Shown one piece after another: positions 1 to 64,000 of a stretch of 64,000 nucleotides of DNA. The DNA is taken from positions 6,878 to 70,877 of the forward strand of contig JALHQL010000003.1 of assembly GCA_022841985.1 (NCBI GenBank), given 5' to 3'. Each line of letters opens with the position of its first letter. Positions within the stretch are counted from its first letter, which is position 1. The notes beneath the pieces are model-generated. The model searched no databases. It was not told the DNA's origin and worked only from the letters and a program-made list of their open reading frames with translations. The position numbers and the translations under genes are program-made. The DNA comes from Minisyncoccota bacterium. Lineage in GTDB: Bacteria; Patescibacteriota; Minisyncoccia; Phycocordibacterales; Phycocordibacteraceae.

Positions 1-177
1 GCCGCCGATGTGAAGGCAAATGCGGCCGTCTATCAAGAAATAATAGACGCCAATAAGACCGAAGCTCAGAAAGTCGGCATCAACGCAACACCTTCCTTTG
101 TCATTGACAAGCAGATGATTCAGGGAGCGTATCCATACGCGAATTTCAAAGCAGTGATAGACGAAGCTCTGAAGTAA
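1..177 (+). CDS. DsbA-like thiol:disulfide oxidoreductase, C-terminal fragment (5' end outside the window)
   Basis: Frame 1 is open from nt 1 to TAA at 175-177. The tail ...GINATPSFVIDKQMIQGAYPYANFKAVIDEALK resembles the C-terminus of DsbA/thioredoxin-fold proteins and of the DsbA-like gene at 60076..60723. Confidence 0.4.
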   Translation, partial: AADVKANAAVYQEIIDANKTEAQKVGINATPSFVIDKQMIQGAYPYANFKAVIDEALK

Positions 178-186
178 TCAGTAATG

Positions 187-225
187 CAATCGCAACACTC
201 CACACTCTGTGGAGTGTTGCGATTG
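187..225 (+). terminator. Rho-independent terminator-like hairpin (17-bp perfect stem, 5-nt loop)
   Basis: caatcgcaacactccac / gtggagtgttgcgattg inverted repeat, followed by a T-rich run. It lies directly after the stop of the upstream CDS. Confidence 0.5.
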
Positions 226-239
226 TTATAATTATTCGT

Positions 240-686
240 ATGCGAATTCATGAATTAGGCCATGTCGTGCTGTATGTTACCGAGCTCACACGGATGGCAA
301 ATTTCTATGAAAAAGTACTCGGTTTCAACCAGATTTCTCATGAATGGCCCATGGCACTTTTCTCGGGCGGCCGAACGCACCATGAGCTCTTGCTTATTGA
401 GGTTGGCGGCAATCCCCACGGAGCAGAACGCGTTCATGAATTACGGCCCGGCCTCTACCATATTGGCTTCAAGATTGGTGACGGTCCTGACGCTGCAAAG
501 AAGGCATATCTCGAACTCAAAGAAAAAGGTGTACACATAATTGGCATGACTGACCACGCTGTGACTCATAGCATTTATATTCTAGATCCTGATGGTAATG
601 AGCTCGAGCTTTATGCCGACGTGAGCAACGATTGGAGGAAAAATCCAAAGGTAGTTCTTGCGCCGCCGAAGCCTCTGAGGTTTTAA
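240..686 (+). CDS. VOC family protein (glyoxalase/bleomycin resistance/extradiol dioxygenase fold)
   Basis: 148 aa. MRIHELGHVVLYVTELTRMANFYEKVLGF... is a typical N-terminal beta-alpha-beta-beta-beta VOC module, with conserved H/E metal ligands (HHELLLIEV...HIGF). Confidence 0.65.
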   Translation: MRIHELGHVVLYVTELTRMANFYEKVLGFNQISHEWPMALFSGGRTHHELLLIEVGGNPHGAERVHELRPGLYHIGFKIGDGPDAAKKAYLELKEKGVHIIGMTDHAVTHSIYILDPDGNELELYADVSNDWRKNPKVVLAPPKPLRF

Positions 687-707
687 ACACTGTAGTATGA
701 TGGGGGC

Positions 708-1451
708 ATGACTCTAACTTGGATTTATACGCTTAGCAGCGTCGGCGTAGTTAGCCTTATTTCGCTCATAAGTATTTTTGCTTTAGCAATTAAACAAGAA
801 CGTCTTCAGAGTATTCTTCTGTACCTCGTGAGTTTTTCTGCCGGCGCATTACTCGGGGATGTATTTATTCACATCCTTCCGGAAATCATGGGGGGAGAAT
901 CAGCTTTGCGAAACGGCATATACGTGCTCGTTGGAATCATGCTTTTCTTCGTATTGGAGCGCGTTCTTATGTGGCACCATTCGCATAGCTCCCATGACGA
1001 AAAAATACATTCAGTCGCGTACCTCACCATCATTGGGGATGCGCTTCATAACTTTCTCGATGGTATTGCTATTGCAGCAGCTTTCTTAATAAGTATTCCC
1101 GTTGGTATAGCTACAGCCACCGCAGTCATCTTTCATGAAATTCCTCAAGAAATAGGGCAATTTGCCGTATTAGTACATGGGGGGTGGAGTAGAACAAAAG
1201 CGCTGCTGTATAACTTTTTTTCAGCGCTCACCGCGATTCTTGGAGCATTGCTGGTGTTGTTTTTTGCCAAGAGTTTTGAAGAAGCTCCTGCGGTATTGTT
1301 AGGACTGAGTGCTGCAAGTTTCGTCTATATCGCAATGTCAGATTTGATTCCTGAATTGCAAAAAGAACCCCATATAGGTCGATTCGCCCTCCAGTTGGTG
1401 TGGATGACGGCTGGTATTGGAATTATGGCAGCCCTACTTTTGCTTGAATAA
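708..1451 (+). CDS. ZIP family divalent metal (zinc) transporter
   Basis: 247 aa polytopic membrane protein with a His-rich loop (HHSHSSHDEKIH) and the ZIP signature helices HNFLDGIAI and HEIPQEIGQFAVL. Confidence 0.75.
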   Translation: MTLTWIYTLSSVGVVSLISLISIFALAIKQERLQSILLYLVSFSAGALLGDVFIHILPEIMGGESALRNGIYVLVGIMLFFVLERVLMWHHSHSSHDEKIHSVAYLTIIGDALHNFLDGIAIAAAFLISIPVGIATATAVIFHEIPQEIGQFAVLVHGGWSRTKALLYNFFSALTAILGALLVLFFAKSFEEAPAVLLGLSAASFVYIAMSDLIPELQKEPHIGRFALQLVWMTAGIGIMAALLLLE

Positions 1452-1474
1452 AATCGGCGGCATATACTTTCAGT

Positions 1475-1819
1475 ATGAAAATATTTTTCCACTGGGTTAC
1501 TTCGACTATCGCGATCTTAATAGCGGCATACATTGTCCCAGGCGTCATGGTAACCCCTGTCGGTGCACTCGTTGCTGCTGTGATTCTTGGCGCGATCAAT
1601 CTTTTCATTCGTCCAATTCTTCTCATTCTGACGCTCCCGATAACCATCCTTACGCTTGGTCTCTTCTCGATCGTCATAAACGCGTTTATGGTCATGCTGA
1701 CATCGTATCTCGTGCCCGGGTTGATAATTATTGGTTTTTGGCCGGCATTTTTCTTCGCACTCGTACTCTCTGTCGTAAATTGGGTTTTCAATATCTGGAA
1801 CCGTCCGTACTATGATTGA
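1475..1819 (+). CDS. Phage-holin-IV-like (DUF360-type) small membrane protein
   Basis: 114 aa with 3-4 TM helices. The motif GALVAAVILGAINLFIRPIL is typical of DUF360/YvlD-type proteins. Confidence 0.4.
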   Translation: MKIFFHWVTSTIAILIAAYIVPGVMVTPVGALVAAVILGAINLFIRPILLILTLPITILTLGLFSIVINAFMVMLTSYLVPGLIIIGFWPAFFFALVLSVVNWVFNIWNRPYYD

Positions 1820-2021
1820 TCCTGAACTCTCCGCCAAGCTCGAAGAAATTTCTGCAAAAGCAGACCGTGCATATCGTGCTTCAGAAAGTGTCCGCAGATA
1901 TCTCTTTTGGACGGGCGTTATTACCCTCGCCCTTTTTGTATTACCACTCATCGGTCTCGCATTCGCACTTCCTCAATTTGTTAGCTCCTATGTCGCAACT
2001 CTAAACGGACTCGGTCTCTAG
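1812..2021 (+). CDS. Small hypothetical membrane protein
   Basis: 69 aa with one predicted TM segment. It overlaps the upstream gene by 8 nt. No recognisable domain. Confidence 0.25.
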   Translation: MIDPELSAKLEEISAKADRAYRASESVRRYLFWTGVITLALFVLPLIGLAFALPQFVSSYVATLNGLGL

Positions 2022-2054
2022 CATTTACTTGACGATGAAGCCGCCAAGGGGATG

Positions 2055-2711
2055 CTAAACCCCTCGTTTGCCACGAGCGAGATTGGTAATAATAGGAAGA
2101 AAGGAGATGGCGATGATTACGAGCGCGATAGGGGCCACGTATTTCCAGCTATTTGGAATCACCGAGCCGAGAAGGAAACCAAAAAGCGTCATTCCTGTAC
2201 CCCATAAGATCGCACCGATAACGTTGTATGCAAGAAATTTCCTATAGGTCATAGAACCAGCGCCAGCAAGGATAGGCGCGATAGTACGTACGACGGGTAC
2301 AAATCGCGCAAGAATAATCGCCCGACCGCCATATTTCTGGTAAAAACGCTCAGTGCGTCTGAGATATTCTTGTTTGAAATACCATGAATCCTTACGGTCC
2401 TGGAGATGGTCTCCTACCTTTGCTCCAAACCAGTATCCAACCGAGTCGCCAAGTATCGCAGCGATCACAATGATCGTTATAAGAGGTCCTATAGAGAAAA
2501 AATTATTTGTCGCGAGAAGCCCTGCGACGAAAAGCAACGAGTCGCCGGGAAGGAACATGCCGACAAGAAGCCCGCTCTCAGCAAAAACGAGGAGGGCGAT
2601 ACCGATATAACCCCCTGTCTGCAGAATAGCAATCGGGTCGAGCTGTATACATGCCAAAAAGAAATTGATCATTCGGGTACAGTATACTAGAACAAATGGA
2701 ATCAGCACCAA
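2055..2711 (-). CDS. DedA family (VTT domain) membrane protein
   Basis: 218 aa. The DedA signature is GYIGIALLVFAESGLLVGMFLPGDSLLFVAGLL, with further TM helices. Confidence 0.75.
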   Translation of the reverse strand: MVLIPFVLVYCTRMINFFLACIQLDPIAILQTGGYIGIALLVFAESGLLVGMFLPGDSLLFVAGLLATNNFFSIGPLITIIVIAAILGDSVGYWFGAKVGDHLQDRKDSWYFKQEYLRRTERFYQKYGGRAIILARFVPVVRTIAPILAGAGSMTYRKFLAYNVIGAILWGTGMTLFGFLLGSVIPNSWKYVAPIALVIIAISFLPIITNLARGKRGV

Positions 2712-5458
2712 AATTATCTACGCCAGAAGATGAGCTTGCGTATCTCCGCGAGCAGGTGATGCGCAAAGAGGCAGAGCTCGCGAAAGGCGGGACTCGCGAG
2801 CGAGTCAAGATTATTTCTGAACAGATACACGAACATGCTGCGGCTCCTTCCGAAATGCTTACAAACGGATATCGCATGAACGAAGCTTCTGTAAGCGGCG
2901 CTGCAGACCAAATACTTGCCGAACTCAATCTTGGCGGTAGTGAACAGGCTATCAAGAGCTTGCAGCAAACTATAGAAAAAAAGGGAATCAAGAATGCGCT
3001 TTCCGTACTTGAAAAACTGCACGATCCGCATGTCGCAGACGACTTCCATCGGTATCTTGTACGTTACGTAGCTGCCGGCCTGCTTGCTCCCGGATACGAT
3101 GAGAAGGCGCCTCGTTTCCAGGCACTTAAAATGACCTTGTATGAAATTGCGCTTCCGGGGCCGAAAAATGCGGAGACACATGACCGCACCAAAACGCTCA
3201 AAGAACTTATTTCCGGAATGGAACAATTCTATGCCGGCCTTCTTTCGGTTGAAGATGCAAACTTGGGCGAGCCTCACTACTATGCACTCGAACTCGCAGT
3301 GCCCGCTGATAGTCCCGAGCTCCAATTTTATGCTGCGGTGCCAAATGGGAAGCGAAACCTTTTTGAAAAACAGCTCCTCGCCATATTCCCCGACGCACAC
3401 CTCGTGCCACAACCATCTGACTACAATATTTTCGCTTCAGGCGGCGTTTCGCTCGCCTCGACTGCAACTTTTACAGAGAATCCAGCCTTGCCGCTTAAAG
3501 ATTACACCGACTTCGATTATGACCCTATCAATGCGATTACAAATGCGTTTGCCAAGATAGAACACACGGGTGAAGGCGCTGCACTCCAAATCATCATCGC
3601 TCCAAAGGGAGAGCGGCATGTGAAGCATTATCGAAAAATTCTTCAAGCTTTACGCAAGGGAGAAAAGCATTCTTCGGCATTTAGCATTCCAGACACGGCT
3701 TTAGGCGCCTTTGCGCGCGATATCGGGCGAACTCTTTTTTCAAACAAGCCGAAAGATGTGGTGAAAGCAAAAGAGGCCGAGACGCGCCAGATCGAGGCAA
3801 ACAAAGCGTACATTGAACAGGTAGAAAAGAAGATTGCGGCCCCTATTGTTGGCGTGACGTTGCGGCTAGTAACTTCCTCCAAGGATGAACACACTGCCGA
3901 ACAAGTGCTCGGCGAGCTTGAGGCGGCGTTTAACCAGTTCGCGAATACGCAAGGGAATCGATTCACATTTGCGCGCGCCGCTCCGCGGCGCGCGCAAGAA
4001 ATTCTCAATGATTTTTCCTTCCGTTTGCCGGACGCGGCGCGTACCCTCCCGTTGTCGCTTCGCGAACTCACGACTATATATCACTTTCCACCATCCGGCA
4101 TCGAGAGCTCTCCGCACTTGAAGCAGGCACGCTTCACACATGCTCCTGCACCTCTTTCGTTACCGCAGTCAGGGGTGCTTCTTGGTATCAATAACTACCG
4201 CGGACAAGAAACACATCTTCATCTCGCTCCAGAGGATCGTTTGCGGCATCTTTACATCATTGGTCAAACAGGTACCGGTAAAACCGGGCTTATGAAGTCG
4301 ATGATCGTGCAAGATATTAAAAATGGCGAAGGTTGCTGCTTTATTGATCCACACGGCTCCGATATCTTAGACATTCTTGCTGCGATACCTCCTGAGCGCT
4401 ACAAAGATATAATTTATTTTGATCCTGCAGATATTTCTCGTCCATTTGGTCTTAATTTTCTCGAGTATGATCTTTCGCGTCCCGAACAGAAAACGTTCAT
4501 TGTGAATGAGTTATTGATGATCTTCCGCAGACTCTACGGCGATGTACCGGAGTCTATGGGACCGGCTTTTGAACAATATTTTCGCAATGCAACTCTGCTC
4601 GTGATGGAGGATCCGACGAGTGGTTCAACGATACTCGATATCGCTCGGGTTCTTTCTAATAAAGAGTTTCGAGAACAGAAACTTGCGAAGAGCATGAATC
4701 CTGTTGTGAACCAATTTTGGAGCGAAATTGCGACAAAAGCTGGCGGCGATGCCGCTCTTGAAAATATCGTCCCGTACATTACGAATAAATTTGACGATTT
4801 CACTGCCAACGACTTTATCCGCCCGATTGTGGGGCAGCAAGAGTCTTCCTTTAAATTTCGCGAGGTCATGGACACAAAGAAAATTCTCCTTATCAATCTT
4901 TCTAAAGGCCGTCTTGGTGAGAAAAATGCGAATCTTCTTGGTCTTATCATTGTCGGGAAGCTCTTCATGGCAGCACTCTCTCGTGCAGATAATCCGCGAG
5001 CGCCGTATCCACCGTTTTATCTCTATATCGACGAGTTCCAAAACGTTACGACCGATTCTATCCCCGGGATTCTCTCCGAGGCACGCAAATACAAGCTCGC
5101 GCTTACGGTAGCGCATCAGTTCCTCACCCAGATAGAGGAGAAGACGCGCAATGCGGTGTTTGGCAACGTCGGGAATATGGCGGTCTTCCGTACTGGCGAA
5201 GAGGATGCGGAGTTCTTCGCTAAGCAATTCGCCCCTGTTTTCGAAGCGCTTGATTTCGTCAATATAGAAAACTACAATGCGTATGTGAAAATTCTCGCGA
5301 AAGGCATTCCTCAAAAACCTTTTGACATGAAAACGCCGCCCTTGCCTCAAACAAATCTGGCTCAGATAGATGATCTTATTCACCTCTCATCGCTCACGTA
5401 TGGTCGCGACCGTGCTACAGTCGAAAATATGATTCGCGAGCGCTATCTTTCGAAATAA
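2696..5458 (+). CDS. FtsK/HerA/TraG-superfamily P-loop ATPase (DUF87/TraD-VirD4-like C-terminal half) with an ~480-aa uncharacterised soluble N-terminal region and no TM segment
   Basis: 920 aa. Walker A is IIGQTGTGKTGL. Walker B is YLYIDEFQNV. It is followed by ILSEARKYKLALTVAHQFLTQI, resembling the arginine-finger/Q-x-x-x-QL region of TraD/VirD4/FtsK ATPases. The N-terminal half has no match I recognise. Confidence 0.6.
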   Translation: MESAPKLSTPEDELAYLREQVMRKEAELAKGGTRERVKIISEQIHEHAAAPSEMLTNGYRMNEASVSGAADQILAELNLGGSEQAIKSLQQTIEKKGIKNALSVLEKLHDPHVADDFHRYLVRYVAAGLLAPGYDEKAPRFQALKMTLYEIALPGPKNAETHDRTKTLKELISGMEQFYAGLLSVEDANLGEPHYYALELAVPADSPELQFYAAVPNGKRNLFEKQLLAIFPDAHLVPQPSDYNIFASGGVSLASTATFTENPALPLKDYTDFDYDPINAITNAFAKIEHTGEGAALQIIIAPKGERHVKHYRKILQALRKGEKHSSAFSIPDTALGAFARDIGRTLFSNKPKDVVKAKEAETRQIEANKAYIEQVEKKIAAPIVGVTLRLVTSSKDEHTAEQVLGELEAAFNQFANTQGNRFTFARAAPRRAQEILNDFSFRLPDAARTLPLSLRELTTIYHFPPSGIESSPHLKQARFTHAPAPLSLPQSGVLLGINNYRGQETHLHLAPEDRLRHLYIIGQTGTGKTGLMKSMIVQDIKNGEGCCFIDPHGSDILDILAAIPPERYKDIIYFDPADISRPFGLNFLEYDLSRPEQKTFIVNELLMIFRRLYGDVPESMGPAFEQYFRNATLLVMEDPTSGSTILDIARVLSNKEFREQKLAKSMNPVVNQFWSEIATKAGGDAALENIVPYITNKFDDFTANDFIRPIVGQQESSFKFREVMDTKKILLINLSKGRLGEKNANLLGLIIVGKLFMAALSRADNPRAPYPPFYLYIDEFQNVTTDSIPGILSEARKYKLALTVAHQFLTQIEEKTRNAVFGNVGNMAVFRTGEEDAEFFAKQFAPVFEALDFVNIENYNAYVKILAKGIPQKPFDMKTPPLPQTNLAQIDDLIHLSSLTYGRDRATVENMIRERYLSK

Positions 5459-5461
5459 TCC

Positions 5462-8116
5462 ATGTCCGAAAAGCGGCCACGCGGGAAGAAAGCAGAATAT
5501 CCGGAATTCGATCCTAAGCCAGCTTTGGAAAAGCTCATTAATAAAGCATCAAAACCCTCCGGAAAGACAGCGGTAGAATCGAGTAGGGAAGCACATCAAG
5601 AAAAACAACCAGAAGCTCCAACTGAATCTCTGTCTGAGAAAGAACTTGAAAAACTCCTTCTGGACGCGGCTATTCGAAACATTGAGAGTCCAGATAGTTT
5701 TAAGGAAGTACTTAGGACGGTATTTGAGCGCACGGGTGGAATTTCTCCTGTTAATCTCGAAAGAATAAGAGCCTCCGCAAAACAGCATCTTGTCGGACCT
5801 GGTAATTATGATGAAGTTGAAAAATATATCAATGAGGAGGGATATAGATCGAAGGATCCCGTATCAAAGGAGCAGTCCAAAACTCCAGTTGAATCTCTAT
5901 CCAAGGAGCAATTGGGAAATCACATAATAAGTAGAGAAAACGATGCGTTTTTGCAGGAGTATCTTGGAAGATTTGATACTCTCAATTTCAAACCAGGATT
6001 TTTACCTGAAGAACTAGCTAAAGAGACAAATGATGCTCAACTTCAAATTTTTCTTAAAAAAATAAATGAGGAAAGAAAGCCTCTTGGAGTAACGTTTTTA
6101 AAATATATCAATGAACTGAGAGAGGCTGGCGCATCGCCTGAAGCAATTCAAACAATGATGGATGTAGCTGAAAAAAGGCTTGATACAGACATGTTTAAAA
6201 AACTGCAAGGCTTTGTTTACAATGAACAGGTGCATTACGAAGATAAAGAAAAAGGTAAAGAAGCAGTCGAAAAAAACGAAGTAGGACTCTCAAAGGGGGG
6301 TGTTGTCGCTGTCAGTCCAGAGTCAGGAGGCATTGTTCCAGAGAACCTTCCCCATGGTTCACCGGATGAGTTAGAAAAATTTGAAAAAGGCCTCATTGAA
6401 AGCGTGGGAAAATGGAAGAAAAAAAGAAATAAAATTGGTTCAAAAGAATCTCTCCAGGCGAATATGCCAATAGTTGCTGATGATCCTTCTATTGTTGATG
6501 CTGAATGGAGATCTGTATCGACACGGAGAATGGTAGAGGATGCTCGGGAGACTGTATCGTCTCCGCCACAGGATGAGCCCATCGTGTCACATACAGAAGT
6601 TCCCAAAGGTACTTTTTTTACTCCGGAGCAGGAAGAGCATCTATCAGGGGAGAGACATGAAGCATGGGAGCCTACGACACGCGCGGAGTTTATAGCGGAA
6701 TTACGTAATCTCATTTTCGGAGAAAGGAAGAGCAGAGGAAGTAATGAGCAGAACGAAGGACTAAAGACATATATTACAAAACGTTCGGAAGAATTGGGAG
6801 AAAAGGCGAAAGAATATGGTCCTATAGTCGCGGGATATATTGGTAATAAAATCGAGCGATACAATAAGTTGGGTTGGAAGACGAAGCTTGCTATCACCGG
6901 GGCTCTTGTGGCTGGAACCGCGCTTTCTGCAGGAGTTCCGGGAATTATCTCGGGAGGTTTTACTGCCGCCTTATGGAGCCAGCGTGCCATTGGAGCTATT
7001 GGCATGGGTATAAACAAGCGTAAAAAACTTGATGCCGAAATAGCCGCAAATCCGGAGCACAAACTTGCGGGGAAGTCTGAGTGGGAAAAAAATAAGCATG
7101 CAGCTTTGTACGCCACAGGATATATGTTGGCCACGTCAGGAGCCGTATACTTGGGCGTCGAAGGGTTAAAGGCGGCCGCAGAGAGCGAGTGGCTCGCCAA
7201 TATGCTCGGGCATCATTCAGATAGTTTAGAAATGTCTGAATCTTCAATCGAAGTTTTGCCGGACCCGACATCCGTACAAGAGTTAGATCCAACACTTTTT
7301 GCAGAAGAAAAAGGCAATGATCAATTGCGAATTCTTGCGGAGACTTCTTTAGCGAAACACTTGACGCCAAATGAGTGGGCTGTCCTCAATAATCATATAG
7401 CGAGCCTCACGCCTCGAGAGCGGTCTATTTTTGATCAGTTCACCACCGAATATTCAAACAAAATTAACGCTGGACAAGATGTTCCGGAACAAATTCTGAA
7501 CAATATGCCGGGTAATTCAGAAACACCCCCTCCCGATCTTTCTAGCCCAGAAGCGGCTACAATCGTTCCTGATACAGAGATTACAGAAAAATCTCTCGGC
7601 GCACAGTCGACAGATGCACCCTTCGGGTATGACCCTATTGATGGGCATGCTATGTCCGAACTGGAAGCTCAGAAGTTAGCTGATCTCAGGAACGCCATGC
7701 ACGAGGAAACCGCGAGAGAGGCGGGCGGAATGCCGCCTCGTCAGACGGAAGAAAAAGGATTTTTTGAAAAGCTCTTCGGTTCGTCTGACGAAAATCCGAC
7801 AGAGACAGTTGGTCAGTTCAGCATCGATTCTGTATCCGCGGCAGAACCACACATATATGCTGATGCGGACGGGCACTTATTCGCCCATGGCGGCTCAATC
7901 GAGGCTAGAATAGAGGAAATCCAAAAATTTCTCACTGAGAATCCAGATAAAATCGTATATGGCACAGATGACAATGGTCAATACCGGATTCCTTGGTATC
8001 TATATGAAGGTCGAGCACTCCCAAGTGAGCCGGTACGCACTAATGGCTTTTTCGGATTCGGGTCGGTGCTTATGGATGCGGCAAAGCCTGAAGAATTTGT
8101 AAAAAAGATTAAATAA
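5462..8116 (+). CDS. Large acidic, low-complexity hypothetical protein with a central two-helix membrane anchor
   Basis: 884 aa. Starts 3 nt after the ATPase stop. K/E-rich, with repeated KTPVESLSKEQL / EAPTESLSEKELEKL motifs. The hydrophobic pair is KTKLAITGALVAGTALSAGVPGIISGGFTAALW...YATGYMLATSGAVYLGV. No recognisable domain. Confidence 0.5.
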   Translation: MSEKRPRGKKAEYPEFDPKPALEKLINKASKPSGKTAVESSREAHQEKQPEAPTESLSEKELEKLLLDAAIRNIESPDSFKEVLRTVFERTGGISPVNLERIRASAKQHLVGPGNYDEVEKYINEEGYRSKDPVSKEQSKTPVESLSKEQLGNHIISRENDAFLQEYLGRFDTLNFKPGFLPEELAKETNDAQLQIFLKKINEERKPLGVTFLKYINELREAGASPEAIQTMMDVAEKRLDTDMFKKLQGFVYNEQVHYEDKEKGKEAVEKNEVGLSKGGVVAVSPESGGIVPENLPHGSPDELEKFEKGLIESVGKWKKKRNKIGSKESLQANMPIVADDPSIVDAEWRSVSTRRMVEDARETVSSPPQDEPIVSHTEVPKGTFFTPEQEEHLSGERHEAWEPTTRAEFIAELRNLIFGERKSRGSNEQNEGLKTYITKRSEELGEKAKEYGPIVAGYIGNKIERYNKLGWKTKLAITGALVAGTALSAGVPGIISGGFTAALWSQRAIGAIGMGINKRKKLDAEIAANPEHKLAGKSEWEKNKHAALYATGYMLATSGAVYLGVEGLKAAAESEWLANMLGHHSDSLEMSESSIEVLPDPTSVQELDPTLFAEEKGNDQLRILAETSLAKHLTPNEWAVLNNHIASLTPRERSIFDQFTTEYSNKINAGQDVPEQILNNMPGNSETPPPDLSSPEAATIVPDTEITEKSLGAQSTDAPFGYDPIDGHAMSELEAQKLADLRNAMHEETAREAGGMPPRQTEEKGFFEKLFGSSDENPTETVGQFSIDSVSAAEPHIYADADGHLFAHGGSIEARIEEIQKFLTENPDKIVYGTDDNGQYRIPWYLYEGRALPSEPVRTNGFFGFGSVLMDAAKPEEFVKKIK

Positions 8117-8124
8117 CTCATGCT

Positions 8125-8433
8125 ATGATTCCACCTATGCAAGATGAAATGACCGCACTTATTGCTAAAGATCTCGGTATTAAAGATCTTCCTCTCGAAG
8201 AACAGCACTCTCTCATCGCGCAGTTCGGTGAGATAGCACTCAAAGCCGCCACCTTTGCGGTCGTAGGGAAACTTACCAATGATAAGCGAGATGAATTTGC
8301 GAAGCTTGCACAGGCGGGAGATCCAACTGCACTCAAGACATTCCTTGATCACGAAGTCCCCGGACATGAAAACATAGCAAAAGCCGCGGTTGCCGAAGAG
8401 GTAAAGCGGTTTAAGGCTTTTCAAGCCCCGTAG
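8125..8433 (+). CDS. Hypothetical small protein
   Basis: 102 aa, soluble, helical. It follows the large protein after an 8-nt gap. No recognised domain. Confidence 0.35.
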   Translation: MIPPMQDEMTALIAKDLGIKDLPLEEQHSLIAQFGEIALKAATFAVVGKLTNDKRDEFAKLAQAGDPTALKTFLDHEVPGHENIAKAAVAEEVKRFKAFQAP

Positions 8434-8464
8434 TATACTTGCCTTGTAATTATTATTTATTGAT

Positions 8465-8968
8465 ATGCAACCAACTCAAACCGGTATCGCCACTGCGCTT
8501 GCGCTCGTCGTCGTTATTACATTTTTCATTTTCCCGGGCCTCTTGCCTTTTAGGGCAGCAGCCCCTGCAAATGAGATGAACCCTGAAATTACCAATACTC
8601 AAACAGTACCTACTACTATGCCTACCGAAACTGAACTTAAAATAACTGATGAAATCGTGGGCACTGGTGCTGCTGCGGCAGCAGGTGACAGTGTGACGGT
8701 GCAGTATGTCGGATCACTCACAAACGGTGCTGTCTTTGATGCCTCTGCCAATCACGGAACCACTGGCTTCACCTTTACTCTCGGAGTGGGGCAGGTAATC
8801 CAGGGTTGGGATCAGGGTATAGTCGGTATGAAAGAAGGAGGGAAGCGCAAACTCGTTATTCCTGCATCGCTTGCATACGGCGATCGAGGAGCTGGAAACA
8901 TTATTCCGCCAGGTGCGACGCTTGTCTTTGTAGTGGAGCTGCTAAAGGTACAGAAGAGAGCTCGCTAA
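8465..8968 (+). CDS. FKBP-type peptidyl-prolyl cis-trans isomerase, membrane-anchored/secreted
   Basis: 167 aa with an N-terminal hydrophobic segment. The FKBP core is VQYVGSLTNGAVFDAS...GQVIQGWDQGIVGMKEGGKRKLVIPASLAYGDRGAGNIIPPGATLVFVVELLKV. Confidence 0.8.
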   Translation: MQPTQTGIATALALVVVITFFIFPGLLPFRAAAPANEMNPEITNTQTVPTTMPTETELKITDEIVGTGAAAAAGDSVTVQYVGSLTNGAVFDASANHGTTGFTFTLGVGQVIQGWDQGIVGMKEGGKRKLVIPASLAYGDRGAGNIIPPGATLVFVVELLKVQKRAR

Positions 8969-8987
8969 GACAAATAGACAAAAGAAA

Positions 8988-9019
8988 ATGGGCGGGAGTC
9001 TTTCGAGACTCCCGCCCAT
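8988..9019. terminator. Bidirectional terminator-like hairpin between convergent genes
   Basis: atgggcgggagtct ttcg agactcccgcccat, a 14-bp perfect stem, lying between the FKBP stop and the minus-strand lipoprotein stop. Confidence 0.5.
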
Positions 9020-9025
9020 GTTGTG

Positions 9026-9559
9026 TTATGGATACACACTCTCAATAATCGGTTGCACTTTATATGCCGGGAATCGGTGTAGCATTTCTCTGCCACAATT
9101 CTGGAAGGTATAATCCTTTCCAGAGAGAGTTATGGCTCCATACGGGATTCCGAATGCACCGCCTGCAGCTGCACCGTACGTACCGTACTGGCTCGCAATA
9201 GCCCCAGGAAAGGCAAGGGAACCCAGGTAGCCTCCCAAGAATCCTGATGCGGCGAAAATAGTAGCATCCCAGGTGAGTGTTACCAGATTGTGAGGATGTG
9301 TAATGCGCGTTAATTCTGCGCAAGCTTCCTCCACTCGGGAAACCGCCTCTAATTGTTTAGAGGTTGGACTTTCTCCGGATACGACGTAGCTTATTGCTGA
9401 GCCAAGTCGCGCCCATTTCGGAACGTAGTTTTGATGCGTTACAATTGTTGCTCTCTCGCCATCGGGCATGGTAAGCGGAATCAGCTTCCGCTCACCTTGA
9501 CTGGCACATCCAGAAACGAAAAGTGCCATTGCTAGAACCGGGCACGTTAGTCTCCGCAT
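9026..9559 (-). CDS. Lipoprotein (LxxC lipobox) with a C-terminal glycine-zipper-like segment
   Basis: 177 aa. MRRLTCPVLAMALFVSGCASQ fits signal peptidase II. The C-terminal GAIASQYGTYGAAAGGAFGIPYGAI is a glycine zipper. Confidence 0.5.
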   Translation of the reverse strand: MRRLTCPVLAMALFVSGCASQGERKLIPLTMPDGERATIVTHQNYVPKWARLGSAISYVVSGESPTSKQLEAVSRVEEACAELTRITHPHNLVTLTWDATIFAASGFLGGYLGSLAFPGAIASQYGTYGAAAGGAFGIPYGAITLSGKDYTFQNCGREMLHRFPAYKVQPIIESVYP

Positions 9560-9677
9560 TGGAACACCCCCTCCCTCTATGACTGGTTAATTATGTTGTG
9601 TACAAAATCCCCTGAGGAACATGATACAGGATAATCTGTATTTGTCAATACAGACCAGGTACGTTACTCTGGCATAC

Positions 9678-10898
9678 ATGAGCGCGATTAATTTCAAGAT
9701 AGAGAAGCGCACGGCTGGCGGAGCCGGCCGTGCGGGAATTCTCTCTACTCCTCACGGCACTATCCGCACGCCTGCCTTTGCGCCAGTCGGTACAAAAGCA
9801 AATGTAAAGGGTATTTTACCGAGTGCTCTTGAGGCTCTTGGTGCTGAAGTCGTACTTGCGAACACCTACCATCTCTATTTGCAGCCGGGCGAGAAGATAG
9901 TAAAAGATGCCGGCGGACTTGGAAAGTTTATGGGTTGGAAGGGTCCGACAATGACCGATTCGGGTGGTTTCCAGGTCTTCTCTCTCGGGGCTGCTTTTGG
10001 AAAGACTATTTCGAAATTTACAAAAGAAGACTCTCCACCAGAAGAGTCTGTTGCTGTATACGACGAAGGAGTGGCAAGCCAGCATGGACAGCTCGCAGTT
10101 ATTGACGATGAGGGAGTTTCGTTCACTTCGCACCTTGATGGCTCGCTGCATCGCTTTACGCCCGAGCGCTCAGTCGAGATCCAGCATTCGCTCGGCGCGG
10201 ATATTTTTTTCGCGTTCGATGAGTGCACGTCACCAACCGAGCCCTATGCGTATCAGAGAGAGGCGATGGAGCGAACGCATCGTTGGGCAGAGCGTTCTCT
10301 GAAGGCGCACCGGCAGAATATAGACGCAGTGGGGAAGCAGGCGCTTTTCGGTATCGTGCAGGGCGGTCGGCATGAAGATTTACGTAAAGAGTCAGCGCGC
10401 GAAATTGTTCGTTTGGGTTTCGATGGTGTTGGCATCGGAGGATCATTTTCTAAAGAGGATATGCGCGGAGCTCTCTCCGCGGCCATGAGCGAACTTCCAG
10501 AAGAACTTCCGCGACATTTCCTTGGTATTGGCGAGCCGAGCGACATTCTTGAAGGTATTGCGAGCGGTATGGATCTCTTTGATTGTGTTGCGGCAACACG
10601 ACTTGGTCGCCATGGCTCTATCTACACGAAACACGGTTTACTTCATCTGAAAAACGAAAAGTATCGAAATGATTTTTCTGCACTCGATTCAGGTACTGTC
10701 ATTTCCGGTACAGAATCGTTTACGCGTGCATACGTGTCGCATCTCCTGCGAAGTGGAGAAATGCTCGGAGCGGTCATCGCCTCGATGCATAATGTCGGTT
10801 TTATTTTGCGGCTTTTTGCGGATGCTCGCCAAGCTATCCTTGATGGACGATTTGAGGATTATCGTGCAGACTTCATTCGCACATACACCCATGGCTAA
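9678..10898 (+). CDS. tgt: Queuine tRNA-ribosyltransferase (tRNA-guanine transglycosylase)
   Basis: Motifs are RTPAFAPVGT, VLANTYHLYLQPG, TDSGGFQVFSL, LFGIVQGG and GIGEPSD. The start was chosen at ATG 9678 (MSAINFKIEK...). The ORF track starts at 9621. The C-terminal Zn subdomain lacks the CxCxxC cysteines (see findings). Confidence 0.85.
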   Translation: MSAINFKIEKRTAGGAGRAGILSTPHGTIRTPAFAPVGTKANVKGILPSALEALGAEVVLANTYHLYLQPGEKIVKDAGGLGKFMGWKGPTMTDSGGFQVFSLGAAFGKTISKFTKEDSPPEESVAVYDEGVASQHGQLAVIDDEGVSFTSHLDGSLHRFTPERSVEIQHSLGADIFFAFDECTSPTEPYAYQREAMERTHRWAERSLKAHRQNIDAVGKQALFGIVQGGRHEDLRKESAREIVRLGFDGVGIGGSFSKEDMRGALSAAMSELPEELPRHFLGIGEPSDILEGIASGMDLFDCVAATRLGRHGSIYTKHGLLHLKNEKYRNDFSALDSGTVISGTESFTRAYVSHLLRSGEMLGAVIASMHNVGFILRLFADARQAILDGRFEDYRADFIRTYTHG

Positions 10899-12924
10899 TT
10901 TTAAACTACATACTCCATTTCCTCCGGCGGGCGACCAGCCGCAGGCTATCGCGGCCCTTGAGAAAGGGCTGAAGAAAGGTCTGCGTCACCAGACATTGTT
11001 TGGTGTGACTGGAAGTGGCAAAACCTTTACGGTAGCGAACGTCATCGCAAAACATGATAAGCCGACGCTTGTCCTTGCTCACAACAAAACGCTCGCAGCT
11101 CAGCTCGCGCAGGAGTATCGAGAGTTCTTTCCCGAAAACGCGGTGCATTATTTCGTCTCGTACTACGACTACTACCAACCAGAGGCATATATCGCGCACT
11201 CGGATACCTATATTGAGAAAGAGGCGATGATCAACGCCGAGATAGACCGTTTGCGTCACGCTGCAACACAGGCACTGCTTACTCGCAAAGACGTTATCAT
11301 TGTCGCTTCAGTTTCAGCTATCTATGGTCTTGGTTCGCCTGAAGAATATGAAAAAGTGCATGTGAAGATAGAAAAAGGGTCAGTCGAAGATCGTGCGGCT
11401 CTTATTCGGAAACTCATTGGTATTTATTTTGAACGGACGATCGCTGACCTTAATCCTGGGCAGTTGCGTGCCATCGGGAATTCGCTTGAGTTTATGCCGG
11501 TGAACGAACGCTCGATTTACCGCATCACGTTTGATGGCGATCGTATCACCTCTATCGATCAGCTTGATCCGGTTTCGCGTGCGCGAATGTCTGCACCTGA
11601 ATCAATTTTTGTGTTCCCAGCAAAACACTTTGTTACAAATGAAGAGGATCGATTGCGTGCCATTGAGAATATCAAGCTTGAGCTTGCGGAGCAGCTTGCG
11701 AAGTTTAAACGTGAAGAAAAGCCATTGGAGCATGAACGTCTAAAGCGGCGCACACTCCACGACCTCGCTCTTATTCGTGAACTCGGTTATACAAGCGGGA
11801 TTGAGAATTACTCTCGTCACTTTGACGGCAGAAAGCCGGGTGAACCGCCGTATACGCTTCTTTCGTATTTTCCGAAAGATTTTCTTACCGTTATCGACGA
11901 GTCGCATGTCACTGTCCCGCAAATAGGCGGTATGTATGCGGGTGATAAGTCGAGGAAAGATACGCTCGTCGAATACGGATTCCGTCTTCCTTCTGCACGT
12001 GACAATCGCCCGCTTCGGTTTGAAGAATTTGAAAAGCGTACGGGACAGATCTTGTATACAAGTGCGACGCCGGGACCATATGAGCGCGAGCATTCCGAGC
12101 AGGTTGTTGAGCAAATCATCCGCCCGACGGGTCTTATTGATCCCGAACTCACGGTACGTGCCGTAAGCGAAACAAGTAGCTATAAAGGACAAGTCGCCGA
12201 TTTTATCGCGGAAGCAGGATTGGTTATCAAGCGTGGTGGTAGAGCACTCGCGACAACTCTTACCAAACAAATGGCCGAAGATCTTTCTTCATTCTTGCGC
12301 GAAAAGGGCATTAAGGCAGAGTATCTTCATTCGGATGTGAAGACGATAGATCGTATCGACATCCTTACTAATTTTCGTAAGGGCATATTTGACATCTTGA
12401 TCGGTGTAAATCTCTTGCGCGAAGGACTCGACTTACCGGAGGTTGAGCTTGTGGGTATCTTAGATGCTGACAAGGAAGGATTCCTTCGTAGCGAAACTTC
12501 GCTCATTCAGACCATTGGCCGCGCAGCTCGCAATGTCCTCGGCCGAGTCATTTTGTATGCTGATACCATCACAGGTTCGCTTGAGGGAGCCATAGGTGAG
12601 ACGAATCGACGGCGCGCGATTCAGATGACCTATAACGAGAAACATGGCATTACGCCTCAGACCATCAAGAAAGAAATACATGACATCGCGGCCTCGATGC
12701 GTACGGAGCATCAGCGCACTATTGATGAACTTCTTGTGCTTGATACTCTTGCGTACAAAGACGATCCAGCGGCATTCATTAAACGGAAGAGGGAAGAAAT
12801 GGCGGAGGCTGTGGAACAACTCGATTTCGAAACAGCAGCACTTATTCGTGATGAGCTGTATAAGCTCGAAGGAAACGGACCAAAAAAGAAACCTCGCGCG
12901 CGTAAGGCTCTTTCGGGGGCGTGA
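10891..12924 (+). CDS. uvrB: Excinuclease ABC subunit B
   Basis: Start at ATG 10891 (MANFKLHTPFPPAGDQPQAIAAL), overlapping the tgt stop by 8 nt. The track ORF from 10669 is a read-through artefact. Walker A is GVTGSGKTFT, with helicase motifs, the beta-hairpin region and a C-terminal UvrC-binding helix (ALIRDELYKLE). Confidence 0.9.
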   Translation: MANFKLHTPFPPAGDQPQAIAALEKGLKKGLRHQTLFGVTGSGKTFTVANVIAKHDKPTLVLAHNKTLAAQLAQEYREFFPENAVHYFVSYYDYYQPEAYIAHSDTYIEKEAMINAEIDRLRHAATQALLTRKDVIIVASVSAIYGLGSPEEYEKVHVKIEKGSVEDRAALIRKLIGIYFERTIADLNPGQLRAIGNSLEFMPVNERSIYRITFDGDRITSIDQLDPVSRARMSAPESIFVFPAKHFVTNEEDRLRAIENIKLELAEQLAKFKREEKPLEHERLKRRTLHDLALIRELGYTSGIENYSRHFDGRKPGEPPYTLLSYFPKDFLTVIDESHVTVPQIGGMYAGDKSRKDTLVEYGFRLPSARDNRPLRFEEFEKRTGQILYTSATPGPYEREHSEQVVEQIIRPTGLIDPELTVRAVSETSSYKGQVADFIAEAGLVIKRGGRALATTLTKQMAEDLSSFLREKGIKAEYLHSDVKTIDRIDILTNFRKGIFDILIGVNLLREGLDLPEVELVGILDADKEGFLRSETSLIQTIGRAARNVLGRVILYADTITGSLEGAIGETNRRRAIQMTYNEKHGITPQTIKKEIHDIAASMRTEHQRTIDELLVLDTLAYKDDPAAFIKRKREEMAEAVEQLDFETAALIRDELYKLEGNGPKKKPRARKALSGA

Positions 12925-13012
12925 TCTGTATCGGATGAGTTGTTAGTTATCCACATAATGCAGCACAAGTCGTAGGTTCTTTTCGCACGGTACCTATATA
13001 CTGTAACCATAA

Positions 13013-13333
13013 ATGAACGACAATTCAGAACCTTTTTTTGGAACCAGGTCGAAGATACTAGTAGGTATTGTAATTATGCTTTTCGTTCTGTGGCTCTGGA
13101 TGAGTTGGCTTCAAGGGGTGTTCCCGTTCTCGTCAGGCGGCACTGTCACAACATCGGAAAAAATAGAACAGCAGCTATCAGAAAAAGATGTGCTTGGTTC
13201 TCTCACGTCATCTGCCCCCTCCTCCACGACGCCGAGCCCTTCAGTACTCGAAAGCCTTACTCCAACCTCGAAAAAGGGAAATGCAGCGTCCGCCGATACC
13301 TCAGTGCTTGACTCACTAACTTCAACAGAATAA
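13013..13333 (+). CDS. Small membrane-anchored S/T-rich hypothetical protein
   Basis: 106 aa with an N-terminal TM segment and an S/T/P-rich tail carrying a three-fold VL(G/E/D)SLT motif. Confidence 0.35.
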   Translation: MNDNSEPFFGTRSKILVGIVIMLFVLWLWMSWLQGVFPFSSGGTVTTSEKIEQQLSEKDVLGSLTSSAPSSTTPSPSVLESLTPTSKKGNAASADTSVLDSLTSTE

Positions 13334-13337
13334 CAAC

Positions 13338-14468
13338 ATGTTCATGCTTCCCACATTCATCTTCCGCCATCGTTATGTATCGTTTCTTACAGGCACGATA
13401 ACGCTAATTCTCGTAGTCCTTGGAGGTATTTCTGTGCATGCGCAATCTGGTGGTCAACCGGTAACCGGTTGGGCATGGTCTTCAAACATCGGCTGGATTA
13501 GTTTTGATGGCGTAGGGTATGGCGTGTCCGAAGATTCAGGGACGGGCGCACTTTCTGGTTATGCATGGTCTTCAAACATCGGCTGGATTAGTTTTAATTC
13601 GGCTCATGTCTCTGGCTGTCCATCCGGCTCATGTGCACCGCAAGTCAATTTATCAACAGGAAATTTGAATGGATGGGCACGCGCTTGCGCGGCATTTGCT
13701 AACAAAAATGCTTGTAGCGGCGCGCTTGATCCAAACGGCGGTGGATGGGACGGGTGGATTGCTCTTTCTGGTACTGCGGTTAATGGCACTTTGTATGGTG
13801 TTACTCAAAATAATACTACCGGTGCATGGAATGGATTCGCATGGGGTTCTGATACGGTAGGAGCAATCAGTATGGCTGGTACGATAAATGGTGTGCCGTA
13901 CGGAGTCTTTGGCAATTGTTCTGGTCCGTGCGTAGGAGCTACGTCCCCACAAGCATTCCTTTATGTTGATGAATCTACTATTGCTCAAGGTGGATCTACA
14001 ATGATCCGTTGGTCTTCTGTTAACGCATCCTCCTGTACGGGTACAGGCTTTACTGCAGGAGGTCCCTCAGGCGGTGTCTCGACAGGAACACTAAGCGCTC
14101 CCGGAACCTATCCCTATCAGGTTGTTTGCACGGATACGAGCGGTCAAGTCTCTCCTCCTGCCTCGGCGGTAGTTACAGTGCTACCTCCTTATGGTCTGAC
14201 CATTTCGGCAACTCCCGCACGTGTAAGTTCTGGCTCTACCTCGAGCATATCGTGGAGTGCTTATGGGGTACAGTCGTGCGAAGTATCCGGGCCGGGCCTT
14301 ACTACAGTAAGCGGAAATGCAGACGCAAGTAATAATTTCTCTACAGGTTCTCCACAGAGCGTTACAATAAACAGCCAGGCTACTTTCACTATCACTTGTC
14401 AGGCTGCCGGTACGTCGGTTTCCAGGTCTGTAGTGGTGAATCTTCTACCGTCTTTCCAGGAATTTTAA
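13338..14468 (+). CDS. Secreted hypothetical protein with tandem GW(A)WSSNIGWISF repeats and a Cys-containing C-terminal region
   Basis: 376 aa with a signal peptide ending ...SVHAQS. G(W/Y)AWSSNIGWISF occurs twice, 30 aa apart, encoded by a perfect 33-nt DNA repeat. No known domain recognised. Confidence 0.5.
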   Translation: MFMLPTFIFRHRYVSFLTGTITLILVVLGGISVHAQSGGQPVTGWAWSSNIGWISFDGVGYGVSEDSGTGALSGYAWSSNIGWISFNSAHVSGCPSGSCAPQVNLSTGNLNGWARACAAFANKNACSGALDPNGGGWDGWIALSGTAVNGTLYGVTQNNTTGAWNGFAWGSDTVGAISMAGTINGVPYGVFGNCSGPCVGATSPQAFLYVDESTIAQGGSTMIRWSSVNASSCTGTGFTAGGPSGGVSTGTLSAPGTYPYQVVCTDTSGQVSPPASAVVTVLPPYGLTISATPARVSSGSTSSISWSAYGVQSCEVSGPGLTTVSGNADASNNFSTGSPQSVTINSQATFTITCQAAGTSVSRSVVVNLLPSFQEF

Positions 14469-14489
14469 AAATTAAATAGTACATTATCT

Positions 14490-15188
14490 ATGAAAATTAA
14501 TCGCATACTCTCACAAATCGCTCTCGTTACAGGAACTCTTCTATTCTCTCTCGGGATTCAGACGTATGCCCAAACATGGAGCGCACCCACAGTCTCTCCG
14601 CCAAATAGCAATGCTTATACTCCGCTCACTATTGGTCCAGCGGCACAAATAAAGGCAGGCGGACTCCTCCTCAGTACGGGTAATGCAGTCAATGGCCTCC
14701 TCGTGCAAAACGGCAATGTCGGCATTGGAACGATAAGTCCAACCGCTAAGCTCGATGTGGCAGGAAACCTAAGGGTGGCAGGAGAAGTAAAGATTGGAAA
14801 TTCTGGTGCGGCCTGTACGACCGCTAATCTTGGCTCCGTGCGTTATGCTCCAGCACCTATTGATGCTGTGCAGTATTGTGCCAGCAGTGGTGGCACGCCG
14901 GTTTGGAAACACATTTCTCCGCCGCCGCCTTTAACAATCAGTGCTATCGGTCAGTGCCCCAACCCCAACCCCAATGGGGGCGGTAACAATTGCCCCCCGA
15001 GCAATGTCGGCGGGGCAGCTGCATCGGCAACTCGTCTTTGTGTACTAGCCGGTCGCTCCAACTACCTTTCTACAACAAACCAGACGATTGCTGGAAACAT
15101 TGTCGGGGGCGCATATTGGAATGGCAGCAGGTGGGTGAGTACCTCATGGGGAGGAGGGCAGGTTACCTCGTCGATTGTGTGTCAATAA
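14490..15188 (+). CDS. Secreted hypothetical protein, paralog of 34049..34609 (shared ~95-aa N-terminal module)
   Basis: 232 aa. Signal peptide MKINRILSQIALVTGTLLFSLGIQTYAQ. The N-terminal region is ~85% identical to the 34049 protein, including GNVGIGT(I/T)SPTAKLDV. The C-terminal region is unrelated and Cys-containing. Confidence 0.5.
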   Translation: MKINRILSQIALVTGTLLFSLGIQTYAQTWSAPTVSPPNSNAYTPLTIGPAAQIKAGGLLLSTGNAVNGLLVQNGNVGIGTISPTAKLDVAGNLRVAGEVKIGNSGAACTTANLGSVRYAPAPIDAVQYCASSGGTPVWKHISPPPPLTISAIGQCPNPNPNGGGNNCPPSNVGGAAASATRLCVLAGRSNYLSTTNQTIAGNIVGGAYWNGSRWVSTSWGGGQVTSSIVCQ

Positions 15189-15245
15189 GAGAATCGCTCA
15201 TATTACCGACCCTGTTTATAGAAATTATTGATACATTGGAACTAA

Positions 15246-15431
15246 ATTTCTGATCGTGTCGATGCTTCGTGTGCAGCGGGCGAGACTATGACCGGGGCTA
15301 GTTGTCGTGGTGTAGACACCTGCTCTGGCAGTGATTCCTCTGCCTATGGCGGATACCTGACGGATGCTGGAATTGTTTGCTCAACTCAAACCTGTACAAC
15401 CCACACAGCGTATGTTCGTTGCTGCAGGTAA
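15246..15431 (+). pseudogene. In-frame remnant homologous to the Cys-rich C-terminal domain of the 34049..34609 paralog
   Basis: It is in the same frame as 14490..15188 but separated by 57 nt carrying TAA/TAG/TAA/TGA stops. It translates to ...ETMTGASCRGVDTCSGSDSSAYGGYLTDAGIVCSTQTCTTHTAYVRCCR. The paralog has EAMTGGGCNCQDTASGGDSSAYGGYPSGNGWTCPNTTASGCGRNTAYVRCVSY. Confidence 0.35.
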
Positions 15432-15543
15432 GTTCCGAGGATCTGTAGTGGTTAGTTAGAAGAAGTGATATAGTCTAGCCGCACCTGCCCCTCCATGGGC
15501 AGGCGGCTGTGCCTCTGTCAGCACACTATTTTTATAGAATCGT

Positions 15544-18255
15544 ATGAAAAAAACAAAAGCTGAAGGACGCGAACATCGACACGGAAGCCCCGTTAGAGAC
15601 GGGTCGCTTTCAGCGCACCGATCTAACGGGGTAAACTCGCATGATCACCATCTCGGTAGTGAGTGGCTGACCGTTCGTGGAGCAAGGACCCACAACTTGA
15701 AAAATATTTCTGCTGAGATGCCGCGTGGAGCGATGACAGTGATTACCGGTCTTTCAGGAAGCGGTAAGTCGTCTCTTGCATTCGATACTATTTTTGCCGA
15801 AGGACAGCGGCGCTACGTCGAGTCTCTCTCTGCATATGCGCGTCAATTTCTCAATCAGATGGCGAAGCCGGACGTCGATGAAATCACGGGCCTTTCACCA
15901 GCTATTTCCATAGATCAGAAAAGTCGTTCAAATAACCCACGCTCGACAGTAGCGACTGTCACCGAGATTTACGATTATCTGCGCGTCCTTTATGCACGTG
16001 CCGGACAGCCATATTGTATTCATCACGACGTACCAATCGTGCGACTCTCAAAAGAGGAGATGATTAAGATGGTGTTCTCGCGTGTCGATGCGAAGCGCAA
16101 AGGAGCGGGAACATCTGTTATGGGTGTTGCGGTAGACAAAACAGCAGTGACTATTTATGCGCCAGTTGTTGTCGGCAGGAAGGGTGAATATTATCAGCTA
16201 CTCTATGACCTCCTTGGTAAAGGATATGAGCGAGTCGTTATCGACGGGAAAACACAATCGCTACGAGAAAAAATAGTGCTTGACCGCAATAAACAGCACA
16301 GCATCGACGTGCTTGTGGACTCTATTTTTGTCTCTGAATTTGCGCGTACGACCGCAGGTGCCCGCGAGAGGCTTTCGGAAGCGCTTGAACTCGCACTCAA
16401 GCAATCGGATGGCCTGGTGAAAATTCAACACGCCGACGGTACACTCGAAACCCTTTCGTCAAAGTTTATTTGTCCAGACGATGGGGCATCTTTCCCCGAA
16501 GTCGAACCGCGCCTCTTCTCTTTCAATTCACCGTATGGCGCGTGTCCAGCCTGCCATGGTCTTGGCACCGAGTCACTTTTTTCAGAGGAAATATGCCAAG
16601 CCTGCGAAGGAAAGCGCCTTCGCCCGGAGGCATTGCGGGTATTTCTTAAATCCAAGAAGGATAAAACACTCGGGAAAAGCGTCGTAGACTTTACCAATAT
16701 GTCGATTAGGGAGGCGAAAGAGTTTGTCGATTCCATCGAGCTCTCGGAGATGAAAAAAGACATTGCTGAGCCAATCCTCAAGGAGATCAATAGTCGCCTC
16801 TCGTTCATGTTGAACGTTGGTCTTGATTACCTTACGCTCAATCGTTCGGCGGCGACACTTTCAGGTGGAGAAGCGCAACGCATCCGACTTGCTTCACAAC
16901 TCGGTAGCGGACTCACTGGTGCGCTGTATGTGCTCGATGAGCCGACTATCGGCCTCCATCAGCGCGACAATGACCGTCTTATCAAGACACTGCTTGTTTT
17001 AAAAGAGCTCGGTAACACTATTATCGTCGTTGAACACGATGAAGACACGATTTATTCCGCTGACTATCTCATTGATATTGGCCCGGGTGCAGGTGTGCAC
17101 GGCGGGAAAGTCGTCGTATCTGGTTGGCTTGATGATCTTCTGACCGCAAAAGAGAATAAAAGCAACTCTCTTACTCTCTCGTATTTGCGTCAAGAAAAAG
17201 AAATATCTGTACCTGAAAAGCGACGTACTAGCGAAAAAGGCTATATAAAAGTCCGTGGGGCGACTCTTCACAATCTGATAAACCAAAACATCGATGTGCC
17301 CTTAGGGAAACTCGTTTGCATTACGGGCGTATCCGGTAGTGGAAAATCGACGTTTCTTTACGACATTTTGCATCGCAATATTGCTGGACGCTTTATGCGC
17401 CGCGAAGCGAAGCTCGAACACATTTCCTCTCTGACTGGTACGGAATATATCGGCCGTGCGGTTCTCATAGATCAATCACCCATTGGGCGTACGCCACGCT
17501 CAAACCCGGCAACATATACCGGCGCTTTTACACATATCCGAGATCTTTTCGCCGCGACTCCCGAAGCGCGCGCCCGTGGATGGAAGCCGGGCCGTTTCTC
17601 CTTTAACGTTCCGGGGGGTCGTTGTGAAGCATGCCAAGGGAATGGCTCTATTGCGGTTGAGATGCACTTTCTACCAACAGTGTATGTAACCTGTGATATC
17701 TGTATGGGCAAACGCTTTATGAAAGAAACACTCGAGATTACATTTCGGGGTAAGACGATTCATGAAGTACTTCAAATGACTATTGAAGAAGCAGAGAAAT
17801 TTTTTGCGGATATCCCCGCGATTGCCGATCGTTTGATGAGTTTGAATTCAACTGGGCTTGAATATCTCACACTCGGACAAAGTGCGACGACACTCTCCGG
17901 CGGAGAAGCACAGCGTGTAAAAATAGCGAGCGAACTCTATCGGTCAATGACAATGAAAACGATATATCTTCTTGATGAACCCACGGTCGGTCTCCACTAT
18001 GAAGACGTACGTAAACTCATCGAGATTCTGCAGGAACTGGTGCTTCGGGGGAATACCGTGGTCGTCATTGAGCATAATCTCGACGTGATAAAGAGCTCTG
18101 ACTACGTGATTGACTTTGGTCCTGAAGGAGGTGCTGGAGGCGGAAAAATTATTGCAAAAGGCACACCCGAAGAAGTTGCTGACACGGAGGGTTCGTATAC
18201 GGGCGAATATCTGGCAAAAGCGTTACGACAGCATGCAAAAAAACGAACTACATAA
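15544..18255 (+). CDS. uvrA: Excinuclease ABC subunit A
   Basis: 903 aa. Two ABC ATPase modules (GLSGSGKSSLAF..., GVSGSGKSTFLY..., LSGGEAQR x2) and Zn-finger Cys pairs (CPACHG, CEACQG). There is an ~40-aa N-terminal extension before the canonical VRGARTHNLKNI, so the start is uncertain. Confidence 0.9.
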   Translation: MKKTKAEGREHRHGSPVRDGSLSAHRSNGVNSHDHHLGSEWLTVRGARTHNLKNISAEMPRGAMTVITGLSGSGKSSLAFDTIFAEGQRRYVESLSAYARQFLNQMAKPDVDEITGLSPAISIDQKSRSNNPRSTVATVTEIYDYLRVLYARAGQPYCIHHDVPIVRLSKEEMIKMVFSRVDAKRKGAGTSVMGVAVDKTAVTIYAPVVVGRKGEYYQLLYDLLGKGYERVVIDGKTQSLREKIVLDRNKQHSIDVLVDSIFVSEFARTTAGARERLSEALELALKQSDGLVKIQHADGTLETLSSKFICPDDGASFPEVEPRLFSFNSPYGACPACHGLGTESLFSEEICQACEGKRLRPEALRVFLKSKKDKTLGKSVVDFTNMSIREAKEFVDSIELSEMKKDIAEPILKEINSRLSFMLNVGLDYLTLNRSAATLSGGEAQRIRLASQLGSGLTGALYVLDEPTIGLHQRDNDRLIKTLLVLKELGNTIIVVEHDEDTIYSADYLIDIGPGAGVHGGKVVVSGWLDDLLTAKENKSNSLTLSYLRQEKEISVPEKRRTSEKGYIKVRGATLHNLINQNIDVPLGKLVCITGVSGSGKSTFLYDILHRNIAGRFMRREAKLEHISSLTGTEYIGRAVLIDQSPIGRTPRSNPATYTGAFTHIRDLFAATPEARARGWKPGRFSFNVPGGRCEACQGNGSIAVEMHFLPTVYVTCDICMGKRFMKETLEITFRGKTIHEVLQMTIEEAEKFFADIPAIADRLMSLNSTGLEYLTLGQSATTLSGGEAQRVKIASELYRSMTMKTIYLLDEPTVGLHYEDVRKLIEILQELVLRGNTVVVIEHNLDVIKSSDYVIDFGPEGGAGGGKIIAKGTPEEVADTEGSYTGEYLAKALRQHAKKRTT

Positions 18256-19483
18256 ATTCAATTTGCCAGATGTGCCCGGTGTGTATCTCTTTAAACAGGG
18301 GCGTAAGGTCCTGTATGTTGGCAAGGCGACCTCGCTGCGCGATCGGGTGCGGTCGTATTTCGATGATGATCTGATAGCAACTCGAGGACCGCGAGTAGTC
18401 GATATGGTGACAAAAGCTGATCGCGTCGTGTATGAGACAACGCCGACCGTGCTTGAGGCATTGGTGCGTGAAGCTGCGCTCATCCGCCTCTATCATCCGC
18501 CAGCAAACACTGAGGGAAAAGATGATAAGACTTTTCTCTATACGGTTATTACATACGAAGAGATTCCACGGGTGCTTATCATGCGCGGCAAGGATATAGA
18601 TTTCAAGGCAAAACATACAACCGATGGACAGAAAATTAAAGCTTTTTATGGTCCATTTCCTTCTGGAACACAGTTGCGTGAGGGTCTCCGACTCATACGG
18701 CGTATCTTTCCATTTTTTGATACTGAAAAGCCAATCGGCACGAAGAGTAAGCATCAGACAGCCAAGATAGAATTCAATACACAGATTAGACAATATCCAC
18801 GAGTATTTTCAGTACAAGAGTATAGTCGTACGATACGGCACGTCATGCTTTTTTTAAGTGGCCGCGGGAAAGAGTTGCGGGCAACACTAGAGAAAGATAT
18901 GCATCGCGCGGCTAAAGAGGAACGTTTCGAGGATGCATCTGCTGCGAGACGCGAACTATTTGCACTTGATCATATTCAGGACGTTTCGCTCATCAAGGAC
19001 GAGCGGCTTGAGGATGCTCGGGAAAAACAAGGGAGCGCCCGTATCGAAGCCTATGATACTGCGCACCTTTCGGGTACGAATGCTATCGGGGTGATGACGG
19101 TCATACTTGGTGGCGTACCAAGTAAGAAAGAGTATCGAACGTTCCGTATACGCGGGGTACAGAAGAACGATGATATCGCGTCTTTGAAAGAAATACTTTC
19201 ACGTCGGCTCGGTCACCCAGAGTGGCAATTGCCGCAAGCGATAGTGGTGGATGGTGGGACGACGCATAAAAAAGCCGCGGAGGGTATCCTCAAAGAGGCA
19301 GGAGTCAACAATATCCCGGTTGTTGCTGTGGTAAAGGATGAACGCCATCGTCCGCGTGAGGTTATTGGCGCGCAACGTGCTTGTGTCACTGAAGCGGATG
19401 CTGTATTGGCCAATAGCGAAGCGCATCGCTTCTCTCTCGCACGCCATCGAGCAGCTCGTTCACGAAATATACGAGTGAGGTAA
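18233..19483 (+). CDS. uvrC: Excinuclease ABC subunit C, short form lacking the C-terminal (HhH)2 domain
   Basis: Start at ATG 18233, overlapping the uvrA stop by 23 nt. The track ORF from 18110 is a frame artefact. Contains GIY-YIG (PDVPGVYLFKQGRKVLYVGKATSLRDRVRSYF), the UvrBC helix (ERFEDASAARRELFALDHI) and an RNase H-like domain (EAYDTAHLSGTNAIGVMTV). 416 aa versus about 600 typical. Confidence 0.8.
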   Translation: MQKNELHKFNLPDVPGVYLFKQGRKVLYVGKATSLRDRVRSYFDDDLIATRGPRVVDMVTKADRVVYETTPTVLEALVREAALIRLYHPPANTEGKDDKTFLYTVITYEEIPRVLIMRGKDIDFKAKHTTDGQKIKAFYGPFPSGTQLREGLRLIRRIFPFFDTEKPIGTKSKHQTAKIEFNTQIRQYPRVFSVQEYSRTIRHVMLFLSGRGKELRATLEKDMHRAAKEERFEDASAARRELFALDHIQDVSLIKDERLEDAREKQGSARIEAYDTAHLSGTNAIGVMTVILGGVPSKKEYRTFRIRGVQKNDDIASLKEILSRRLGHPEWQLPQAIVVDGGTTHKKAAEGILKEAGVNNIPVVAVVKDERHRPREVIGAQRACVTEADAVLANSEAHRFSLARHRAARSRNIRVR

Positions 19484-19517
19484 ATTTTGTTCCTGCTCGT
19501 TTGCTATACTTAACGGT

Positions 19518-20480
19518 ATGCAGACTATCGTCGGAGTGCTTAGAGGAGGGCCATCACGAGAACACAGTATTTCGCTCAAAACAGGTGCGGCTATTCTTGC
19601 AAATTTGCCAAGTGAGAAATATGTCGCTCGTGATATCTATATTGATAAAAGCGGGCAATGGCATGAACGCGGCCGCCCAATTTCTCCGGAGCGAGTATTG
19701 CGGCAGATTGATGTTGCGCTCATCGGTCTCCATGGGGAGTACGGCGGGAGTGGCGAAGTGCAAAGACTTCTCGAGAGGTTCAGCGTTCCATATGCAGGTG
19801 CGGATTCCCTCGGTTCCTATCTTGCGACGCATAAGCTTTTGGCGAAGGCCCGTGCAAGAGATGCGAAATTGCTTACTCCGGCATATCACTATATTGAAAG
19901 TGCTGCAGATAGTGAGGCAGCGACACATGAAATAATTCACAATTTTGTCCAACCGGTTATTGTGAAGCCTGTCGGCTGGGGCTCTTCGGTCGGCGTCTCG
20001 CTTGTTGGTGGGTATGCACCAGTACTTGCTGCCATCGAAAAACTTTTTGCTGAAGGTGCACCGCGTGTATTAGTCGAAGAATATATCCGCGGAAGGGAGG
20101 CAACTATCAGTGTTGTCGAAGGTTTGCGCGGCGAAGTTCTGTATGTATCTCCTTCTGTCGAGATTATTCCACCTAAAGGAGGTATTTTTTCTTACGATGC
20201 GAAGTGCGCTGGGGATGTTCGCCACAGCTGTCCTGGGAATTTTTCGCGCGTTATCACCGAAGAGTTGCAGCGTGTCGCAAAGGTGATACATCGTGCCCTC
20301 GGTCTCCGCCATTATTCCCGAAGTGATTTTATCGTCTCGCCCAAAGGTATCTATTATCTGGAAACCAATACGCTTCCAGGTCTTATGAAAGAATCACTCT
20401 TGCCGAAATCCCTTGCAGCTGTGGGTGTCCCTTTTCCTGATTTCCTTGAGCATCTGGTCAATTTGGCTCAGACGCGGTAA
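19518..20480 (+). CDS. ddl: D-alanine--D-alanine ligase
   Basis: 320 aa. Ddl N-terminal signature MQTIVGVLRGGPSREHSISLKTGAAI, an ATP-grasp core and C-terminal YYLETNTLPGL. Confidence 0.85.
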   Translation: MQTIVGVLRGGPSREHSISLKTGAAILANLPSEKYVARDIYIDKSGQWHERGRPISPERVLRQIDVALIGLHGEYGGSGEVQRLLERFSVPYAGADSLGSYLATHKLLAKARARDAKLLTPAYHYIESAADSEAATHEIIHNFVQPVIVKPVGWGSSVGVSLVGGYAPVLAAIEKLFAEGAPRVLVEEYIRGREATISVVEGLRGEVLYVSPSVEIIPPKGGIFSYDAKCAGDVRHSCPGNFSRVITEELQRVAKVIHRALGLRHYSRSDFIVSPKGIYYLETNTLPGLMKESLLPKSLAAVGVPFPDFLEHLVNLAQTR

Positions 20481-20494
20481 AGTAGAGAGCGTTC

Positions 20495-20567
20495 GGGCCC
20501 TTAGCTCATTTGGTAGAGCACCTCATTTGCAATGAGGGGGTGACCGGTTCGAATCCGGTAGGGTCCA
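20495..20567 (+). tRNA. tRNA-Ala (anticodon UGC)
   Basis: Manual fold. Acceptor GGGCCCT/AGGGTCC with G3:U70. Anticodon stem CCTCA/TGAGG, loop TTTGCAA. T-loop TTCGAAT. 73 nt, CCA not encoded. Confidence 0.8.
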
Positions 20568-20621
20568 CTAAACAAAGAATCTGGGAATCGTACGGAATAT
20601 CTGTTATGGTTAAGTGCGTTC

Positions 20622-20695
20622 GCGCTCTTAGCTCAGTTGGTTAGAGCGTCCGCCTCACACGCGGAAGGTCGCAAGTTCGAATCTTGCAGAGCGCA
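20622..20695 (+). tRNA. tRNA-Val (anticodon CAC)
   Basis: Manual fold. Acceptor GCGCTCT/AGAGCGC. Anticodon stem TCCGC/GCGGA, loop CTCACAC. T-arm GCAAG-TTCGAAT-CTTGC. 74 nt. Confidence 0.8.
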
Positions 20696-20757
20696 CAAGC
20701 AAGCAAAACTGCGAGGTAGGGTCGTGAAAATTTGTGCCTGACCACAAGTACACAAAG

Positions 20758-20828
20758 CGGGCTGGAGTATGCCGGTAGTACGCACGCTTCGGGTGCGTGT
20801 AGACCGGGTTCAATTCCCGGCAGCCCGA
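20758..20828 (+). tRNA. tRNA-Pro (anticodon CGG)
   Basis: Manual fold. Acceptor CGGGCTG/CAGCCCG with the C1:G72 characteristic of bacterial tRNA-Pro. D-stem GTAT/GTAC. Anticodon stem CACGC/GCGTG, loop TTCGGGT. T-arm CCGGG-TTCAATT-CCCGG. G at position 8 is atypical, so the boundaries are moderately confident. Confidence 0.6.
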
Positions 20829-20868
20829 CAAAACTATAATGCGGATACGCAAGACACGTATCCGTAAA

Positions 20869-20939
20869 CGGGATATCGTATAGTGGTAGTACGCAAGGCT
20901 GGGGGTCTTGCAGTCCCGGTCCGATTCCGGGTATCCCGA
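20869..20939 (+). tRNA. tRNA-Pro (anticodon GGG)
   Basis: Manual fold. Acceptor CGGGATA/TATCCCG (C1:G72). The D-arm is identical to the neighbouring tRNA-Pro. Anticodon stem CAAGG/TCTTG, loop CTGGGGG. T-arm CCCGG-TCCGATT-CCGGG. Confidence 0.6.
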
Positions 20940-20976
20940 TGAATTTTGTTTTTCCTCATGCTAGAATCGTCCGCAC

Positions 20977-20997
20977 GGGCCATTAGCTCAACTGGTA
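20977..20997 (+). pseudogene. Decayed tRNA-Ala 5' fragment (21 nt identical to the 5' end of tRNA-Ala at 21128)
   Basis: gggccattagctcaactggta is identical to 21128..21148. A second degenerate piece (gtagagcgcttcattatggtcc, ~21075..21096) resembles the D-arm plus 3' acceptor of the same tRNA. Confidence 0.4.
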
Positions 20998-21127
20998 AGC
21001 CCTTCGGGCTTCCTCCCTGCGCTCGCCTCGGACAAATAAACGAAGACGTTTTTTGTCGCTCGGCTCGCTTGGCAGTAGAGCGCTTCATTATGGTCCCGTG
21101 CCGTTCGGGTACATATGTGCGGACATC

Positions 21128-21200
21128 GGGCCATTAGCTCAACTGGTAGAGCGCGTCATTCGCATTGACGAGGCAAGCGGTTCGACTCCGCTATGGTCCA
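21128..21200 (+). tRNA. tRNA-Ala (anticodon CGC), CCA encoded at 21201..21203
   Basis: Manual fold. Acceptor GGGCCAT/ATGGTCC with G3:U70. Anticodon stem CGTCA/TGACG, loop TTCGCAT. T-loop TTCGACT. The 3' CCA overlaps the ATG of the downstream CDS. Confidence 0.8.
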
Positions 21201-21202
21201 CC

Positions 21203-22501
21203 ATGAGATCAGACATTGTTCATCCGGGTGCGGACAAGCTCAAGTATGAGATACGTGAGATTGTAACCGTTGCAAAGCGAGTTGCGCTCTCCGGCACACC
21301 GGTCGTGTGGGAGAATATCGGTGATCCTGTGGCTAAGGGCGAAGTTCCTCCAGAGTGGATAAAAAAAATTATCAGAGACACTCTTCAAGAAGATCAAAGT
21401 TTTTCCTATTCACCGACCAAGGGTTTGGATGAAACTCGCATCTATATCGCCCGCGAACGGAACCTCGAGGGTGGCATTCAGATACTGCCTGACGATATTT
21501 TATTTTTTAATGGGCTTGGCGACGGCATATCTCATATCTATCGGAATCTTAATCCTCGCGCGCGAATACTCGGACCCGATCCTGCCTACCCAACACATTC
21601 CTCTGCCGAAGCGGCTCATGCTAATAAGCCACACATGACGTACCGTCTTGACCCTGAAAAGGAGTGGCGGCCAGACCTTGTGGATATGGAGAAAAAGATA
21701 CGAGCAAATAAAAACATTGCTGGCATTCTTATCATTAATCCGGATAATCCGACGGGGTTTGTATATCCTCAAGAAACAATACGGGCTATAGTCGCACTCG
21801 CAAAGAAATATAAGCTTTTTATCGTTTCTGATGAAATTTATTCGAACCTTGCGTATGAAGGAAGCGGAATGCGCAAACTGGCATCGGTTATTGGCACCGT
21901 TCCGGGTATCGCTATGCGGGGAATCTCGAAAGAGTTTCCATGGCCAGGTGCAAGGTGCGGATGGATTGAGTTCTATAATCGAGGCAAGGACAAAAATTTT
22001 GATCGGTATGCGCGCTCAATCGTGGATTCAAAAATGCTTGAAGTGTGTTCGACGACGCTTCCTCAAAAAGTGTTGCCGAAAGTGATGGGGGATCCCCGCT
22101 ATTACCCCTATTTAGCAGCGCGTACACGCCATTACGAAGAACGTGCAGAGTATGCTCACGGGATACTTTCTAAAATCCCAAATATTATCGTTCACAAACC
22201 GCGTGGCGCATTTTATATGACGTGTGTGTTCCGGAAGGGGGCTCTGAAGAAAAACCAAACGCTTCCGGTACGGGGCGATCTAAAAAAGTTCATCGAGTCA
22301 TGTCTGACAAAGGCATCTTTGGATAAACGTTTTGTGTACTACCTCCTGGCTTCTACTGGTATCTGCGTTGTACCGCTCTCCTCCGGCTTTAACTCATCGC
22401 TCCAAGGGTTTCGGTTCTTGTTGTTGGAGCAGGATACCGATCGATTTAAAAAGACGATACATACGATAGCCAAAGCCATTTCTGATTTCGCAAAGTCTTG
22501 A
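21203..22501 (+). CDS. Pyridoxal-phosphate-dependent aminotransferase, class I/II (aspartate/alanine aminotransferase-like)
   Basis: Start at ATG 21203, directly after the tRNA. The track ORF from 21053 reads through the tRNA. Contains ILIINPDNPTGFVY, FIVSDEIYSNLAY, and the PLP-lysine context SKEFPWPGARCGWI. Confidence 0.75.
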   Translation: MRSDIVHPGADKLKYEIREIVTVAKRVALSGTPVVWENIGDPVAKGEVPPEWIKKIIRDTLQEDQSFSYSPTKGLDETRIYIARERNLEGGIQILPDDILFFNGLGDGISHIYRNLNPRARILGPDPAYPTHSSAEAAHANKPHMTYRLDPEKEWRPDLVDMEKKIRANKNIAGILIINPDNPTGFVYPQETIRAIVALAKKYKLFIVSDEIYSNLAYEGSGMRKLASVIGTVPGIAMRGISKEFPWPGARCGWIEFYNRGKDKNFDRYARSIVDSKMLEVCSTTLPQKVLPKVMGDPRYYPYLAARTRHYEERAEYAHGILSKIPNIIVHKPRGAFYMTCVFRKGALKKNQTLPVRGDLKKFIESCLTKASLDKRFVYYLLASTGICVVPLSSGFNSSLQGFRFLLLEQDTDRFKKTIHTIAKAISDFAKS

Positions 22502-22575
22502 GGAATTTCCTCATATAGAAAATGTCGACGCTATAGTAAGATGGTTGGCAGAAAAGATTCGCGAAAAGAAAATAA

Positions 22576-22646
22576 GGGCCTATAGTTCAGCGGTAGAACG
22601 CGTCCATGGCATGGACGAGGTCGGAGTTCGACTCTCCGTAGGTCCA
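22576..22646 (+). tRNA. tRNA-Ala (anticodon GGC)
   Basis: Manual fold. Acceptor GGGCCTA/TAGGTCC with G3:U70. D-stem GTTC/GAAC. Anticodon stem CGTCC/GGACG, loop ATGGCAT. T-arm CGGAG-TTCGACT-CTCCG. 71 nt. Confidence 0.75.
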
Positions 22647-22688
22647 CAAAATTTAATCCTCTTAGGCTCTCTGGTATACTATCCGCAT

Positions 22689-23090
22689 ATGCTGCAAGAA
22701 TTCAAACAGTTTTTGCTCCGCGGGAATGTCGTTGATTTGGCGGTCGGTGTCGTTATAGGAGCTTCTTTCGGTACTATTGTTACTGCGTTAGTACATGATC
22801 TGCTTACGCCGTTTCTCGCAGCCATCATCAAGGTGCCTGATTTTGGGGGATTATTTTTCACTCTCAATGGCAGCAAATTCATGTATGGACACTTTATTAA
22901 TGCTCTCATATCGTTTGTGCTCATAGCGGCTGCCGTGTTCTTTTTTATTGTGAAGCCAATGAATATGCTTATCTCTCGATCTCGAGGGGAAGCTCCTGCA
23001 GATCCCACAACGAAAAAATGTTCGGAATGCATAAGTGAAATACCTATTGCCGCGAAACGTTGTATGTATTGCACACAGATTGTTACCTAG
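22689..23090 (+). CDS. mscL: Large-conductance mechanosensitive channel MscL with a C-terminal CxxC...CxxC zinc-ribbon-like tail
   Basis: Start at ATG 22689 (MLQEFKQFLLRGNVVDLAVGVVIGASFGTIV...), a canonical MscL N-terminus and TM1. The track ORF from 22545 reads through the tRNA. The C-terminus is KKCSECISEIPIAAKRCMYCTQIVT. Confidence 0.8.
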   Translation: MLQEFKQFLLRGNVVDLAVGVVIGASFGTIVTALVHDLLTPFLAAIIKVPDFGGLFFTLNGSKFMYGHFINALISFVLIAAAVFFFIVKPMNMLISRSRGEAPADPTTKKCSECISEIPIAAKRCMYCTQIVT

Positions 23091-23095
23091 GAAAT

Positions 23096-23124
23096 ACAAA
23101 ACCCCGCTAAAAGCGGGGTTTTGT
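23096..23124. terminator. Bidirectional rho-independent terminator
   Basis: acaaaaccccgc taaaa gcggggttttgt, a 12-bp stem flanked by A- and T-runs, between convergent mscL and the SWIB gene. Confidence 0.55.
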
Positions 23125-23141
23125 ATGCGTTCTGCATCAGT

Positions 23142-23393
23142 TTAGCTCAAATGCGCCGAGACAAGCTTTGTCATCTCAAACATTGTTACTTCGCTCTTGC
23201 CGCCAAATATTGCCTTCAACTTATCATCGGAAAGAATATTCCGCTTATTCTTTGGGTTCTGAAGACTATTCTTCTTAATGTATACCCAAAGCTGCTTAAC
23301 GACTTCGGTTCTTGGCATCGGGCCTTTGCCTACGACCGCTTCAAGTTCAGGTGAAAGGGTAAGCGGTTTCGAGAGAGCTGCGTTTATTGCCAT
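23142..23393 (-). CDS. SWIB/MDM2 domain protein
   Basis: Start taken at Met MAINAALSK. The track ORF extends to 23444. LSPELEAVVGKGPMPRTEVVKQLWVYIKKNSLQNPKNKRNILSDDKLKAIFGGKSEVTMFEMTKLVSAHL matches the SWIB consensus throughout. Confidence 0.7.
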   Translation of the reverse strand: MAINAALSKPLTLSPELEAVVGKGPMPRTEVVKQLWVYIKKNSLQNPKNKRNILSDDKLKAIFGGKSEVTMFEMTKLVSAHLS

Positions 23394-23553
23394 AGTGAAT
23401 GTAATTCTATTAATACTAATGGACTGATCTAGTATATAGCACATATTGCCCTTTGTTTGCTAGGGTGTGGGCAATGAGCACAAAGACGTCTTGAGATGAC
23501 TGTCCCTCCTGTATTATTGCACAAAGCATAAAAGGCAGTCATACTGGGGGGGT

Positions 23554-23973
23554 ATGGCTTTTGAAGGTAACGGGGTCGACATCGTTTCTCCGCGGCGCAC
23601 GGTACCGCACTATCACGGCGACGAGGTCCGAACGCTTTTCTTTGTGAGCGCTATTGTTCTTGTTGTTGCGCAGTCTACTGGTGCTGAACTCCCGCTTTCC
23701 TCGGTCGGTACGGTGGCTTCTGCTGTTGTGTTGGTGATTATGGCCGGTATTACGAATCCGGCGCAATATGGAATCCACTTCATGAATGCCCTTATTTCGG
23801 TATCGGGAGCACTCTTGTTTGGTATAACGGCTATCGATAAGTATCGTGCGGGAATGCGCTTGTTGGACTCTTCTTTCGTCTACGTGGAAGTGCTTGCGCT
23901 CTTCTCACTCTCGGCCCTCTACTTCACCACACGGACAATTCGTGGACTCTTACAACGCCCGAAGCTTTCCTGA
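23554..23973 (+). CDS. Hypothetical polytopic membrane protein
   Basis: 139 aa with about four predicted TM helices. No recognised domain. Confidence 0.35.
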   Translation: MAFEGNGVDIVSPRRTVPHYHGDEVRTLFFVSAIVLVVAQSTGAELPLSSVGTVASAVVLVIMAGITNPAQYGIHFMNALISVSGALLFGITAIDKYRAGMRLLDSSFVYVEVLALFSLSALYFTTRTIRGLLQRPKLS

Positions 23974-23985
23974 TTCTATATTCCT

Positions 23986-24216
23986 ATGTCTGTCCAAAGT
24001 TTTCTTCTTAATCAATATGCCAAGTGGAAGTTAAAGGATGTGCCGGAGGCGCAGCGCGAGCAGATGACTGCACTCATCACAAAAGACCCACAACTTTTTA
24101 AAAAGATTGGTGAAGAGATTGAGCGTCGTAAGAAGGGCGGCGAAGGTGAAACGAAGGCGGCGATGGAAGTAATGAAGAAATACCGTACCGAGCTCACTGC
24201 GCTCATGCAGAAATAA
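23986..24216 (+). CDS. Hypothetical small charged protein
   Basis: 76 aa, K/E-rich and helical. No recognised domain. Confidence 0.3.
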   Translation: MSVQSFLLNQYAKWKLKDVPEAQREQMTALITKDPQLFKKIGEEIERRKKGGEGETKAAMEVMKKYRTELTALMQK

Positions 24217-24255
24217 GGGTTGCGCAAAAGCTAAAGTAGCCTTAGGGTGCTTATA

Positions 24256-25353
24256 ATGTTGAAAATAGGAATTGTCGGATTGCCAAACGTGGGGAAATCC
24301 ACGCTTTTTAATGCTCTTACGAAAGCGAGCGTGCCGGCCGAGAATTATCCTTTTTGCACGATCGATCCTTCAGTTGGAGTGGTCGGCGTTCCTGATGCCC
24401 GACTCGCAATGCTCGCTAAATTTTCGTCGAGCGCAAAAGTCATTCCCGCTGCAATAGAATTCGTCGATATCGCTGGACTAGTGAAAGGTGCCGCAACAGG
24501 CGAAGGCTTAGGGAATCAATTTCTTGCGAATATTCGTGAGACCGATGCAATCCTCCAAGTTGTTCGTTTTTTTGACGACCCGAACGTGCTACATGTTGAT
24601 GCAAATATTGAGCCCTACAAAGACATTGAGATCATAAATATGGAGCTCGTACTCGCCGATGCGGAACAGGTGCGTAAACGTCGCGATAAACTCGCCCGCG
24701 ATATAAAAGCTGGCGACAAAGACGCAAGCGTCGAGGATGCGGCGCTTGCTAAGCTTGAAGAAGGCTTTTCAGCGGGAAAGCTTGCGCTTCACGCGGGACT
24801 CTCGTCGGAAGAGCAGAAGCGCGTCGAGTATTTGAATCTTCTCACGATGAAGCCGATCCTCTACGCACTCAACCGGAAAAGTGGAGGGAAAAATCTGGAT
24901 GAGCTTAAAGACGGTCGTGCACAACGAGCGTACGATCTCATCAAGACGCTCGGGGGGCGTTATGTTTTCGTGGATGCTGCTACCGAGCGCGAACTGAACG
25001 ATGTCTCCGACGTCGATCGTGCCGGATTCCGCGAGGAGCTCGGAGTTTCTGAAGATGGGCTTGCCGGTCTCATCAGAGGTGCGTATGAGACACTCGGCCT
25101 TATTTCATTCTTTACGACGGGAGCTGATGAAACACGTGCATGGACGATCAAGGAGGGAAGTACGGCGCCGATAGCTGGTTCAGCTATCCATAATGATTTT
25201 TTGGAGAAGTTCATTCGCGCCGAAGTTGTTGCCACTGATGACTTGCTTGCTGCCGGCAGTTACGCAACTGCACGCGAAACAGCAAAAGTTCGTACCGAAG
25301 GGAAGGAATACGTTGTCAAAGATGGTGACGTTATGGTGTTTCTCCACGGGTGA
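24256..25353 (+). CDS. ychF: Redox-regulated ATPase YchF (Obg-family GTPase fold)
   Basis: [22 protein letters not shown] (G1), DIAGLVKGA (G3), a coiled insertion and a C-terminal TGS domain ([17 protein letters not shown]). The start is either 24247 or 24256. Confidence 0.85.
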
Positions 25354-25389
25354 TTTTTTTTAAGGCCTGTTTATGGTATAATCCACCTC

Positions 25390-26334
25390 ATGGATAAACC
25401 AAAAACAACAGCAAAAGATTTTTTCCTATGGGCAGGAGCGATGATTACGTTCTATTGGAGCATCATCGCTACAATTTTACTTATACTCAATTACATTGAC
25501 TATACGTTTCCAAACGCGCTTTCGTATCTGCCGGCCAATCCGTATGAGAGCGGCATTAGCAATGAGATGGCATCGATTATCGTTCTGCTTCCGCTCTACA
25601 TGTTCCTTATGCATCTTATACGGAAAGATGCGGCTCGTGACCCTTCAAGGAACGAAATCTGGGTACGCCGATGGGCAATCATACTGACGCTCTTTGTTGC
25701 AGGTGTCGCGATAGCGATCGATCTCATCATGCTTCTCACCACATTCTTAAGCGGAGAGGAATTGACGATAGCATTTTTGCTTAAAGTGCTTGTTGTTCTT
25801 CTTGTTGCAGCTGGAGTCTTCATGCATTTCATCGCTGATTTGAAAGGGTACTGGGATATGTTTCCAATGCGCAAGCAAGCAGTGAGTGTCAGTGTGGCAG
25901 TGCTCGCGGTTGTGGTGATAGGCGCAGGCTTCTTTATCGTCGGTACGCCAGGGCAAGCTCGCCTCGCACGCTTTGATGTGCAAAAGGTAAATGACTTAGT
26001 AAGTATGCAGTACCAGGTTACCTGTTATTTCCAGGCAAAGCAGAAGTTGCCTGCCACACTTGCCGATCTCAATAATCCTCTTGGGTGTGGCTCCACACCA
26101 GTTGATCCTCAAACCAATGAATCGTATGTATATGAGGCGACGGGCAAGCTCTCATTCAAACTATGCGCAGTATTTAATGCAGAAGGTCGCGGGAATCAAG
26201 ACATGTATCTTGAACGCACTATACCAATGCCAGTGGGCAGCAAAGGAATACAGCAAGATAATTGGCAGCACGATAGCGGGCAAGTCTGTTTTGATCGAAC
26301 TATTGATCCAAGCTTCTTCCCACCGCTCAAGTAA
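25390..26334 (+). CDS. Hypothetical membrane protein (5 TM helices plus a C-terminal extracytoplasmic Cys-containing domain)
   Basis: 314 aa. Hydrophobic helices in the first ~190 aa. The C-terminal ~120 aa carries 4 Cys. No recognised domain. Confidence 0.4.
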   Translation: MDKPKTTAKDFFLWAGAMITFYWSIIATILLILNYIDYTFPNALSYLPANPYESGISNEMASIIVLLPLYMFLMHLIRKDAARDPSRNEIWVRRWAIILTLFVAGVAIAIDLIMLLTTFLSGEELTIAFLLKVLVVLLVAAGVFMHFIADLKGYWDMFPMRKQAVSVSVAVLAVVVIGAGFFIVGTPGQARLARFDVQKVNDLVSMQYQVTCYFQAKQKLPATLADLNNPLGCGSTPVDPQTNESYVYEATGKLSFKLCAVFNAEGRGNQDMYLERTIPMPVGSKGIQQDNWQHDSGQVCFDRTIDPSFFPPLK

Positions 26335-26367
26335 GTGTTTTTAAGTCGGGACCCACTGCTCGATTAT

Positions 26368-29202
26368 ATGGGGTATGACCACAGCGAAATAGAGAAAAAA
26401 GCCCAAGAGAAATGGGCGACCTTGAATCTGTATGAGACAGATCTCAAAGATGACTCAAAAGAGTCGTACTATCTTCTTTTTGAGTTCCCTTATCCCTCAG
26501 GCGATCTACATATCGGGCATTGGTATGCCTACGCGATAACCGATGTCTACGCGCGTCTATTGCGTATGCGCGGGAAAAACGTTCTATTTCCGATAGGGTT
26601 TGATGCATTCGGTTTGCCAGCGGAAAATGCCGCGATGCGGAATGGCGCCGATCCAGCCATATGGACAAGAGCGAATATCGAGCGGATGAAGACACAGATC
26701 CGCTCGATGGGCACCTCGGTCGATTGGTCGAAAGAAATCATTACCTGCGATCCAAGTTACTACCAGTGGACGCAATGGCTTTTTGGGAAGCTTTTCGAAC
26801 ATAAACTCGCGGAGCATCGCGAGGCAGCGGTCAAATGGTGTCCGAAAGACCAAACAGTACTCGCCAACGAGCAGGTCGTTGACGGTTGCTGCGAACGATG
26901 TGGCACGGCGGTCGAGGAGAAACGGCTTACGCAGTGGTTTCTTAAGATTACTGACTACGCGGAGCGGCTTCTCACAGGCCTCGATGCGCTTTCGTGGCGC
27001 GAGGAAATAAAAGAGGCGCAGCGGGCCTGGATTGGGAAGAGCGAGGGCGCCTACCTCACGTTTCCAATTGTCAGTCGCGACGAGAAGATAAAAGTATTTA
27101 CCACACGACCGGACACTCTCTTCGGCGCGACCTACGTCGTACTTGCACCCGAACATCCTCTTATTGAAGGGTTTCGTAAATCCCTCATGAATGCGGACGA
27201 GGTATTTGAATATATCAAAGCGACGACGAAAAAGACCGAACGGGAACGCAGTGAAAATAAAGAGAAAACAGGTGTGAAGCTCGAAGGTATTTCAGCTATC
27301 AATCTCGCAACTAAAGAAGAGATTCCGGTGTATATTGCCGACTACGTCCTCGCGTCCTATGGTACTGGCGCCGTCATGGCCGTTCCTGCGCACGATGAAC
27401 GCGACTTCGAATTCGCAAGAGAAATGAAGCTTCCTATCAAGGAAGTAATACTGCCTGAACGCATCGACAAGAGAAATCCACCACTACCAGGCAAGGAGAG
27501 TATTGCGCGTAGAAATGTACATGCATTTGTTCGCGATCCAAAGACCGGGAAGATCTTATGCTTGCGCTGGAAAAAACATCCATGGATTACCTTTCCTATG
27601 GGCGGAATTGAGGAAGGGGAAGATGTCATCGGGGCTGCAAAACGAGAAATCAAGGAAGAAACCGGCTATACGCATCTTAAAAATCCGAGAGTGCTTGGTG
27701 GAGAAGTGCGTGCAGAATATTTTGCTGCTCATAAGGACCAGAATAGGATCTCATTTACAACACTTGTCGCATTTGATCTGAAAGACGACAAGCAAGTGGC
27801 TATTGCATCCGAGGAATCAGATGCTCATGAAGTGTTTTGGGCTGATCCTAGTGAAGTAACCGCTGCGCACATGACACACGCTGAGATGGATGTATGGCTC
27901 ACTCGACTTGCACATGAAAAAGAAGGTTCTGCGTTTACGGAATCAGGGGTATTGGCCAACTCAGGTGAGTTTAATGGCAGACGAAGTGAGGAGGTGAAAT
28001 GGGAAATTGTGCAATTCGTCGGTGGAGAAAGAACGACCCAGTACCGCCTGCGTGATTGGCTCATTTCTCGACAGCGCTATTGGGGTTGTCCGATACCAAT
28101 TGTTTACGACCCTGAAGGGAAGCCGCACGTTGTCCCCCCTGAGCATCTGCCATGGCTCTTGCCGACTGATGTGGACTTCAAGCCCACAGGTAAAGCGCCG
28201 CTCGCTTCTTCAAAAGAATTACAGGAGCGCGTTACACGTATTTTTGGCGAAGGATGGACACCGGAATATGACACGCTCGATACGTTTATGGACTCTTCAT
28301 GGTATTTTCTCCGCTATCTTGATCCGAAAGACGCTCATGATTTCTCTGATAGTGTGCTTATGAAGAAGTGGCTGCCAATCAACCGATACTCCGGGGGAAG
28401 TGAGCATACTACGATGCACCTCCTCTATGCGCGTTTCTTCATGAAAGCGCTCTACGATCTCGCACTTGTGCCGGTTGAGGAACCATTTATCGAGCGCTTC
28501 AATCGCGGACTCATCATGGGTCCCGATGGACAGAAAATGAGCAAGTCAAAAGGGAATGTCATTAATCCAGATGATTTCGTGAAAGAATATGGTGCGGATG
28601 CAGTGCGTATGTACCTCGCCTTTATTGGTCCTTACAACGAGCCCGGAAGTTATCCTTGGAATCTAGACGGCGTTGCGGCTATACGAAAATTTCTTGAACG
28701 AATTATACGTCTTGTCGAGCGAGTACAGGACATGAGCGAAATTCGTTCGACGCTGGCACTGGCACTTGCCCGGGCGAGCCACAAAGTTTCGGAAGACGGT
28801 GACAAGTTTAAGTTCAATACCAGTGTCGCAGCTCTTATGATACTTATGAATGAATTTGAGACTGCCACGATTGTTCCGAAATCTGCTTTTGCCTCTCTTG
28901 TGATCATGCTTGCGCCTTTTGCTCCGCATCTTGCTGAGCATCTTTGGGAGCGAATTGGAGGAAAGGGGAGTGTGCATCAAGCCGCATGGCCTGTCTTTCC
29001 TCAAGTAATCACTAATGAATACGAAGTCGTAGTGCAGGTAAACGGCAAACGACGTGGTTCGATACTGCTGGCTATCGACGCGACTGAATCAGATGCTGTT
29101 ATTGCCGCTCGCGCAGTGCCGACTGTAGAGGTATCTCTTGGTGGAAAGGAGCCTCGACGCGTTGTCTATGTAGCGGGTAAAATCGTCAATCTTGTGGTGT
29201 AA
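26368..29202 (+). CDS. leuS: Leucine--tRNA ligase carrying an inserted NUDIX hydrolase domain
   Basis: Start at ATG 26368. The track uses GTG 26335. Motifs are HIGH (PSGDLHIGHWYAY), CP1 editing domain (TTRPDTLFGATYVVLAPEHPL ... GTGAVMAVPAHDERDFEFA), KMSKS (GQKMSKSKGNV) and the C-terminal tRNA-binding region. A perfect Nudix box GGIEEGEDVIGAAKREIKEETGY lies inside a ~140-aa insert between the editing domain and VLANSGEFNG. Confidence 0.9.
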   Translation: MGYDHSEIEKKAQEKWATLNLYETDLKDDSKESYYLLFEFPYPSGDLHIGHWYAYAITDVYARLLRMRGKNVLFPIGFDAFGLPAENAAMRNGADPAIWTRANIERMKTQIRSMGTSVDWSKEIITCDPSYYQWTQWLFGKLFEHKLAEHREAAVKWCPKDQTVLANEQVVDGCCERCGTAVEEKRLTQWFLKITDYAERLLTGLDALSWREEIKEAQRAWIGKSEGAYLTFPIVSRDEKIKVFTTRPDTLFGATYVVLAPEHPLIEGFRKSLMNADEVFEYIKATTKKTERERSENKEKTGVKLEGISAINLATKEEIPVYIADYVLASYGTGAVMAVPAHDERDFEFAREMKLPIKEVILPERIDKRNPPLPGKESIARRNVHAFVRDPKTGKILCLRWKKHPWITFPMGGIEEGEDVIGAAKREIKEETGYTHLKNPRVLGGEVRAEYFAAHKDQNRISFTTLVAFDLKDDKQVAIASEESDAHEVFWADPSEVTAAHMTHAEMDVWLTRLAHEKEGSAFTESGVLANSGEFNGRRSEEVKWEIVQFVGGERTTQYRLRDWLISRQRYWGCPIPIVYDPEGKPHVVPPEHLPWLLPTDVDFKPTGKAPLASSKELQERVTRIFGEGWTPEYDTLDTFMDSSWYFLRYLDPKDAHDFSDSVLMKKWLPINRYSGGSEHTTMHLLYARFFMKALYDLALVPVEEPFIERFNRGLIMGPDGQKMSKSKGNVINPDDFVKEYGADAVRMYLAFIGPYNEPGSYPWNLDGVAAIRKFLERIIRLVERVQDMSEIRSTLALALARASHKVSEDGDKFKFNTSVAALMILMNEFETATIVPKSAFASLVIMLAPFAPHLAEHLWERIGGKGSVHQAAWPVFPQVITNEYEVVVQVNGKRRGSILLAIDATESDAVIAARAVPTVEVSLGGKEPRRVVYVAGKIVNLVV

Positions 29203-29251
29203 ATATACTGCTATTGACTCTTTGAGAGGTAATTGCTATAAATTATACCAC

Positions 29252-30331
29252 ATGGTCAAGTCTATCCAGACAAAAAAGGAGCGGAAGGAGGGCATAATCG
29301 TACCCTCTAACTTTTCCTTTGATAGTGCCGCGCTTGTAAAAAGTCTTTTGGCTTCTGCACCGGAGCGAGCGCGCGAAGTTCTTATTCGGCGTTTCGGTCT
29401 TGGCAGTAATCCCACTCGCGAAACGCTCGAGGCGATAGGCGATCGTTCGAGTATCACCCGTGAACGTGTCCGACAGATCGAGGCGGCTGGACTTGATGCG
29501 ATACGGGCAAGTAAGGCTTTCGCCGAGGCGAAAAAATCATTTGAGGAGATTGTTCAATATGTAGGTACTCTTGGCAGAGTCGTGCCTGAAGAAGAGTTGT
29601 TTGTTTTGCTTGGCAAAGATGAGAAGACTCGCAATCGGTTTCGTTTTCTTCTCATGATTGATTCGGCATTTTTCCGCGAGCGCGAGACGAACGATTTTCT
29701 TGCGCGTTGGCATATCGATCACACGACCGCGAAACATATTCACGATGCGCTTTCAAAACTTTATGCATCGCTTTCTGATACAGATGTTGTTTCCGAAGGA
29801 AAGATGCTCGATCTTTTCCTCGAGGAACTCAAGGGCGTGAATGACGCATACAAGAATGAAGAGGTGCTAAAGCGTTGGCTCTCTCTGTCAAAGCACATCA
29901 GTAGCAATCCGCTCGCCGAGTGGGGTCGTGTGACGGCTCCCGCAATTCGTATCAAAGGTATTCGTGATTATGCCTATCTTGCGGTAAAACGTCAGGGTTC
30001 TCCAATGCATTTCTCCGAGGTTGCTTCAACCATCGGCTCGATTTTCTCAAAGAAAGCACACATCGCAACGACGCATAATGAGCTTATTAAAGATCCACGC
30101 TTCGTGCTTGTAGGTCGCGGACTCTATGCGCTCACCGAGTGGGGTTATACGCCGGGTGTTGTGCGCGACGTCATTCGTGAGGCACTCAAGGAAGAGGGTC
30201 CGATGAAGAAGGATGAGATCGTCAAGCACGTAAAGAAAGCACGTTTCGTGAAGGACAATACCATTCTTGTGAATTTGAACGATCCGCGCTATTTCAAGCG
30301 CCTTAAAGACGGACGATATTCAGCTGTTTAA
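29252..30331 (+). CDS. DNA-binding protein with an N-terminal sigma-70 region-4-like HTH and a C-terminal HARE-HTH/RpoE(delta)-like winged helix
   Basis: The N-terminus ETLEAIGDRSSITRERVRQIEAAGLDAIR is a region-4 HTH. The C-terminus SPMHFSEVASTIGS...KDPRFVLVGRGLYALTEWGY resembles the HARE-HTH of RNA polymerase delta subunit. Confidence 0.45.
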   Translation: MVKSIQTKKERKEGIIVPSNFSFDSAALVKSLLASAPERAREVLIRRFGLGSNPTRETLEAIGDRSSITRERVRQIEAAGLDAIRASKAFAEAKKSFEEIVQYVGTLGRVVPEEELFVLLGKDEKTRNRFRFLLMIDSAFFRERETNDFLARWHIDHTTAKHIHDALSKLYASLSDTDVVSEGKMLDLFLEELKGVNDAYKNEEVLKRWLSLSKHISSNPLAEWGRVTAPAIRIKGIRDYAYLAVKRQGSPMHFSEVASTIGSIFSKKAHIATTHNELIKDPRFVLVGRGLYALTEWGYTPGVVRDVIREALKEEGPMKKDEIVKHVKKARFVKDNTILVNLNDPRYFKRLKDGRYSAV

Positions 30332-30358
30332 AAAACGACGCCACCAGCGTCGTTTTTT
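30331..30358 (+). terminator. Rho-independent terminator
   Basis: aaaaacgacgc cacca gcgtcgtttttt, directly after the stop of the HTH protein gene. Confidence 0.6.
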
Positions 30359-30553
30359 ACTACCAAGCGAGCTGAGTAACAAATGAATGTCTTCATTCAT
30401 TTGTTCGAGGCGAACGCCGGGAGAAAAGCTTCTTTACTACCAAGCGAGCTGAGTAACAAATGAATGTCTTCATTCATTTGTTCGAGGCGAACGCCGGGAG
30501 AAAAGCCTCTTTACTACCAAGCGAGCTGAGTAACAAATGAATGTCTTCATTCA
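30358..30553. repeat. Tandem direct repeat, 77-bp unit x ~2.5, each unit with a perfect 12-bp-arm palindrome
   Basis: The unit tactaccaagcgagctgagtaacaaatgaatgtcttcattcatttgttcgaggcgaacgccgggagaaaagc(t/c)tcttt recurs at 30358, 30435 and 30512. The third copy is truncated after ...gaatgtcttcattca. Each unit contains aacaaatgaatg-tctt-cattcatttgtt. Confidence 0.8.
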
Positions 30554-30617
30554 GAATACTCCGTTTGTTGTGCAGCGTGGATGGCGGGACGGGTTGTTTT
30601 ATTGGTATACTTAGCTT

Positions 30618-31964
30618 ATGTTATCGTTCTTTCAGGATATTTTTACAGAAAAATTCGGTATTCGCTTCACTGCGTGGCCGCTTTTTATATTTGGCGCGAT
30701 ACTTCTCGCAAATGCCTTCCTATGGATGCCCGATACCGTTTCTCTCGCTATCTCCCTCGCCCTCTCCCTTGCGCCAGTATGGTTGCCGTTTCTACTTGTC
30801 GGTGGAGCAGTGAAGCTTTGGTACATCTGGCAACGAGGGGAGTTCATTGCTTCCCAGGGATATGTACTTCTTGAAATAAAACCGCCGCGCAATCTCGTAA
30901 AAACACCGCTTGCCATGGAGCCATTCCTTTCGAGTTTGCATCTTACGGGAGGCGAATCGGATTGGTATAAGCTTCTTATCGGCGGCACGCGACCTAATTG
31001 GTCGCTTGAAATAGCCTCTCTTGAGGGGCAGGTACATTTTTTCGTATGGACGCGCATAAAACTTCGCGAGATCGTCGAAGCGCAGTTATATGCGCAATAT
31101 CCGGGAGTACAGGTAACCGAAGCTCCTGATTACAGCCGGCTCATTTCTGCGACGCCAGAAGAGTGGAATATTTGGGGTTGTGATTATAAAAAAGAGAGAA
31201 AAGATCCTTTGCCAATTAGGACGTATGTTCAATACGGGCTCGACAAAGTCCAGAAGGAGCCGGAACAGATTGATCCTCTTGCGAATATTATTGAGTTCAT
31301 GAGTTCCATTGGGAAGGGCGAGTACCTTTGGCTCCAGTTTGTCATACGCGCTCACAAAGGCGAGAAATACAACAAACTCAACAAAGATGGTGATGCATAT
31401 ACTTGGAAAGATGAGGCCAAGAAACTTATCGAAGAAGTTCGCGAAGAAACGCACGAAAAAGTTACTGATCCAGAGACTGGTAAAGAGGTGCTCGGATTTC
31501 CTAATCCCACCAAGGGCCAATTGGATAAAATATCCGCCATAGAAGAAAACATCGCGAAACTCGCTTTTGATGTCGGCGTGCGTTGTATATACCTTACTCG
31601 ACCGAAAAACTTCAGTCTTGCGAGGGTAATGCACATGATTACTCTCTTTAAACCATTTAACAGCGAGGTATGGAACAGTATCAATTCAACTGGCTGGTTG
31701 AAAAATTTTGCGAATTTTCCATGGGAATATCATGCGGATAAAACTAAGGATCGTTTTCGTCGGAGACTTGTCGAAGTCTATCGTCGCCGACAATTCTTCT
31801 ACGATCCCTTTTTTAAGGGAAGTTTGTCCCCGCATAAAATAATGGTAATGAGTACTGAGGAGCTTGCGACCGTCTTCCATATTCCATCGAGTTCTATTGA
31901 AGCACCGGGACTCACGCGCATACGTTCGGCGACCGGCAAAGCCCCTGTTAATCTTCCGATGTAA
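30618..31964 (+). CDS. Hypothetical membrane protein (two N-terminal TM helices plus a ~380-aa soluble domain)
   Basis: 448 aa. N-terminal FGIRFTAWPLFIFGAILLANAFLW...LAISLALSLAPVWLPFLLVGGAV. The remainder is charged and helical. No recognised domain. Confidence 0.45.
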   Translation: MLSFFQDIFTEKFGIRFTAWPLFIFGAILLANAFLWMPDTVSLAISLALSLAPVWLPFLLVGGAVKLWYIWQRGEFIASQGYVLLEIKPPRNLVKTPLAMEPFLSSLHLTGGESDWYKLLIGGTRPNWSLEIASLEGQVHFFVWTRIKLREIVEAQLYAQYPGVQVTEAPDYSRLISATPEEWNIWGCDYKKERKDPLPIRTYVQYGLDKVQKEPEQIDPLANIIEFMSSIGKGEYLWLQFVIRAHKGEKYNKLNKDGDAYTWKDEAKKLIEEVREETHEKVTDPETGKEVLGFPNPTKGQLDKISAIEENIAKLAFDVGVRCIYLTRPKNFSLARVMHMITLFKPFNSEVWNSINSTGWLKNFANFPWEYHADKTKDRFRRRLVEVYRRRQFFYDPFFKGSLSPHKIMVMSTEELATVFHIPSSSIEAPGLTRIRSATGKAPVNLPM

Positions 31965-31969
31965 CTCAC

Positions 31970-32926
31970 ATGGATTTTTTGAAACGACAAAACCCATGGA
32001 TGGTAGCGTTTGTGGCTGCAGTATTTCTCGTTGTCGTCTATCAAGTATCGTTTGCGGCGCCCGCAAGTTTTCCTTCGGGAAGCATTACGACTATTGTTCG
32101 TGGGGCCTCTGCTCCGTTTGTTGCTAGCCAGCTTGCTGAGGAGCATATCATCGCACATCCTTCACTTCTGCTTTTCGTTTTACGGGTCTCAGGTGCAAGT
32201 TCTCACATACAAGCAGGGACTTATTATTTTGAGAAACCGCAAAATGTATTCGTTGTTGCCTATCGGATTGTAAAGGGCGCTCACGACCTTCCTCCGGTGC
32301 GCATCACTTTCCCCGAAGGAGTGACGGTGCGCGAGGTAGCAATTAAAATCGAAGACGCATTTCCCGGCATAAATAAGAAGGACTTTATTGCAGAGGCGCA
32401 GAAATACGAAGGATATCTTTTCCCTGATACGTATCTTCTCCCACCTTCCTCAGATGCTGCGTCAATAGTGTCTTTGATGCGCGCAAATTTTGATACCAAG
32501 ATAGCGACATTGACCAATGAAATTGCCGCTTCGGGCCGTTCACTTTCCGATATTGTCATCATGGCGTCGCTCCTTGAGAAAGAAGCGCGCACGACTGAAA
32601 GTAGGCGCATGGTCGCCGGCATTCTCTTTAATCGTCTGAAGATTGATATGCCGTTACAAGTTGACGCAGTCTTCGGCTACATTTTCAACCGCGATACCTA
32701 CTCACCTTCATATGCGGACTTAAAAGTTAATTCGCTTTATAACACGTATATCCATAGAGGTCTCCCGCCGGGACCGATAGCCAATCCTGGTCTTGATTCT
32801 CTTCAAGCGGTGCTGCGTCCAGCAAAAACGAACTATTTGTACTACCTTACGGGAAAAGATAATCTGATGCACTATGCTACGACCTACGCCGATCACCAAG
32901 CTAACCAAAAAAGGTATTTAGATTAG
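31970..32926 (+). CDS. mltG: Endolytic murein transglycosylase MltG (YceG-like)
   Basis: 318 aa with an N-terminal TM anchor. YceG core motifs are LLEKEAR, LQVDAV, LYNTYIHRGLPPGPIANPGLDSLQAVLRP and NYLYYLTGKD. Confidence 0.8.
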   Translation: MDFLKRQNPWMVAFVAAVFLVVVYQVSFAAPASFPSGSITTIVRGASAPFVASQLAEEHIIAHPSLLLFVLRVSGASSHIQAGTYYFEKPQNVFVVAYRIVKGAHDLPPVRITFPEGVTVREVAIKIEDAFPGINKKDFIAEAQKYEGYLFPDTYLLPPSSDAASIVSLMRANFDTKIATLTNEIAASGRSLSDIVIMASLLEKEARTTESRRMVAGILFNRLKIDMPLQVDAVFGYIFNRDTYSPSYADLKVNSLYNTYIHRGLPPGPIANPGLDSLQAVLRPAKTNYLYYLTGKDNLMHYATTYADHQANQKRYLD

Positions 32927-32936
32927 AATACTACAC

Positions 32937-33971
32937 ATGGATGTACGAGGGGAAAATATATACGTAGGCCTTTCGGGAGGCGTTGATTCTGCTGTTTCAG
33001 CAGCGCTTTTGGTGCGCGCTGGGGCAAAAGTAACGGGTGTATTTATCAAGGGATGGTATCCGCCAGGACTGCCCTGTACTTGGGCGAGTGAGCGCAGGGA
33101 TGCGATGCGGGTCGCAGCACGGCTCAAGATACCGTTCCGTACGCTCGACGCAAGCACTGAGTATAAAAAGAGTGTCATTGACTATCTGCTCGCCGAATAT
33201 CGTGCTGGGCGCACGCCGAATCCGGACATCATGTGCAACAAGGAAGTAAAGTTCGGTGCATTTTATCAGTATGCGAAATCTCTCGGAGCGGACACTATCG
33301 CGACGGGGCACTATAGGAGCGGCGAGAAAGACCAGAGCTATTTCCTCTCTGCTGTGCCAAAAGAAATTTTAGCCGCTACAGTATTTCCGGTAGGGAATAT
33401 GGAGAAGAGCGAGGTGCGTGCACTTGCGAAACGATTTAATTTGCCGGTGGCTCGGAAGAAAGATAGCCAGGGAGTCTGTTTTCTCGGGAGCGTATCGATT
33501 GAAGAATTCTTGAAAAGTGAATTTGGCGTTCAGCCCGGATATGCCAAAAATGAAAAGGGCAATATCGTTGGTCAACATGATGGAGTTCTTCTCTTCACGC
33601 TTGGACAACGTATTGCTCTGCGAGAGACGAACGAAGCCGGTCCATGGTTTGTTCTTAGGAAAGATGTCGAGAGAAATGAGCTCACGGTAGGGAAAACACG
33701 GTCTGGAAGCATCGAGAATGTGTCCGGGGAAATTTCGTTCAGTAATGCCAATTGGTTCACTGAACCGATTGGTGCCGTAGAGGCGCAATATCGTTATCGA
33801 GGTCCCCGTGTGCAAGGATATATTAAAGAAAATTCTTTTGTTAGCAGCGAGCTGCTTCCTGAAATCCCTACTCCCGGACAATCCATTGTTTTCTACCAAA
33901 AAAACGAATTAGTCGGAGGAGGAATTATTAATGTATTCCCTGGAAAAACTGACTTTCACAGAAATTCATAG
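32937..33971 (+). CDS. mnmA: tRNA-specific 2-thiouridylase MnmA
   Basis: 344 aa. PP-loop IYVGLSGGVDSAVSAALL, catalytic Cys context, ATGHY motif and a C-terminal beta-barrel. Confidence 0.85.
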   Translation: MDVRGENIYVGLSGGVDSAVSAALLVRAGAKVTGVFIKGWYPPGLPCTWASERRDAMRVAARLKIPFRTLDASTEYKKSVIDYLLAEYRAGRTPNPDIMCNKEVKFGAFYQYAKSLGADTIATGHYRSGEKDQSYFLSAVPKEILAATVFPVGNMEKSEVRALAKRFNLPVARKKDSQGVCFLGSVSIEEFLKSEFGVQPGYAKNEKGNIVGQHDGVLLFTLGQRIALRETNEAGPWFVLRKDVERNELTVGKTRSGSIENVSGEISFSNANWFTEPIGAVEAQYRYRGPRVQGYIKENSFVSSELLPEIPTPGQSIVFYQKNELVGGGIINVFPGKTDFHRNS

Positions 33972-34048
33972 TTCAAATGGCATTGTAAACAAAACTTATC
34001 AACACGCCGCGTCTACTTTCCCAAGAAAGCATCGTATACTTCGAGCAT

Positions 34049-34609
34049 ATGACCAACCGCATCCTTCCACAAATCGCCCTCGTTACAGGAACTCTTCTAT
34101 TCTCTCTCGGGATTCAGACGTATGCCCAAACATGGAGTGCCCCAACAGCCTCTCCACCAAATAGCAATGCGTACGCCCCACTCAATACTAGTCCCGCAGC
34201 ACAAATAAAAACTGGTGGTCTTCTTCTCAACACAGGTGGCGCAATCAACGGTCTCATCGTGCAAAACGGCAATGTCGGCATTGGAACGACAAGTCCCACT
34301 GCAAAACTCGATGTTCAAGGATACGTGAAGGGAACGGGTCTGTGCATAGGCAATGATTGCAGAACTTCATGGGCAGCACCGAGATACACGACTCGTAATT
34401 CGGCAACTGTTCAAAACCGTAGTGTATCCGTTGCGTGCCAGATTAATGAGGCTATGACGGGAGGGGGATGCAATTGTCAGGATACTGCCAGTGGTGGGGA
34501 TTCTTCGGCATATGGAGGATATCCGTCTGGTAACGGATGGACTTGCCCGAATACTACTGCTAGTGGATGCGGAAGAAATACAGCATACGTACGTTGCGTT
34601 AGCTACTAA
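34049..34609 (+). CDS. Secreted hypothetical protein, paralog of 14490..15188 with a Cys-rich C-terminal domain
   Basis: 186 aa. Signal peptide MTNRILPQIALVTGTLLFSLGIQTYAQ. Shared N-terminal module through GNVGIGTTSPTAKLDV. The C-terminal CNCQDTASGGDSSAYGGYPSGNGWTCPNTTASGCGRNTAYVRC matches the remnant at 15246..15431. Confidence 0.5.
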   Translation: MTNRILPQIALVTGTLLFSLGIQTYAQTWSAPTASPPNSNAYAPLNTSPAAQIKTGGLLLNTGGAINGLIVQNGNVGIGTTSPTAKLDVQGYVKGTGLCIGNDCRTSWAAPRYTTRNSATVQNRSVSVACQINEAMTGGGCNCQDTASGGDSSAYGGYPSGNGWTCPNTTASGCGRNTAYVRCVSY

Positions 34610-34847
34610 TTGTACTAAGTCAACGTGTTGTGGTAAGCGCTTGGTATCAAGGTCCAGCATCTCACCGAGTATAGCCTTCTCGTATCGATTCATACGGTGT
34701 GCCCCTTTACGGACGAGATTCTCAATTGCCTGAACACTAGAATCATACCGCGCCTCTTGCGCTTTCAATGAGCTTCGCTGACCACAGAAAGTATCAACAA
34801 CCCGATACTAACGTACACGGGTCAGCGAGAAATGGTATTATTGTCCC

Positions 34848-35258
34848 ATGAACCATACTCGTCTTCTTGTTGCTGCAACTATCATTGCACTGGTGGTCTT
34901 TGTTAGTTTCGTGCTTTCAGTCCCACGCACGAATGATACTGAGGAAACAGTGACGACGCAGAGTGTTCCGATGACACCTCTTGTCACGATACGCGACTCG
35001 TTTAAAAAAGGCTTGCACACGATTACCGGCTCGATTGAAGCCCCAAACGCTTGTACTAGCGTGAGCGCAGAAGCAAGTGTTACGGGTGATGCGACAAGTA
35101 CACAGAGTATACTCGTTGCGATTGCCATGTCCGCCGATGAGGGTATTTGTCTCCAGCTCCCGACTTCCGCTACTTTCGAGACATCGGTCGAAGCTCCGGC
35201 AGGTCTGCCGCTCATTGTAACGGTGAATGGAACAACGGCGACTACAAGTGCTCCGTAA
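34848..35258 (+). CDS. Hypothetical membrane-anchored/secreted protein
   Basis: 136 aa with an N-terminal TM/signal anchor and a T/S-rich extracytoplasmic domain. No recognised domain. Confidence 0.35.
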   Translation: MNHTRLLVAATIIALVVFVSFVLSVPRTNDTEETVTTQSVPMTPLVTIRDSFKKGLHTITGSIEAPNACTSVSAEASVTGDATSTQSILVAIAMSADEGICLQLPTSATFETSVEAPAGLPLIVTVNGTTATTSAP

Positions 35259-35278
35259 CTTTTTAATTACAAAACTCC

Positions 35279-36148
35279 ATGACATCGTCAGTCGTTATTG
35301 TCAAAGCCGACGGATCAAGTGAATTATTTGATCCGGAACGGCTCGTGAGCTCGCTCCGGCGCTCTGGTGCGGGCGAGCATGCCGCAGAGCGTATCGCAGA
35401 GACAATTACGAATACGATCGCACCAGGCACTTCCTCAAAGGAAGTCTATACGCGGGCCTTTGCGCTTTTGCGCAAGGAGGCGCGTCCGGTTGCCGCTCGC
35501 TATGCGTTGCGGCGCGCGCTTCTTGAGCTCGGTCCGACCGGCCATCCATTTGAGGACTTCATCTCGCATCTCTACCGTGCAGAGGGTTGGCAAGTTGAAA
35601 CACGTAAGATAATAAAAGGAAAATGCGTATCGCACGAAGTCGATTTCTATGCATCGAATCGGGAGCGGAATACTTTTATTGCTGCCGAATTGAAGTATCA
35701 TAATGATCCTGGTTATAAAACCGATTTAAAAGTCGCACTCTACGTCAAGAGTCGTTTTGATGATATTTTCAATTGTGATTCCGCTGTCCGCTTGTGCCCG
35801 ATTGACCGCGGTCTTTTGGTTACCAATACTAAGTTTACCTCCGAAGCTATCGCTTATGCAGAATGTTCGGGTGTAGAACTCCTCGGGTGGGGGTATCCGG
35901 CAGAGAATGGTCTTTTTGCTCGTATGAGCCGTGCACATGTGTACCCTATTACTACATTGACCTGCCTTTCGAACGCTGAAAAACGGATCCTTATCGAGAG
36001 TGGCATTATTGCAGTTGATGAAATCATACGAGATCATCGTGCGCTTGATCCGCTGCGTCTCACTCCGGAGCGAGTGGGCAAGATCCTTGCTGAAGCAGAA
36101 GGTCTTCTTGAGCTTTCAAACGGTCTTCATGGTACTGTTCCCGTATGA
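35279..36148 (+). CDS. ATP-cone domain fused to a restriction-endonuclease-like (Mrr-cat, PD-(D/E)xK) domain
   Basis: The N-terminus VVIVKADGSSELFDPERLVSSL...SSKEVYTRAFALLRKEARPVAARYALRR matches the ATP-cone consensus (VIKRDGxxExFDxxKI...YxxYR). The middle EGWQVETRKIIKGKCVSHEVDFYA...IAAELKYHN gives D...E-x-K nuclease core residues. Confidence 0.55.
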   Translation: MTSSVVIVKADGSSELFDPERLVSSLRRSGAGEHAAERIAETITNTIAPGTSSKEVYTRAFALLRKEARPVAARYALRRALLELGPTGHPFEDFISHLYRAEGWQVETRKIIKGKCVSHEVDFYASNRERNTFIAAELKYHNDPGYKTDLKVALYVKSRFDDIFNCDSAVRLCPIDRGLLVTNTKFTSEAIAYAECSGVELLGWGYPAENGLFARMSRAHVYPITTLTCLSNAEKRILIESGIIAVDEIIRDHRALDPLRLTPERVGKILAEAEGLLELSNGLHGTVPV

Positions 36149-36612
36149 AAGGATACTTCTCCGTAAACTCTTTTATCGCCGGCATTATGTTCGGCATCCT
36201 GCTCACAGGCGCTTGGTTCTTTAGCGACAGCTTTACTCCGGCACCATCCCCCTCTTCCTCTGCTGATACGACGATTGAAATGCAAGAAGGAGGCTCAGTA
36301 TCCGTTGGGCCCCAGTCTGCGGGCAATACGGCTGTCGTCGAGTCGGTTACTGTGCCACCACCAGGTGTGTGGGTCGCAGTGCGGGAAGTCGTGGACGATG
36401 AACTTGGGAATGTGCTAGGTGCCGCACGGGTGAAAGGTCCAAGAAGCAACGTTTCCATTCCTCTCTTACGCGCAACCGAACCGGGACGAACATATGCAAT
36501 TCAATTATATCGAGATGATGCGGGGGGAGTGTTCGATGTAACGACGAACAGTATATACGTTGATTTTGATACGGGGATGCGTGTGGTTACCTATTTCACA
36601 ACCGCTGAGTGA
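36145..36612 (+). CDS. Hypothetical secreted/membrane-anchored protein
   Basis: 155 aa with an N-terminal hydrophobic segment. Overlaps neighbours by 4 nt on both sides. No recognised domain. Confidence 0.35.
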   Translation: MKGYFSVNSFIAGIMFGILLTGAWFFSDSFTPAPSPSSSADTTIEMQEGGSVSVGPQSAGNTAVVESVTVPPPGVWVAVREVVDDELGNVLGAARVKGPRSNVSIPLLRATEPGRTYAIQLYRDDAGGVFDVTTNSIYVDFDTGMRVVTYFTTAE

Positions 36613-37406
36613 TAGCTATGGCATTCGGCGGGTATAAACTCAAATGGGAGAAAGGAAGATTTAATCCATCCTCACGGGAACCGTATGTGATTTCTCGATC
36701 GAAGATAGATCGATTTCTCGAGTGCCCCCGCTGCTACTGGCTCGAAGCTCGCTACGGCATCGGTCGTCCTGACTCTCCGCCCTTTACGCTCAACAACGCG
36801 GTTGACGAACTATTTAAACGCGAGTTCGACGTCCGCAGAGCTGCAGGCGAGCCGCATCCGCTCATGAAGAAGTATGGCATCGACGCGATACCGTATGCGC
36901 ACGAGAAGATTGAGGAGTGGCGTGACGCGCTTAAGCGTGGGGTACGGTATCACGATACGGAAAACAATCTCATTGTACGTGGCGGTATTGATGATGTTTG
37001 GGTAAATCCCACTGGGGAGCTCCATGTCGTCGATTATAAAGCGACGGCTGGGAAGAAGGAGGTTACGCTTGAAGATGAGTGGAAGATTCAGTACAAGCGT
37101 CAGGTCGAAGTCTATCAATGGCTCTTTCGTCGGAACGGGTTTACGGTCTCACCGATCGCATACTTTGTCTACGCAAACGGGTTGAACGACAAAGAAGCGT
37201 TCGATGGAAAACTTGAATTCGAAATTACTATTCTGCCGTACGAGGGTGATGATTCTTGGGTACCAGACACGCTTAAGGTTTTGAAAGCTTGCTTGGTTTC
37301 CGATGCCATCCCTAAGTCCGGCGCGCATTGCGAATATTGCCCATATCGCGAAAATGCCGGTAAAATGCTACTCACTCTTCATCAGAATGGCAAAAAGAAG
37401 AAGTAA
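36609..37406 (+). CDS. PD-(D/E)xK nuclease family protein, Cas4/RecB-like with probable Fe-S cysteines
   Basis: 265 aa. N-terminal ISRSKIDRFLECPRCYW, core GGIDDVWVNPTGELHVVDYKAT plus QVEVYQ, and C-terminal HCEYCPY. Four Cys lie in the positions used by Cas4/AddB-type 4Fe-4S clusters. Confidence 0.6.
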   Translation: MIAMAFGGYKLKWEKGRFNPSSREPYVISRSKIDRFLECPRCYWLEARYGIGRPDSPPFTLNNAVDELFKREFDVRRAAGEPHPLMKKYGIDAIPYAHEKIEEWRDALKRGVRYHDTENNLIVRGGIDDVWVNPTGELHVVDYKATAGKKEVTLEDEWKIQYKRQVEVYQWLFRRNGFTVSPIAYFVYANGLNDKEAFDGKLEFEITILPYEGDDSWVPDTLKVLKACLVSDAIPKSGAHCEYCPYRENAGKMLLTLHQNGKKKK

Positions 37407-37417
37407 AAACTCTGGTG

Positions 37418-38086
37418 TTATAGTTTTGCAGTTGAAGTCGCAAGAGCTCCTTTTGGAAATTGCTTTTCAAGGTCGGCCAGGGAAGTAAATCCGTAGAACA
37501 CTTTACCGTTGATGACAAAAGCGGGCAGGGAATCCTGCACCTTGGTAACTTGGATGAGAGTTTTTAGGGCGCCAAGATCGAGATTGTAATCAAAAGAGTA
37601 GACACGTAGTTTTGGATACGTATCGCGCAAGTAGGAGAGAGCATAGCCCGCTTTATCGCAGTCGTCGCAGTCGCCGGCATTGCTGTAGAAATAAAGCACC
37701 ATCACAGGCGGTTTTGCACCGCATGCGGCAGCAAGCTGTTTGGTAATGAGATAGTCACGAATTTCAAGCAGAGAGTATTGATTTTTCAGTTGCAATACCT
37801 GAGGATTATCACTACCGAGTTGATTTTCGGTGTATGCGAGCCGGGTACCCAAATCTGCGAGTTCACCGGTCAGAGTAGTTGAGGATGCGGTACTGTCACA
37901 GGGCGCCGCTGTGAGCAAAGAAAACTGTGTATCAAGAGAGAGTATCTCTATCGAAATTTTGTCCTGTATTGCCGAAATCTCGGTAATACGAGCTTGGTTC
38001 AAATAATTAATAGCGTATGCAACCGTACTCACGAGTGCAATCGTGATACCGAGTGCTATCAGGGCATTTCGTGCAGCAAGGGGCAT
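37418..38086 (-). CDS. Membrane-anchored thioredoxin-fold-like protein (CDDC motif)
   Basis: 222 aa with an N-terminal TM anchor. The C-terminal FYSNAGDCDDCDKAGYAL...AFVINGKVF resembles a thioredoxin/DsbA-like fold with a CxxC. Confidence 0.4.
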   Translation of the reverse strand: MPLAARNALIALGITIALVSTVAYAINYLNQARITEISAIQDKISIEILSLDTQFSLLTAAPCDSTASSTTLTGELADLGTRLAYTENQLGSDNPQVLQLKNQYSLLEIRDYLITKQLAAACGAKPPVMVLYFYSNAGDCDDCDKAGYALSYLRDTYPKLRVYSFDYNLDLGALKTLIQVTKVQDSLPAFVINGKVFYGFTSLADLEKQFPKGALATSTAKL

Positions 38087-38089
38087 AGC

Positions 38090-39328
38090 TTAGTAGCGCC
38101 AACCGCGGCGTTTGCCGCGAGCGACGTCGCTTGTTGCCCGTATGAGCCACAACGGTGCGATAAACGCGTAGAGAAGAGCATAGGAAGCGATGCTAAACGG
38201 CAGATTTCCCGGTGTCTTTGAGATGTTCTTTCCGATCGTAATCAAGGTAAATGAGGCGAGCATAGTAGTGAAGGCGAGAAGCAAATACACACTTGCGGGG
38301 AAATAGAACCAATCGAACGAACCGTGTGGCAGTATTGCGTACGAGAGTGGAATGCCGGCGCGGATCTCAATCGCGGCAGAAGCGTGTTGGACAATTTTGA
38401 AAAGCACAATCGAAAAAAGCATGATACCGCTGCCAATCGAAAGCAGAGCGCTTGGCAGAACGAGCATGCCGAGAGTCCCATGCTTATAACTACCAATGAG
38501 TCCGCGGTATTCCCCCAGAATATTACGGAGGAATCCAGAGGTCCAACGTGTGCGCTGTTTAATGAGTTTAAAGAGGGTGTCGGGCGCCTTAGTATACACA
38601 CGTGCGCGCGGTGCATTCTCAATTTTATATCCTGCCTGTTGAATGCGAAGCGCCATTTCCATATCCTCAGTCTGATGCCCATATCGGAAACCGCCGAGCT
38701 CGTTCACAATAGAGCGTCGATAGAAAGAAAAAGGTCCTGGGGTAACGTAAAGACCGTTAAGCGAGGAGAGTGAATGTCGAAGCGAGATACCGAAAGTGTA
38801 TTCGGCATTTTGCATATATTGCAATATGTTATTTGGACGGTGTACTGACATGGCAGCGGTTGCCGCAGCGACGTTTGCGTCCACGAAGCAGGCCACTATC
38901 TCGCGTAACGCATCTGGCTCGACGAAAGAGTCGGCGTCGAGGCAGCCGACAATTTCAGCCTGAGTTGCTGCAATACCAGCATTTAGCGCTGTGTGCTTAC
39001 CGCCATTTTCTTTGTGGATAATACGCACGTGTGGGTGATGTGCGAATTTCTGCATGACGGACGAAGTTGCATCGGTGGAACCGTCGTTAACAAGAATGAT
39101 TTCAAGCTTCTCCTTTGGGTATTCAAGAGCAAGGAGCGATTCGCAAGTGGACGCGAGAGTCGTCATTTCATTCCAGCAGGGTACGATGACAGCAACGGTA
39201 GGAATTGTTGTGTTTAGTGTCCGCGCGCGGGCTTCGCGCGCGGGCTTCGAGAGTAATGTCACTAGGATGAACGACTCAACGAATATAGCGACAAAAAGGA
39301 AAGGATATGCGAACGTTTCGAGACCCAT
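38090..39328 (-). CDS. Family 2 glycosyltransferase (processive, cellulose-synthase/PgaC-like topology)
   Basis: 412 aa with N- and C-terminal TM helices. Contains VAVIVPCWNE, the DXD-type motifs DGSTDAT and DADS, and QRTRWTSGFL (QxxRW). Confidence 0.75.
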   Translation of the reverse strand: MGLETFAYPFLFVAIFVESFILVTLLSKPAREARARTLNTTIPTVAVIVPCWNEMTTLASTCESLLALEYPKEKLEIILVNDGSTDATSSVMQKFAHHPHVRIIHKENGGKHTALNAGIAATQAEIVGCLDADSFVEPDALREIVACFVDANVAAATAAMSVHRPNNILQYMQNAEYTFGISLRHSLSSLNGLYVTPGPFSFYRRSIVNELGGFRYGHQTEDMEMALRIQQAGYKIENAPRARVYTKAPDTLFKLIKQRTRWTSGFLRNILGEYRGLIGSYKHGTLGMLVLPSALLSIGSGIMLFSIVLFKIVQHASAAIEIRAGIPLSYAILPHGSFDWFYFPASVYLLLAFTTMLASFTLITIGKNISKTPGNLPFSIASYALLYAFIAPLWLIRATSDVARGKRRGWRY

Positions 39329-39366
39329 AATGGCGCAATTCTAGCACAATCTGCTATATTTGGGCT

Positions 39367-40107
39367 ATGAGCCAGCCGTCGGGTCGTCTCCACCCCATTT
39401 CTATTGCTATCCGCGATATAGCGGACATCTTCGGTCGTATGGGATTCGGTATCGCTTACGGTCCGGAACTTGAAGATGATTTCCATAATTTCACTGGCCT
39501 GAACATACCGCCGAATCATCCTGCGCGTGGTATGCAGGACACTTTTTGGGTTAAGGATGAGAAAGATGCTGTTTTACGCACACACACGACCTCGGTGTCT
39601 GTACGCGAACTTGAAAAGCTTGCTCAAAGAGGCGGAAATGAAATGCGTCGCATCATGCCGGGCAAAGTCTTTCGCAACGAAGCGACTGACGCCACGCATG
39701 AGGCGCAGTTCTATCAGGTTGATGGTTTTGCCGTGGGTCCTACGGGTTCAGTAACTCTTGCACACCTGAAGGGCGTGCTTATAAGTTTTTATCGTGAGTA
39801 CCTTGGTATGGATGCAAAGATTCGTTTTCGTCCGAGCTTCTTTGGCTTCACTGAGCCGTCGGTCGAGGTGGATGTTTGGTTCGAAGCACCCGGCAAAGAA
39901 GGGCGCTGGCTTGAGATGAGTGGTGGCGGAATGTTCCATCCGAACGTAATCCGCGATGCCGGACTTGATCCGAAGAAGATAGGCGGCTTTGCGTTCGGCG
40001 GCGGGCTCGAACGACTGCTTATGGTGAAGTACGGGATTCCAGATGTTCGCTTGTTTCATTCAGGCGATGTCCGATTCGTATATGGATTTGAGGAGAACAT
40101 AAAATGA
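39367..40107 (+). CDS. pheS: Phenylalanine--tRNA ligase alpha subunit (short form without the N-terminal coiled-coil)
   Basis: 246 aa. HPISIAIRDIADIFGRMGFGIAYGPELEDDFHNF (motif 1), RTHTTSVSVR (motif 2) and GFAFGGGLERLLMVKYGI (motif 3). Confidence 0.85.
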   Translation: MSQPSGRLHPISIAIRDIADIFGRMGFGIAYGPELEDDFHNFTGLNIPPNHPARGMQDTFWVKDEKDAVLRTHTTSVSVRELEKLAQRGGNEMRRIMPGKVFRNEATDATHEAQFYQVDGFAVGPTGSVTLAHLKGVLISFYREYLGMDAKIRFRPSFFGFTEPSVEVDVWFEAPGKEGRWLEMSGGGMFHPNVIRDAGLDPKKIGGFAFGGGLERLLMVKYGIPDVRLFHSGDVRFVYGFEENIK

Positions 40108-40108
40108 A

Positions 40109-41284
40109 ATGAAAATTTCTCGCAATGATCTCCAGAAATATTTCATAGCCCCACTGCCGAGTACGACGGCGATTGCGGACGCCTTTACCTTTCATTGTTT
40201 CGAAATTGAAGAAATCGAGGGCGACGTCCTGGATATAAAAGTTCTCACGAACCGAGCTGCTGATTGTAATTCAGAAGCAGGTATCGCGGTTGAACTCTCA
40301 GCGATCCTTGACCTGCCTCTCAAGAGTCAATCCACGAACGGTTTTTCCGATAAAATAATAGAAGTTTCGCTTTTGCGTATTAACGAAATCCTCGGGGCTG
40401 ACTTTTCGGAAGCAGAAGTTGAAGACGTATTTCGCCGACTTCATTTCCGCGTTGAAAAAAATGGAAACGTATTTCGTGTGGCCGCGCCTCTTCCGCGCCT
40501 CGACATCGAGATCCCCGAAGACGTGGCTGAAGAGGTTGGACGTATTCTTGGCTATGACCGTGTTCCGGAGACCGAATTCCCGCCCATTTCCGGGACACCT
40601 GACCAGGCGCGCTATCGCGGTATCGAAAAAATGAAAGATCAGCTCGTCGAGCAAGGATTCATCGAAGTTTCGACACAGTCCTTTACTACAAAGGGCGACG
40701 TGTACCTCGCCAATCCACTCGACAAGACGAAGCCTGCGCTCCGCACGTCGCTTGAAGAGAATTTGCAGAGTGCGCTTGAGCGTGCAAAACAATATGCGCC
40801 ACTCGTGCTCCCACCGAAGCAATCAGTGAAATTATTTGAAGTCGGAACTGTTTTCCCAAAAAAGGGAGAATATCTTGAGTTGCGCATGACTGAGCGGGTC
40901 AAAGAATGGGGCGACGCAGCAGGAAGCTCAGATAATCTTTCCGTAGCGAGACTTGAAGAGTATGGGAAGGATTACACACCTAAGCGGTATACGCTCAGCA
41001 CCTATAAGCCGTTTTCAGTGTACCCGTTTATCACGCGCGACATCGCACTCTGGGTTTCGAATGGTACGGAAGTTTCCGTCATTGAGAGCCTCATCCAAGG
41101 GAATGCGGGCAAGCTCCTCATTCGTCTCGACAAATTCGATCAGTTCGAAAAAGAGGGAAAAGTTTCGTATGCTTTCCGACTCGTTTTCCAATCTATAGAG
41201 CGTACGTTAACCGATGAAGAGGTAAGTGGCATTATGGAGAGCATTGCTACCGTCCTCTCCGCAAAAGGTTACGAAGTTCGTTGA
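40109..41284 (+). CDS. pheT: Phenylalanine--tRNA ligase beta subunit, strongly reduced (B5 + catalytic-like + FDX-ACB; no OB tRNA-binding or B3/B4 editing domain)
   Basis: 391 aa versus about 800 typical. Starts 2 nt after the pheS stop. N-terminal MKISRNDL..., B5-like RLDIEIPEDVAEEVGRILGYDRVP, C-terminal FDX-ACB (VSYAFRLVFQSIERTLTDEEV). Confidence 0.75.
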   Translation: MKISRNDLQKYFIAPLPSTTAIADAFTFHCFEIEEIEGDVLDIKVLTNRAADCNSEAGIAVELSAILDLPLKSQSTNGFSDKIIEVSLLRINEILGADFSEAEVEDVFRRLHFRVEKNGNVFRVAAPLPRLDIEIPEDVAEEVGRILGYDRVPETEFPPISGTPDQARYRGIEKMKDQLVEQGFIEVSTQSFTTKGDVYLANPLDKTKPALRTSLEENLQSALERAKQYAPLVLPPKQSVKLFEVGTVFPKKGEYLELRMTERVKEWGDAAGSSDNLSVARLEEYGKDYTPKRYTLSTYKPFSVYPFITRDIALWVSNGTEVSVIESLIQGNAGKLLIRLDKFDQFEKEGKVSYAFRLVFQSIERTLTDEEVSGIMESIATVLSAKGYEVR

Positions 41285-41408
41285 TCGTCGTTGAATAGCA
41301 GAAAGCTAGAAGTTGCCAGCGAGACCTGGTAGGTACATCCCAATCATGCTCAAGGCAAGCAAGACGACAAAGACGATGGTAATTGCGCGTTTCATCCTGA
41401 CAGAGTAG

Positions 41409-41449
41409 CAGAAATCCCGTGGCTGGCAACGCCAGCCACGGGATTTCTG
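41409..41449. terminator. Terminator-like hairpin with a perfect 19-bp stem
   Basis: cagaaatcccgtggctggc aac gccagccacgggatttctg, followed by T-rich tgcattattattttgg. Lies between convergent pheT and the oxidase gene. Confidence 0.5.
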
Positions 41450-41456
41450 TGCATTA

Positions 41457-43124
41457 TTATTTTGGAACAGTTGTGATCATGTCCCTTTTGATGTCGGCGA
41501 AGGTGCCGCCGACTTTCTTGCCGGGATTTAAGATATTGAGCGGATCAAAAATCTCTTTCGTTTCGGTAAAGAGTGCAACCATCTCTCCGCCGAAGAGCAT
41601 GGGGAGATAGGGTGTGCGGATGATACCGTCGTTGTGTTCTCCGGTCGTCGTCCCGCCCTCACTTATCACGAGCTCATAGACCTTGGGCGCGAGCTTAAGG
41701 ACGACTTGGCGATTCTCCTCCTTAGAGAGGTCCATAAGCGGGATGATATGGAAGTTTCCGTTACCGACATGACCCGCAATGGTGTAGATGAAATGCGTTT
41801 TGTATTCGTCGAGGAGTGCATTTAGTTTCGGCAAAAATTCAGGGTAGCTTGAGGGCGGCACGACGAAGTCATCGATAAAGGGTGCGGCATAGAGGCCGTG
41901 CACATTTTTGCGCAGAAGTGCGAAGCTCTCTCTGCGTACGATCCAATATTTTTCGGACTCTTTCTCATTTTTTTCAACTTTTGCTTGCACGTGGAGGTCG
42001 CTAAGTGCCTCCTTCGCCGCCACGGCCTTCCTATCTGCTTCTTCGATAGTGTCTTCGGCAAATTCTGCCATGAGTATCATTTTTGGCACGCCGCCGGTGG
42101 CGACCATCGCCGCTTCAGGGATGAAGTCGACGCCGAGGCGTACGGCCTTTGCAAATCCCATTTGCGAGAGCATTCCGGGGAGGAATTTCACGGCAAGTGT
42201 GAAAGTATGATTGTCGTAGCTCTCAAAAGATTCCGGTTCTTGGACGAGGACGCGCTTTACAATCTCCGGAAGAATATTGAGTTCGTAGAGGAAGACGACG
42301 AGCATGGCACGATGCTCTTTCGGCTTTACAAGTTTGAGTTTTACTTTTGTCCAGAGGGCAAGGCTGCCCTGGGAGCCGCAGACGAGCTTCGCGAGGTTGA
42401 ACATACCAGTTTTCTCATCGCGAATCCTCCAGAGACCATAACCAGCTGAGTTTTTAGAAACCTTTGGGCGGTGCTGTTCAATGAGTGTCGCGTTCTTAGT
42501 AATCAGAGCATCCATCTTTCTGTAAATATCGCCTTCAAGAGTCTGGAGTTTCTTCTTCTCTTCCAATTCTGTAGGAGTCAACGGTTTGAATGTCGTCTGT
42601 GTGCCGTCAGAGAGCACGACATCGAGCTCCTCGACATATCGCTCGGTCTGCCCGTATTTAAGCGTGCGTTCGCCGCCGGAATTATTGGCAACAATGCCTC
42701 CCATAGCAGCGATGCCGCGCGAGGCAGGATAGGAGGGGAGTATTAAATTCTTTTTTAGAGTTTCTTTTTCAAAATCGCGATAGTAGACGCCCGGCTCGGT
42801 GATGGCAAAGTCGCCGCCGATTTCGCCAATATGGTTCAAGTGTTTGGTGAACGACACTACGACACTCGTGGTGAGTGGTCCTCCGGTCATGTCAGTGCCG
42901 CCGGAGCGCGCAGCAAGCGAGACAGCCGCGCCCGCTTCGCGGGCGCGGTGCATTTCTTTCACCATCACGCTTACATCCTCCGCATCTTTTGGGTACACGA
43001 CCAATTCCGGCATTCGCGTAAAAATCGATGTGTCGCGACTCGCCCCTTTCAGTATCGCCGCATCATCCGATACTTCTCCTTTCATTACACCCGCAAGCGC
43101 CTTTTTCAAATCATTCGTACTCAT
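41457..43124 (-). CDS. FAD-binding oxidoreductase (FAD-linked oxidase / D-lactate dehydrogenase-glycolate oxidase GlcD-like)
   Basis: 555 aa. N-terminal FAD-binding PCMH domain (YPKDAEDVSVMVKE...AARSGGTDMTGGPL) and C-terminal FAD-oxidase domain (GTTTGEHNDGIIRTPYL). Confidence 0.75.
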   Translation of the reverse strand: MSTNDLKKALAGVMKGEVSDDAAILKGASRDTSIFTRMPELVVYPKDAEDVSVMVKEMHRAREAGAAVSLAARSGGTDMTGGPLTTSVVVSFTKHLNHIGEIGGDFAITEPGVYYRDFEKETLKKNLILPSYPASRGIAAMGGIVANNSGGERTLKYGQTERYVEELDVVLSDGTQTTFKPLTPTELEEKKKLQTLEGDIYRKMDALITKNATLIEQHRPKVSKNSAGYGLWRIRDEKTGMFNLAKLVCGSQGSLALWTKVKLKLVKPKEHRAMLVVFLYELNILPEIVKRVLVQEPESFESYDNHTFTLAVKFLPGMLSQMGFAKAVRLGVDFIPEAAMVATGGVPKMILMAEFAEDTIEEADRKAVAAKEALSDLHVQAKVEKNEKESEKYWIVRRESFALLRKNVHGLYAAPFIDDFVVPPSSYPEFLPKLNALLDEYKTHFIYTIAGHVGNGNFHIIPLMDLSKEENRQVVLKLAPKVYELVISEGGTTTGEHNDGIIRTPYLPMLFGGEMVALFTETKEIFDPLNILNPGKKVGGTFADIKRDMITTVPK

Positions 43125-43210
43125 TCTCTTCAGTATATACTACGAATTAAAGCTTAAGACATGCGATGTTCTAAGTTTACAATAGGAAATTGCTAGACTA
43201 GTCTTAATCT

Positions 43211-43606
43211 ATGGATCGTGAAGCATTTGAAAAATTGGTTGAGGAAGGATTTCTCCTTATCCCAGAGAAATTCCGCAAGAGGATACAGAATGTCGCTCTC
43301 TTGGTCGAGGATGAGCCGTCGAGTGAGGTGCGGCAACAAGAGGGCCTTTCTGCAGACGAGACGCTTCTCGGGCTGTATCAAGGCATCCCGGCAACCGAAC
43401 GCGGCGATTCATACGGTATCGGGCCGACGATTCCGGACACTATTACACTTTTCAAATTATCGATAGAGGAGGCGGCAGCTGGTGTGCCAGAAGAGGTGCG
43501 AAAGATCGTCGCTGAGACAATCTGGCATGAATACGCCCACTATTTCGGAATGGACGAAGACGAGGTAAGATTTCGTGAAGAGGTGCGCGGAAAACAGAGA
43601 GAGTAA
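43211..43606 (+). CDS. Metallopeptidase-family protein (HExxH, zincin-like small protein)
   Basis: 131 aa. The only clear signature is WHEYAHYFG (HExxH) near the C-terminus, as in small 'possible zinc metallopeptidase' family proteins. Confidence 0.5.
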   Translation: MDREAFEKLVEEGFLLIPEKFRKRIQNVALLVEDEPSSEVRQQEGLSADETLLGLYQGIPATERGDSYGIGPTIPDTITLFKLSIEEAAAGVPEEVRKIVAETIWHEYAHYFGMDEDEVRFREEVRGKQRE

Positions 43607-43623
43607 ACATTGCCAACATATTT

Positions 43624-44181
43624 ATGAAAACAACATCTATTCTGTATACAACAAGCATTCTTGTACTCATCATCGCAGGAGCGTGGTTCGGGCTCTCCCG
43701 CACAATAGGAAATCCTTCACTCGCTGTTCTCTCTTTTGAGGATTGCGTAAAGGAGGGGTATCCGGTCATGGAAAGCCATCCTCGGCAGTGCAGGACGCTG
43801 GATGGGAGAATATATGCCGAAGAGATACCTGAGAAAATTACCTATTTCAACGCGACCGCTAACAATATTATGGTCGAACTTCCTTTTCCTGGCGCTGTTA
43901 CCGGCAAAGATTTTTCGGTCATAGGTAAAGCTCGGGGGAATTGGTTTTTTGAAGCATCTTTTCCAATAGAGGTTCTTGATAAGGAGGGGAGCCTTCTCAC
44001 CACCGGTATAGCTCAAGCGGAAGGTGAGTGGATGACTATGGACTTCGTGCCTTTCAGGGCGGATATTAAAGCTCCACAATCCTATATCGGCGAAGCGACT
44101 CTTGTGTTAAAAAAAGATAATGCTTCAGGACTTCCAGAGCACGATGCATCGATATCATTTCCAATCACCATCGAATACTAA
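43624..44181 (+). CDS. Secreted hypothetical protein, possibly an Ig-like (Gmad2-like) domain
   Basis: 185 aa. N-terminal TM/signal, then a beta-rich domain (FEASFPIEVLDKEGSLLTTGIAQAEGEWMTMDFVPFRADI). The assignment is tentative. Confidence 0.3.
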   Translation: MKTTSILYTTSILVLIIAGAWFGLSRTIGNPSLAVLSFEDCVKEGYPVMESHPRQCRTLDGRIYAEEIPEKITYFNATANNIMVELPFPGAVTGKDFSVIGKARGNWFFEASFPIEVLDKEGSLLTTGIAQAEGEWMTMDFVPFRADIKAPQSYIGEATLVLKKDNASGLPEHDASISFPITIEY

Positions 44182-44249
44182 GTTAGCCACAGATTGGTGT
44201 ATGTAGGATATTAAAGTTGTGTATGTTGTGTTCGTAGTTGTGGATAACT

Positions 44250-44268
44250 GTCTTTCATTATGAAAGAC
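44250..44268. promoter_or_regulatory. Perfect palindrome gtctttcat-t-atgaaagac immediately upstream of lexA (candidate operator)
   Basis: 9-bp arms with a 1-nt spacer, 20 nt upstream of the lexA ATG. LexA genes are commonly autoregulated through an upstream palindromic SOS box. The motif does not match the E. coli or Gram-positive consensus. Confidence 0.25.
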
Positions 44269-44287
44269 GAGTTGTTACTCTCTATGT

Positions 44288-44977
44288 ATGGCACGCCACA
44301 CAACAGTTACTCCCGTACAAGAAAAAACTCTTTCATTCTTAAAACACTACATCGGCAAGAATGGCCAAGCGCCGACGATGGTCGAGCTCGGCAAAGAATT
44401 TAAATTGCGGTCGCTCCGCAGCGTCACGCAGCGATTAGAAAGACTCGAGCGCAAAGGCCTCATCAAACGAGACCGTTTCCAGCACCGGAGCATTCAGATT
44501 CTTAATGGCGACAGCTCAAATGTCCCGTCCGGTACCATTCAGGTGCCAGTTATTGCTTCGGCAGGATGCGACGCAATGGAAGTCTATGCGCAAGACGAAT
44601 TCGGAGAGTACATTCTCGTCGACAAAAATCTTATCAATGTACATACAAACATTGCCGCTATCAAGGCGGTCGGCGACAGTATGCAAGACGCAGGCATCAG
44701 AAATGGCGACTATGTCATCGTGGAGGTGACTGAAGCTGTTGAAAATGGCGACCGCGTTGTCGCTATCGTGGGAAACATGGCGGTTATCAAGCAATACAAG
44801 AAGGCCGACGGTGTCGTGTTCTTGAATCCTGAAAACAAAAGCGGTGCCTATCACCCAATTATCGTGGGGCAGGAAGATTCGAAGATTTTCGGTAAAGTTT
44901 TGAGCATAATTCCGGGCAGCGAATGGGTCGACGACATCAAGATTGACTACTATCCCGGGTATTCGCCGAAAAAGTAA
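44288..44977 (+). CDS. lexA: LexA repressor (winged-helix DNA-binding domain + S24 self-cleaving peptidase domain)
   Basis: 229 aa. The N-terminal winged-helix is TLSFLKHYIGKNGQAPTMVELGKEF. The C-terminal S24 domain has the Ser-Lys dyad context VGDSMQDAGI and VIKQYKK. Confidence 0.8.
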   Translation: MARHTTVTPVQEKTLSFLKHYIGKNGQAPTMVELGKEFKLRSLRSVTQRLERLERKGLIKRDRFQHRSIQILNGDSSNVPSGTIQVPVIASAGCDAMEVYAQDEFGEYILVDKNLINVHTNIAAIKAVGDSMQDAGIRNGDYVIVEVTEAVENGDRVVAIVGNMAVIKQYKKADGVVFLNPENKSGAYHPIIVGQEDSKIFGKVLSIIPGSEWVDDIKIDYYPGYSPKK

Positions 44978-45004
44978 GAAGCGATGCTCTGGTATGATTG
45001 AAGC

Positions 45005-45838
45005 ATGAAGCGGTATACGGTACCCATCGGAATAATTGTTCTGACGGTAATTGCCACGTTCTGGATACTACAGACGCAAATGGTAGAAGCGCCGATTGAC
45101 GGAATCGCATGTACCCAAGAAGCGAAACTCTGCCCTGACGGATCCGCTGTAGGGCGCACAGGTCCAGAATGCGAATTTGCCGAATGTCCCTCGACAAGCG
45201 ACTCGACCGATTCTACTACTGTGGCCCTCGCTATTGGCGCGAGTGCGGCCATCCACGGTACGACTATTGGCGTCCTCGATCTCGTCGAGGACAGTCGCTG
45301 CCCGATAGATGTGCAGTGTATTCAAGCCGGCACTGTGCGCGTACGCATTTCTATCGACTCTTATAATCTTCCTTTTACTCTCACTCTTAACCAGCCGCAG
45401 GAGATGGAGAATATGAGTATCACCCTTACTTCAGTAATTCCCGAGCAAAAATACTCACAAAAGACGGTGCCTCCAACCGATTATCGCTTTACCTTTAGGG
45501 TCATTCCTAAAGCGTCAATTGAGACCTCTACATCCGGTGTGCGCGGAACGGTACTGATCGAGCCAACCTGTCCTGTAGAGCGTATGCCGCCCGATCCTAC
45601 TTGTGCTCCGAAGCCTTATGCAACGGCAATCGTGGTGTATCGCACAGGTTCAAAATCGCCGTATATCATAGGGAATTCAAATACATCCGGGGCTTTTTTA
45701 TTCTCACTCCCGCCAGGCTCGTACACTCTTGCTGCAAAAGGCGATACGGTGTTGCCGCGATGTAACGAAACAAGTGTAGCTGTCGTACCGGACGAGTACA
45801 CCTCGGTAACCATTTCGTGCGATACCGGCATCCGATGA
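45005..45838 (+). CDS. Hypothetical secreted protein with an N-terminal signal anchor
   Basis: 277 aa. N-terminal MKRYTVPIGIIVLTVIATFWIL and a Cys-containing, beta-rich extracytoplasmic region. No recognised domain. Confidence 0.4.
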   Translation: MKRYTVPIGIIVLTVIATFWILQTQMVEAPIDGIACTQEAKLCPDGSAVGRTGPECEFAECPSTSDSTDSTTVALAIGASAAIHGTTIGVLDLVEDSRCPIDVQCIQAGTVRVRISIDSYNLPFTLTLNQPQEMENMSITLTSVIPEQKYSQKTVPPTDYRFTFRVIPKASIETSTSGVRGTVLIEPTCPVERMPPDPTCAPKPYATAIVVYRTGSKSPYIIGNSNTSGAFLFSLPPGSYTLAAKGDTVLPRCNETSVAVVPDEYTSVTISCDTGIR

Positions 45839-45843
45839 CACAT

Positions 45844-46230
45844 ATGAGCGAAGGATTGCAAAAAAATCAATATGAGGAGCTCCAGCGACAGATGAATGCC
45901 GGTTTCGAGCTCCAAAAACAAGACAATGAGGACCCTGAGCGCGGACCTATAGTGCAGCAAGTGCGTGCGGTACAGAACGCAGCATATAAAAATTTTGGAA
46001 ATGAAGAATCTACTCTTTACCCTGAATTCCAAGAATTTCAAAAATCATTCGGCGAGCATTTTGGTAGAGCCGAAGCGCAACGCTATCGTCTCTATCACGT
46101 CATTATCAGCAGTACGCCTCCCGGGAATGCGGATCTTTTCGATGCTAAAGGAGAATGGTCTATCGCAGCGGCAATGCAAAAACTCGCCGAAAAACATCAT
46201 ATTGAATACCCCGATGCACAAGCGGCATAA
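45844..46230 (+). CDS. Hypothetical protein
   Basis: 128 aa from ATG 45844 (MSEGLQKNQYEE...). The track ORF 45817 overlaps the upstream gene. No recognised domain. Confidence 0.3.
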   Translation: MSEGLQKNQYEELQRQMNAGFELQKQDNEDPERGPIVQQVRAVQNAAYKNFGNEESTLYPEFQEFQKSFGEHFGRAEAQRYRLYHVIISSTPPGNADLFDAKGEWSIAAAMQKLAEKHHIEYPDAQAA

Positions 46231-46238
46231 TCACGACC

Positions 46239-47918
46239 ATGACCCAAGGCGAGGCGATTACGATACTGAAGACGGGCGCAAACGTATTCCTCACCGGCGA
46301 GCCGGGGAGTGGCAAGACGCATACGATAAATACCTTTGTAGAATGGCTCCGCAACTCAGGCATTGAGCCCTCAGTGACTGCAGCAACCGGAATCGCTGCA
46401 ACACATGTCGGCGGCATGACACTACACTCCTGGAGCGGTATCGGCATTAGCGAATCGCTTTCAAAGGCCGATGTGGATCGCATTGCAAGCAAAGAACATA
46501 TCGCTCGTCGAATTCAAAAAGCAAAGGTGCTGATCATAGAAGAAATTTCAATGCTCTCAGCCTCGACGTTTGAAATGGCGGATTCTATTTGTCGAGAAGT
46601 ACGAAGAACTGAGAAACCCTTTGGTGGACTTACCGTGATTCTTGTGGGCGATTTCTTTCAGCTGCCGCCGGTCTCACGCGATCGCGAAGTTAAGTTTGCA
46701 TACTCTTCGCCAGTCTGGCGTGACTTAAGTTTACTCACTTGCTACCTTACCGAACAGTATCGGCAAGTCGACAGTGAATTTCTGAGTGTGCTCTCAGCGA
46801 TACGCTCCGGAAATGTCGAGGAACTGCACTATGAAGAGTTGCTGCGGCGACATAGGGATCCGGTAGAGCTCCCGCCAGGAGCACCAAAACTCTTCTCGCA
46901 CAATGCCGATGTGGATCGGATTAATAACACCGAGCTTGCCAAGCTCAAGAGCGCTTCACGGAAGTTCAGTATGAGTTCAAAAGGGAAAGATGCGATGGTC
47001 GAGGGACTCAAGCGAGGTTGCCTCTCGCCTGAAATTTTGGAGTTAAAAGAGGGTGCGGCAGTGATGTTTACTAAGAATTCTCCGCAAGGGAAGTTCGTCA
47101 ACGGGACGCTCGGTATCGTCGTCGGTTGGGGCGCCGATAGTATGCCGATCGTAGAAACAAAGGACGGCATAAAAATATCTACCGAACCGATGGAGTGGCA
47201 ACTCGAGGAGCAGGGGAAGGTAAAGGCGAGCATCTCTCAAATACCCTTACGGCTTGCCTATGCGATGACCGTGCATAAGAGCCAAGGGATGAGTATGGAC
47301 GCCGCAATCATGGATCTCTCAAAAGCATTTGAATACGGTCAGGGATACGTTGCGCTCTCGCGTGTACGGCGACTCTCGGGGGTGTTCCTTACTGGTCTTA
47401 ATGCACGTGCACTTGAAGTGCATCCGGAAATTTTGGAAAAGGACAAAGATTTTCGTGCTGCGTCTGACGCGGCGCGCGATGCCTTTGCAGAGATGCCTGC
47501 GGCAGAACCAATCGGCATGCAAAAGAAGTTTATAAAGGCGATGGGTGGAGCATGGTTTGAAGCAGAGAATGATAAAAAAAGGTCTTCTCGAGAGGCTCGA
47601 GGCAAACCTGCGACAGGCTTGCCAGGAAGACTTGCCGAGACACTTTCTGCTGCGCGTGATGGCAAATCACTCGCTGACGTTGCCAAAACTCGAGCACTCG
47701 CGGTTTCAACTATCGTAAAGCACTTGGAAGAGCTTTCAGAAATAGGAAAGCTTGTGCGCACTGATTTCGCGCATCTTTTACCGGATGTGGGCGCAACCGA
47801 TGAGATACATGAGGCACTTACCACAACCGGTAGGGAACCTCTTTCTCCAGTATTCCATGCTCTCGGCGGGCGGTATTCTTTTGAAACAATTCGTCTCGTT
47901 CGCCTCGCCCGAAATTAA
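46239..47918 (+). CDS. Pif1/RecD-like superfamily 1 ATP-dependent DNA helicase with a C-terminal HTH-like region
   Basis: 559 aa. Walker A is LTGEPGSGKTHTI. Walker B/motif II is VILVGDFFQLPPV. Motifs V/VI are YAMTVHKSQGMS and GQGYVALSRVR. The C-terminal ~90 aa is helical. Confidence 0.75.
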   Translation: MTQGEAITILKTGANVFLTGEPGSGKTHTINTFVEWLRNSGIEPSVTAATGIAATHVGGMTLHSWSGIGISESLSKADVDRIASKEHIARRIQKAKVLIIEEISMLSASTFEMADSICREVRRTEKPFGGLTVILVGDFFQLPPVSRDREVKFAYSSPVWRDLSLLTCYLTEQYRQVDSEFLSVLSAIRSGNVEELHYEELLRRHRDPVELPPGAPKLFSHNADVDRINNTELAKLKSASRKFSMSSKGKDAMVEGLKRGCLSPEILELKEGAAVMFTKNSPQGKFVNGTLGIVVGWGADSMPIVETKDGIKISTEPMEWQLEEQGKVKASISQIPLRLAYAMTVHKSQGMSMDAAIMDLSKAFEYGQGYVALSRVRRLSGVFLTGLNARALEVHPEILEKDKDFRAASDAARDAFAEMPAAEPIGMQKKFIKAMGGAWFEAENDKKRSSREARGKPATGLPGRLAETLSAARDGKSLADVAKTRALAVSTIVKHLEELSEIGKLVRTDFAHLLPDVGATDEIHEALTTTGREPLSPVFHALGGRYSFETIRLVRLARN

Positions 47919-48071
47919 GTTGACATTGTGTTATTTGTATAAATGTGCCATAATATAAACAGATGGTATTTGGGATGTTTTCAGAATACTTTGGATCTTT
48001 AAAGTACCACCGAAAGGAGATTATTGATTGACTAAGTATACTTTTCCGTTTTGAAGGAATAGGCGCTCTCA

Positions 48072-48569
48072 ATGTTTCTCAACAACCAACACAGAGGAGA
48101 CCCCCCTATGAGTAACGTCACGATTGAGGAATCGATTCGGCGCGCATTCGGTATATTTGGCACAAACGCATCGACGATACCTGTGGGCTCAGCAGATGAT
48201 TTGATGGATGCCTTCCGTCGCTACGCGTCCTCTCCCGATGTCTACACATTTGAGAAATTCAAAGAATTTCTTGCGGACGTCCGGCAGGTCGGATGCGTTG
48301 CTTCTGGTCTCGAATACTACAGTTCTCTACTAGAGACTTATATTCAGCGCGTTCCGGATCTCGGCTGGGAGCGTTGTGCGCGCCAGGTCTGGCCACTTCT
48401 TGAGGAATGCAAAAAGTGGATCGAAGTACAAGGGATTCCATTAGAAAAGATTGGTATCCGTCCCGTCTTCAGTGCCGCCCATATCAATTCCGCCGCCTAT
48501 GAGATTAGAGCATTTCTGTGCAATCATTCGGCGGGCGGGGTCTGTGATTGTGGGCATGTTTGGAAATAA
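48072..48569 (+). CDS. Hypothetical protein
   Basis: 165 aa. Alternative start at Met 48108. No recognised domain. C-terminal Cys pair CDCGH. Confidence 0.3.
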   Translation: MFLNNQHRGDPPMSNVTIEESIRRAFGIFGTNASTIPVGSADDLMDAFRRYASSPDVYTFEKFKEFLADVRQVGCVASGLEYYSSLLETYIQRVPDLGWERCARQVWPLLEECKKWIEVQGIPLEKIGIRPVFSAAHINSAAYEIRAFLCNHSAGGVCDCGHVWK

Positions 48570-48726
48570 TCAGTCGCACGAGGCCTAATTTATTCAAAAA
48601 TACCCAAACTCTCACGAGTTTGGGTATTTTAACGTTTTACATTGAGCGGTCAAAATAATTTCGAACGTTGTTTAGTACACACGATAGGTGGGTATATTAT
48701 TATTTGGATTGCTTCTTCAGAAATGG

Positions 48727-49227
48727 TCATCTGACAAGTTTTGAGAATACTTTTGTGTGCCATTCGTGTGTGTTCGGTACTTCTCCCTTATCGCAGTAAC
48801 CGAATTTTTTATAAAAGCTCCAAGAGTTTTTCCACCGTTCAGAACTCGTCAGGAGCACTTCCAAGTAATCATTCTTACTTGCGAAATGTTCGATGTAGCT
48901 AAGTAATGCACATCCAACCCCTTTGTTGGTGAAATTCTTATGTACCATGAGTACTGTTACTTGTAGCTGCTTCTTGGTATCGGCAAAAGTCGCGAGAATA
49001 TATATCGGAGTTTTCCGGTATCCAACGATACCAATCGGTATTGAGTCCTGCTGCACAGCTACGAAATACCATTCTTCTGCTTTAGGATCATTAATACTTT
49101 GAATGACAAGATTCATAAAGAATGAAATTTGGTCTTCGCCATCCATCCAGCTGGAATATATTTCTTTGATACCAAGTATATCGGCCACTGTTGCTTCACG
49201 AATCTCCACCTGTCCCATACTATGCAA
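48727..49227 (-). CDS. GNAT family N-acetyltransferase
   Basis: 166 aa. Acetyl-CoA binding motif QVTVLMVHKNFTNKGVGCALLSYIEHFA (Q/R-x-x-G-x-G/A pattern) within a GNAT fold. Confidence 0.7.
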   Translation of the reverse strand: MHSMGQVEIREATVADILGIKEIYSSWMDGEDQISFFMNLVIQSINDPKAEEWYFVAVQQDSIPIGIVGYRKTPIYILATFADTKKQLQVTVLMVHKNFTNKGVGCALLSYIEHFASKNDYLEVLLTSSERWKNSWSFYKKFGYCDKGEVPNTHEWHTKVFSKLVR

Positions 49228-49278
49228 GTATACTTGAAGAAGAAAAAGTGGAAAGCAGTGATATTCTTTAGGTAGGTA

Positions 49279-49602
49279 ATGACCGAGGACATAATCAAGG
49301 AATTAGTTTTGATGTTAGAAAACGATCAAGAAGACCTTAAAAGATTCCGAACGGGTGCCTTTACTCTCGAACAAATTCGTACCAAGGTAAAAGTCAGGAC
49401 GGCTCGCCTCAAAGAAATTCTTGCAGATGCATTTCCGAATATAAAAAATACCGGTGTTCAAGCATACACTGCGGCTCTAGTGATGGTCCTACACTCGGGC
49501 GACCATGACTTTAAGATTCTTATCCTGGAGGGGAAATCCCAACGATATGGCACCCAATTTGTAATGAAAAAGGGAAACCAGAAATTCTATTCTCGGACTT
49601 AA
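49279..49602 (+). CDS. Hypothetical protein
   Basis: 107 aa, soluble. No recognised domain. Confidence 0.3.
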   Translation: MTEDIIKELVLMLENDQEDLKRFRTGAFTLEQIRTKVKVRTARLKEILADAFPNIKNTGVQAYTAALVMVLHSGDHDFKILILEGKSQRYGTQFVMKKGNQKFYSRT

Positions 49603-49710
49603 TTCTCTTGATGAGTATGTTCGAGGAATCTCGCATACTGCCACTTCGTAAGTAGAATCCGCTTTTTGCGACGAGTGTGTTACTATGTATTTTCATTATA
49701 TTATTTCAAA

Positions 49711-51114
49711 ATGTTGTTACAAACGAAAAAAACTAAGATAGTTGCGACTATCGGTCCGGCGACAGAGTCGCCGGAGATGCTTTCTAAGCTTATCAATGCC
49801 GGTATGAACGTCGCGCGACTCAATTTAAGTCATGGCGATCACGTTGAGCATGGCGCTCGGATTACCAATGTCCGTAAGGTTGCGAAAGAACTTGGAACTC
49901 CAGTCGCTATTCTTTTTGACCTTTCTGGCCCCAAGATTCGCACTGGCGAATACACTACCGAGCGCATCACTATCGAGAAAGGAAAGAAGCTTATCCTCAC
50001 AAGCGAACCAATCGTCGGCGATGAGCATCGTTTCCATGTGAATTATCTTAAACTGCCTCAGGAGGTCAAAGAGGGGTCCGTTATCATGCTCGACGATGGG
50101 AAGAAGAAGCTTGTCGTAGAGCGTGTCGAGGGCACTGAAATACACTGTCGGGTTGAAGTCGGAGGGGAACTCAAAGGCCGCCGCGGAGTAAACGTGCCGG
50201 GTGCGTACCTCTCCATCTCTTCAATCACCGATAAGGACTTGAAGGATCTTGCTTTCGGCATGAAGAACGATGTCGATATGATCGCCCTTTCGTTTGTTCG
50301 CCGTGTCGATGACATACTCCGACTCAAGGAACTCTTGAAAGAGGCTGGGAAAAAGATCCCCGTCATCGTGAAAATAGAGACGCAAGAAGCTATCGATAAT
50401 CTCTCTGCGATACTCGCTGCTGCCGATGGTGCAATGGTGGCGCGCGGCGACCTTGCGGTAGAGGTGCCGGCGGAGCAGGTGCCGCTCTACCAGAAGCGCA
50501 TTATTCGCGAAGCGAATGCGCTCGGAAAGCCCGTCATCACCGCGACACAAATGCTCGAGTCAATGATACAGAGTCCGGTACCGACACGTGCCGAGGTATC
50601 TGACATTGCAAACGCCATCTTCGACGGTACCGACGCAGTCATGCTTTCTGAGGAAAGCACATTGGGGAAATACCCTGTTGAGGCAGTTACTATGATGACT
50701 CGAATCGCCGAGACGGTTGAAGCAAGTCTTCCAAGGGTTCCTGTCGCAGCAACAAGTATTGTGGACACTATCAGCACTTCGGTTGTAGATATCTGCGATC
50801 ATATCGGTGCTAGTGCAATCGTAGCGCTTACCGAATCGGGATCCTCTGCTCAGATGATTGCGCGCTTTAAACCTTTTTGCCCTATTATCGCGCTCTCTCC
50901 GAATCAGGCCACCGTCGAACGCCTTACCCTCGTACGTGGTGTGTATCCTTTCCTCGCGGACGCAGGTAAGACGACTGACGATGTTATCGCATTCGTATCG
51001 AAGTTTCTCATTAAAAATAAGATCGTAAAGTTAGGCGATCATGTCGTAGTTACCGCTGGGCTCAAGTTCGGAGTTCCGGGTTCTACGAACATGTTGTGCG
51101 TGATTACCGTATAA
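49711..51114 (+). CDS. pyk: Pyruvate kinase
   Basis: Start at ATG 49711 (MLLQTKKTKIVATIGPAT...). The track ORF starts 45 nt upstream. Motifs are MNVARLNLSHG, K+-site and active-site MVARGDLAVE, and the C-terminal effector domain. Confidence 0.9.
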   Translation: MLLQTKKTKIVATIGPATESPEMLSKLINAGMNVARLNLSHGDHVEHGARITNVRKVAKELGTPVAILFDLSGPKIRTGEYTTERITIEKGKKLILTSEPIVGDEHRFHVNYLKLPQEVKEGSVIMLDDGKKKLVVERVEGTEIHCRVEVGGELKGRRGVNVPGAYLSISSITDKDLKDLAFGMKNDVDMIALSFVRRVDDILRLKELLKEAGKKIPVIVKIETQEAIDNLSAILAAADGAMVARGDLAVEVPAEQVPLYQKRIIREANALGKPVITATQMLESMIQSPVPTRAEVSDIANAIFDGTDAVMLSEESTLGKYPVEAVTMMTRIAETVEASLPRVPVAATSIVDTISTSVVDICDHIGASAIVALTESGSSAQMIARFKPFCPIIALSPNQATVERLTLVRGVYPFLADAGKTTDDVIAFVSKFLIKNKIVKLGDHVVVTAGLKFGVPGSTNMLCVITV

Positions 51115-51130
51115 AGCTTTAACCTAAGTC

Positions 51131-51160
51131 AAAAAACCGCCTCAGAAGAGGCGGTTTTTT
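51131..51160. terminator. Bidirectional rho-independent terminator
   Basis: aaaaaaccgcctc agaa gaggcggtttttt, between convergent pyk and the PMM gene. Confidence 0.6.
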
Positions 51161-51163
51161 GAC

Positions 51164-51913
51164 TCATGACACCAAACCCCGAATAAACTTCATCGTATCT
51201 TCAGGGTTTATGACCGAGCGTGTCTCGGCATCAGTCTTATATGCAGCCTCATCATTGCCACCCGAACGAAGTTCGTCGCCAATATAAAGCGTGTCGGATT
51301 CTGATACTCCGATGCGCTCGCACAGCTTATGAATGCCATATGCTTTGTCAATATTTTGCTTTGTGACATCGATGCTCGTTTTCCCGCCAATCTTTACCGA
51401 AAATGTCGGTAAAGATTTGCTTATGTGCGCGTGAAGCGCTACGCGTTTCGTGCGATCGGGATCCCATGCCATTTTCTCATCAATGGGTGCTTGTTGCCCG
51501 AGCGCGGAGAGTGTGACTTGAGCACCGCGATACTCGATGCGCTCTCCGTATGCAGGTTGTGAAAAGTCGATGAGGCTGAGTACCGTACCGGCATCGCGCA
51601 TCACCTCCTCAATATGCTGGGCTTCTTTTTCAGTTAAGCGTTCTTCGTAAATCTTTTTCCATTCACCATTAGAGTATTCGTAAAGCGAGGCACCGCTTGT
51701 GGGCAGAAGATAGAGATTGGAAAGATTTGCTTCAGAAGGAAGCTGCTCAACCACTTGCGAAAGGAATTGGGGTAGTGCTCCGCCTGAAATAACCGCTACA
51801 CGAGTTTTCGCAAGGAGTTCTACGAGGAGTTCCGCCATTGCATCGGTAATCGGCTGTTTGCTCTCGGCGAGCGTGCCATCGAGATCGAACATGATAAGTT
51901 TAGGAATGCTCAT
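51164..51913 (-). CDS. Phosphomannomutase, eukaryotic type (HAD-IIB, PMM family)
   Basis: 249 aa. MFDLDGTLAESKQPITDAMAELL...VAVISGGALPQFLSQVVEQL aligns by eye with human PMM2 [23 protein letters not shown]...IGVVGGSDFEKVQEQL. Downstream GGNDxE and TLYIGDE motifs are conserved. Confidence 0.6.
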   Translation of the reverse strand: MSIPKLIMFDLDGTLAESKQPITDAMAELLVELLAKTRVAVISGGALPQFLSQVVEQLPSEANLSNLYLLPTSGASLYEYSNGEWKKIYEERLTEKEAQHIEEVMRDAGTVLSLIDFSQPAYGERIEYRGAQVTLSALGQQAPIDEKMAWDPDRTKRVALHAHISKSLPTFSVKIGGKTSIDVTKQNIDKAYGIHKLCERIGVSESDTLYIGDELRSGGNDEAAYKTDAETRSVINPEDTMKFIRGLVS

Positions 51914-51925
51914 GTACCAGAGATG

Positions 51926-53842
51926 CTAAGAGAGTGTTTTGATGATATGAGAAAGTGAACCTATTGCGACACCGACGACCCGATCGGCTCCGCCATAATA
52001 CAGAAAAATAGTATCATCGCGTACACAGGCCCCACAGGAGAATACGACATTAGGAATATCTCCTTCTTTTTCATATTTCTCAAGAGGTTCAAAAATGGGA
52101 TCAGCGGTACGCGCGATGACCGAGGTGCCAGAAGGATCAAGAAGCGCTGCGCCGAGACGGTATTTGCTATGGCGCGAAACACCGTGATAGATCATGAGCC
52201 AATTGTCACCGACTTTGATTGGCGGCCCAGCGATACCGACCTTCACTCCATCCCACATGCCGCGTCTCGCAGCCATGATTTCAATACAGCGGCTCACCCG
52301 TTTCCCCGAAACTAGGTTTGGCAATATATCGGCACAAATTTGGCCATTGATACGGTGATAGAGTAAGTAATTACCATCAATTTTTTCAGGGAGCAAAGCG
52401 AGATCTTTATCGTCTACACCTTCCGGAGTGAGAAGAAAGGGCTTGCTCCACAAGTTAAATCGTCGTGCTAGGAAATCCTCTACGCTTATGGATGAGATCG
52501 CACCTGCGGGAGCGCGCACTCCGTCGTACGCGGTATAGGTCATATGAAGCGTGTCATTGATACGCACAATGCGAGGATCTTCGCAGCCGGAATTACCTGT
52601 CGGACTTCCACGCTTCGCCTCAAAATCCTCTCGCGGCACATAGATTGGTTCCGGCAAGCGTTCATCGATAGTGACGCCATCTTTAGAGACCGCGAGTCCA
52701 ATGGTCGAAGTATTTACACTATCCATCGCGCGATACAGGATATATATCGAGCCGTCTATATCAATACTAGCCGCGTTGAAGACTACTCGACTTTCGAAAC
52801 CTCCGCCTTGGGGCAGAAGAATTGGATTCTGCGGCGCACGGATAAAGGTTCGTGCAGGACCAGCCGGATCGAGCGCGCGGAGCAAATCGGACAATCGTAC
52901 ACTTGCTTTGGCGCATACGGTATCCGCTCCACCGTACCAGATCTCAAGATAATTATCGCTAGAGAGCGTTGTGCTTGTGGGGAAGACGATGTTTGGCACA
53001 ATGCCATACTGTTCATAGATTTCCTGTGGCACGAGAATGGATTCGGTACGCGAAATAAGCTTCTGTGGATTATCGAGCTCGAGAAGTGCTGCTTCAATCG
53101 AGAACACACGATGCTGCTCATTATAATATTCTTGAATATACGAGTAGATGAGCAGCCAGCCCTGTTCAGTTTTAAGCGGTGAGGCTCCGACCTCGATATG
53201 ATCTCCTTCGTCTCTTCGCAACTCAGGAAGCGCATACTGAGCAAGATGAGCATGCCAATGCTGCCAGTATTCTGGATTGAAGAAGTCTTCGACCTGTTTC
53301 GCGCGCGCAAGTGCGATCGTCGGTCGCGGATGTTCCGCGGTCCAGTCGGTATGCGCAGTTAGGAGCAGTACGACCTCACCGTTAATGCGTTCGGGGAATA
53401 ACGTTGCAGCCTTTGCATTAAAGGGCGTGATGAGATGTCGTTCGGTGAAATTGCCGGGAGTATCGCCAATAGCGACTGCAACTTTAATGTTGTCGGGACC
53501 GAAAGGCCAGCCGCCGAGTGCAGTATAAAAACAATACCAACGACCCTCAAAGAGGGTGACGCGCGGATCTTCACAACCGAATGCGTCCCACGGTTCCTGC
53601 GGCGCAATGACTTGCTTTCTCGAATGGAAATGAATGCCATCTTCGGAAAAAGCGCTACCAATGGTCGAGAGCCCTGCCATCGACGTCTGAAGCGCGTCCG
53701 AATTCCCGAGCGCTCGATAAAAGAGATGAGCCCCGTCTTTGGTACGAACGACAGAGGGATTAAATGTTGCAAGAGATTCCCAAGGTTTCTCGCGTTGCGG
53801 CGAAAGGAGTGGATTGTGAGGTTCTCGGCGGACAATGAACAT
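51926..53842 (-). CDS. Tandem GH130-like (beta-mannoside phosphorylase/glycosidase, former DUF377) two-domain protein
   Basis: 638 aa. Two repeats of the GH130-type beta-propeller start motif (ATFNPSVVRTKDGAHLFYRALG and RVVFNAASIDIDGSIYILYRAMD) with paired acidic residues (CEDPR twice). Confidence 0.55.
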   Translation of the reverse strand: MFIVRREPHNPLLSPQREKPWESLATFNPSVVRTKDGAHLFYRALGNSDALQTSMAGLSTIGSAFSEDGIHFHSRKQVIAPQEPWDAFGCEDPRVTLFEGRWYCFYTALGGWPFGPDNIKVAVAIGDTPGNFTERHLITPFNAKAATLFPERINGEVVLLLTAHTDWTAEHPRPTIALARAKQVEDFFNPEYWQHWHAHLAQYALPELRRDEGDHIEVGASPLKTEQGWLLIYSYIQEYYNEQHRVFSIEAALLELDNPQKLISRTESILVPQEIYEQYGIVPNIVFPTSTTLSSDNYLEIWYGGADTVCAKASVRLSDLLRALDPAGPARTFIRAPQNPILLPQGGGFESRVVFNAASIDIDGSIYILYRAMDSVNTSTIGLAVSKDGVTIDERLPEPIYVPREDFEAKRGSPTGNSGCEDPRIVRINDTLHMTYTAYDGVRAPAGAISSISVEDFLARRFNLWSKPFLLTPEGVDDKDLALLPEKIDGNYLLYHRINGQICADILPNLVSGKRVSRCIEIMAARRGMWDGVKVGIAGPPIKVGDNWLMIYHGVSRHSKYRLGAALLDPSGTSVIARTADPIFEPLEKYEKEGDIPNVVFSCGACVRDDTIFLYYGGADRVVGVAIGSLSHIIKTLS

Positions 53843-53848
53843 AAATAA

Positions 53849-55030
53849 TTAGGTAGTTTGCGTAGGGAGCGCCTCTACGAATGCAGGTTGGCTACCCTCG
53901 ATAAGGGCTTTTATAAAAGTATCGAGCGGTGTGGTTGCGACACAGACCACCTTATCCGCCCCACCATAATAAACAAAGAGCATCCCGTCACGAACGACCG
54001 CACCACAAGCGTAGACGATGCCGGGCTTCCCAGCATTCTCATAATGCTCATTTGGCGAAAGAACAGGTGCAGCAGCACGGTACAAGACTTTTGTTGGGTC
54101 ATGTATATCAAGCAGCATAGCACCGAGTTGGTAACGGCTCGGGTCGCGCTCATTGATAGCGTGGTAGAAAAGGAGCCACCCGTGCTCAGTCTTCACGGGT
54201 GGTGGCCCGGCACTTCGAATGAAGCTGTCCCATGCATCCTCTCGCATCGGAAGATTATTGCGCGCTCCAACCCAACTTTCGATAAAAGGATCCTCAGAGC
54301 CAATTGCCTCAATAGAGTTGCAATAGGCGATCTCTATTTTTGGTGCAATGCTGTGGATAATCGCAAATTTACCGCCAATTTTTTCCGGGAAAAGTACCCA
54401 ATTTTTATGTCGTTCTCCTGGCTTCGAGAGGATGTACGGTCCCTCCCATTCTCCGAACCGTTCACCGATAAAAGCGTCGCAGGGGATTGATATAGCGGCG
54501 ACACGTATATAATCCCATCCATCAAACATGTTAAAGGTGACATATATTCGCCCGTCTATGGTCACCATGCGTGGATCTTCGCATCCGCCCCAACTACCAC
54601 CGGAAGGATACATGACAGGGGAGTAACGGCGCAGATGAGAGGGGGTTTTCGAGCCAGTGGAGCGCGGATTTTGTGCGACATAGGCAGGATGCGACAATCG
54701 CCGATCGAATACGACACCATCCGGACTAGCTGCATAACCAAGTCGCGAAATGCCATCCATGCCTATTGCGCGATAGATAAGATGTGTGCGGTTTCCGATA
54801 TTAATTGCCGCAGGATTCAAGACCGCTTCAGCTGTCCACGGATGGGTCCCCGGTTTGAGAATTGGATTATGAAATGACCTGTGTAGGAGTAGACGTTGGA
54901 GCTGCTCTAAATGTAAGAGTTTTACGAGTTTCTTTCGTATCGGTTTAGAGAATCCGGCGCCAAGAAGCGCTCCGATGACGAAGAAAGAAAAGAGCAGGGC
55001 GACGAGGTTTACCCAGAAATAAAAATCCAT
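53849..55030 (-). CDS. Membrane-anchored GH130-like (beta-mannoside phosphorylase/glycosidase) protein
   Basis: 393 aa. N-terminal TM helix, then AVLNPAAINIGNRTHLIYRAIG and CEDPR motifs as in the neighbouring gene. Confidence 0.5.
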   Translation of the reverse strand: MDFYFWVNLVALLFSFFVIGALLGAGFSKPIRKKLVKLLHLEQLQRLLLHRSFHNPILKPGTHPWTAEAVLNPAAINIGNRTHLIYRAIGMDGISRLGYAASPDGVVFDRRLSHPAYVAQNPRSTGSKTPSHLRRYSPVMYPSGGSWGGCEDPRMVTIDGRIYVTFNMFDGWDYIRVAAISIPCDAFIGERFGEWEGPYILSKPGERHKNWVLFPEKIGGKFAIIHSIAPKIEIAYCNSIEAIGSEDPFIESWVGARNNLPMREDAWDSFIRSAGPPPVKTEHGWLLFYHAINERDPSRYQLGAMLLDIHDPTKVLYRAAAPVLSPNEHYENAGKPGIVYACGAVVRDGMLFVYYGGADKVVCVATTPLDTFIKALIEGSQPAFVEALPTQTT

Positions 55031-55057
55031 AGAAAGAGTACTCCTTTATAGTACCAC

Positions 55058-55819
55058 TCACGTATCCATTTTTCTGACAATACACAGTGGGGTTTGTTCA
55101 TTAGATTGTCCCAGGGGATTGTCTTTGAACACATCTTTACAAAATGCATCGGATATATTTTTGTCGGATTTCCCAAGAATGGCTACTCCAAGATCGTTTG
55201 CGTCGATGATGACGACGTCATGGTGCAATACTACTGACAAACTCTTCGCGACCTTATCCGGCTCTGCTGGCCCCAGCTTTGCGTATTCATTGTAAGGCGG
55301 CAGAGTATACGAGCACGGACCATCTATGGCGTTTATGTTTTTCCCGACGACAGTATAGAAAATTCCCTGTATGCCAAAGGGTTTTGTAAGCGCAGACGCG
55401 AGCGCTCCGAGGAGTATTCGCGCCACTCCCGCTTCTCTGATTGCCAACTCCATTGTCCACGGGCTCCCAAGACCAATCCCGTAGGGAGATTTATGCACAA
55501 ACTTTACGAGAAATGTCGCGAGCAGCGACGGATGGATATCCTTTATCGGAAAAGCTCTGCTTTGGGATATCGCCACGATGCGTTCGCTGATAAAAAGGGA
55601 GTCGCCTTCGACGAGATGCGGTCCTGCATACTTCACTACGATGTCGCTAATCGAATCTTTATCGGTAATAATATGAGTTTTGATTGGCAGTCGTGCGTAG
55701 GTGCCATTCGATAACTCAATAGTCAATTTTTTACCGGCATTCGGGTTGAGAGTAGATGCAGTATCCATTATTAGAGAAGCATACCGCACCCTATGGTTTT
55801 TAGTACGCTTTATGCACAA
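55058..55819 (-). CDS. CofE-like (F420-0:gamma-glutamyl ligase family, PF01996-like) protein
   Basis: 253 aa. The true start is possibly Met at 55769. GDSLFISERIVAISQSRAF, NINAIDGPCS and VVIIDANDLGVAILG resemble the archaeal CofE blocks GDVLVVxSTVISKAEGR, CVNAGIDASN and GVIITDTNGRxxRxGxxGxAIG. The function need not be F420-related. Confidence 0.45.
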   Translation of the reverse strand: MCIKRTKNHRVRYASLIMDTASTLNPNAGKKLTIELSNGTYARLPIKTHIITDKDSISDIVVKYAGPHLVEGDSLFISERIVAISQSRAFPIKDIHPSLLATFLVKFVHKSPYGIGLGSPWTMELAIREAGVARILLGALASALTKPFGIQGIFYTVVGKNINAIDGPCSYTLPPYNEYAKLGPAEPDKVAKSLSVVLHHDVVIIDANDLGVAILGKSDKNISDAFCKDVFKDNPLGQSNEQTPLCIVRKMDT

Positions 55820-55878
55820 GGATGAGAAACCTTTGCGGGTTCATATGTAGAGATATACTACGTGTTACCATGTAAGTA

Positions 55879-56373
55879 ATGAAATCTTCGGCACTATACT
55901 TGCGCAGTGTAATTTTCGGAATTAACGATAGTCTTGTTTCTACAGTCGGATTTCTTGCGGGCATTAGTGTTGCCGGGATCCCACGATCAACGATAATTCT
56001 TGTTGGGGTCGTGTACGCTTTAGTTGAATCATTTTCAATGGCAATGGGCGACTTTGTTTCTGAAGAATCGGCAGAGGAGTACGCACGCAAGTCTAGCATC
56101 AATAATCATTCTTCGGTTGTATCGGCAGTGCTGATGTTTATTTCTTGTGTACTTGCCTCTTTAATCCCTCTTATTCCCTATATTATTTTTGCTTCTGATG
56201 CAGCATTCGTACTGTCTATCGGTCTATCGGTCATTGCACTGTTCATAGTTGGTGTGTGGAGTGCCCGGGTTTCAAGACTCCCGATGATGTGGCGTGGTGT
56301 AAGAATGGCTTCTCTTGGCGGATTTGCCATAATTGTTGGCATTGCTATCGGCACATTCATGCCAGACCTCTAA
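55879..56373 (+). CDS. VIT1/CCC1 family membrane protein
   Basis: 164 aa. FGINDSLVSTVGFLAGISVA (GxNDGxVS) and further TM helices, typical of the VIT family. Confidence 0.65.
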   Translation: MKSSALYLRSVIFGINDSLVSTVGFLAGISVAGIPRSTIILVGVVYALVESFSMAMGDFVSEESAEEYARKSSINNHSSVVSAVLMFISCVLASLIPLIPYIIFASDAAFVLSIGLSVIALFIVGVWSARVSRLPMMWRGVRMASLGGFAIIVGIAIGTFMPDL

Positions 56374-56499
56374 AAACTGACAAAAATGTCAGGGTACCCC
56401 CGATTACCTGGAGTAACCAGACCCTATTGACAATAGATTGTCAATATGCTAGTATAGAGGTGTCGATGTAGTTATTAGCTATTTCGGTAACTAAACCAC

Positions 56500-57072
56500 A
56501 TGAATACCTTAGGAGCCCTTATGGGCTTTTTGCTTTTATCTGGCGGCACAACGATGTTATCAGAAGCACCAAAAACGCCCGGATTCTCTGGCTACTCGGT
56601 GACGCTGCCAGGGCACGAGGTAACTCTTACTGCCTATAACGCCGTACCTGAACAGACTGACGATGACCCTCTTGTCACCGCCTCCGGCGCATATTCGAAC
56701 CCCGAGGTCATTGCAGCGCGTTCTCGTGACCTTGTCGATAAGTTGCCCTTTGGCACAATTATCGAGATTGACGGTACCGATGCTTCGAAAAAGAATTGCG
56801 GGTACGATATCGTTGCTCCTATCATCGGGTATCGCGTCATTGCGGATACCATGAACGCACGATACACCGACCGCATTGATATTCTCTTCGATACAGAGTC
56901 TAACTACACTCTTGCAGACGGTAGAACAAAAAATGCTGGTATAGTACTGGGTATTTGTAGCGGTGTGACAATCCGTGTTGTGGGACATGTCGCTATAAAG
57001 AACATTCCTAAGACGCAGATTGAGCTTGCAAAAATCGTAAAGGGCGACAGCAATGCACTCGCACTTAAATAA
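56500..57072 (+). CDS. 3D domain-containing protein (MltA/RlpA-like double-psi beta-barrel), secreted
   Basis: 190 aa with a signal peptide. TAYNAVPEQTDDDPLVTASGAY...FGTIIEIDG...RIDILFDT matches 3D domain conserved Asp positions. Confidence 0.6.
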   Translation: MNTLGALMGFLLLSGGTTMLSEAPKTPGFSGYSVTLPGHEVTLTAYNAVPEQTDDDPLVTASGAYSNPEVIAARSRDLVDKLPFGTIIEIDGTDASKKNCGYDIVAPIIGYRVIADTMNARYTDRIDILFDTESNYTLADGRTKNAGIVLGICSGVTIRVVGHVAIKNIPKTQIELAKIVKGDSNALALK

Positions 57073-57173
57073 GACGTAGGAACGTCTTGCTCCTCAGCGC
57101 TCGTTCGGAAAAGAAAAATTGCTTTTCTTTTCACTCACTCGCTTGAGAGTAAATCGTAGGTACTTGCAATGCA

Positions 57174-57209
57174 AAAAACACGCGCCGCTCTGCGGCGCGT
57201 GTTTTTTTG
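57174..57209 (+). terminator. Rho-independent terminator
   Basis: aaaaaacacgcgccgc tctg cggcgcgtgttttttt, lying between the 3D-domain gene and the next start at 57212. It falls inside the spurious N-terminal extension of track ORF 57119. Confidence 0.6.
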
Positions 57210-57211
57210 TT

Positions 57212-57877
57212 ATGCTTACTCCTATGCACCGTCTCACGTGCGCAAAGTCTGGACTCACACCAGAGGAATATAAGACGCTTTCCCACCTCACGACGCCAAT
57301 CAAGATTCAAGATTTTCTTGATGCTATTCCGTTTAATTTTGAAAAAAAGGGTGACACTCACATGTCCCCGCGTCGCGTATTGCGCGAGGATAGAGCGCAC
57401 TGCATCGAGGGAGCGCTGTTCGCCGCTACTGCTCTCTGGATACGAGGCGAACCCCCGCTCATCATGAACGTCTCGGCCCGGATGGGGAAAGGTGATGTCG
57501 ATCATGTTATTGCGCTCTACAAACGCGGTGGTTATTTTGGTGCTATCAGCAAGACAAATCACTCCACAATCCGCTTCCGCGACCCGATTTATCGAACGCC
57601 CCGTGAACTCGCGCTGTCATATTTCCACGAATGGTTCATGAATGAGACGGGAGAGAAGACGCTCGAGTGCTACAGCAAGCCGCTTGATATGCGCCGCTTC
57701 GGTACCGAATGGATCACGGCAGAAAAAGACTTGTGGCATATCGCCGACGCGCTCAGCGTCCTACCGCATTACCAGCTTGTGCCCAAAGGGAATCTGCGGT
57801 ACGTGCGCAAAGCTGACGCAATGGAGCTTAAAGCCGGAATGTTCATCGAATGGTCAGAATCTAATCCGAGGACATAG
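57212..57877 (+). CDS. Hypothetical protein (possible transglutaminase-like/papain-fold)
   Basis: 221 aa from ATG 57212, after the terminator. RAHCIEGALFAATALW...DHVIALYKRGGYFGAIS hints at a Cys/His active-site pair. Assignment is weak. Confidence 0.3.
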   Translation: MLTPMHRLTCAKSGLTPEEYKTLSHLTTPIKIQDFLDAIPFNFEKKGDTHMSPRRVLREDRAHCIEGALFAATALWIRGEPPLIMNVSARMGKGDVDHVIALYKRGGYFGAISKTNHSTIRFRDPIYRTPRELALSYFHEWFMNETGEKTLECYSKPLDMRRFGTEWITAEKDLWHIADALSVLPHYQLVPKGNLRYVRKADAMELKAGMFIEWSESNPRT

Positions 57878-57911
57878 ACCCCCATTAGAAAATGTGGTAA
57901 CGTTTACATAT

Positions 57912-58301
57912 ATGAAAGGCTATCTGGTCAATATCGAGCAGGCAACGAAAGAGAATACCGACTATCGCCGCGTTCTCTACACCGCCAAGCACAGTCAGTT
58001 GGTACTGATGAACCTTGCTCCTGGCGAAGAGATAGGCGAGGAACTACATCATCTGGATCAGTTTATTCGGTTTGAAGAGGGGCAGGGGCAGGTGATGCTT
58101 GATGGGGTCATACATGAAGTAAAGGCCGATGATGCACTCGTCATACCGGAAGGTACGCGTCACAACGTTATAAATACGGGCGCGGTTCATCTGAAGCTCT
58201 ATACAGTCTATTCACCACCCGAGCACAAGGACGGAACGATTGAGAAGACAAAAGCGGATGAGTATGAGGAGCATTTCGACGGCATAACAACCGAGAGCTA
58301 G
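57912..58301 (+). CDS. Cupin domain protein
   Basis: 129 aa from ATG 57912. The track ORF 57642 overlaps the upstream gene. Cupin motifs are GEEIGEELHHLDQFIRFEEGQG and ALVIPEGTRHNVINTG. Confidence 0.6.
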   Translation: MKGYLVNIEQATKENTDYRRVLYTAKHSQLVLMNLAPGEEIGEELHHLDQFIRFEEGQGQVMLDGVIHEVKADDALVIPEGTRHNVINTGAVHLKLYTVYSPPEHKDGTIEKTKADEYEEHFDGITTES

Positions 58302-58311
58302 AACTGAGCAT

Positions 58312-58710
58312 ATGCAAAAGAGAACACCGGTACATCCGGCGGGAGTGATCGTGAAGCGTTCGCGTACCGGACTCGGGCTCTTTTCAGCGCGCCCTTTCAA
58401 GAAAGGAGAGCGCATCATCGAGTATGTCGGACGGACGATATCGAATGCTGAAGCATACACAAGCCGCAGCAAGTACCTTTTCGAAGTAAATGCGCGACGG
58501 ACAATCGATGGCGCGGCGCGCACGAATATTGCCCGATACATCAATCATTCTTGCCGTCCCAATTGTGAGCCAGAGATAGAACATGGACGTATCTTTATCG
58601 ACGCGCGCAAAAATATCAGAGCGGGCGAAGAACTTTCCTATGACTATGGTAAAGAGTATCTCGATGAGCACATTAGGCCCTTGGGTTGTCGATGCGTGAA
58701 GTGCCAGTAA
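58312..58710 (+). CDS. SET domain protein (putative protein-lysine methyltransferase) with a post-SET Cys cluster
   Basis: 132 aa. Contains NHSCRPNCEP, ELSYDYG and the C-terminal LGCRCVKCQ. Confidence 0.75.
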   Translation: MQKRTPVHPAGVIVKRSRTGLGLFSARPFKKGERIIEYVGRTISNAEAYTSRSKYLFEVNARRTIDGAARTNIARYINHSCRPNCEPEIEHGRIFIDARKNIRAGEELSYDYGKEYLDEHIRPLGCRCVKCQ

Positions 58711-58722
58711 AATGCACCACAA

Positions 58723-58759
58723 AACAAAACGCCCCGCTAAAGCGGGGCGTTTTGTTTTT
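58723..58759. terminator. Bidirectional rho-independent terminator
   Basis: aaaacaaaacgccccgc taaa gcggggcgttttgttttt, between the SET gene and the convergent csp. Confidence 0.6.
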
Positions 58760-58774
58760 GCTCAATCTAATTGC

Positions 58775-58984
58775 TTAGATCTTGCTGACGTTGAGGGCGT
58801 TCGGGCCTTTTGGGCTGTCGCCAATCTCAAACGAGAGCTTGTCTCCTTCCTGGAGCTCATCGAACGAGATGTTCTTGAGCTCATTGGAATGGAAGAAAAG
58901 ATCCTTCGAACCGTCCGGTGCGCCGGCAACTTTGATGAAGCCGAAGCCCTTCTCGTTCTTCTTGATGACTGTTCCTTCTTTCAT
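58775..58984 (-). CDS. Cold-shock protein (CspA family)
   Basis: 69 aa. KGFGFI (RNP1) and DLFFHSNEL (RNP2-like), a canonical cold-shock domain. Confidence 0.85.
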   Translation of the reverse strand: MKEGTVIKKNEKGFGFIKVAGAPDGSKDLFFHSNELKNISFDELQEGDKLSFEIGDSPKGPNALNVSKI

Positions 58985-59169
58985 ACTAATGATAGATAGA
59001 TTATGTGACTAAGGTATCAAATCAGTAGCCGAAGATAGAAGCTCGATCCCACTTCTTTGGATCCAGCTCTGGTTGACTGCTGTAGGGTAGCAGACCTCTG
59101 GTTTTTTGTCAATAAACCGAACCTATTCCCGAGAGAAGTGACTCCTAGTCTAGACCAAATACACAATAC

Positions 59170-59424
59170 TTATTTACGAGGAGATGTGATTCGTGCCTTT
59201 GCTATAGCCTCTGTTACCTCTTCCACACCGGCATCAGGTACGATGACCCCGTCGATATCAAGGGTCGGACTCTTGCTTTGTCCGCTCTTTTCTTCAACTT
59301 CTTTTTTGTATGCCGGATTTTTGATGATATCTCTTTCCTCAAAAGGAAAGTTATTTTCTTTCAAATAATCAACAACATCAATCGTCCAAGGACATCCAGT
59401 TTTTGTATAGACAATGATATTCAT
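59170..59424 (-). CDS. Glutaredoxin-like protein (single-Cys CPWT motif)
   Basis: 84 aa from ATG 59424. Its ATG overlaps the TGA of the upstream PAP2 gene. The track ORF to 59616 is an upstream read-through. IIVYTKTGCPWTIDVVDYLKENNFPFEERDI...PTLDIDGVIV is a glutaredoxin/NrdH fold with only one Cys. Confidence 0.45.
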   Translation of the reverse strand: MNIIVYTKTGCPWTIDVVDYLKENNFPFEERDIIKNPAYKKEVEEKSGQSKSPTLDIDGVIVPDAGVEEVTEAIAKARITSPRK

Positions 59425-59993
59425 ATTATTTCTCTGCGAGCAAATCTTTTTGCGATTGTAATGCCTATGAGGATCCATAGTCCGCCAAGAGCATATCCGG
59501 CAAGCACGTCGCTTGGAAAGTGCACACCCAGATACAATCGGCTGAAGCCTATACTTCCTATGATTGCTACAGCCACGGTCAGTATGAACGGTTTTTTTGT
59601 AGGGAAAAGAACGCATAAGAAATACGCTATAAAACCGTACAGGGCCATTGCGATGGTGGCGTGTCCGCTCGGAAACGAGAATGAAGTCTCGATGACTGAT
59701 GAGATGAAATCACTTGGCCGTGCACGTTCCACAATTACTTTCATGATATGTCCCGTTACACCTGCACCAATGAGAGTAATTGCCAATCCTAATGCGTATA
59801 CTCGATACACTGTAAAGTACAGAAAAAAAAGCATAACAATTCCGGCGATAACAGCGACGGTAAATTCATCTCCAAAAAAAGTTATCCCACTGAAAACGTC
59901 CAAGAAGAATGGTGTTCGTATACTGAAAAGTAGTTCCTCGAACCACTGATCGGCAGCGATTATGGAAGTAATCATCACTAGATTATACAGCAA
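59421..59993 (-). CDS. PAP2 family (type 2 phosphatidic acid phosphatase/undecaprenyl-diphosphatase-like) membrane phosphatase
   Basis: 190 aa. PAP2 motifs are KxxxxxxRP (KVIVERARP), PSGH (SFPSGHA) and SRxxxxxHxxxD (SRLYLGVHFPSDV). Confidence 0.75.
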   Translation of the reverse strand: MLYNLVMITSIIAADQWFEELLFSIRTPFFLDVFSGITFFGDEFTVAVIAGIVMLFFLYFTVYRVYALGLAITLIGAGVTGHIMKVIVERARPSDFISSVIETSFSFPSGHATIAMALYGFIAYFLCVLFPTKKPFILTVAVAIIGSIGFSRLYLGVHFPSDVLAGYALGGLWILIGITIAKRFARREII

Positions 59994-60075
59994 CTTTCAT
60001 TCCTCGTTCCCTATAACTTTTTGCGACAACGAGTCCTACGATTGTGCCGATAATCGCAGAGGTGATCTAACTGTC

Positions 60076-60723
60076 TTATTGTTTGAGAGCCGCATCAATC
60101 GCTTTAGTAAGCGCAGAAAGTGTTAGATTTTTTTGTTCTACACCATTAAGAAAAATGGTCGGTGTACGATTTAGTCTAAGCGTACTTGCATCTTGAAAGT
60201 CTCGAGTGATGCGAGATGCGTACGCATGAGTATCAAGAGCCGCGCCAAATGCAGTAAGATCGAGTCCTATAGACTTAGCATAGGAGTCAAACAATACGCG
60301 TGGATTCTCACTGTTTACCCATTCTTTCTGATTTTCGTAGAGGAGCGTATGCATATCCCAATAACGCCCTTCGGCACCCGCGGCTTCCGCAGCTTCCGCA
60401 GCAGAACGAGAGTGCTTATGTTGAGGGAGAGGGAAGTTTCGGAATACAAAGTTAAATTCTGGATTCCCCCCGTAGGTAGCAATGATCTGTTTAAGTACTG
60501 GCTCGATCGCTGCGCACGCTGGACATTCAAAGTCTCCCCATTCAACCATAGTTACCTTTGCGGTCGTGGTACCGGTCATGGCGCTGTCAGGTCTAACCAT
60601 CTGCTCCTGAGCAGTCGTCTGCACTGCTCCTGGTTCAGGTGAAAGCCAAAAAAAGAGAACGAAACCGAGTATCACGACGACAAAGATGCCGGCGAGCGCT
60701 ATAAGTTGGTCAGTTAATTTCAT
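60076..60723 (-). CDS. DsbA-like thiol:disulfide oxidoreductase (CPAC active site), membrane-anchored
   Basis: 215 aa. N-terminal TM helix, WGDFECPACAAIEPVL active site and a thioredoxin fold. Confidence 0.7.
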   Translation of the reverse strand: MKLTDQLIALAGIFVVVILGFVLFFWLSPEPGAVQTTAQEQMVRPDSAMTGTTTAKVTMVEWGDFECPACAAIEPVLKQIIATYGGNPEFNFVFRNFPLPQHKHSRSAAEAAEAAGAEGRYWDMHTLLYENQKEWVNSENPRVLFDSYAKSIGLDLTAFGAALDTHAYASRITRDFQDASTLRLNRTPTIFLNGVEQKNLTLSALTKAIDAALKQ

Positions 60724-61132
60724 GGTTGAAGCGACGATGAATAATCATAAGCGCGCTAATTGCGATAAATGAGACAAGTGATGCGGTAATTAAATTAAGT
60801 CCCAAAAGCGACGGCAACTGCTCTGTACAGGATACCCCAACAGAGCATGGTGCGAACGCTTTTGAAAGAATACCATAGTATAGAAGTGTCTGATAAAAAG
60901 CAGTAAGACCGCCGAAAATGGAGAACGGAAGTACGTACGTGGAAAGTTTTAGGTCTGCGTACCAAATCCCGATAGGGATGATGACTACCAGTGGGTACAT
61001 AAATATCCTTTGCCACCAACACAACACACAAGGTTCAATGCCGAGATATTGAGCATAAAGACTTCCGAGCATCGCGATGAGCGCAATAGCAAAGGCACAA
61101 AGAGGCGCAATAGTTGCTAGTTTACGAAGCAT
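60710..61132 (-). CDS. DsbB/BdbC-family disulfide bond formation protein
   Basis: 140 aa, 4 TM helices. First periplasmic loop PCVLCWWQR (CxxC + QR), second loop Cys pair FAPCSVGVSC. Overlaps the DsbA-like gene by 14 nt. Confidence 0.65.
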   Translation of the reverse strand: MLRKLATIAPLCAFAIALIAMLGSLYAQYLGIEPCVLCWWQRIFMYPLVVIIPIGIWYADLKLSTYVLPFSIFGGLTAFYQTLLYYGILSKAFAPCSVGVSCTEQLPSLLGLNLITASLVSFIAISALMIIHRRFNHEIN

Positions 61133-61169
61133 AAATCTAGATTTCTGCAGTTTAGCATATCAGAAATGA

Positions 61170-61200
61170 AAAGCGCTACGACTTGTCGTAGCGCTTTTTC
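61170..61200. terminator. Rho-independent terminator-like hairpin
   Basis: aaaagcgctacga cttg tcgtagcgcttttt, just beyond the start of the dsbB-like gene. Confidence 0.5.
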
Positions 61201-61228
61201 GTTCGAATAGGCAACACACTCTTCCACA

Positions 61229-61423
61229 CTACCGACCCAAAATGCATATGGCAATGATGGTGACTACCGCCACAAAAGAGAGCCAGGCAACTATCCTGTT
61301 ATGCACTCTTTTCTGCCTCGTACGCATTTCATCCTCCGGGGAGGAGAAATCGGGTGATGGTGATTGAGATGCTCCAATCATGTCATTCTCTCCTTCCTGG
61401 ATGACAGTACTGACTTTCCTCAA
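61229..61423 (-). CDS. Small hypothetical membrane protein
   Basis: 64 aa with one C-terminal TM helix (AWLSFVAVVTIIAICILG). No recognised domain. Confidence 0.25.
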   Translation of the reverse strand: MRKVSTVIQEGENDMIGASQSPSPDFSSPEDEMRTRQKRVHNRIVAWLSFVAVVTIIAICILGR

Positions 61424-61804
61424 CGCCGCCTCCTTCCTTCTTTGTTGCTTGGGATTGCACTTTTATCAGACACCAAAACTTCTTGGGATGACGAAGGATT
61501 CTCTGAATCCAGAAAATGCTCTACGCCGATGGTTGCACCACAGGGGCATATTCGCACTTCAAGAATACTCCCTTGAAAGAAATCCGGGTATAGTTGATAC
61601 AGTTTGAGTTCCCAAAATCTCTCCCTTGAGAAATTTCGTTTGCATACGATGCATCGTTTGTACATGCCATCCTCCGTAATAAGGCGCGATGACAAAGAAC
61701 TCTTCTTCTATGCTATATACCCGCGATTGAAGAATCGCCTATCCTAAGAAAGACGATCGCCGCCACGTGCAATATGCGCACCGTGGCAGCGACAACGAGA
61801 GTTT

Positions 61805-62110
61805 CTATGGTTCAAAGGCTTTGCGACCGAGCGTGGAAGTGGAAGACAGTTCGGACACTCCTCTTGCGGACACGACGATGTGTCTGAAGCCTTTCGATAG
61901 AGCTTGAGAAAAGATCGAGATATCGAAGGTGAAAGGAAGAAGTACGAATGTGGGTCTAATGCGATCGCAGTCTTGGAGATGCTCTTCTGCACTCTGAGGG
62001 TTGCTTGTCGTGTACTCGATGTCTTCACCCCCAAAGATTTCAGTGAGGGCATGCACTTCACCCGGAACAAGTTGTGACGATAATTGGTGCACGAGCAAGA
62101 TTTTTACCAT
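61805..62110 (-). CDS. Hypothetical protein (weak resemblance to a degenerate receiver-like fold)
   Basis: 101 aa. Starts MVKILLVHQ..., reminiscent of a response-regulator receiver N-terminus, but the phospho-acceptor acidic residues are not evident. Confidence 0.2.
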   Translation of the reverse strand: MVKILLVHQLSSQLVPGEVHALTEIFGGEDIEYTTSNPQSAEEHLQDCDRIRPTFVLLPFTFDISIFSQALSKGFRHIVVSARGVSELSSTSTLGRKAFEP

Positions 62111-62225
62111 TTCACCCTCCTTGGCTGTGTAATTATGAATGTCATGTAAAGTGCTCTGCTATTACCATAGATACACAATAGTTTTCTGTCAAGAGTGCCC
62201 GCACGCGAGGTATACTGCGCCCGAT

Positions 62226-63041
62226 ATGAAGCGATTCATCGTCTTGGATAAAAAAATGGGCGAAACACCACTTGCAGCTATCGGTTTGTGGAAAAGAGAG
62301 AACCCAGAATATGCTGACACGACAGCATGTTACGCGGGCCGCCTAGATCCGATGGCTTCGGGGAAACTCCTCATACTTCTCGGCGATGAGTGCAAACGAC
62401 AACGCAACTACACAAACCTAGATAAGGAATATGAGATTGAGATCTTGCTTGATGTCGGTAGTGATACAGGAGATGCGCTTGGCATGCCGGAGTATTCTCA
62501 CAAAGAAGTATTTGCGGAGAAAAGGAATATTACCGATCTTCTTCGTAAAGAGCTCGGCGCGCACTTGCGCGAATACCCTGCGTTTTCTTCAAAGACTGTA
62601 AATGGCAAGCCGCTTTTCCTCTACTCGCTTGAAGGAACACTCTCGCACACAATAATGCCGAAACACATCGAACACATATACCGTATTCAATGTCAGAGCG
62701 TGTACACTATCTCAACCACAGAACTTGAGACCAGGATATCGAAATTCCTTGCATGTGTTCCGCGCACAAATGAGCCATCGAAGAGGCTTGGAGAAAATTT
62801 TCGAGTAGAGACTATTCGTGCGTGCTGGACTACGCTTCTTAACACTATTCCGGAAAGAAAATTCACCGTGCTCCGCCTAACAGTAACGTGCGCGTCCGGT
62901 ACTTATATGCGCTCCCTCGCGAGTCGTATCGGTACATCACTCCACAGTAAGGCGCTCGCGCTTTCCATCAAGCGGACAAAGATAGGGACGTATACGCCGC
63001 TGTGGGGCGGCATAGGATTTTGGCTACGCACGTACCGTTAG
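62226..63041 (+). CDS. truB: TruB-family tRNA pseudouridine synthase
   Basis: Start taken at ATG 62226 (MKRFIVLDKKMGETPLAAI...). The track ORF 62139 extends upstream. The catalytic-Asp motif YAGRLDPMASGKLLILLGDE corresponds to HxGTLDPxAxGxLxxxxG. Confidence 0.65.
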   Translation: MKRFIVLDKKMGETPLAAIGLWKRENPEYADTTACYAGRLDPMASGKLLILLGDECKRQRNYTNLDKEYEIEILLDVGSDTGDALGMPEYSHKEVFAEKRNITDLLRKELGAHLREYPAFSSKTVNGKPLFLYSLEGTLSHTIMPKHIEHIYRIQCQSVYTISTTELETRISKFLACVPRTNEPSKRLGENFRVETIRACWTTLLNTIPERKFTVLRLTVTCASGTYMRSLASRIGTSLHSKALALSIKRTKIGTYTPLWGGIGFWLRTYR

Positions 63042-63964
63042 TCAAACAAAGAAATGAGATAGGTATCGATGATGCGCTGATCAAACGTGTGAAAATATGC
63101 ATTTGATACGTGGAGATCGGTCGCAAGCTTTACGCCGACGAAGCGCCAGTGCCAGGGTTCAAATATATAGTAGCCATTGTTCTTTGGATAAGAGAGGACG
63201 AAGCCGTAGCGATGAGCATTAGCGGTAACCCAAGCATAAGCAGGTTTTGTATCAAACCCCGCAAGCTCTCCACCCGTGCCGGTCGTAATGAGATCTACAG
63301 TGGTGCCAAGCTGATGCTCAGAATAGCCTTGCTCTGCAGAAAATTGGTTCGCCGTACCAGCACCATAGGTAACGGTGTATTGTCCTTTGAGCGATTTTTG
63401 ACTGGCAAATGAACGGTACGCTGAATCGACGTAGAGCTCGATACCATCAGCCTTGGCTTGATCAAGCATCCGCTGCAAGTAAGGAAGTACTTCTGGGATT
63501 ATTTGAAGCGACCTCGTCTCTCTGTAGACATAAGCGGGAGGAATGTCGACAAGTCGCGCGGGCGCATAGGTATCACTAAGAAAGAAGACTTTGGAATACT
63601 TTGTGAGAAGTTCCGGATCAATTTTACTTAATTTTTGCAAATCCGTAATAGTTCCGGTAATGGAGCCGACTTGACTTTTGACGCCGCCCAATTGCTCTTG
63701 AATGTTCTTCTTTTCTTGCTGAAGAGCATCTCCAAGTGACGTGGTCGCCTCCGCGATGTTGCCTTGCAAAAGTGTCGTGGTTGAAGCAAGTCGTGTATCA
63801 AATTTCGTATCCAGCTCTGCAACTTGTCTCGAAAGGGTAGTGAGGTGTGTGTATCCGTACCACGAGATACCGCTCACAAGAATAATGACAAACGTAAAGC
63901 CCCCGATCACAAATGACTCATACTGCGGCATTCTCCAGACTAATTTTCCGTTTTTTGCTACCAT
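63038..63964 (-). CDS. D-alanyl-D-alanine carboxypeptidase, peptidase M15B (VanY-like), membrane-anchored with a coiled-coil linker
   Basis: 308 aa. N-terminal TM helix and coiled-coil segment. The C-terminal VanY core is YRSFASQKSL...SEHQLGTTVDLI...FEPWHWRFVG (H-x-D, E, H zinc-ligand pattern). Confidence 0.7.
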   Translation of the reverse strand: MVAKNGKLVWRMPQYESFVIGGFTFVIILVSGISWYGYTHLTTLSRQVAELDTKFDTRLASTTTLLQGNIAEATTSLGDALQQEKKNIQEQLGGVKSQVGSITGTITDLQKLSKIDPELLTKYSKVFFLSDTYAPARLVDIPPAYVYRETRSLQIIPEVLPYLQRMLDQAKADGIELYVDSAYRSFASQKSLKGQYTVTYGAGTANQFSAEQGYSEHQLGTTVDLITTGTGGELAGFDTKPAYAWVTANAHRYGFVLSYPKNNGYYIFEPWHWRFVGVKLATDLHVSNAYFHTFDQRIIDTYLISLFD

Positions 63965-64000
63965 CGGTCCAGTATACCTTGATAGACTACGATAGAAAAA

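Follow-up and report, generated by a model that had tools for sequence, protein, structure and literature searches.

An orphan T4CP-class ATPase of Patescibacteria and its putative clade-specific adaptor cassette

T4CP-class ATPases and their described relatives

T4CPs represent the VirD4/TraD class of hexameric motors of the FtsK/HerA superfamily. The N-terminal domain (NTD) of VirB4, for its part, dimerises and is membrane-embedded, with contacts to VirB3 and VirB8. The occurrence of T4CP homologues in Patescibacteria was surveyed recently (Quinonero-Coronel et al. 2025, PMC12102498); across 2,918 Patescibacteria genomes, 5,713 VirD4-type T4CP homologues were counted, of which no more than 148 lie close to virB4, and the authors considered that exaptation of these proteins cannot be ruled out. 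According to the same survey, a t4cp homologue of S. epibionticum, which may not belong to the DUF8128 family described below, is non-essential for epibiotic growth.

In this work, we describe an ATPase gene and its neighbours in a 64,000-nucleotide stretch of Minisyncoccota DNA, referred to here as the window. The homologues of the survey resemble the window ATPase in their phylum, their chromosomal location and the lack of virB4 or relaxase genes nearby, and share its NCBI annotation class, the hits being compared by class only. In the text of the survey, as far as it could be read, we found no description of a DUF8128/VirB4-like NTD, of a split between members with and without a transmembrane (TM) segment, or of a cassette composed of a large partner gene and a DUF5663 gene.

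Like TrwB of R388, TraD of F and VirD4, the window ATPase has Walker motifs and a helical insertion in its nucleotide-binding domain, and its family has the Pfam families TrwB_AAD_bind and TraG-D_C in common with them. In contrast to these proteins, it is devoid of an N-terminal transmembrane domain, carries an additional DUF8128 domain of ~340 aa and a 135-aa helical extension, lies away from relaxase and T4SS genes, and scores far below the equivalog cut-offs. VirB4/TrwK proteins also consist of an NTD and a RecA-like C-terminal domain (CTD), about 800-900 aa in all, and those members of the ATPase family that bear a TM helix would resemble VirB3-VirB4 fusions in layout. Unlike in VirB4/TrwK, however, the CTD of the window ATPase is T4CP-like by sequence, the AAA_10 signal is absent, and there are no VirB3, VirB6 or VirB8 neighbours.

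A further relative is encoded by small Bacillus plasmids of conjugative type (e.g. NZ_CP154917.1), one of them a 27.5-kb plasmid of Bacillus subtilis. This 885-aa 'DUF87 domain-containing protein' is homologous to the window ATPase in both its DUF8128 and its ATPase half (24% identity, aa 156-881, E 3e-40), and likewise has an acidic C-terminal tail and no TM segment. Its gene is part of a conjugation operon, in which genes for a Replic_Relax relaxase, TcpC and an AAA_10 VirB4 come directly after it, whereas the window ATPase gene has a housekeeping neighbourhood, with the partner and DUF5663 genes downstream. Small helical, acidic proteins beside a T4CP-class ATPase are known from CagZ-Cagbeta and from the IcmS/IcmW adaptors of DotL, to which the DUF5663 protein may be likened on the basis of gene order and general knowledge; Cagbeta-CagZ (8dol) is among the Foldseek matches to the ATPase.

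The ATPase and its family

The ATPase gene (2696..5458, plus strand) encodes 920 aa and ends with a TAA codon at 5456-5458, which is followed by TCC and by the ATG of the partner gene at 5462. A previous, sequence-only reading had described these ORFs with gaps of 3 nt and 8 nt between the genes, which are exact when re-read from the sequence, and had assigned the ATPase to the FtsK/HerA/TraG superfamily as a soluble member, which is borne out by Pfam, NCBIfam and Foldseek. Walker A (GQTGTGKT, aa 523-530, nt 4262-4285), Walker B (YLYIDE, aa 775-780, nt 5018-5035) and the TraD/VirD4/FtsK-like C-terminal block (SEARKYKLALTVAHQFLTQI) were all found as proposed there, and K529, D779 and E780 are invariant among the 65 homologues compared. 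The absence of a TM segment is confirmed as well: the highest 19-aa Kyte-Doolittle window reaches 1.57 at aa 744-765, which corresponds to helix H742-765 of the ATPase domain in the AF2 model of the whole protein (pLDDT 87.9). Foldseek matches of this model include TrwK/VirB4, TrwB, HerA and Cagbeta. The protein is composed of an N-terminal helical extension, DUF8128 and a TrwB-like nucleotide-binding domain, and ends in an acidic tail.

The extension (aa 1-135; 2696..3100, plus strand) is soluble, helical (H10-27 to H111-126 in the AF2 model) and subfamily-specific, with the conserved motif TPEDELAYLREQV. Comparison of the N-termini of 150 representatives revealed that most family relatives have one N-terminal TM helix at this place, which the soluble extension takes in the subfamily. 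The first ~480 aa had been thought to match nothing recognisable; this does not hold for aa ~140-480 (3113..4135, plus strand), which are covered by PF26449 (DUF8128) in precomputed annotation and have a VirB4-NTD-like fold. When aa 128-492 were modelled on their own with AF2 (pLDDT 92.2, pTM 0.91), the only significant matches in the PDB were 13 TrwK/VirB4 chains (E 3e-6 to 1e-3). The likeness is one of fold only (TM-score 0.35-0.43 on the query, rmsd about 8 A), with no CagE_TrbE_VirB sequence signal in Pfam among 55 family members, and the full-length model aligns with TrwK across ~920 columns.

The nucleotide-binding domain (aa ~490-880; 4163..5335, plus strand), with a helical insertion at aa ~598-712, is of T4CP type by its motifs and its Foldseek match to TrwB (E 3.5e-11, TM-score 0.62-0.66 on the target). 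In the HMM searches proposed in the sequence-only reading, TraG-D_C, at 24.8 bits against a cut-off of 22, is the sole model to reach its Pfam gathering score, while DUF87 stays below its own, as does FtsK_SpoIIIE (11.8 bits vs 24); DUF87 and TrwB_AAD_bind match weakly. NCBIfam gives partial matches to TraD and a CD1115 VirD4-like family, far under the TraD/VirD4 cut-offs (e.g. 50 bits vs 366), and TIGR00929 reaches 14 bits (cut-off 643). Within the family, TrwB_AAD_bind matches 55/55 members, TraG-D_C 53/55 and T4SS-DNA_transf 27/55; FtsK_SpoIIIE matches 38/55 weakly. The solved structures nearest by sequence are TrwB and DotL.

Clustered at 50% identity, the family amounts to 5,340 clusters under a threshold of E<1e-30, all source names seen being those of Patescibacteria, and NCBI names its members DUF87 proteins, TraM recognition domain proteins or 'type IV secretory system conjugative DNA transfer family protein'. 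Homologues 80-93% identical are present in many Kaiserbacteria and Paceibacterota MAGs, and the median identity to the window protein in related loci is 80% for the ATPase, 78% for TGT and 87% for UvrB. Chromosomally encoded and passed on vertically, the ATPase belongs to a very large, widespread patescibacterial family of 'orphan' T4CP homologues. It falls in the VirD4/TraD-type class, and the family usually stands alone, which counts in part against the sequence-only reading.

The partner and DUF5663 genes

The partner gene (5462..8116, plus strand; stop TAA at 8114-8116) encodes a fast-evolving, acidic protein of 884 aa (pI 5.12). Eight nucleotides further, a 102-aa small, helical, acidic protein (pI 5.3) is encoded at 8125..8433 on the plus strand and matches DUF5663 (Pfam, 25.6 bits, cut-off 23.7). 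The next gene (8465..8968, plus strand; Pfam FKBP_C 1e-31) encodes an FKBP-type peptidyl-prolyl isomerase whose N-terminus bears a TM or signal anchor. This gene is probably the last of the ATPase-partner-DUF5663 transcription unit, and its synteny is maintained in loci with and without the cassette. Between it and a convergent 177-aa ORF on the minus strand lies a strong bidirectional terminator-like hairpin (8988..9019; 14-bp stem, 9 GC pairs). Upstream, a divergent DedA/VTT-family membrane protein (2055..2711, minus strand) is a conserved neighbour outside the module.

The partner was earlier described as acidic, with hydrophobic features confined to its middle, and both points stand. The hydrophobic segments (aa ~478-520, nt 6893-7021, and aa 548-567, nt 7103-7162, plus strand) are Gly/Ala-rich and marginal, with simple Hessa-scale sums of +4.0 and +4.2 kcal/mol, compared with 0.6-2.5 kcal/mol for most TM helices of the adjoining DedA protein, which is why membrane insertion stays a prediction. 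The partner is a single gene in about 60 genomes, and the central hydrophobic region is kept across them. Self-BLAST revealed no internal repeats, so that the label 'repeat-containing' has no support. While the N-terminal ~400 aa are variable, two domains are conserved: a central one (aa 400-585; 6659..7216, plus strand), delimited by conservation profile, HMM, alignment, hydrophobicity and charge, in which a helical juxtamembrane stretch, basic and marked by the motif GE.YNKL.WK.K, precedes the hydrophobic segments, and a C-terminal one of ~100 aa (aa 785-884; 7814..8113, plus strand) with the end motif P.P(D/E)EF.K.IK. HMMs of these two domains match 59-60 of the 62 downstream ORFs and nothing else. 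Partner identity is about 36%, versus 80% for the ATPase, and length ranges from 529 to 1200 aa.

The adjacency of the two genes, which the sequence-only reading had wished to see in relatives, is indeed conserved, with tight coupling in 46/53 species. In 52/58 related loci, more than expected by chance, the distance between the ATPase stop and the partner start is -4 to +9 nt, and partner and DUF5663 genes co-vary (50 loci with both, 9 with neither, 1 with the partner only). Together, the two make up an accessory cassette that is specific to a Kaiserbacteria-level clade and coupled in translation to the ATPase gene. Both genes are missing from seven related species; the ATPase there is equally conserved and equally TM-less, and its N-terminal extension is no less conserved, which is why we regard the partner as accessory. 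TM-less homologues in other Paceibacteria, where the ATPase stands alone between Map and NDK, and on the Bacillus plasmid also occur without such a partner. A contact between ATPase and partner would therefore be read from gene order. Since the ATPase persists without the partner, is of a known class and is usually stand-alone, the proposal of a dedicated translocation module built around a pump is not supported. In one locus (L091), DUF5663 follows a 51%-identical ATPase without the large partner, which suggests that the small protein binds the ATPase.

Possible roles of the locus

An explanation that we consider unlikely, although it survives best among the alternatives, is that the partner is an exported or host-directed, membrane-inserting substrate of the ATPase, recognised by its C-terminal domain, with DUF5663 as chaperone or adaptor; in species without the cassette, the ATPase would serve other substrates. 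T4CP genes are typically located beside a substrate gene (PMC12857230, PMC12102498), and the gene next to the Bacillus plasmid homologue encodes the relaxase. Very fast evolution and variable length combined with a conserved C-terminal ~100 aa would suit a cargo, as would cassette gain and loss that leaves the ATPase unaffected and a DUF5663 protein that is small, helical and acidic like many secretion chaperones. Marginal TM hydrophobicity has been reported for TM-containing T3SS and T4SS effectors, which the partner may resemble in this respect. However, the conservation profile places the best-conserved part of the partner in its juxtamembrane and hydrophobic core rather than in a terminal signal, and its charges follow the positive-inside rule, as in a resident membrane protein (aa 401-570 basic, pI 9.5; aa 571-784, pI 4.3, K+R 6%). 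The C-terminal tail bears no positive charge (median net charge 0 over the last 12 aa of the partners), Pfam, NCBIfam, PADLOC and PHROG revealed neither a toxin nor an enzyme domain, DUF5663 occurs in L091 without the putative cargo, and no secretion channel is known in the window's genome.

In line with the sequence-only reading, ATPase and partner could be a self-contained, novel membrane translocation machine independent of any T4SS, with the hydrophobic hairpin as obligatory tether or channel for a TM-less pump. The tight translational coupling conserved in most species, the lack of the TM helix that most relatives of the ATPase carry and the restriction of the module's hydrophobic segments to the partner all speak for it, and so does the lack of transfer genes nearby, which was upheld by Pfam scans of the 38 ORFs over 64 kb (no T4SS, VirB4, relaxase, or packaging/phage genes). 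We nevertheless judge it quite unlikely, because the TM-less ATPase is equally conserved in the seven partner-less species and stands alone in other Paceibacteria, two or three weak helices make an improbable channel, the family derives from genuine conjugative T4CPs, and the VirB4-like NTD could by itself provide docking to the membrane or to a T4SS (PMC12857230).

An FtsK/SpoIIIE-like housekeeping DNA translocase, acting in segregation, uptake or repair with incidental neighbours, is very unlikely. Membership of the FtsK/HerA superfamily, conservation equal to that of TGT and UvrB, the weak FtsK_SpoIIIE matches and the context, with UvrB, UvrA and UvrC adjoining here and SecY-Adk-Map elsewhere, are consistent with it. 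But T4CP models fit better than FtsK_SpoIIIE in every member, no FtsK gamma or winged-helix domain is seen in the ATPase, the uvr synteny is clade-specific, with other neighbours elsewhere, and in S. epibionticum ComEC-dependent competence is separable from T4SS/T4P essentiality (PMC12857230). It is hardly credible that the locus is a HerA/MADS-like defence system or a decayed conjugative element or prophage, despite matches of the ATPase to PADLOC mad8 (E 4e-14), weakly to HerA and DndH, and to phrog_5156 of PHROG (E 5e-67), and homologues encoded by Bacillus phage G and by plasmids, as the housekeeping synteny is stable and vertical across 80 species, conservation is at housekeeping level, the PADLOC matches are confined to the ATPase domain, and integrase, relaxase, other defence genes and compositional anomaly are all absent.

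With modest confidence, we favour an orphan T4CP-class ATPase that acts as a motor at the membrane face and has an optional, clade-specific adaptor cassette. The lack of T4SS, VirB4 and relaxase genes in the window, the low Pfam and NCBIfam scores, the fold-only likeness to VirB4, the marginal segments of the partner and the partner-less species weigh against this reading, as does the non-essential t4cp homologue of S. epibionticum. The ATPase would assemble as an ATP-driven ring on the cytoplasmic face of the membrane, serving a macromolecular substrate as both receptor and motor. The partner would be an integral or monotopic membrane protein. Its N-terminal arm, variable and disordered, would be cytoplasmic together with the basic juxtamembrane domain; given an odd number of membrane crossings, the acidic, K/R-poor C-terminal arm and the conserved terminal domain would be external. 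As an optional adaptor, it would tie the motor to the envelope, and DUF5663 may be a small adaptor that binds the T4CP or the partner. The pair is thus real and conserved, with the partner apparently a lineage-specific accessory and not an obligatory anchor, and the ATPase may work together with a VirB4-type T4SS of Patescibacteria whose genes lie elsewhere, or may have been exapted to another role.

Genomic setting of the locus

The ATPase gene (2696-5458, + strand; 920 aa) ends in a TAA stop codon, 3 nt before the ATG of the partner gene (5462-8116, +; 884 aa), whose own TAA stop is followed after 8 nt by a 102-aa ORF (8125-8433, +) that matches Pfam DUF5663 over aa 18-98 (25.6 bits; gathering threshold 23.7). 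ORF calls and translations confirmed these coordinates and spacings, first proposed in a sequence-only reading. Next comes an FKBP isomerase gene (8465-8968, +), whose product bears a hydrophobic N-terminal anchor or signal, MQPTQTGIATALALVVVITFFIFPGLLPF, and is therefore probably extracytoplasmic. A terminator-like hairpin with a 14-bp stem lies directly 3' of this gene, and an ATPase-partner-DUF5663-FKBP operon is likely. The FKBP gene follows the ATPase region in nearly all loci, and its linkage to the ATPase gene is kept even where the cassette formed by the partner and DUF5663 genes is missing.

The window consists of unremarkable chromosomal DNA from a Kaiserbacteria-like patescibacterium (class Paceibacteria). 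Its gene content includes DedA, the FKBP isomerase, TGT, UvrB, UvrA, UvrC, Ddl, LeuRS, PheST, pyruvate kinase, LexA, TruB and a tRNA cluster, and GC content is uniform along the 64 kb. Pfam and profile scans of the 64-kb window found no VirB4, relaxase, integrase or phage genes, in agreement with the sequence-only reading, which had seen no other type IV secretion system (T4SS) genes nearby. A relaxase or VirB4-type T4SS was also not found in the related loci examined, and neither these loci nor the window contained VirB3, VirB6 or VirB8 neighbours.

LeuRS (26335-29202, +; 955 aa) carries a NUDIX domain at aa 392-519 (Pfam E-value 1.6e-15), right behind its editing domain, which is an unusual fusion or insertion. 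Besides DUF5663, the window encodes a further domain of unknown function, DUF5671 (25390-26334, +; E-value 4.7e-15). Six tRNA genes (Ala-TGC, Val-CAC, Pro-CGG, Pro-GGG, Ala-CGC and Ala-GGC) are clustered at 20495-20939, 21128-21203 and 22576-22647; two tRNA-Ala genes lie within the 5' ends of the mechanically called ORFs 21053-22501 and 22545-23090, whose true starts are therefore further downstream. The longest UvrB ORF (10669-12924, +) overlaps TGT (9621-10898, +) by 230 nt; the UvrB profile alignment begins only at residue 77, and translation probably starts near nt 10897.

Architecture and family of the ATPase

The Walker A motif GQTGTGKT (aa 523-530), the Walker B motif YLYIDE (aa 775-780) and the subsequent SEARKYKL...AHQF block are all present in the ATPase, as had been noticed from its sequence, and K529, D779 and E780 are invariant in its homologues. 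The protein exceeds the cut-off of TraG-D_C (24.8 bits; cut-off 22) and scores 19.7 bits against TrwB_AAD_bind (cut-off 20.5). Among 55 diverse family members, TrwB_AAD_bind was matched by 55, TraG-D_C by 53 and T4SS-DNA_transf by 27, with best E-values of 3e-13, 2e-8 and 3e-12, respectively. Scores for the window ATPase lie below the NCBIfam cut-offs for TraD/CD1115 VirD4-like proteins (TIGR03743, 50.3 bits vs 366; NF045973, 35.7 bits vs 250). By sequence, TrwB and DotL are the nearest relatives of solved structure; a search of PDB profiles with the family alignment matched both around Walker A only and gave no match for the N-terminal half. In Foldseek, the full-length AF2 model (pLDDT 87.9) matched TrwK/VirB4 best (~920 columns, E-value 9e-13), followed by TrwB (1e9s, 1gl7; E-value ~4e-11, TM 0.62-0.66 on the target, ~440 aligned columns), with HerA and Cagbeta ranking below TrwB. 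The modelled helices at aa 598-712, between Walker A and Walker B, correspond to the all-alpha insertion in the nucleotide-binding domain of TrwB. Judged by its sequence, the C-terminal half is assigned to the type IV coupling protein (T4CP, VirD4/TraD) class.

Profiles of other motor classes fitted poorly. A VirB4-type C-terminal ATPase is not indicated by TIGR00929 (14.2 bits vs 643) or AAA_10 (weak matches in only 11 of the 55 members). The FtsK/SpoIIIE profile PF01580 aligned with the Walker A region alone and reached 11.8 of the required 24 bits. For HerA, DUF87 gave 22.1 bits against 23.2 in the Walker A region only, the fold matches were weaker than those to TrwB/TrwK, and no NurA neighbour of the ATPase was found. 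Among the profiles named in the sequence-only reading, TraG-D_C thus stands above its cut-off, and DUF87 and FtsK_SpoIIIE fall below theirs. The PADLOC profile mad8, an ATPase of the MADS defence system, also matches aa 517-865 (E-value 3.9e-14); since no other MADS genes lie nearby, this match probably reflects shared superfamily ancestry.

The N-terminal half had been described as novel, a view that no longer holds. Precomputed matches assign PF26449 (DUF8128) to P0001, a protein identical to the ATPase, and to all listed homologues; a local Pfam scan gave no PF26449 match in the window ATPase or any of the 55 members. When aa 128-492 were modelled separately (pLDDT 92.2, pTM 0.91), the sole significant PDB matches were 13 TrwK/VirB4 chains (E-values 3e-6 to 1e-3; TM 0.35-0.43 on the query), and the next match had an E-value of 9e-3 and low probability. 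Because no other RecA-type ATPase appears among these matches, the similarity most likely lies in the N-terminal domain, which is specific to VirB4. The Pfam signature of that domain, CagE_TrbE_VirB, was detected in none of the 55 members. We provisionally describe the N-terminal half as DUF8128 with a predicted VirB4-NTD-like fold, a likeness of fold only (TM ~0.4), behind a subfamily-specific extension. The absence of a transmembrane (TM) segment was borne out by hydrophobicity, with no hydrophobic segment found in aa 1-490, and by N-terminus comparison. In VirB4, the N-terminal domain forms dimers, is embedded in the membrane and makes contact with VirB3 and VirB8 (PMC12857230), which offers a plausible docking route for a TM-less DUF8128 protein.

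Among 1.84 billion cluster representatives, searched exhaustively, 5,340 clusters matched the ATPase with E<1e-30. Full-length homologues of 80-93% identity occur in many Kaiserbacteria, Paceibacterota and Minisyncoccota MAGs, under names such as 'DUF87 domain-containing', 'TraM recognition domain-containing' and 'type IV secretory system conjugative DNA transfer family protein'. Across 80 species-representative loci, median identity to the window protein was 80% for the ATPase, 78% for TGT and 87% for UvrB, and the ATPase therefore changes at the pace of a core gene. Comparison of N-termini among the 150 best representatives separates two groups. Most are ~800 aa long with one TM helix directly before DUF8128. 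The window ATPase falls in a subfamily of ~900-930 aa, in which the TM helix gives way to a soluble helical stretch of ~135 aa that carries the motif S/TPEEELxYLREQV; the named members of this subfamily belong to Paceibacteria-type groups (Wolfebacteria, Taylorbacteria, Parcubacteria and others).

Many TM-anchored DUF8128 ATPases (among P0187-P0215, e.g., P0188, P0193, P0205 and P0209) carry Pro/Ala-rich disordered C-tails of 400-1,200 aa, which end in (K)L.(K/P)GE(V/I)(F/Y)(V/I)DE.GNV(I/V).GE and contain recurring PPIGAPPV and SLIHFVDP. Such long disordered tails seem to recur in this motor family. Relatives of 1,400-2,000 aa were rejected as ATPase-partner fusions, as their disordered Pro/Ala-rich tails have no hydrophobic segment and do not match the partner HMMs. 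In the closest species representative, L003/L007 (CAYHIQ010000001.1, 5235-7997; 93% identity), the ATPase is split into 813 + 100 aa by a frameshift, pseudogene formation or assembly error, and in L075 it is similarly split (638 + 269 aa). Many Kaiserbacteria-like MAGs (L007, L011, L017 and others) are titled 'uncultured Candidatus Saccharibacteria bacterium', and P0130, a 50%-identical homologue, is filed under the flavobacterium Patiriisocius sp.; these are probably labelling or binning errors.

Distant homologues spanning both halves were found by tblastn on plasmids of Bacillus, Clostridium, Streptomyces and archaea and in Bacillus phage G, and the PHROG family phrog_5156 covers aa 200-915 (E-value 5e-67). 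That family also contains gp156 of phage G (JN638751.1, 89194-93336; L093), a DUF8128-type homologue annotated as 'MsbA-like' and encoded beside the VirB-like ATPase gp155. A 27.5-kb plasmid of B. subtilis encodes an 885-aa homologue (24% identity over aa 156-881, E-value 3e-40), also TM-less and with an acidic tail. Directly downstream lie genes for a Replic_Relax relaxase, TcpC and an AAA_10 VirB4-like ATPase, and the homologue occupies the coupling-protein position of a Gram-positive conjugation operon. This arrangement fits the origin of patescibacterial T4SS genes in monoderm conjugation systems, as concluded in a 2025 survey (PMC12102498). The survey reports 5,713 VirD4-type T4CP homologues in 2,918 Patescibacteria genomes, only 148 of them near virB4; it describes most as far from the essential VirB4 T4SS and assigns none a known function. 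It also describes the S. epibionticum T4CP copy as non-essential for epibiotic growth and leaves exaptation possible (PMC12102498).

The partner protein and the distribution of the cassette

The partner is acidic (pI 5.12), with hydrophobic stretches only in its middle (aa ~478-520 and 548-567), as the sequence-only reading had it. The two-helix membrane anchor seen there stands in part: the stretches exist, but they are Gly/Ala-rich and only marginally hydrophobic, with a Hessa-type sum of ~+4 kcal/mol (0.6-2.5 kcal/mol for most TM helices of the neighbouring DedA). The internal repeats attributed to the protein were not found by self-BLAST. No match to the partner was obtained in Pfam, NCBIfam, PADLOC or PHROGs, and a word-indexed search returned nine homologues, of at most 67% identity where the ATPase is 93% identical. 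HMMs of aa 400-585 and aa 785-884 match 59-60 of the 62 ORFs directly downstream of the ATPase gene and nothing else in related loci or the window. Partner length ranges from 529 to 1200 aa across loci, and variability is found in the first ~400 aa, whereas conservation is highest in the Gly/Ala-rich hydrophobic region together with the basic juxtamembrane motif GE.YNKL.WK.K. Since aa 401-570 are basic (pI 9.5) and aa 571-784 acidic and poor in K+R (pI 4.3, 6%), the charge distribution fits a cytoplasmic N-terminal side and, if the number of membrane passes is odd, an external C-terminal arm.

In species-representative loci with at least 4.5 kb downstream of the ATPase gene, the partner is present in 46 of 53, so that the adjacency of the pair is conserved in related genomes, and in 52 of 58 loci the two genes are spaced by -4 to +9 nt. 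The DUF5663 protein is 71% conserved. Both cassette genes occur in 50 loci, neither in nine (seven distinct) and the partner alone in one; this near-perfect co-variation indicates that they are gained or lost as a unit. Conservation of the ATPase in three regions is equal with and without the cassette (66/76/88% vs 67/77/88%), and its N-terminal extension is no less conserved where the partner is missing (67% vs 66%).

Other Paceibacteria encode TM-less ATPases of 43-51% identity in or beside a Map/NDK neighbourhood. At L087, L090, L091 and the P0354 locus, NDK lies downstream and Map or a SecY-Adk-Map operon upstream, with DUF2238 and RNase J after NDK in three of the four, and the partner was not detectable. 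In L091, a 53-aa ORF and DUF5663 follow the ATPase. L089 (P0133) is a short contig with a different set of neighbours; 7 nt downstream of its ATPase gene begins an ORF that is disordered, acidic and unrelated. A TM-bearing ATPase homologue stands alone beside FtsH.

Proposed role and its alternatives

The ATPase is a T4CP-class motor with intact catalytic residues, a predicted VirB4-like N-terminal domain, core-gene conservation and a position apart from any T4SS cluster in the window, and we assign its family and architecture with high confidence. It belongs to a catalogued, annotated and recently surveyed family and is not a new kind of motor. As far as we found, the predicted VirB4-NTD-like fold of DUF8128, the split into TM-bearing and TM-less forms and the partner-DUF5663 cassette are new; literature searches for DUF8128 and DUF5663 found no papers on either.

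On balance, we lean towards a membrane-face motor of the T4CP class with an optional, clade-specific membrane partner that links it to the envelope, and a DUF5663 adaptor. The ATPase would form a ring at the membrane face, anchored there by DUF8128 and/or protein partners. Its task would be to accept or move a macromolecular substrate, either together with a VirB4 T4SS whose genes lie elsewhere or in an exapted function. The partner may couple the motor to the envelope, a role to which we attach low confidence, and DUF5663 may serve as a small adaptor.

The main rival, unlikely yet deserving consideration, is that the partner is the cargo of the motor and DUF5663 its chaperone. The partner gene does occupy the 'substrate' position beside a T4CP gene, its product combines very fast evolution with a conserved C-terminal domain, and the cassette can be dispensed with. 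However, charges along the protein are distributed as in a resident membrane protein, the positively charged C-terminal secretion tail is missing (median net charge of the last 12 aa, 0), and DUF5663 is found with the ATPase without the large partner. The self-contained pump with a dedicated tether, as put forward in the sequence-only reading, loses support because many TM-less ATPases manage in the partner's absence, and we now consider it decidedly improbable. A housekeeping DNA translocase, very improbable indeed, fits the profiles and contexts poorly, as does the scarcely conceivable remnant of a defence system or mobile element.

A bolder reading, which we rate as quite unlikely, is that DUF8128 ATPases represent a distinct, ancient third branch of T4SS-type motors, with a VirB4-like docking domain and a T4CP-like motor, exapted by Patescibacteria for a T4SS-independent envelope function. 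In the present clade, the motor would act with its membrane-spanning partner, DUF5663 and an exported foldase, FKBP, as a new dedicated pathway that displays or turns over a fast-evolving surface protein for host contact.

Patescibacteria represent a large share of bacterial diversity, and their dependence on hosts is mediated by poorly understood envelope machines. To this picture, our analysis adds a motor family that combines a predicted VirB4-like N-terminal domain with a T4CP-like motor, exists in TM-anchored and TM-less forms and is conserved at the level of housekeeping genes. Together, these features provide experimental handles and bear on the divergence of VirB4 and coupling proteins, and the clade-specific cassette offers a natural presence/absence experiment for finding the substrate of the motor.

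What the first reader, a model, noticed from the sequence alone, without database searches (positions are those of the whole stretch)
27480..27900. Leucyl-tRNA synthetase with a complete NUDIX hydrolase domain inserted after the CP1 editing domain
Inside leuS (26368..29202) there is an extra block of about 140 aa. It lies between the end of the CP1 editing domain (...VPAHDERDFEFAREMKLPIKEV) and the resumption of the catalytic core (VLANSGEFNG...YRLRDWLISRQRYWGCPIP). In E. coli LeuRS these two points are about 20 aa apart. The insert contains a perfect Nudix box, GGIEEGEDVIGAAKREIKEETGY, which matches GX5EX7REUXEEXGU. It is flanked by Nudix-fold beta-strand-like sequence (HAFVRDPKTGKILCLRWKKHPWITFPMG; EVRAEYFAAH...EVFWADPSEV). 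The HIGH and KMSKS motifs and the editing-domain Asp are intact, so the synthetase is probably functional. I do not know of a described aaRS::Nudix fusion. A pyrophosphohydrolase beside an aminoacylation/editing site could hydrolyse mischarged or non-cognate aminoacyl-adenylates. It could also cleave dinucleoside polyphosphates (Ap4A is made by class I/II aaRS side reactions), or decap or modify tRNA/RNA.
Basis: partly seen in the sequence, partly recalled or inferred. Interest (0 to 1): 0.8.

Follow-up and report, generated by a model that had tools for sequence, protein, structure and literature searches.

The report
Nudix hydrolase nested inside leucyl-tRNA synthetase
A complete, apparently active Nudix pyrophosphatase is built into a surface loop of the proofreading domain of this bacterium's leucyl-tRNA synthetase, and the same enzyme family recurs inside or right next to leucyl-tRNA synthetase genes across ultra-small (Patescibacteria/CPR) microbes, a partnership I could not find described in the literature I could search and whose purpose is unknown.

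Summary

It is not an assembly chimera:
- 79 of the 80 best GTDB loci and 105 of the 120 nearest homologues share the architecture.
- Non-synonymous divergence is no higher in the insert than in the LeuRS body.

The module is accessory and modular:
- An orthologue in identical synteny lacks it.
- Relatives carry one to three copies at four or more sites and of several Nudix types.
- Some relatives also host Ser-hydrolase, HAD, Ham1/ITPase or ASCH domains.

The link to LeuRS does not depend on fusion. Free-standing family members are encoded directly beside bacterial-type and archaeal-type leuS. A few archaeal-type ProRS carry the same domain.

The substrate is unknown; no named Nudix subfamily is matched. 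My best reading is an active nucleotide pyrophosphatase working alongside LeuRS on dinucleoside polyphosphates or non-canonical NTPs. Hydrolysis of aminoacyl-adenylates is unlikely. I found no published description. Rating: new variant of a known kind; interest about 0.68.

The parts
26368..29202 (+). leuS, bacterial-type leucyl-tRNA synthetase, 944 aa, hosting the insert
   Evidence: ORF. TIGR00396 898.5 bits. 1h3n phmmer E 7e-198. Identical NCBI protein P0153.
26509..26520 (+). HIGH motif (H48-I-G-H51) of the synthetic site
   Evidence: Read from the sequence. H48, G50 and H51 are invariant in 104 homologues.
27022..27450 (+). CP1 editing domain, part before the insert (aa 219-361), with the Thr-rich motif TTRPDT (aa 245-250, nt 27100-27117) and the editing Asp D343 (nt 27394-27396)
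   Evidence: PF13603 aa 219-367, profile 1-146 of 185. T245, T246, R247, T250 and D343 are invariant.
27451..27927 (+). Inserted Nudix module, aa 362-520. It equals a whole free-standing family protein: N-terminal strand, Nudix core and C-terminal helix.
   Evidence: Boundaries from insert-less orthologues. Model pLDDT 95.6. Free-standing proteins such as P0028 and P0004 include the N-terminal 'ID..NPP..GK'-like strand.
27451..27507 (+). N-terminal strand/linker LPERIDKRNPPLPGKESIA (aa 362-380)
   Evidence: Strand E3-5 in the model. The motif is conserved in type I copies and in free-standing P0028.
27508..27861 (+). Nudix core (aa 381-498)
27601..27669 (+). Nudix box GGIEEGEDVIGAAKREIKEETGY (aa 412-434). 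The metal-binding residues are E427, E430 and E431.
   Evidence: Read from the sequence. At this insertion site E16 is conserved in 173 of 174 copies, E19 in 171 of 174 and E20 in 174 of 174.
27718..27747 (+). Family-specific motif Y451-F-A-A-H-K456-D-Q-N459-R460 downstream of the box, in the region where the literature places the X-loop (its 3D position was not checked here, no coordinates)
   Evidence: K456, N459 and R460 are conserved in at least 94% of copies at every site. The role of the X-loop is described in PMC5389931.
27862..27927 (+). C-terminal part of the module (aa 499-520), including the helix AEMDVWLTRLAHE that leads back into CP1
   Evidence: Helix H146-156 in the insert model and H507-515 in the full model.
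27928..28047 (+). Resumption of CP1 and the catalytic core (AFTESGVLANSGEFNG...YRLRDW)
   Evidence: Query 521-718 aligns to T. thermophilus 375-579.
28534..28548 (+). KMSKS motif (aa 723-727)
   Evidence: Read from the sequence. K723, M724, S725 and K726 are invariant.
28765..29079 (+). Anticodon-binding domain
   Evidence: PF08264 aa 800-904.
24247..26334 (+). Conserved upstream neighbours: YchF GTPase (24247..25353) and a DUF5671 membrane protein (25390..26334). In relatives, free-standing Nudix genes sit between DUF5671 and leuS.
   Evidence: Pfam. Synteny in L081, the P0028 contig, L094 and L083.

Best explanation
The window encodes a working bacterial-type LeuRS. A complete, catalytically competent Nudix pyrophosphohydrolase is nested in a surface loop of its CP1 editing domain. 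The module equals a whole small free-standing Nudix protein and belongs to a distinct Nudix subfamily of Patescibacteria. This subfamily is a partner of LeuRS: it is either inserted into LeuRS, at four or more sites and in one to three copies, or encoded as a separate gene directly beside leuS. Rarely it is inserted into an archaeal-type ProRS. It is accessory, because close orthologues lack it and keep the same editing and synthetic residues. Inferred mechanism: the domain binds divalent metal through E427, E430 and E431. It hydrolyses a free nucleotide with a polyphosphate bridge, in trans, next to an enzyme that consumes ATP and makes adenylates. The favoured substrates are dinucleoside polyphosphates (Ap4A/ApnN, made when an aminoacyl-adenylate reacts with an NTP) or non-canonical purine NTPs. 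It would thus be a nucleotide clean-up activity tethered to, and co-expressed with, LeuRS. Shown: the domain, its integrity, its constraint, its distribution and its genomic linkage to leuS. Inferred: catalytic activity, action in trans, and the substrate class. My probabilities: active hydrolase about 0.85; selected linkage to LeuRS rather than mere tolerance about 0.6; ApnN about 0.3; damaged-NTP sanitiser about 0.25.
For: Domain identity and fold.
Catalytic glutamates are essentially invariant in 241 copies at all sites.
Further invariant residues include basic and aromatic ones (R381, W401, W406, K456, N459, R460, E483, H487, W491), which suit binding of a polyphosphate and a base.
Purifying selection: insert dN is 0.06 against 0.10-0.16 for the body, and dN/dS is about 0.03-0.05 where measurable.
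LeuRS motifs are intact and invariant with or without the insert.
Distribution: at least 356 tblastn-confirmed relatives among GTDB species representatives, and 79 of the best 80 loci are LeuRS-embedded. 105 of the 120 nearest homologues carry PF00293.
Host specificity: among the best 150 clusters of an exhaustive HMMER search, every long protein I classified is a LeuRS, except one ProRS (P0120), one double-Nudix protein (P0087) and one tandem-Nudix protein (P0070). The rest are short proteins or fragments.
Linkage without fusion, three cases. P0028 lies between DUF5671 and leuS, with its stop 2 nt before the leuS start. P0088 lies 2 nt upstream of an insert-less bacterial leuS. P0111 lies 35 nt downstream of an archaeal-type leuS.
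House-cleaning theme: Ham1/ITPase and HAD domains are nested in related LeuRS. One free-standing member follows fpg. MazG and a second Nudix lie near a ProRS::Nudix gene.
An aromatic pair at +17/+18 after the box lies in the region where ApnA hydrolases carry their signature Tyr.
Against: No substrate is shown. Every named Nudix family in NCBIfam scores far below its cut-off (RppH 26.6 against 116; MutT 15 against 97.9). The closest structure, 2azw, has undetermined function.
The +17 position is Tyr in only about 55% of copies and Phe in the rest.
From my own knowledge, LeuRS is not a prominent Ap4A producer compared with LysRS or PheRS.
The insert is absent from close orthologues, so whatever it does is dispensable.
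Ser-hydrolase and ASCH inserts do not fit a purely nucleotide theme.
Two of the free-standing members examined are not next to any aaRS gene.
I could not measure where the Nudix active site sits relative to the LeuRS sites, because model coordinates are not exposed. Action in trans rather than in cis is therefore untested.
Confidence: 0.55

Rival explanations
1. Passenger model. The Nudix domain is an ordinary house-cleaning enzyme with no mechanistic tie to leucylation, like the Ham1, HAD, Ser-hydrolase and ASCH inserts in relatives. In these small genomes LeuRS is a large, constitutively expressed protein that tolerates insertions, and small single-domain enzymes have been nested in it. Linkage to leuS reflects co-expression and the history of local duplication and recombination.
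For: Several unrelated hydrolase domains are nested in related LeuRS at several sites. Presence and absence vary among orthologues in identical synteny. Nudix-core identity is uncorrelated with LeuRS-body identity (r = -0.08), and bodies 80-95% identical can carry Nudix cores only 22% identical, which fits cassette turnover. Several Nudix types occur at several sites. One free-standing member sits beside fpg.
Against: Host specificity is extreme. No other large protein family appears among the best 150 clusters except ProRS, which is also an aaRS. A free-standing member lies next to an archaeal-type leuS, which cannot be explained by shared history with the bacterial gene.
Confidence: 0.22
2. 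RNA-end model. The domain is an RppH-like RNA 5'-pyrophosphohydrolase or decapping enzyme. It acts on tRNA-Leu or other RNAs bound to LeuRS, for example on 5'-triphosphate or Np4N-capped ends.
Against: The RppH models score 26.6 bits against a cut-off of 116, and only the box region aligns. Mature tRNAs normally carry a 5'-monophosphate. Free-standing members exist that are unlinked to any aaRS. Copies at very different LeuRS sites cannot all face the tRNA 5' end.
Confidence: 0.1
3. The Nudix domain hydrolyses non-cognate or mischarged aminoacyl-adenylates and so adds a pre-transfer proofreading step beside CP1.
For: The domain is located inside the editing domain. The association is with LeuRS, and rarely with ProRS; from my own knowledge both are editing synthetases.
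Against: Aminoacyl-adenylates lack the diphosphate bridge that Nudix enzymes bind and cleave (PMC5389931). From my own knowledge, the known aminoacyl-AMP hydrolases are HIT proteins. The canonical editing residues are fully conserved with and without the insert. Copies also sit outside CP1, in the ZN2 region, and can be separate genes.
Confidence: 0.05
4. Non-catalytic model. The Nudix fold is used as a nucleotide sensor, or as a structural or interaction module that modulates LeuRS, as in NrtR-type Nudix regulators.
For: A minority type (type II, 45 of 338 copies) has lost box residues E7 (to Q, M or L) and R15 (to K, A or M). Non-enzymatic Nudix proteins are known (PMC5389931).
Against: The window's copy is type I with a perfect box. 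E16, E19 and E20 are invariant even in type II. The complete catalytic constellation is under strong constraint.
Confidence: 0.06
5. Artefact. The insert is an assembly chimera or a frameshifted mis-join.
For: None was found. The window appears to come from a metagenome-assembled genome, where chimeras can occur.
Against: The reading frame is continuous and composition is homogeneous. The identical protein is in NCBI and the same architecture occurs in hundreds of independent assemblies. Codon-level constraint is strong. The full-length model is confident, pLDDT 87.8 overall and above 90 in the insert.
Confidence: 0.01

Closest known systems
Bacterial-type LeuRS (T. thermophilus 1H3N/2V0C; E. 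coli 4AQ7/3ZGZ)
   Same: The whole synthetase body: HIGH, KMSKS, a ZN1-like CxxC, the CP1 editing domain with its Thr-rich motif and Asp, and the anticodon-binding and C-terminal domains.
   Different: 159 aa replace a loop of about 12 residues in CP1. The leucine-specific domain (T. thermophilus about 580-636) is absent, and the ZN2 cysteines are absent.
Free-standing Nudix hydrolase 2AZW (E. faecalis MutT/nudix family protein, UniProt Q836H1)
   Different: Only 15-16% identity. Its function is undetermined. It is not associated with an aaRS as far as I know.
Nudix ApnA hydrolases and RppH (E. coli RppH, T. thermophilus Ndx1, human NUDT2, lupin Ap4A hydrolase)
   Different: Family models are not met. 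The family has its own H-K-x-x-N-R signature. The signature Tyr is Tyr or Phe here.
IleRS with an N-acetyltransferase domain (NCBIfam NF040702 ileS_w_GNAT), and more generally aaRSs with extra domains (ProRS INS/YbaK editing insert, eukaryotic GST/WHEP/EMAPII appendages)
   Same: A class I aaRS that carries an additional, independently folding domain or enzyme. This is precedent that such synthetases tolerate extra modules. The existence of the NCBIfam model is shown; the rest is my own knowledge.
   Different: The domain here is a Nudix hydrolase nested within CP1. It varies in copy number, site and type, and it can alternatively be encoded as a neighbouring gene.
NadM-Nudix bifunctional enzyme (NMN adenylyltransferase fused to an ADP-ribose pyrophosphatase; NCBIfam NF003790/NF003786)
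   Same: An adenylyl-transferring enzyme fused to a Nudix hydrolase. The Nudix part shows weak full-length similarity (17.6-17.9 bits over about 108 residues).
   Different: That fusion is end to end, not nested. The ADPRase signature Pro is absent here. The score is far below the cut-off of about 400.

Membership tests
Nudix hydrolase superfamily (Pfam PF00293) | Score above Pfam's gathering threshold over the whole domain | tested here: met
   57.8 bits (62.9 for the insert alone) against 21.1; profile positions 3-128 of 134.
Nudix hydrolase superfamily (Pfam PF00293) | Nudix box GX5EX7REUXEEXGU with the metal-binding glutamates | tested here: met
   GGIEEGEDVIGAAKREIKEETGY, aa 412-434. E16, E19 and E20 are conserved in at least 98% of 241 family copies.
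Nudix hydrolase superfamily (Pfam PF00293) | Nudix alpha/beta/alpha sandwich fold | tested here: met
Nudix hydrolase superfamily (Pfam PF00293) | Metal-dependent pyrophosphohydrolase activity | not testable with these tools
   Requires an enzyme assay.
Bacterial-type leucyl-tRNA synthetase (TIGR00396 leuS_bact) | Equivalog model score above the cut-off | tested here: met
   898.5 bits against 548.4, in two stretches split by the insert.
Bacterial-type leucyl-tRNA synthetase (TIGR00396 leuS_bact) | HIGH and KMSKS class I signature motifs | tested here: met
   H48-IGH51 and K723-MSKS727, invariant in 104 homologues.
Bacterial-type leucyl-tRNA synthetase (TIGR00396 leuS_bact) | CP1 editing domain with the Thr-rich motif and the conserved Asp | tested here: met
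   PF13603 E 1.3e-58. TTRPDT at aa 245-250 and D343 are invariant.
RNA pyrophosphohydrolase RppH (NCBIfam NF001934-NF001938) | Equivalog model score above the cut-off | tested here: not met
   Best 26.6 bits against a cut-off of 116. Only about 35 residues around the box align.
MutT 8-oxo-dGTPase (TIGR00586, NF008044) | Equivalog model score above the cut-off | tested here: not met
   15.0 bits against 97.9, and 14.4 against 148.
Nudix ApnA (Ap4A) hydrolases | Conserved Tyr in the X-loop downstream of the box (Dunn et al. 1999, as cited in PMC5389931) | tested here: inconclusive
   The window has Y451 at +17. Across copies at this site the position is Tyr in 96 and Phe in 72, and +18 is Phe in 121 and Tyr in 45. 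Structural equivalence to the signature Tyr was not verified, because no coordinates are available.
Nudix ApnA (Ap4A) hydrolases | Significant sequence similarity to characterised members | tested here: not met
   PDB phmmer gives E 0.00097 for lupin Ap4A hydrolase 1f3y, over the box only (residues 45-75). 3i7u gives E 0.045.
ADP-ribose pyrophosphatases | Conserved Pro about 15-16 residues downstream of the box | tested here: not met
   Positions +15 and +16 are A449 and E450. The only Pro, P440 at +6, is not conserved.
NADH diphosphatases (NudC type) | SQPWPFPxS motif downstream of the box | tested here: not met
   The motif is absent from the insert sequence. NF001299 scores 16.1 bits against 158.
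Intein (a protein-splicing insertion, considered because of the presence/absence pattern in an essential gene) | N-terminal Cys/Ser, and a C-terminal His-Asn followed by Cys/Ser/Thr | tested here: not met
   The insert starts L362-P363 and ends ...E517-G-S520 followed by A521. There is no His-Asn and no splicing nucleophile. The whole insert folds as a Nudix domain.
Known anti-phage defence proteins (PADLOC) | Match to a defence-system model | tested here: inconclusive
   Only a weak generic Nudix match to the candidate family PDC-S07 (24.2 bits, E 5e-6). There is no defence gene context.

The most novel reading that the evidence does not exclude
This Nudix subfamily is a dedicated, previously unrecognised partner enzyme of LeuRS, and occasionally of ProRS, in ultra-small symbiotic prokaryotes. 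It occurs with bacterial-type and archaeal-type synthetases. It acts on a product or substrate of the synthetase itself, for example ApnN made from Leu-AMP, an ATP analogue, or the tRNA end. It thereby adds a new quality-control or signalling step to aminoacylation. The module moves as an exchangeable cassette between insertion sites and between genomes.
Probability: 0.25. Interest if true: 0.85.

Novelty: new variant of a known kind. Interest (0 to 1): 0.68.

Why it matters
Aminoacyl-tRNA synthetases are among the best-studied enzymes, and LeuRS CP1 is a drug target and a model for proofreading. A second, unrelated enzyme nested inside CP1 would be a new layer of aaRS biology. It is conserved across a large bacterial radiation, and the same family is also encoded beside leuS as a separate gene. 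It would bear on an old question: how cells deal with the nucleotide by-products of aminoacylation, such as Ap4A and related alarmones, and with damaged ATP. It would also show how extremely reduced genomes package house-cleaning functions. The natural states (fused, split and absent) in otherwise syntenic loci give ready-made controls for experiments. There is a practical point as well. The insert makes NCBI's pipeline name these proteins 'class I tRNA ligase family protein' instead of leucine--tRNA ligase. This can make LeuRS look missing in CPR genome reconstructions.

Tried and rejected
(1) Assembly chimera: rejected.
(3) Intein: no splicing residues.
(4) Assignment to a named Nudix subfamily: all fail. 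I tested RppH, MutT, NudE, NudI, YtkD, NadM-Nudix, DHNTPase, the NADH and ADPR pyrophosphatases, and the CoA pyrophosphatase upstream motif by eye.
(5) Function from the closest structure: 2azw has undetermined function.
(6) Distances between the Nudix site and the LeuRS sites in the full-length model: not possible, because model coordinates are not exposed in /data.
(7) AFDB fold search: the library was unavailable.
(8) Source record of the window: the identical NCBI protein P0153 is not on record in the contig index. The organism is inferred only from relatives, which are Kaiserbacteria and Paceibacterota.
(9) Target-site repeats at the insert junctions: none detectable at 76% flank identity.
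(10) dN/dS: synonymous sites are saturated in most comparisons, so I relied on dN and on the few finite ratios.
(11) Defence or phage affiliation: only weak generic Nudix matches.
(12) Other Nudix genes in the window: none.
I scanned the 30 longest instead.
(14) Host organism of ProRS::Nudix: the neighbourhoods are not decisive.
Full report
OBSERVATION

The + strand carries one uninterrupted ORF ending at 29202. The ATG at 26368 gives 944 aa. This matches the start of all homologues and an identical protein already in NCBI (P0153).

The protein is a bacterial-type LeuRS: TIGR00396 scores 898.5 bits against a cut-off of 548.4, and phmmer against T. thermophilus LeuRS 1h3n gives E 7e-198. Pfam finds a full-length NUDIX domain at aa 381-508, with profile positions 3-128 of 134, E 1.6e-15 and 57.8 bits against a cut-off of 21.1. 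The box GGIEEGEDVIGAAKREIKEETGY (aa 412-434) fits GX5EX7REUXEEXGU exactly.

TWO CORRECTIONS

First, the boundaries. Close relatives without the insert have a loop of about 8 residues (for example EGTTEQLP) between 'LPIxxV[IV]' and '[PA]YTGxGVLxNSGEF'. The window has aa 362-520 there, which is nt 27451-27927.

Second, the position. The insert is inside CP1, not after it. The Pfam editing-domain match breaks off at profile position 146 of 185. In T. thermophilus LeuRS the insert replaces the residues between 362 and 375. From my own knowledge, the editing domain of that enzyme spans about 224-417.

HIGH (aa 48-51), KMSKS (aa 723-727), the Thr-rich editing motif (T245, T246, R247, T250) and D343 are present. 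They are invariant across 104 homologues whether or not the homologue has the insert.

NOT AN ARTEFACT

- GC content is even across the junctions.
- A scan of one genome per GTDB species found at least 356 tblastn-confirmed relatives of the insert. In 79 of the best 80 loci a Nudix-bearing ORF was found. These are long LeuRS ORFs: 71 are at least 900 aa, and the rest are cut by contig ends.
- The loci come mostly from MAGs labelled Patescibacteria, Paceibacterota, or Kaiser-, Wildermuth-, Taylor-, Moran-, Uhr- or Buchananbacteria. A few carry other labels that I did not verify.
- 105 of the 120 nearest full-length homologues carry PF00293.
- Against the closest relatives (L001, L002), non-synonymous divergence of the insert is 0.06. 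That is lower than in the LeuRS body (0.10-0.16) and in CP1 (0.17). dN/dS is about 0.03-0.05 where synonymous sites are not saturated.

THE MODULE IS ACCESSORY AND MODULAR

Presence and absence. Fifteen of the 120 nearest homologues lack the insert. Examples are P0173 (792 aa) and P0188, named 'leucine--tRNA ligase [Ca. Kaiserbacteria]'. They are 76-85% identical to the window protein, closer than most insert-bearing relatives. The locus of P0188 (L081) has exactly the window's gene order: YchF, DUF5671, leuS, a Sigma70_r4/HARE-HTH protein, a 448-aa protein and YceG. The DNA alignment shows a clean in-frame indel.

Sites and copy number. An exhaustive HMMER search of 1.84 billion cluster representatives with the insert found 436 clusters at E<=1e-3. 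Mapping the best 150 plus the GTDB loci gave 241 domain copies:
- about 174 at the window's site (q~360);
- 27 before or at the start of CP1 (q~208 and q~237);
- 2 in the ZN2 region (q~580-633);
- 38 with no LeuRS flanks, a mix of true free-standing proteins, fragments and copies in other proteins.
Tandem pairs occur, and some proteins carry three copies (P0007, P0010).

Nudix types. After adding the site-C copies of the homologues, the set held 338 copies falling into several types. Type I has a canonical box, includes the window's copy and has 217 members. Type II has 45 members in which box residue E7 has become Q, M or L and R15 has become K, A or M. Each type occurs at several sites.

Turnover. 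Among LeuRS that are 60-95% identical in the body, Nudix-core identity averages 42% and is uncorrelated with body identity (r = -0.08). Bodies 80-95% identical can hold cores only 22% identical. This points to cassette replacement or to birth-and-death of paralogous copies. Within the window's immediate clade, however, the insert is inherited vertically.

Other nested domains. Related LeuRS also carry other small enzymes:
- Ser_hydrolase/alpha-beta hydrolase, in 7 of the 30 longest GTDB LeuRS;
- HAD_2;
- Ham1/ITPase (P0060, E 3e-58);
- ASCH, in one protein.

THE LINK TO LeuRS DOES NOT DEPEND ON FUSION

Complete free-standing proteins of about 160 aa exist. They include the N-terminal strand that looks like a 'linker' in the window protein, so the insert equals a whole small protein. 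Their contexts:
- P0028 lies between DUF5671 and leuS, in the window's syntenic block, with its stop 2 nt before the leuS start. That leuS also has an internal Nudix.
- P0088 lies 2 nt upstream of a bacterial leuS whose editing domain is uninterrupted (PF13603 positions 1-185 of 185). This is the split counterpart of the fusion.
- In L083 a free-standing copy starts immediately after the DUF5671 stop codon, and the contig ends inside the gene.
- P0111 lies 35 nt downstream of an archaeal-type leuS (TIGR00395, 895 bits).
- P0035 follows fpg (mutM) and is not near any aaRS gene.
- P0039 sits beside another Nudix gene and is not near any aaRS gene.

Among the best 150 clusters, every long protein I classified is a LeuRS, with three exceptions: one ProRS (P0120), one double-Nudix protein (P0087) and one tandem-Nudix protein (P0070). 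The ProRS is archaeal-type, with the order class II core, HGTP_anticodon, NUDIX, ProRS-C_1 (P0120). Only 5 of its 120 nearest relatives have the insert. The nearest named relatives are DPANN archaea, but the host organism is not established.

WHAT THE DOMAIN PROBABLY DOES

The metal-binding glutamates of the box are conserved in 173, 171 and 174 of the 174 copies at the window's site. They are conserved in all copies at the other LeuRS sites. Further invariant positions are R381, W401, W406, K456, N459, R460, E483, H487 and W491. This is a basic and aromatic constellation that would suit a polyphosphate chain and a base.

The motif [YF][FY]-A-x-H-K-x-x-N-R lies downstream of the box, in the region where the 'X-loop' carries the known specificity signatures. 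Those signatures are a Tyr for ApnA hydrolases, a Pro for ADPRases and SQPWPFPxS for NADH diphosphatases (PMC5389931). The Pro and the NADH motif are absent. The Tyr position is Tyr or Phe.

I commit to the following. The domain is an active pyrophosphohydrolase (probability about 0.85). Its linkage to LeuRS is selected rather than merely tolerated (about 0.6). It acts on free nucleotides connected with the adenylation reaction. The candidates are dinucleoside polyphosphates formed from aminoacyl-adenylates (about 0.3) and non-canonical purine NTPs (about 0.25). The second candidate is suggested by the Ham1 and HAD co-inserts and by the fpg and MazG neighbours.

- Those compounds lack the diphosphate bridge that Nudix enzymes cleave.
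- The canonical editing residues are equally conserved with and without the insert.
- Copies also work from other LeuRS sites or as separate genes.

WHAT IS KNOWN

Seven full-text searches found no description of an aaRS-Nudix fusion or of hydrolase inserts in CPR LeuRS. The Nudix-clan review (PMC5389931) has no mention of tRNA synthetases. AARS Online (PMC11580382) and the catalogue of aaRS insertion modules (PMC10810186) do not mention Nudix.

The proteins are in public databases with Pfam hits. NCBI names them 'class I tRNA ligase family protein', and JGI names them 'leucyl-tRNA synthetase'. Precedents exist for aaRSs with extra domains, for example the NCBIfam model ileS_w_GNAT. Fusion of an adenylyltransferase to a Nudix domain is also known (NadM-Nudix).

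I therefore rate this a new variant of a known kind. The sequences are present in databases, but the feature is undescribed in the literature I could search.

LIMITS

- No coordinates were available, so I could not place the Nudix active site relative to the LeuRS sites.
- The AFDB library was unavailable.
- Organism labels of many MAGs are unverified.
- The counts of leuS-adjacent free-standing genes rest on seven cases.

Noticed in passing
Relatives P0007, P0010, P0009, P0018, P0017, P0040, P0041; loci L066, L068, L080, L021, L008: LeuRS relatives carry two or three Nudix copies at different sites: tandem pairs before CP1 at about q208, a copy at about q237, tandem pairs at q360, and a copy in the ZN2 region. 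Some copies have degenerate box residues E7 and R15.
   Followed up: yes
P0198, P0086, P0104, P0246, P0016, P0060; 7 of the 30 longest GTDB LeuRS loci (alignment A4): Other whole enzyme domains are nested in related LeuRS: Ser_hydrolase/alpha-beta hydrolase, HAD_2, Ham1/ITPase (E 3e-58) and one ASCH domain. LeuRS of this clade appears to be a hub for inserted small hydrolases.
   Followed up: partly
P0120, P0273-P0276; loci L099 (5593-7524) and L100 (3720-5744): The same Nudix family is inserted between the anticodon-binding and C-terminal domains of an archaeal-type ProRS. The nearest named ProRS relatives are DPANN archaea. The host organism is not established.
   Followed up: partly
L097 4646-5137 (also L098); L094 3451-3936 (also L095, L096); the contig of P0028 (JGI 3300071358): Free-standing family Nudix genes lie directly beside leuS, 2 to 35 nt away. 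This holds for bacterial-type leuS with or without an internal Nudix, and for an archaeal-type leuS.
   Followed up: yes
L089 4016-5513 (also L090, L091): One free-standing family member (P0035) lies 4 nt downstream of fpg (mutM). This is a GO-system-like pairing that hints at a MutT-like role for at least some members.
   Followed up: partly
window 26368-29202 and homologues: NCBI names insert-bearing LeuRS 'class I tRNA ligase family protein', or even 'alpha/beta fold hydrolase' (P0244). Insert-less relatives are named 'leucine--tRNA ligase'. The insert seems to break automated naming, and this could make LeuRS look absent in CPR genome surveys.
   Followed up: no
window 28200-28550 (aa about 610-727): This LeuRS lacks the leucine-specific domain (T. 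thermophilus about 580-636 has no counterpart; query 718 joins 723). It also lacks the ZN2 cysteines (SSKELQERVTRIFGEGWTPEYDT in place of CPKCGGPAKRDT).
   Followed up: no
window 2696-5458 and 5462-8116 (+): Two adjacent large ORFs (920 and 884 aa) have no Pfam match at E<=1e-5.
   Followed up: no
window 30618-31964 (+): A 448-aa ORF with no Pfam hit at E<=1e-5 here. A same-length protein at the syntenic position in L081 (not compared directly) is recorded as PF26449 DUF8128. It belongs to the conserved leuS neighbourhood, after the Sigma70_r4/HARE-HTH gene and before the YceG-position gene.
   Followed up: no
P0070 (379 aa) and P0087 (467 aa): P0070 consists of at least three tandem copies of the family Nudix with no LeuRS parts. 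P0087 joins a generic Nudix to a family Nudix. I did not determine whether these are complete proteins or fragments.
   Followed up: no

Follow-up and report, generated by a model that had tools for sequence, protein, structure and literature searches.

A tandem array of palindromic repeats in a Patescibacteria genome as a probable nest of small mobile hairpin elements

CPR/Patescibacteria genomes are about 1 Mb in size and streamlined, and repeats and mobile DNA are thought to be scarce in them. Several described systems of short, structured DNA provide a frame of reference for such repeats as do occur. REP sequences are imperfect palindromes of 20-40 bp with an unpaired GTAG or CGTC tag at one end (PMC3733652). 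IS608 uses TTAC as its target (PMC3201880, PMC5027513), and the classical bacterial MITEs include Correia, ERIC, RUP and SPRITE (reviewed in PMC10969869). TIGR systems, which are present in CPR bacteria, contain box C/D k-turns with G·A pairs (PMC12045711). In the literature searched on CPR bacteria, we found no description of an element like the one analyzed here. It forms a tandem array that is, in our assessment, quite probably a recent insertion nest of three head-to-tail, non-coding hairpin elements of 77-88 nt, situated between the terminator of an HTH gene and the promoter region of a DUF8128 gene. By analogy with the systems above, the element is best read as a mobile hairpin element resembling REPs or IS200/IS605-type MITEs.

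The window, that is, the whole 64-kb stretch of DNA analyzed, carries typical Patescibacteria genes around the array (LeuRS with a NUDIX insert, DUF5671, YceG and MnmA), with named homologs in Kaiserbacteria, Paceibacteria and Minisyncoccia MAGs. The array is flanked upstream by a gene for a Sigma70_r4 and HARE-HTH protein (29252-30331) and downstream by a gene for a DUF8128 membrane protein (30618-31964). Tandem Repeats Finder reports a period of 77 at 30356-30553 (2.6 copies, 99 % matches, score 389). At 30378-30405 and again at 30455-30482 lies a perfect 12+12 palindrome of 28 nt, AACAAATGAATG-tctt-CATTCATTTGTT, for which dinucleotide shuffles lead one to expect no match. The features of the locus are as follows.

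30329-30359, plus strand: terminator-like hairpin of the HTH gene, a perfect 13-nt inverted repeat, TAAAAAACGACGC-cacca-GCGTCGTTTTTTA.
30361-30437, plus strand: element copy E2, 77 nt, TACC...CTTTAC, preceded by TTTTTTAC.
30378-30405 in E2 and 30455-30482 in E1: apical 12-bp hairpin (the palindrome), which corresponds to helix P3 in the consensus structure of the family.
30438-30514, plus strand: element copy E1, 77 nt.
30515-30602, plus strand: element copy E0, 88 nt, the first 39 nt equal to E1.
30532-30553 plus 30564-30569: broken version of the hairpin in E0.
30603-30617, plus strand: original downstream spacer kept after the insertion, TGGTATACTTAGCTT, which aligns with L031 and L032.

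An earlier note, made from the letters of this DNA, had described 77-bp tandem units each with a perfect 12+12 palindrome, a single t/c difference between them and a non-coding array directly following the terminator of the HTH gene. All of this is borne out: the only difference between E2 and E1 is T30430 versus C30507, the array was judged non-coding, and it directly adjoins the terminator-like hairpin. The further statement that the third copy is cut off mid-palindrome at 30553 holds for the palindrome, which is broken there, but the repeat-related block runs on to 30602. The tandem match of this third copy breaks off after CATTCA. Beyond its shared 39 nt, E0 reads CATTCA / GAATACTCCG / TTTGTT and continues as a divergent tail to TTTTAT, abutting the original flank TGGTATAC. 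The covariance model (CM) aligns E0 over its full length at 25-28 bits and places its TTTAT terminus on the CTTAC terminus of the family. At about 70 % identity, the tail resembles the 3' end of a segment, termed 'F', in contig L009, which likewise ends in TTTTAC. E0 is a full-length but chimeric or degenerate copy. Simple insertion gives no account of this chimeric third copy.

The terminator-like hairpin is kept in L031 and L032, both of which are without the array, and its T-run together with A(C/T) forms the insertion target. On the other side, the retained spacer at 30603-30617 holds an extended -10-like motif, TGnTATACT, just ahead of the DUF8128 start codon, and this motif is the putative promoter of that gene. 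Promoter and terminator scans gave nothing above chance.

Relatives that keep the gene pair reveal the locus in its empty state. In L031 and in L032-L036, whose DUF8128 homologs are 97 % and 80 % identical, respectively, the spacer between the HTH and DUF8128 genes is 44-45 nt long and free of the palindrome. It reads ...GTCGTTTTTTAT / TGGTATAC..., and at that junction the window carries 242 extra nt (30361-30602), made up of units of 77, 77 and 88 nt whose outer limits are set by the empty site of the relative. In L031 the sequence is ...GCGTCGTTTTTTAT / TGGTATACTT..., compared with ...GCGTCGTTTTTTAC / TACC...242 nt...GGGTTGTTTTAT / TGGTATACTT... in the window. Because these junctions match, the whole block, including the odd tail of E0, is an insertion. 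Its absence from a relative with a 97 %-identical DUF8128 protein also upholds the earlier suggestion that the near-identical copies reflect recent expansion. A search for copies in the syntenic region, covering about 110 kb of 77-97 % relatives (L031-L040), found none.

The 77-bp unit belongs to a dispersed family of elements of about 80 nt in Patescibacteria genomes. The inner 20 nt of the palindrome served as query in scans of genome and metagenome collections, which yielded homologous contigs, and a CM, R1, was built from 9 homologs on a plain MAFFT alignment; a second model is referred to as R2. With both models and filters off, the window holds five copies at three loci, all intergenic. 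E2 scores 99.8 bits with R1 and 95.5 bits with R2. The two loci outside the array, which are designated B and C, comprise the following features.

20977-21098, plus strand: pseudo-tRNA-Ala, with a 5' fragment at 20977-20994 and then GTAGAGCGC..ATGGTCCCG at 21075-21098.
20995-21074, minus strand: copy B, 80 nt, with hairpin GACAAAAAACG-tctt-CGTTTATTTGTC, located after CTCTAC in the D-loop of the pseudo-tRNA-Ala(cgc).
57074-57153, minus strand: copy C, an 80-nt insert with hairpin GAAAAGAAAA..TTTTCTTTTC.

Copy B scores 79 bits (E 5e-19) with R1, whose match spans 20992-21079 on the minus strand, and 84.5 bits with R2. For copy C the scores are 43 bits (R1) and 65 bits (R2), with a CM match at 57073-57153 on the minus strand; this copy sits between the stop codon of the gene at 56500-57072 and the terminator of the same gene. 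Further copies lie on L004, L007/L022/L025, L023, L008, L009 (two), L010/L018, L027 and L029, in all of which about 85 nt around the palindrome are homologous to the whole unit, and on L041 and L044, amounting to at least ten other CPR contigs. The element is single in every homologous contig found by the scan except L009, which carries a nest. Two Bacteroidota matches (L002, L003) share only the searched palindrome and were rejected as chance, and several eukaryote-like repeats from the exact-core scans were set aside as chance matches as well.

Presence and absence could also be compared at the other loci. Copy C is found at the same site in L041, a 92 % relative. The 85 % relatives L046 and L047 lack it, and their stop codon lies directly against TCGTAGGTA...terminator. 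For copy B, the left flank is shared with L048 (an 80 % relative), which has neither the element nor the pseudo-tRNA; in the search for the orthologous locus, L043-L045 proved not to be syntenic and L042 stops inside the first tRNA. The copies are thus insertions, and their presence varies among close relatives with precise junctions.

The neighbours of the remaining copies are diverse and include tRNAs, ThrRS, an ABC transporter, uvrB/uvrA, L25, CTP synthase, a VirB4/TraG-like ATPase and a ROK kinase. The uvrB/uvrA case is the copy of L044, which lies between these two genes in one Hainich groundwater strain; L032-L036 and L045 likewise derive from Hainich groundwater. A Pfam comparison of 20 flanking proteins from 9 loci revealed no shared neighbour family. 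At 7 of the 9 sites with co-directional flanking genes, the element is antisense to the genes. The element sequence closest to that of the window is on L009, yet that contig shows no synteny with the window.

The ends of the element are characterized by what surrounds them. Terminal inverted repeats are absent, as the ends TACCAAGCG... and ...GCTTAC are not reverse complements, and comparisons of empty and filled sites revealed no target-site duplication. A YTAY core precedes the element body in the 13 aligned CM matches, as YTAC in 12 of them and as TTAT in L023; the match in L005 aligns poorly, and the copy in L044 is preceded by CTTC. The right end of the copies is YTAC or TTAT. Left and right cores may differ within a copy, as in L008 (GGCTAC/GCTTAC) and L010 (TCCTAC/GCTTAC). 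The target core is not uniform either, as the empty allele of the array site (A) has TTAT and that of site C has a YTAC that lies off the junction. At the four sites whose targets are known, such uneven left and right cores would also fit core-exchange recombination with segregation of a heteroduplex. A GTAA beside the stem could pair with TTAC, but it is unconserved in the alignment.

A subset of the insertions lies in tRNA sequence. Copies B, L010, L027 and L029 split the D-loop of a pseudo-tRNA exactly after CTAC, which is the antisense of the conserved GGTAGAGC. The left CTAC of these four copies is native D-arm sequence and hence a pre-existing target, and removal of the element in silico restores intact D-arms at the D-loop sites. 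The interrupted tRNA is a fragmentary copy in all four cases. In B, L010 and L029 the intact adjoining tRNA has the identity of the fragment, whereas the fragment in L027 is unlike its neighbour, a tRNA-Thr. As judged by sequence comparison, the pseudo-tRNA-Ala of the window is split by copy B, internally deleted and positioned 29 nt upstream of an intact tRNA-Ala(cgc) at 21128-21203. The 5' end of the element itself, TACCAAGCGAGC, is the antisense of a D-arm-like sequence, GCTCGCTTGGTA.

A copy that ends in TTAC would recreate the preferred target, such that further copies could stack head-to-tail. The nest in L009 is organized in this manner, with a copy E, the 162-nt segment 'F' and a copy E' arranged head-to-tail, each ending in TTTAC; E and E' carry different hairpins. 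Nests of unlike units of this kind suggest repeated insertion at a TTAC regenerated by every copy. Because the stacked units are non-identical, nests of the L009 type are not products of slippage. For the step from one to two units that yielded E2 and E1, which are bracketed by direct repeats of 5-6 nt (TTTAC), replication slippage between the flanking TTTAC repeats could equally well be the route. It is possible, if rather doubtful, that slippage or unequal crossing-over did all the work at the array after the insertion of one element, with no repeated insertion. Such growth would explain why a single base separates E2 from E1, given a unit bracketed by TTTAC repeats and containing a 24-bp perfect palindrome, a classic slippage promoter, and the partial tRNA duplicates beside other copies represent short local duplications of a similar kind. 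It would not, however, explain why the different tail of the third unit is homologous to another element type, why L009 stacks non-identical elements or why the limits of the array coincide exactly with element termini against an intact target.

The copies share a conserved structure. RNAalifold, applied to a plain MAFFT alignment of the close copies, returns an imperfect rod as consensus. The rod has a short outer helix at its base, a middle helix in which a bulged pyrimidine and two tandem G·A/A·G mismatches (GCGAGCCGAG facing CGAGGCGAGC) interrupt the pairing, and a cap formed by an apical hairpin of 10-12 bp with a variable tetraloop, whose sequence differs by copy while pairing is kept. 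Hairpin sequences differ even among copies of one genome. A 3' mini-hairpin, AAGC-nnn-GCTT, follows and is extended to AAGCCC-nnn-GGGCTT in some copies. The conserved flanks, (Y)TAC-TACCAAGCGAGCCGAG ... CGAGGCGAGCGCAGGGAGAAAGC-loop-GCTTAC, pair with each other into the rod.

Covariation across 14 distinct copies is extensive: pairing is kept in 97.1 % of cells, both sides are changed in 16 of 25 pairs and 35 cells are compensated, values of pairing and compensation reached by 0 of 500 shuffles, with slid controls at 35-46 % paired. The alignment of diverged copies was guided by the CM, since MAFFT misaligned the hairpins, and these figures therefore lean towards the model structure; the conclusion on the fold is nevertheless robust, because the RNAalifold rod is independent and the stems are plainly different yet self-complementary. 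The alignment contains 13 G-U cells versus 8 A·C cells. The RNA folding energies of the element strand and its complement are -24.9 versus -21.8 and -31.0 versus -26.9 kcal/mol. The conserved G·A pairs, the G-U excess and the somewhat lower folding energies favour the strand reading TACCAAGCG... as the folded one, and they fit RNA and ssDNA equally.

The high sequence conservation of the flanks across CPR classes, the strong covariation and a strand that folds somewhat better than the other would also be compatible with a functional RNA. We consider it unlikely that the family represents structured-RNA genes or modules, such as a multi-copy sRNA or a protein-binding 3'-UTR module using the G·A rod as a platform, with the array arising by local amplification. 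The features that speak for an RNA are the covariation with conserved non-canonical G·A pairs, an element strand that folds better than its complement and gives the consensus rod, the ratio of G-U to A·C cells of 13 to 8, and flanks with 85-95 % conservation between MAGs labelled Saccharibacteria and Kaiserbacteria-like. Several copies also occupy 3' UTR positions, as REPs do. On the other hand, the spacers of 80-130 nt have neither room nor a consensus for promoters or terminators, and the element is antisense at most of the sites with co-directional flanking genes (7 of 9). Copies are also located in dead tRNA fragments, and close relatives lack copies while the neighbouring genes are unchanged. 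Rfam 15 yielded no match on the array region at E<=10, and in the whole window only tRNAs reach the gathering score. RNA activity and mobility are compatible with each other.

Misassembly of a short repeat in a MAG could conceivably account for the copy number of the array, since typical reads or k-mers are longer than a 77-bp unit and the exact HTH and DUF8128 proteins were unmatched in a gene-position index, but we regard this as improbable. The one-base difference between E2 and E1 speaks against a pure assembly loop. The third unit has a structure of its own, and the block joins its flanks cleanly, in agreement with the empty site. Were the count collapsed or expanded, the array would still be identified as an inserted member of the family.

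The earlier note had proposed an array of operators for a dimeric regulator, possibly the adjacent HTH protein, a 5' leader of the downstream membrane protein gene, an sRNA locus or a terminator stack. Operators for the Sigma70_r4/HARE-HTH protein or a DUF8128 regulatory leader have their position alone in their favour, as dyad-symmetric sites between an HTH gene and the next gene, and are very improbable, as L031-L036 keep the gene pair around a palindrome-free spacer of 44-45 nt, the palindrome and its flanks elsewhere adjoin unrelated genes with no HTH gene, and hairpin sequences vary among copies within one genome. Because a strain with a 97 %-identical protein is without the whole block, the array is not a control region of its neighbours. 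The other proposed local roles do not hold either, and the link to these two genes is unsupported. The element is dispersed over many loci with no particular gene association, an outcome that the note itself had named as refuting, and most copies are antisense to the genes that flank them. The regulatory-array framing of the 77-bp repeat is thereby explained away.

A dif/Xer site was also considered for the 28-bp palindrome, which shows an 11-6-11 layout. dif is a single 28-bp 11-6-11 site per chromosome, located at the terminus and conserved in relatives, with an ATAA-N6-TTAT core. The palindrome is multi-copy, absent in close relatives and without resemblance to this core, and the candidate was rejected.

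By analogy, the element appears to behave like a REP- or IS200/IS605-type mini-element, with a layout that is somewhat attC-like. In common with the REP/RAYT system, it is a short, dispersed, intergenic imperfect palindrome, often downstream of genes or beside terminators, with a single-strand fold, and it has no coding capacity, such that mobilization in trans is presumed. The complement of the left boundary reads GGTAGTAG in 8 of 13 aligned copies, which recalls the tag of GTAG-tagged REPs but lies on the opposite side of the hairpin from that of classical GTAG REPs. Unlike the 20-40 bp of REPs, the unit here is 77-88 nt, with a core hairpin of 28 nt. What it conserves is the rod with its tandem G·A mismatches, while the apical stem varies, and its flanks are conserved across distant lineages, in contrast to REPs, which are largely species-specific. 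Two further differences are that no RAYT gene was seen among the 17 window ORFs scanned and that several copies reside in tRNA D-loops.

PATEs of the IS200/IS605 type share with the element the lack of terminal inverted repeats and target-site duplications, precise insertion, hairpins and a strand-specific fold. Insertion beside a specific tetra- or pentanucleotide is a feature of IS608 and, with the core YTAC/TTAT, may be one of this element. However, IS200/IS605 elements have distinct left and right subterminal hairpins, whereas here one long rod is followed by a 3' mini-hairpin, and the right end resembles the target, a feature that would allow self-stacking. Neither TnpA nor TnpB was found near the copies. 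IS608 is biased to the lagging-strand template, while the present element is mostly antisense to genes.

The likeness to MITEs includes small size, a non-autonomous nature, intergenic location in 3' UTRs or beside terminators and presence/absence polymorphism. Classical MITEs are, however, defined by terminal inverted repeats and target-site duplications, and the element was tested for both and has neither. Integron attC sites resemble it as folded-strand substrates with mismatched or extra-helical bases, conserved flanks, a variable centre and head-to-tail arrays. They differ in that the element has no cassettes or ORFs between copies, no R/L box (RYYYAAC/GTTRRRY), no integrase seen and dispersed copies. 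Tandem RNA arrays such as TIGR-Tas and type III toxin-antitoxin repeats are comparable as non-coding hairpin repeats upstream of a protein gene. TIGR arrays comprise 36-nt guides, box C/D motifs, spacers and an adjoining Tas protein with a Nop domain. The element has 77-nt units and no RUGAUGA/CUGA boxes, is single and dispersed elsewhere, and has HTH and DUF8128 neighbours. Both kinds of array were rejected for this mismatch in architecture.

In the mechanism that we propose, the element would insert site-specifically next to a YTAY core. Such cores may be offered by terminator tails, stop codons and the antisense of the tRNA D-arm GGTAGAGC. The substrate is probably one folded DNA strand, as in the 'peel-and-paste' of IS200/IS605 or in REP/RAYT, and the mobilizing enzyme would act in trans. 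The element would have no dedicated role for the two genes next to the array. A transposase or recombinase was found neither beside any copy nor among the 17 window ORFs scanned, and a fuzzy search for element termini in all compared loci gave no autonomous long parent. Exact and flank-pattern scans of viral contigs returned 0 matches, and blastn gave no match to phages or plasmids.

A bolder and more speculative reading, which we hold only tentatively, is that the family represents an undescribed kind of structure-defined mobile DNA in Patescibacteria. It would consist of an 80-nt rod with conserved tandem G·A mismatches and a freely varying apical stem, moved by an enzyme acting on ssDNA, possibly host-encoded, that homes to YTAC, including the antisense of the tRNA D-arm. 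The split pseudo-tRNAs beside duplicated tRNAs, the self-stacking and a nearly unchanged spread between CPR classes would then be further traits of the same system.

These findings bear on how the genomes of this group are read and how they change. Automated scans may take such elements for regulatory arrays, sRNAs or CRISPR-like repeats. The elements also break short-read assemblies, and the contig of a 92 % relative ends inside the tRNA cluster. That the elements favour tRNA D-arm sequence suggests one way in which tRNA genes are duplicated and decay in minimal genomes, and the conserved non-canonical rod provides a handle for finding the enzyme that recognizes it. A tiny hairpin family that is still inserting, as its absence from a strain with a 97 %-identical protein indicates, points to ongoing genome turnover in these bacteria and could serve as a strain-level marker.

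The copy of the element at window position 20995-21074 (minus strand; copy B) lies within a tRNA remnant, and the element occupies partial tRNAs on three further contigs:

Window 20977-21098: pseudo-tRNA-Ala(cgc), followed after 29 nt by the intact tRNA-Ala(cgc) (21128-21203)
L010 230-400, L029 995-1140 and L027 990-1120: partial tRNAs, each with the element in its D-loop

The pseudo-tRNA-Ala(cgc) retains 18 nt of its 5′ part, GTAGAGCGC, and a short piece of its 3′ part; copy B interrupts it, and it also has an internal deletion. It is absent from L048, a contig of an 80% relative. The fragments around the element on L010 (tRNA-Gln) and L029 (tRNA-Ala(ggc)) are duplicates of the adjoining intact tRNAs, while on L027 the tRNA 5′ half holding the element adjoins a tRNA-Thr that it does not match. 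The position of the element in the D-loops of these three partial tRNAs suggests either D-arm targeting, with insertions surviving only in redundant copies, or local duplication accompanying insertion.

The region after ddl was also seen in two relatives:

L043 (84% relative) 4978-7175: large serine recombinase and terminase-like gene, following the tRNA-Ala(tgc) directly after ddl

These genes probably represent a prophage integrated at the position of the window's tRNA cluster. The contig of a 92% relative, L042, ends at 4978-5024, inside the first tRNA-Ala after ddl, consistent with the assembly having broken where tRNA and element sequences are repeated in this region.

Other insertions adjoin stop codons or a −10-like sequence:

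Window 57070-57076 (copy C) and L044 270-280: overlap of the element's 3′ end with a stop codon
Window 30603-30617: extended −10-like sequence TGGTATACT, immediately upstream of the start codon of the DUF8128 membrane protein gene

Copy C and the L044 copy are inserted exactly against stop codons, with the element's 3′ terminal CTTA overlapping the opposite-strand TAA of the upstream gene. The three-unit insertion ahead of the DUF8128 gene ends just 5′ of TGGTATACT, leaving it intact.

Two other genes of the window have features retained in relatives:

Window 26335-29202: leucyl-tRNA synthetase whose editing domain is followed by a NUDIX insert, kept in the 80% relatives
Window 35279-36148: ORF with an ATP-cone domain and a weak Mrr_cat (restriction endonuclease-like) match, kept in relatives as a 289-aa gene

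Further hairpin sequences were found beside the element and elsewhere:

L009 2783-2944: segment 'F', 162 nt, between two element copies
L001 (Kaiserbacteria MAG JAYVPP010000095) 3160-3330: degenerate tRNA-like duplicate with a related hairpin, directly after tRNA-Ile(tat)

The first hairpin of segment 'F' resembles a palindromised form of the element's 5′ half. The segment likewise terminates in TTTTAC, and its 3′ end is matched by the tail of the third unit in the window. The L001 hairpin is flanked by CGAGG/ACGAGG, and a 17-nt direct repeat, ACTCAGGATyTTCGATA, lies on both sides of the tRNA-like duplicate. A second, multi-copy hairpin family was observed on L006, L011, L014-L016, L020, L021 and L026, from metagenome JGI20163J15578. 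It is distinct from the element's family and shares the CAAATGAATG-nnnn-CATTCATTTG core, together with CAAGCG as 5′ flank (GATACAAGCGTCAAAAGGTCAT...ATGACTTTGGGACGCGCAAAAC). This family may be a distant relative of the element in other bacteria.
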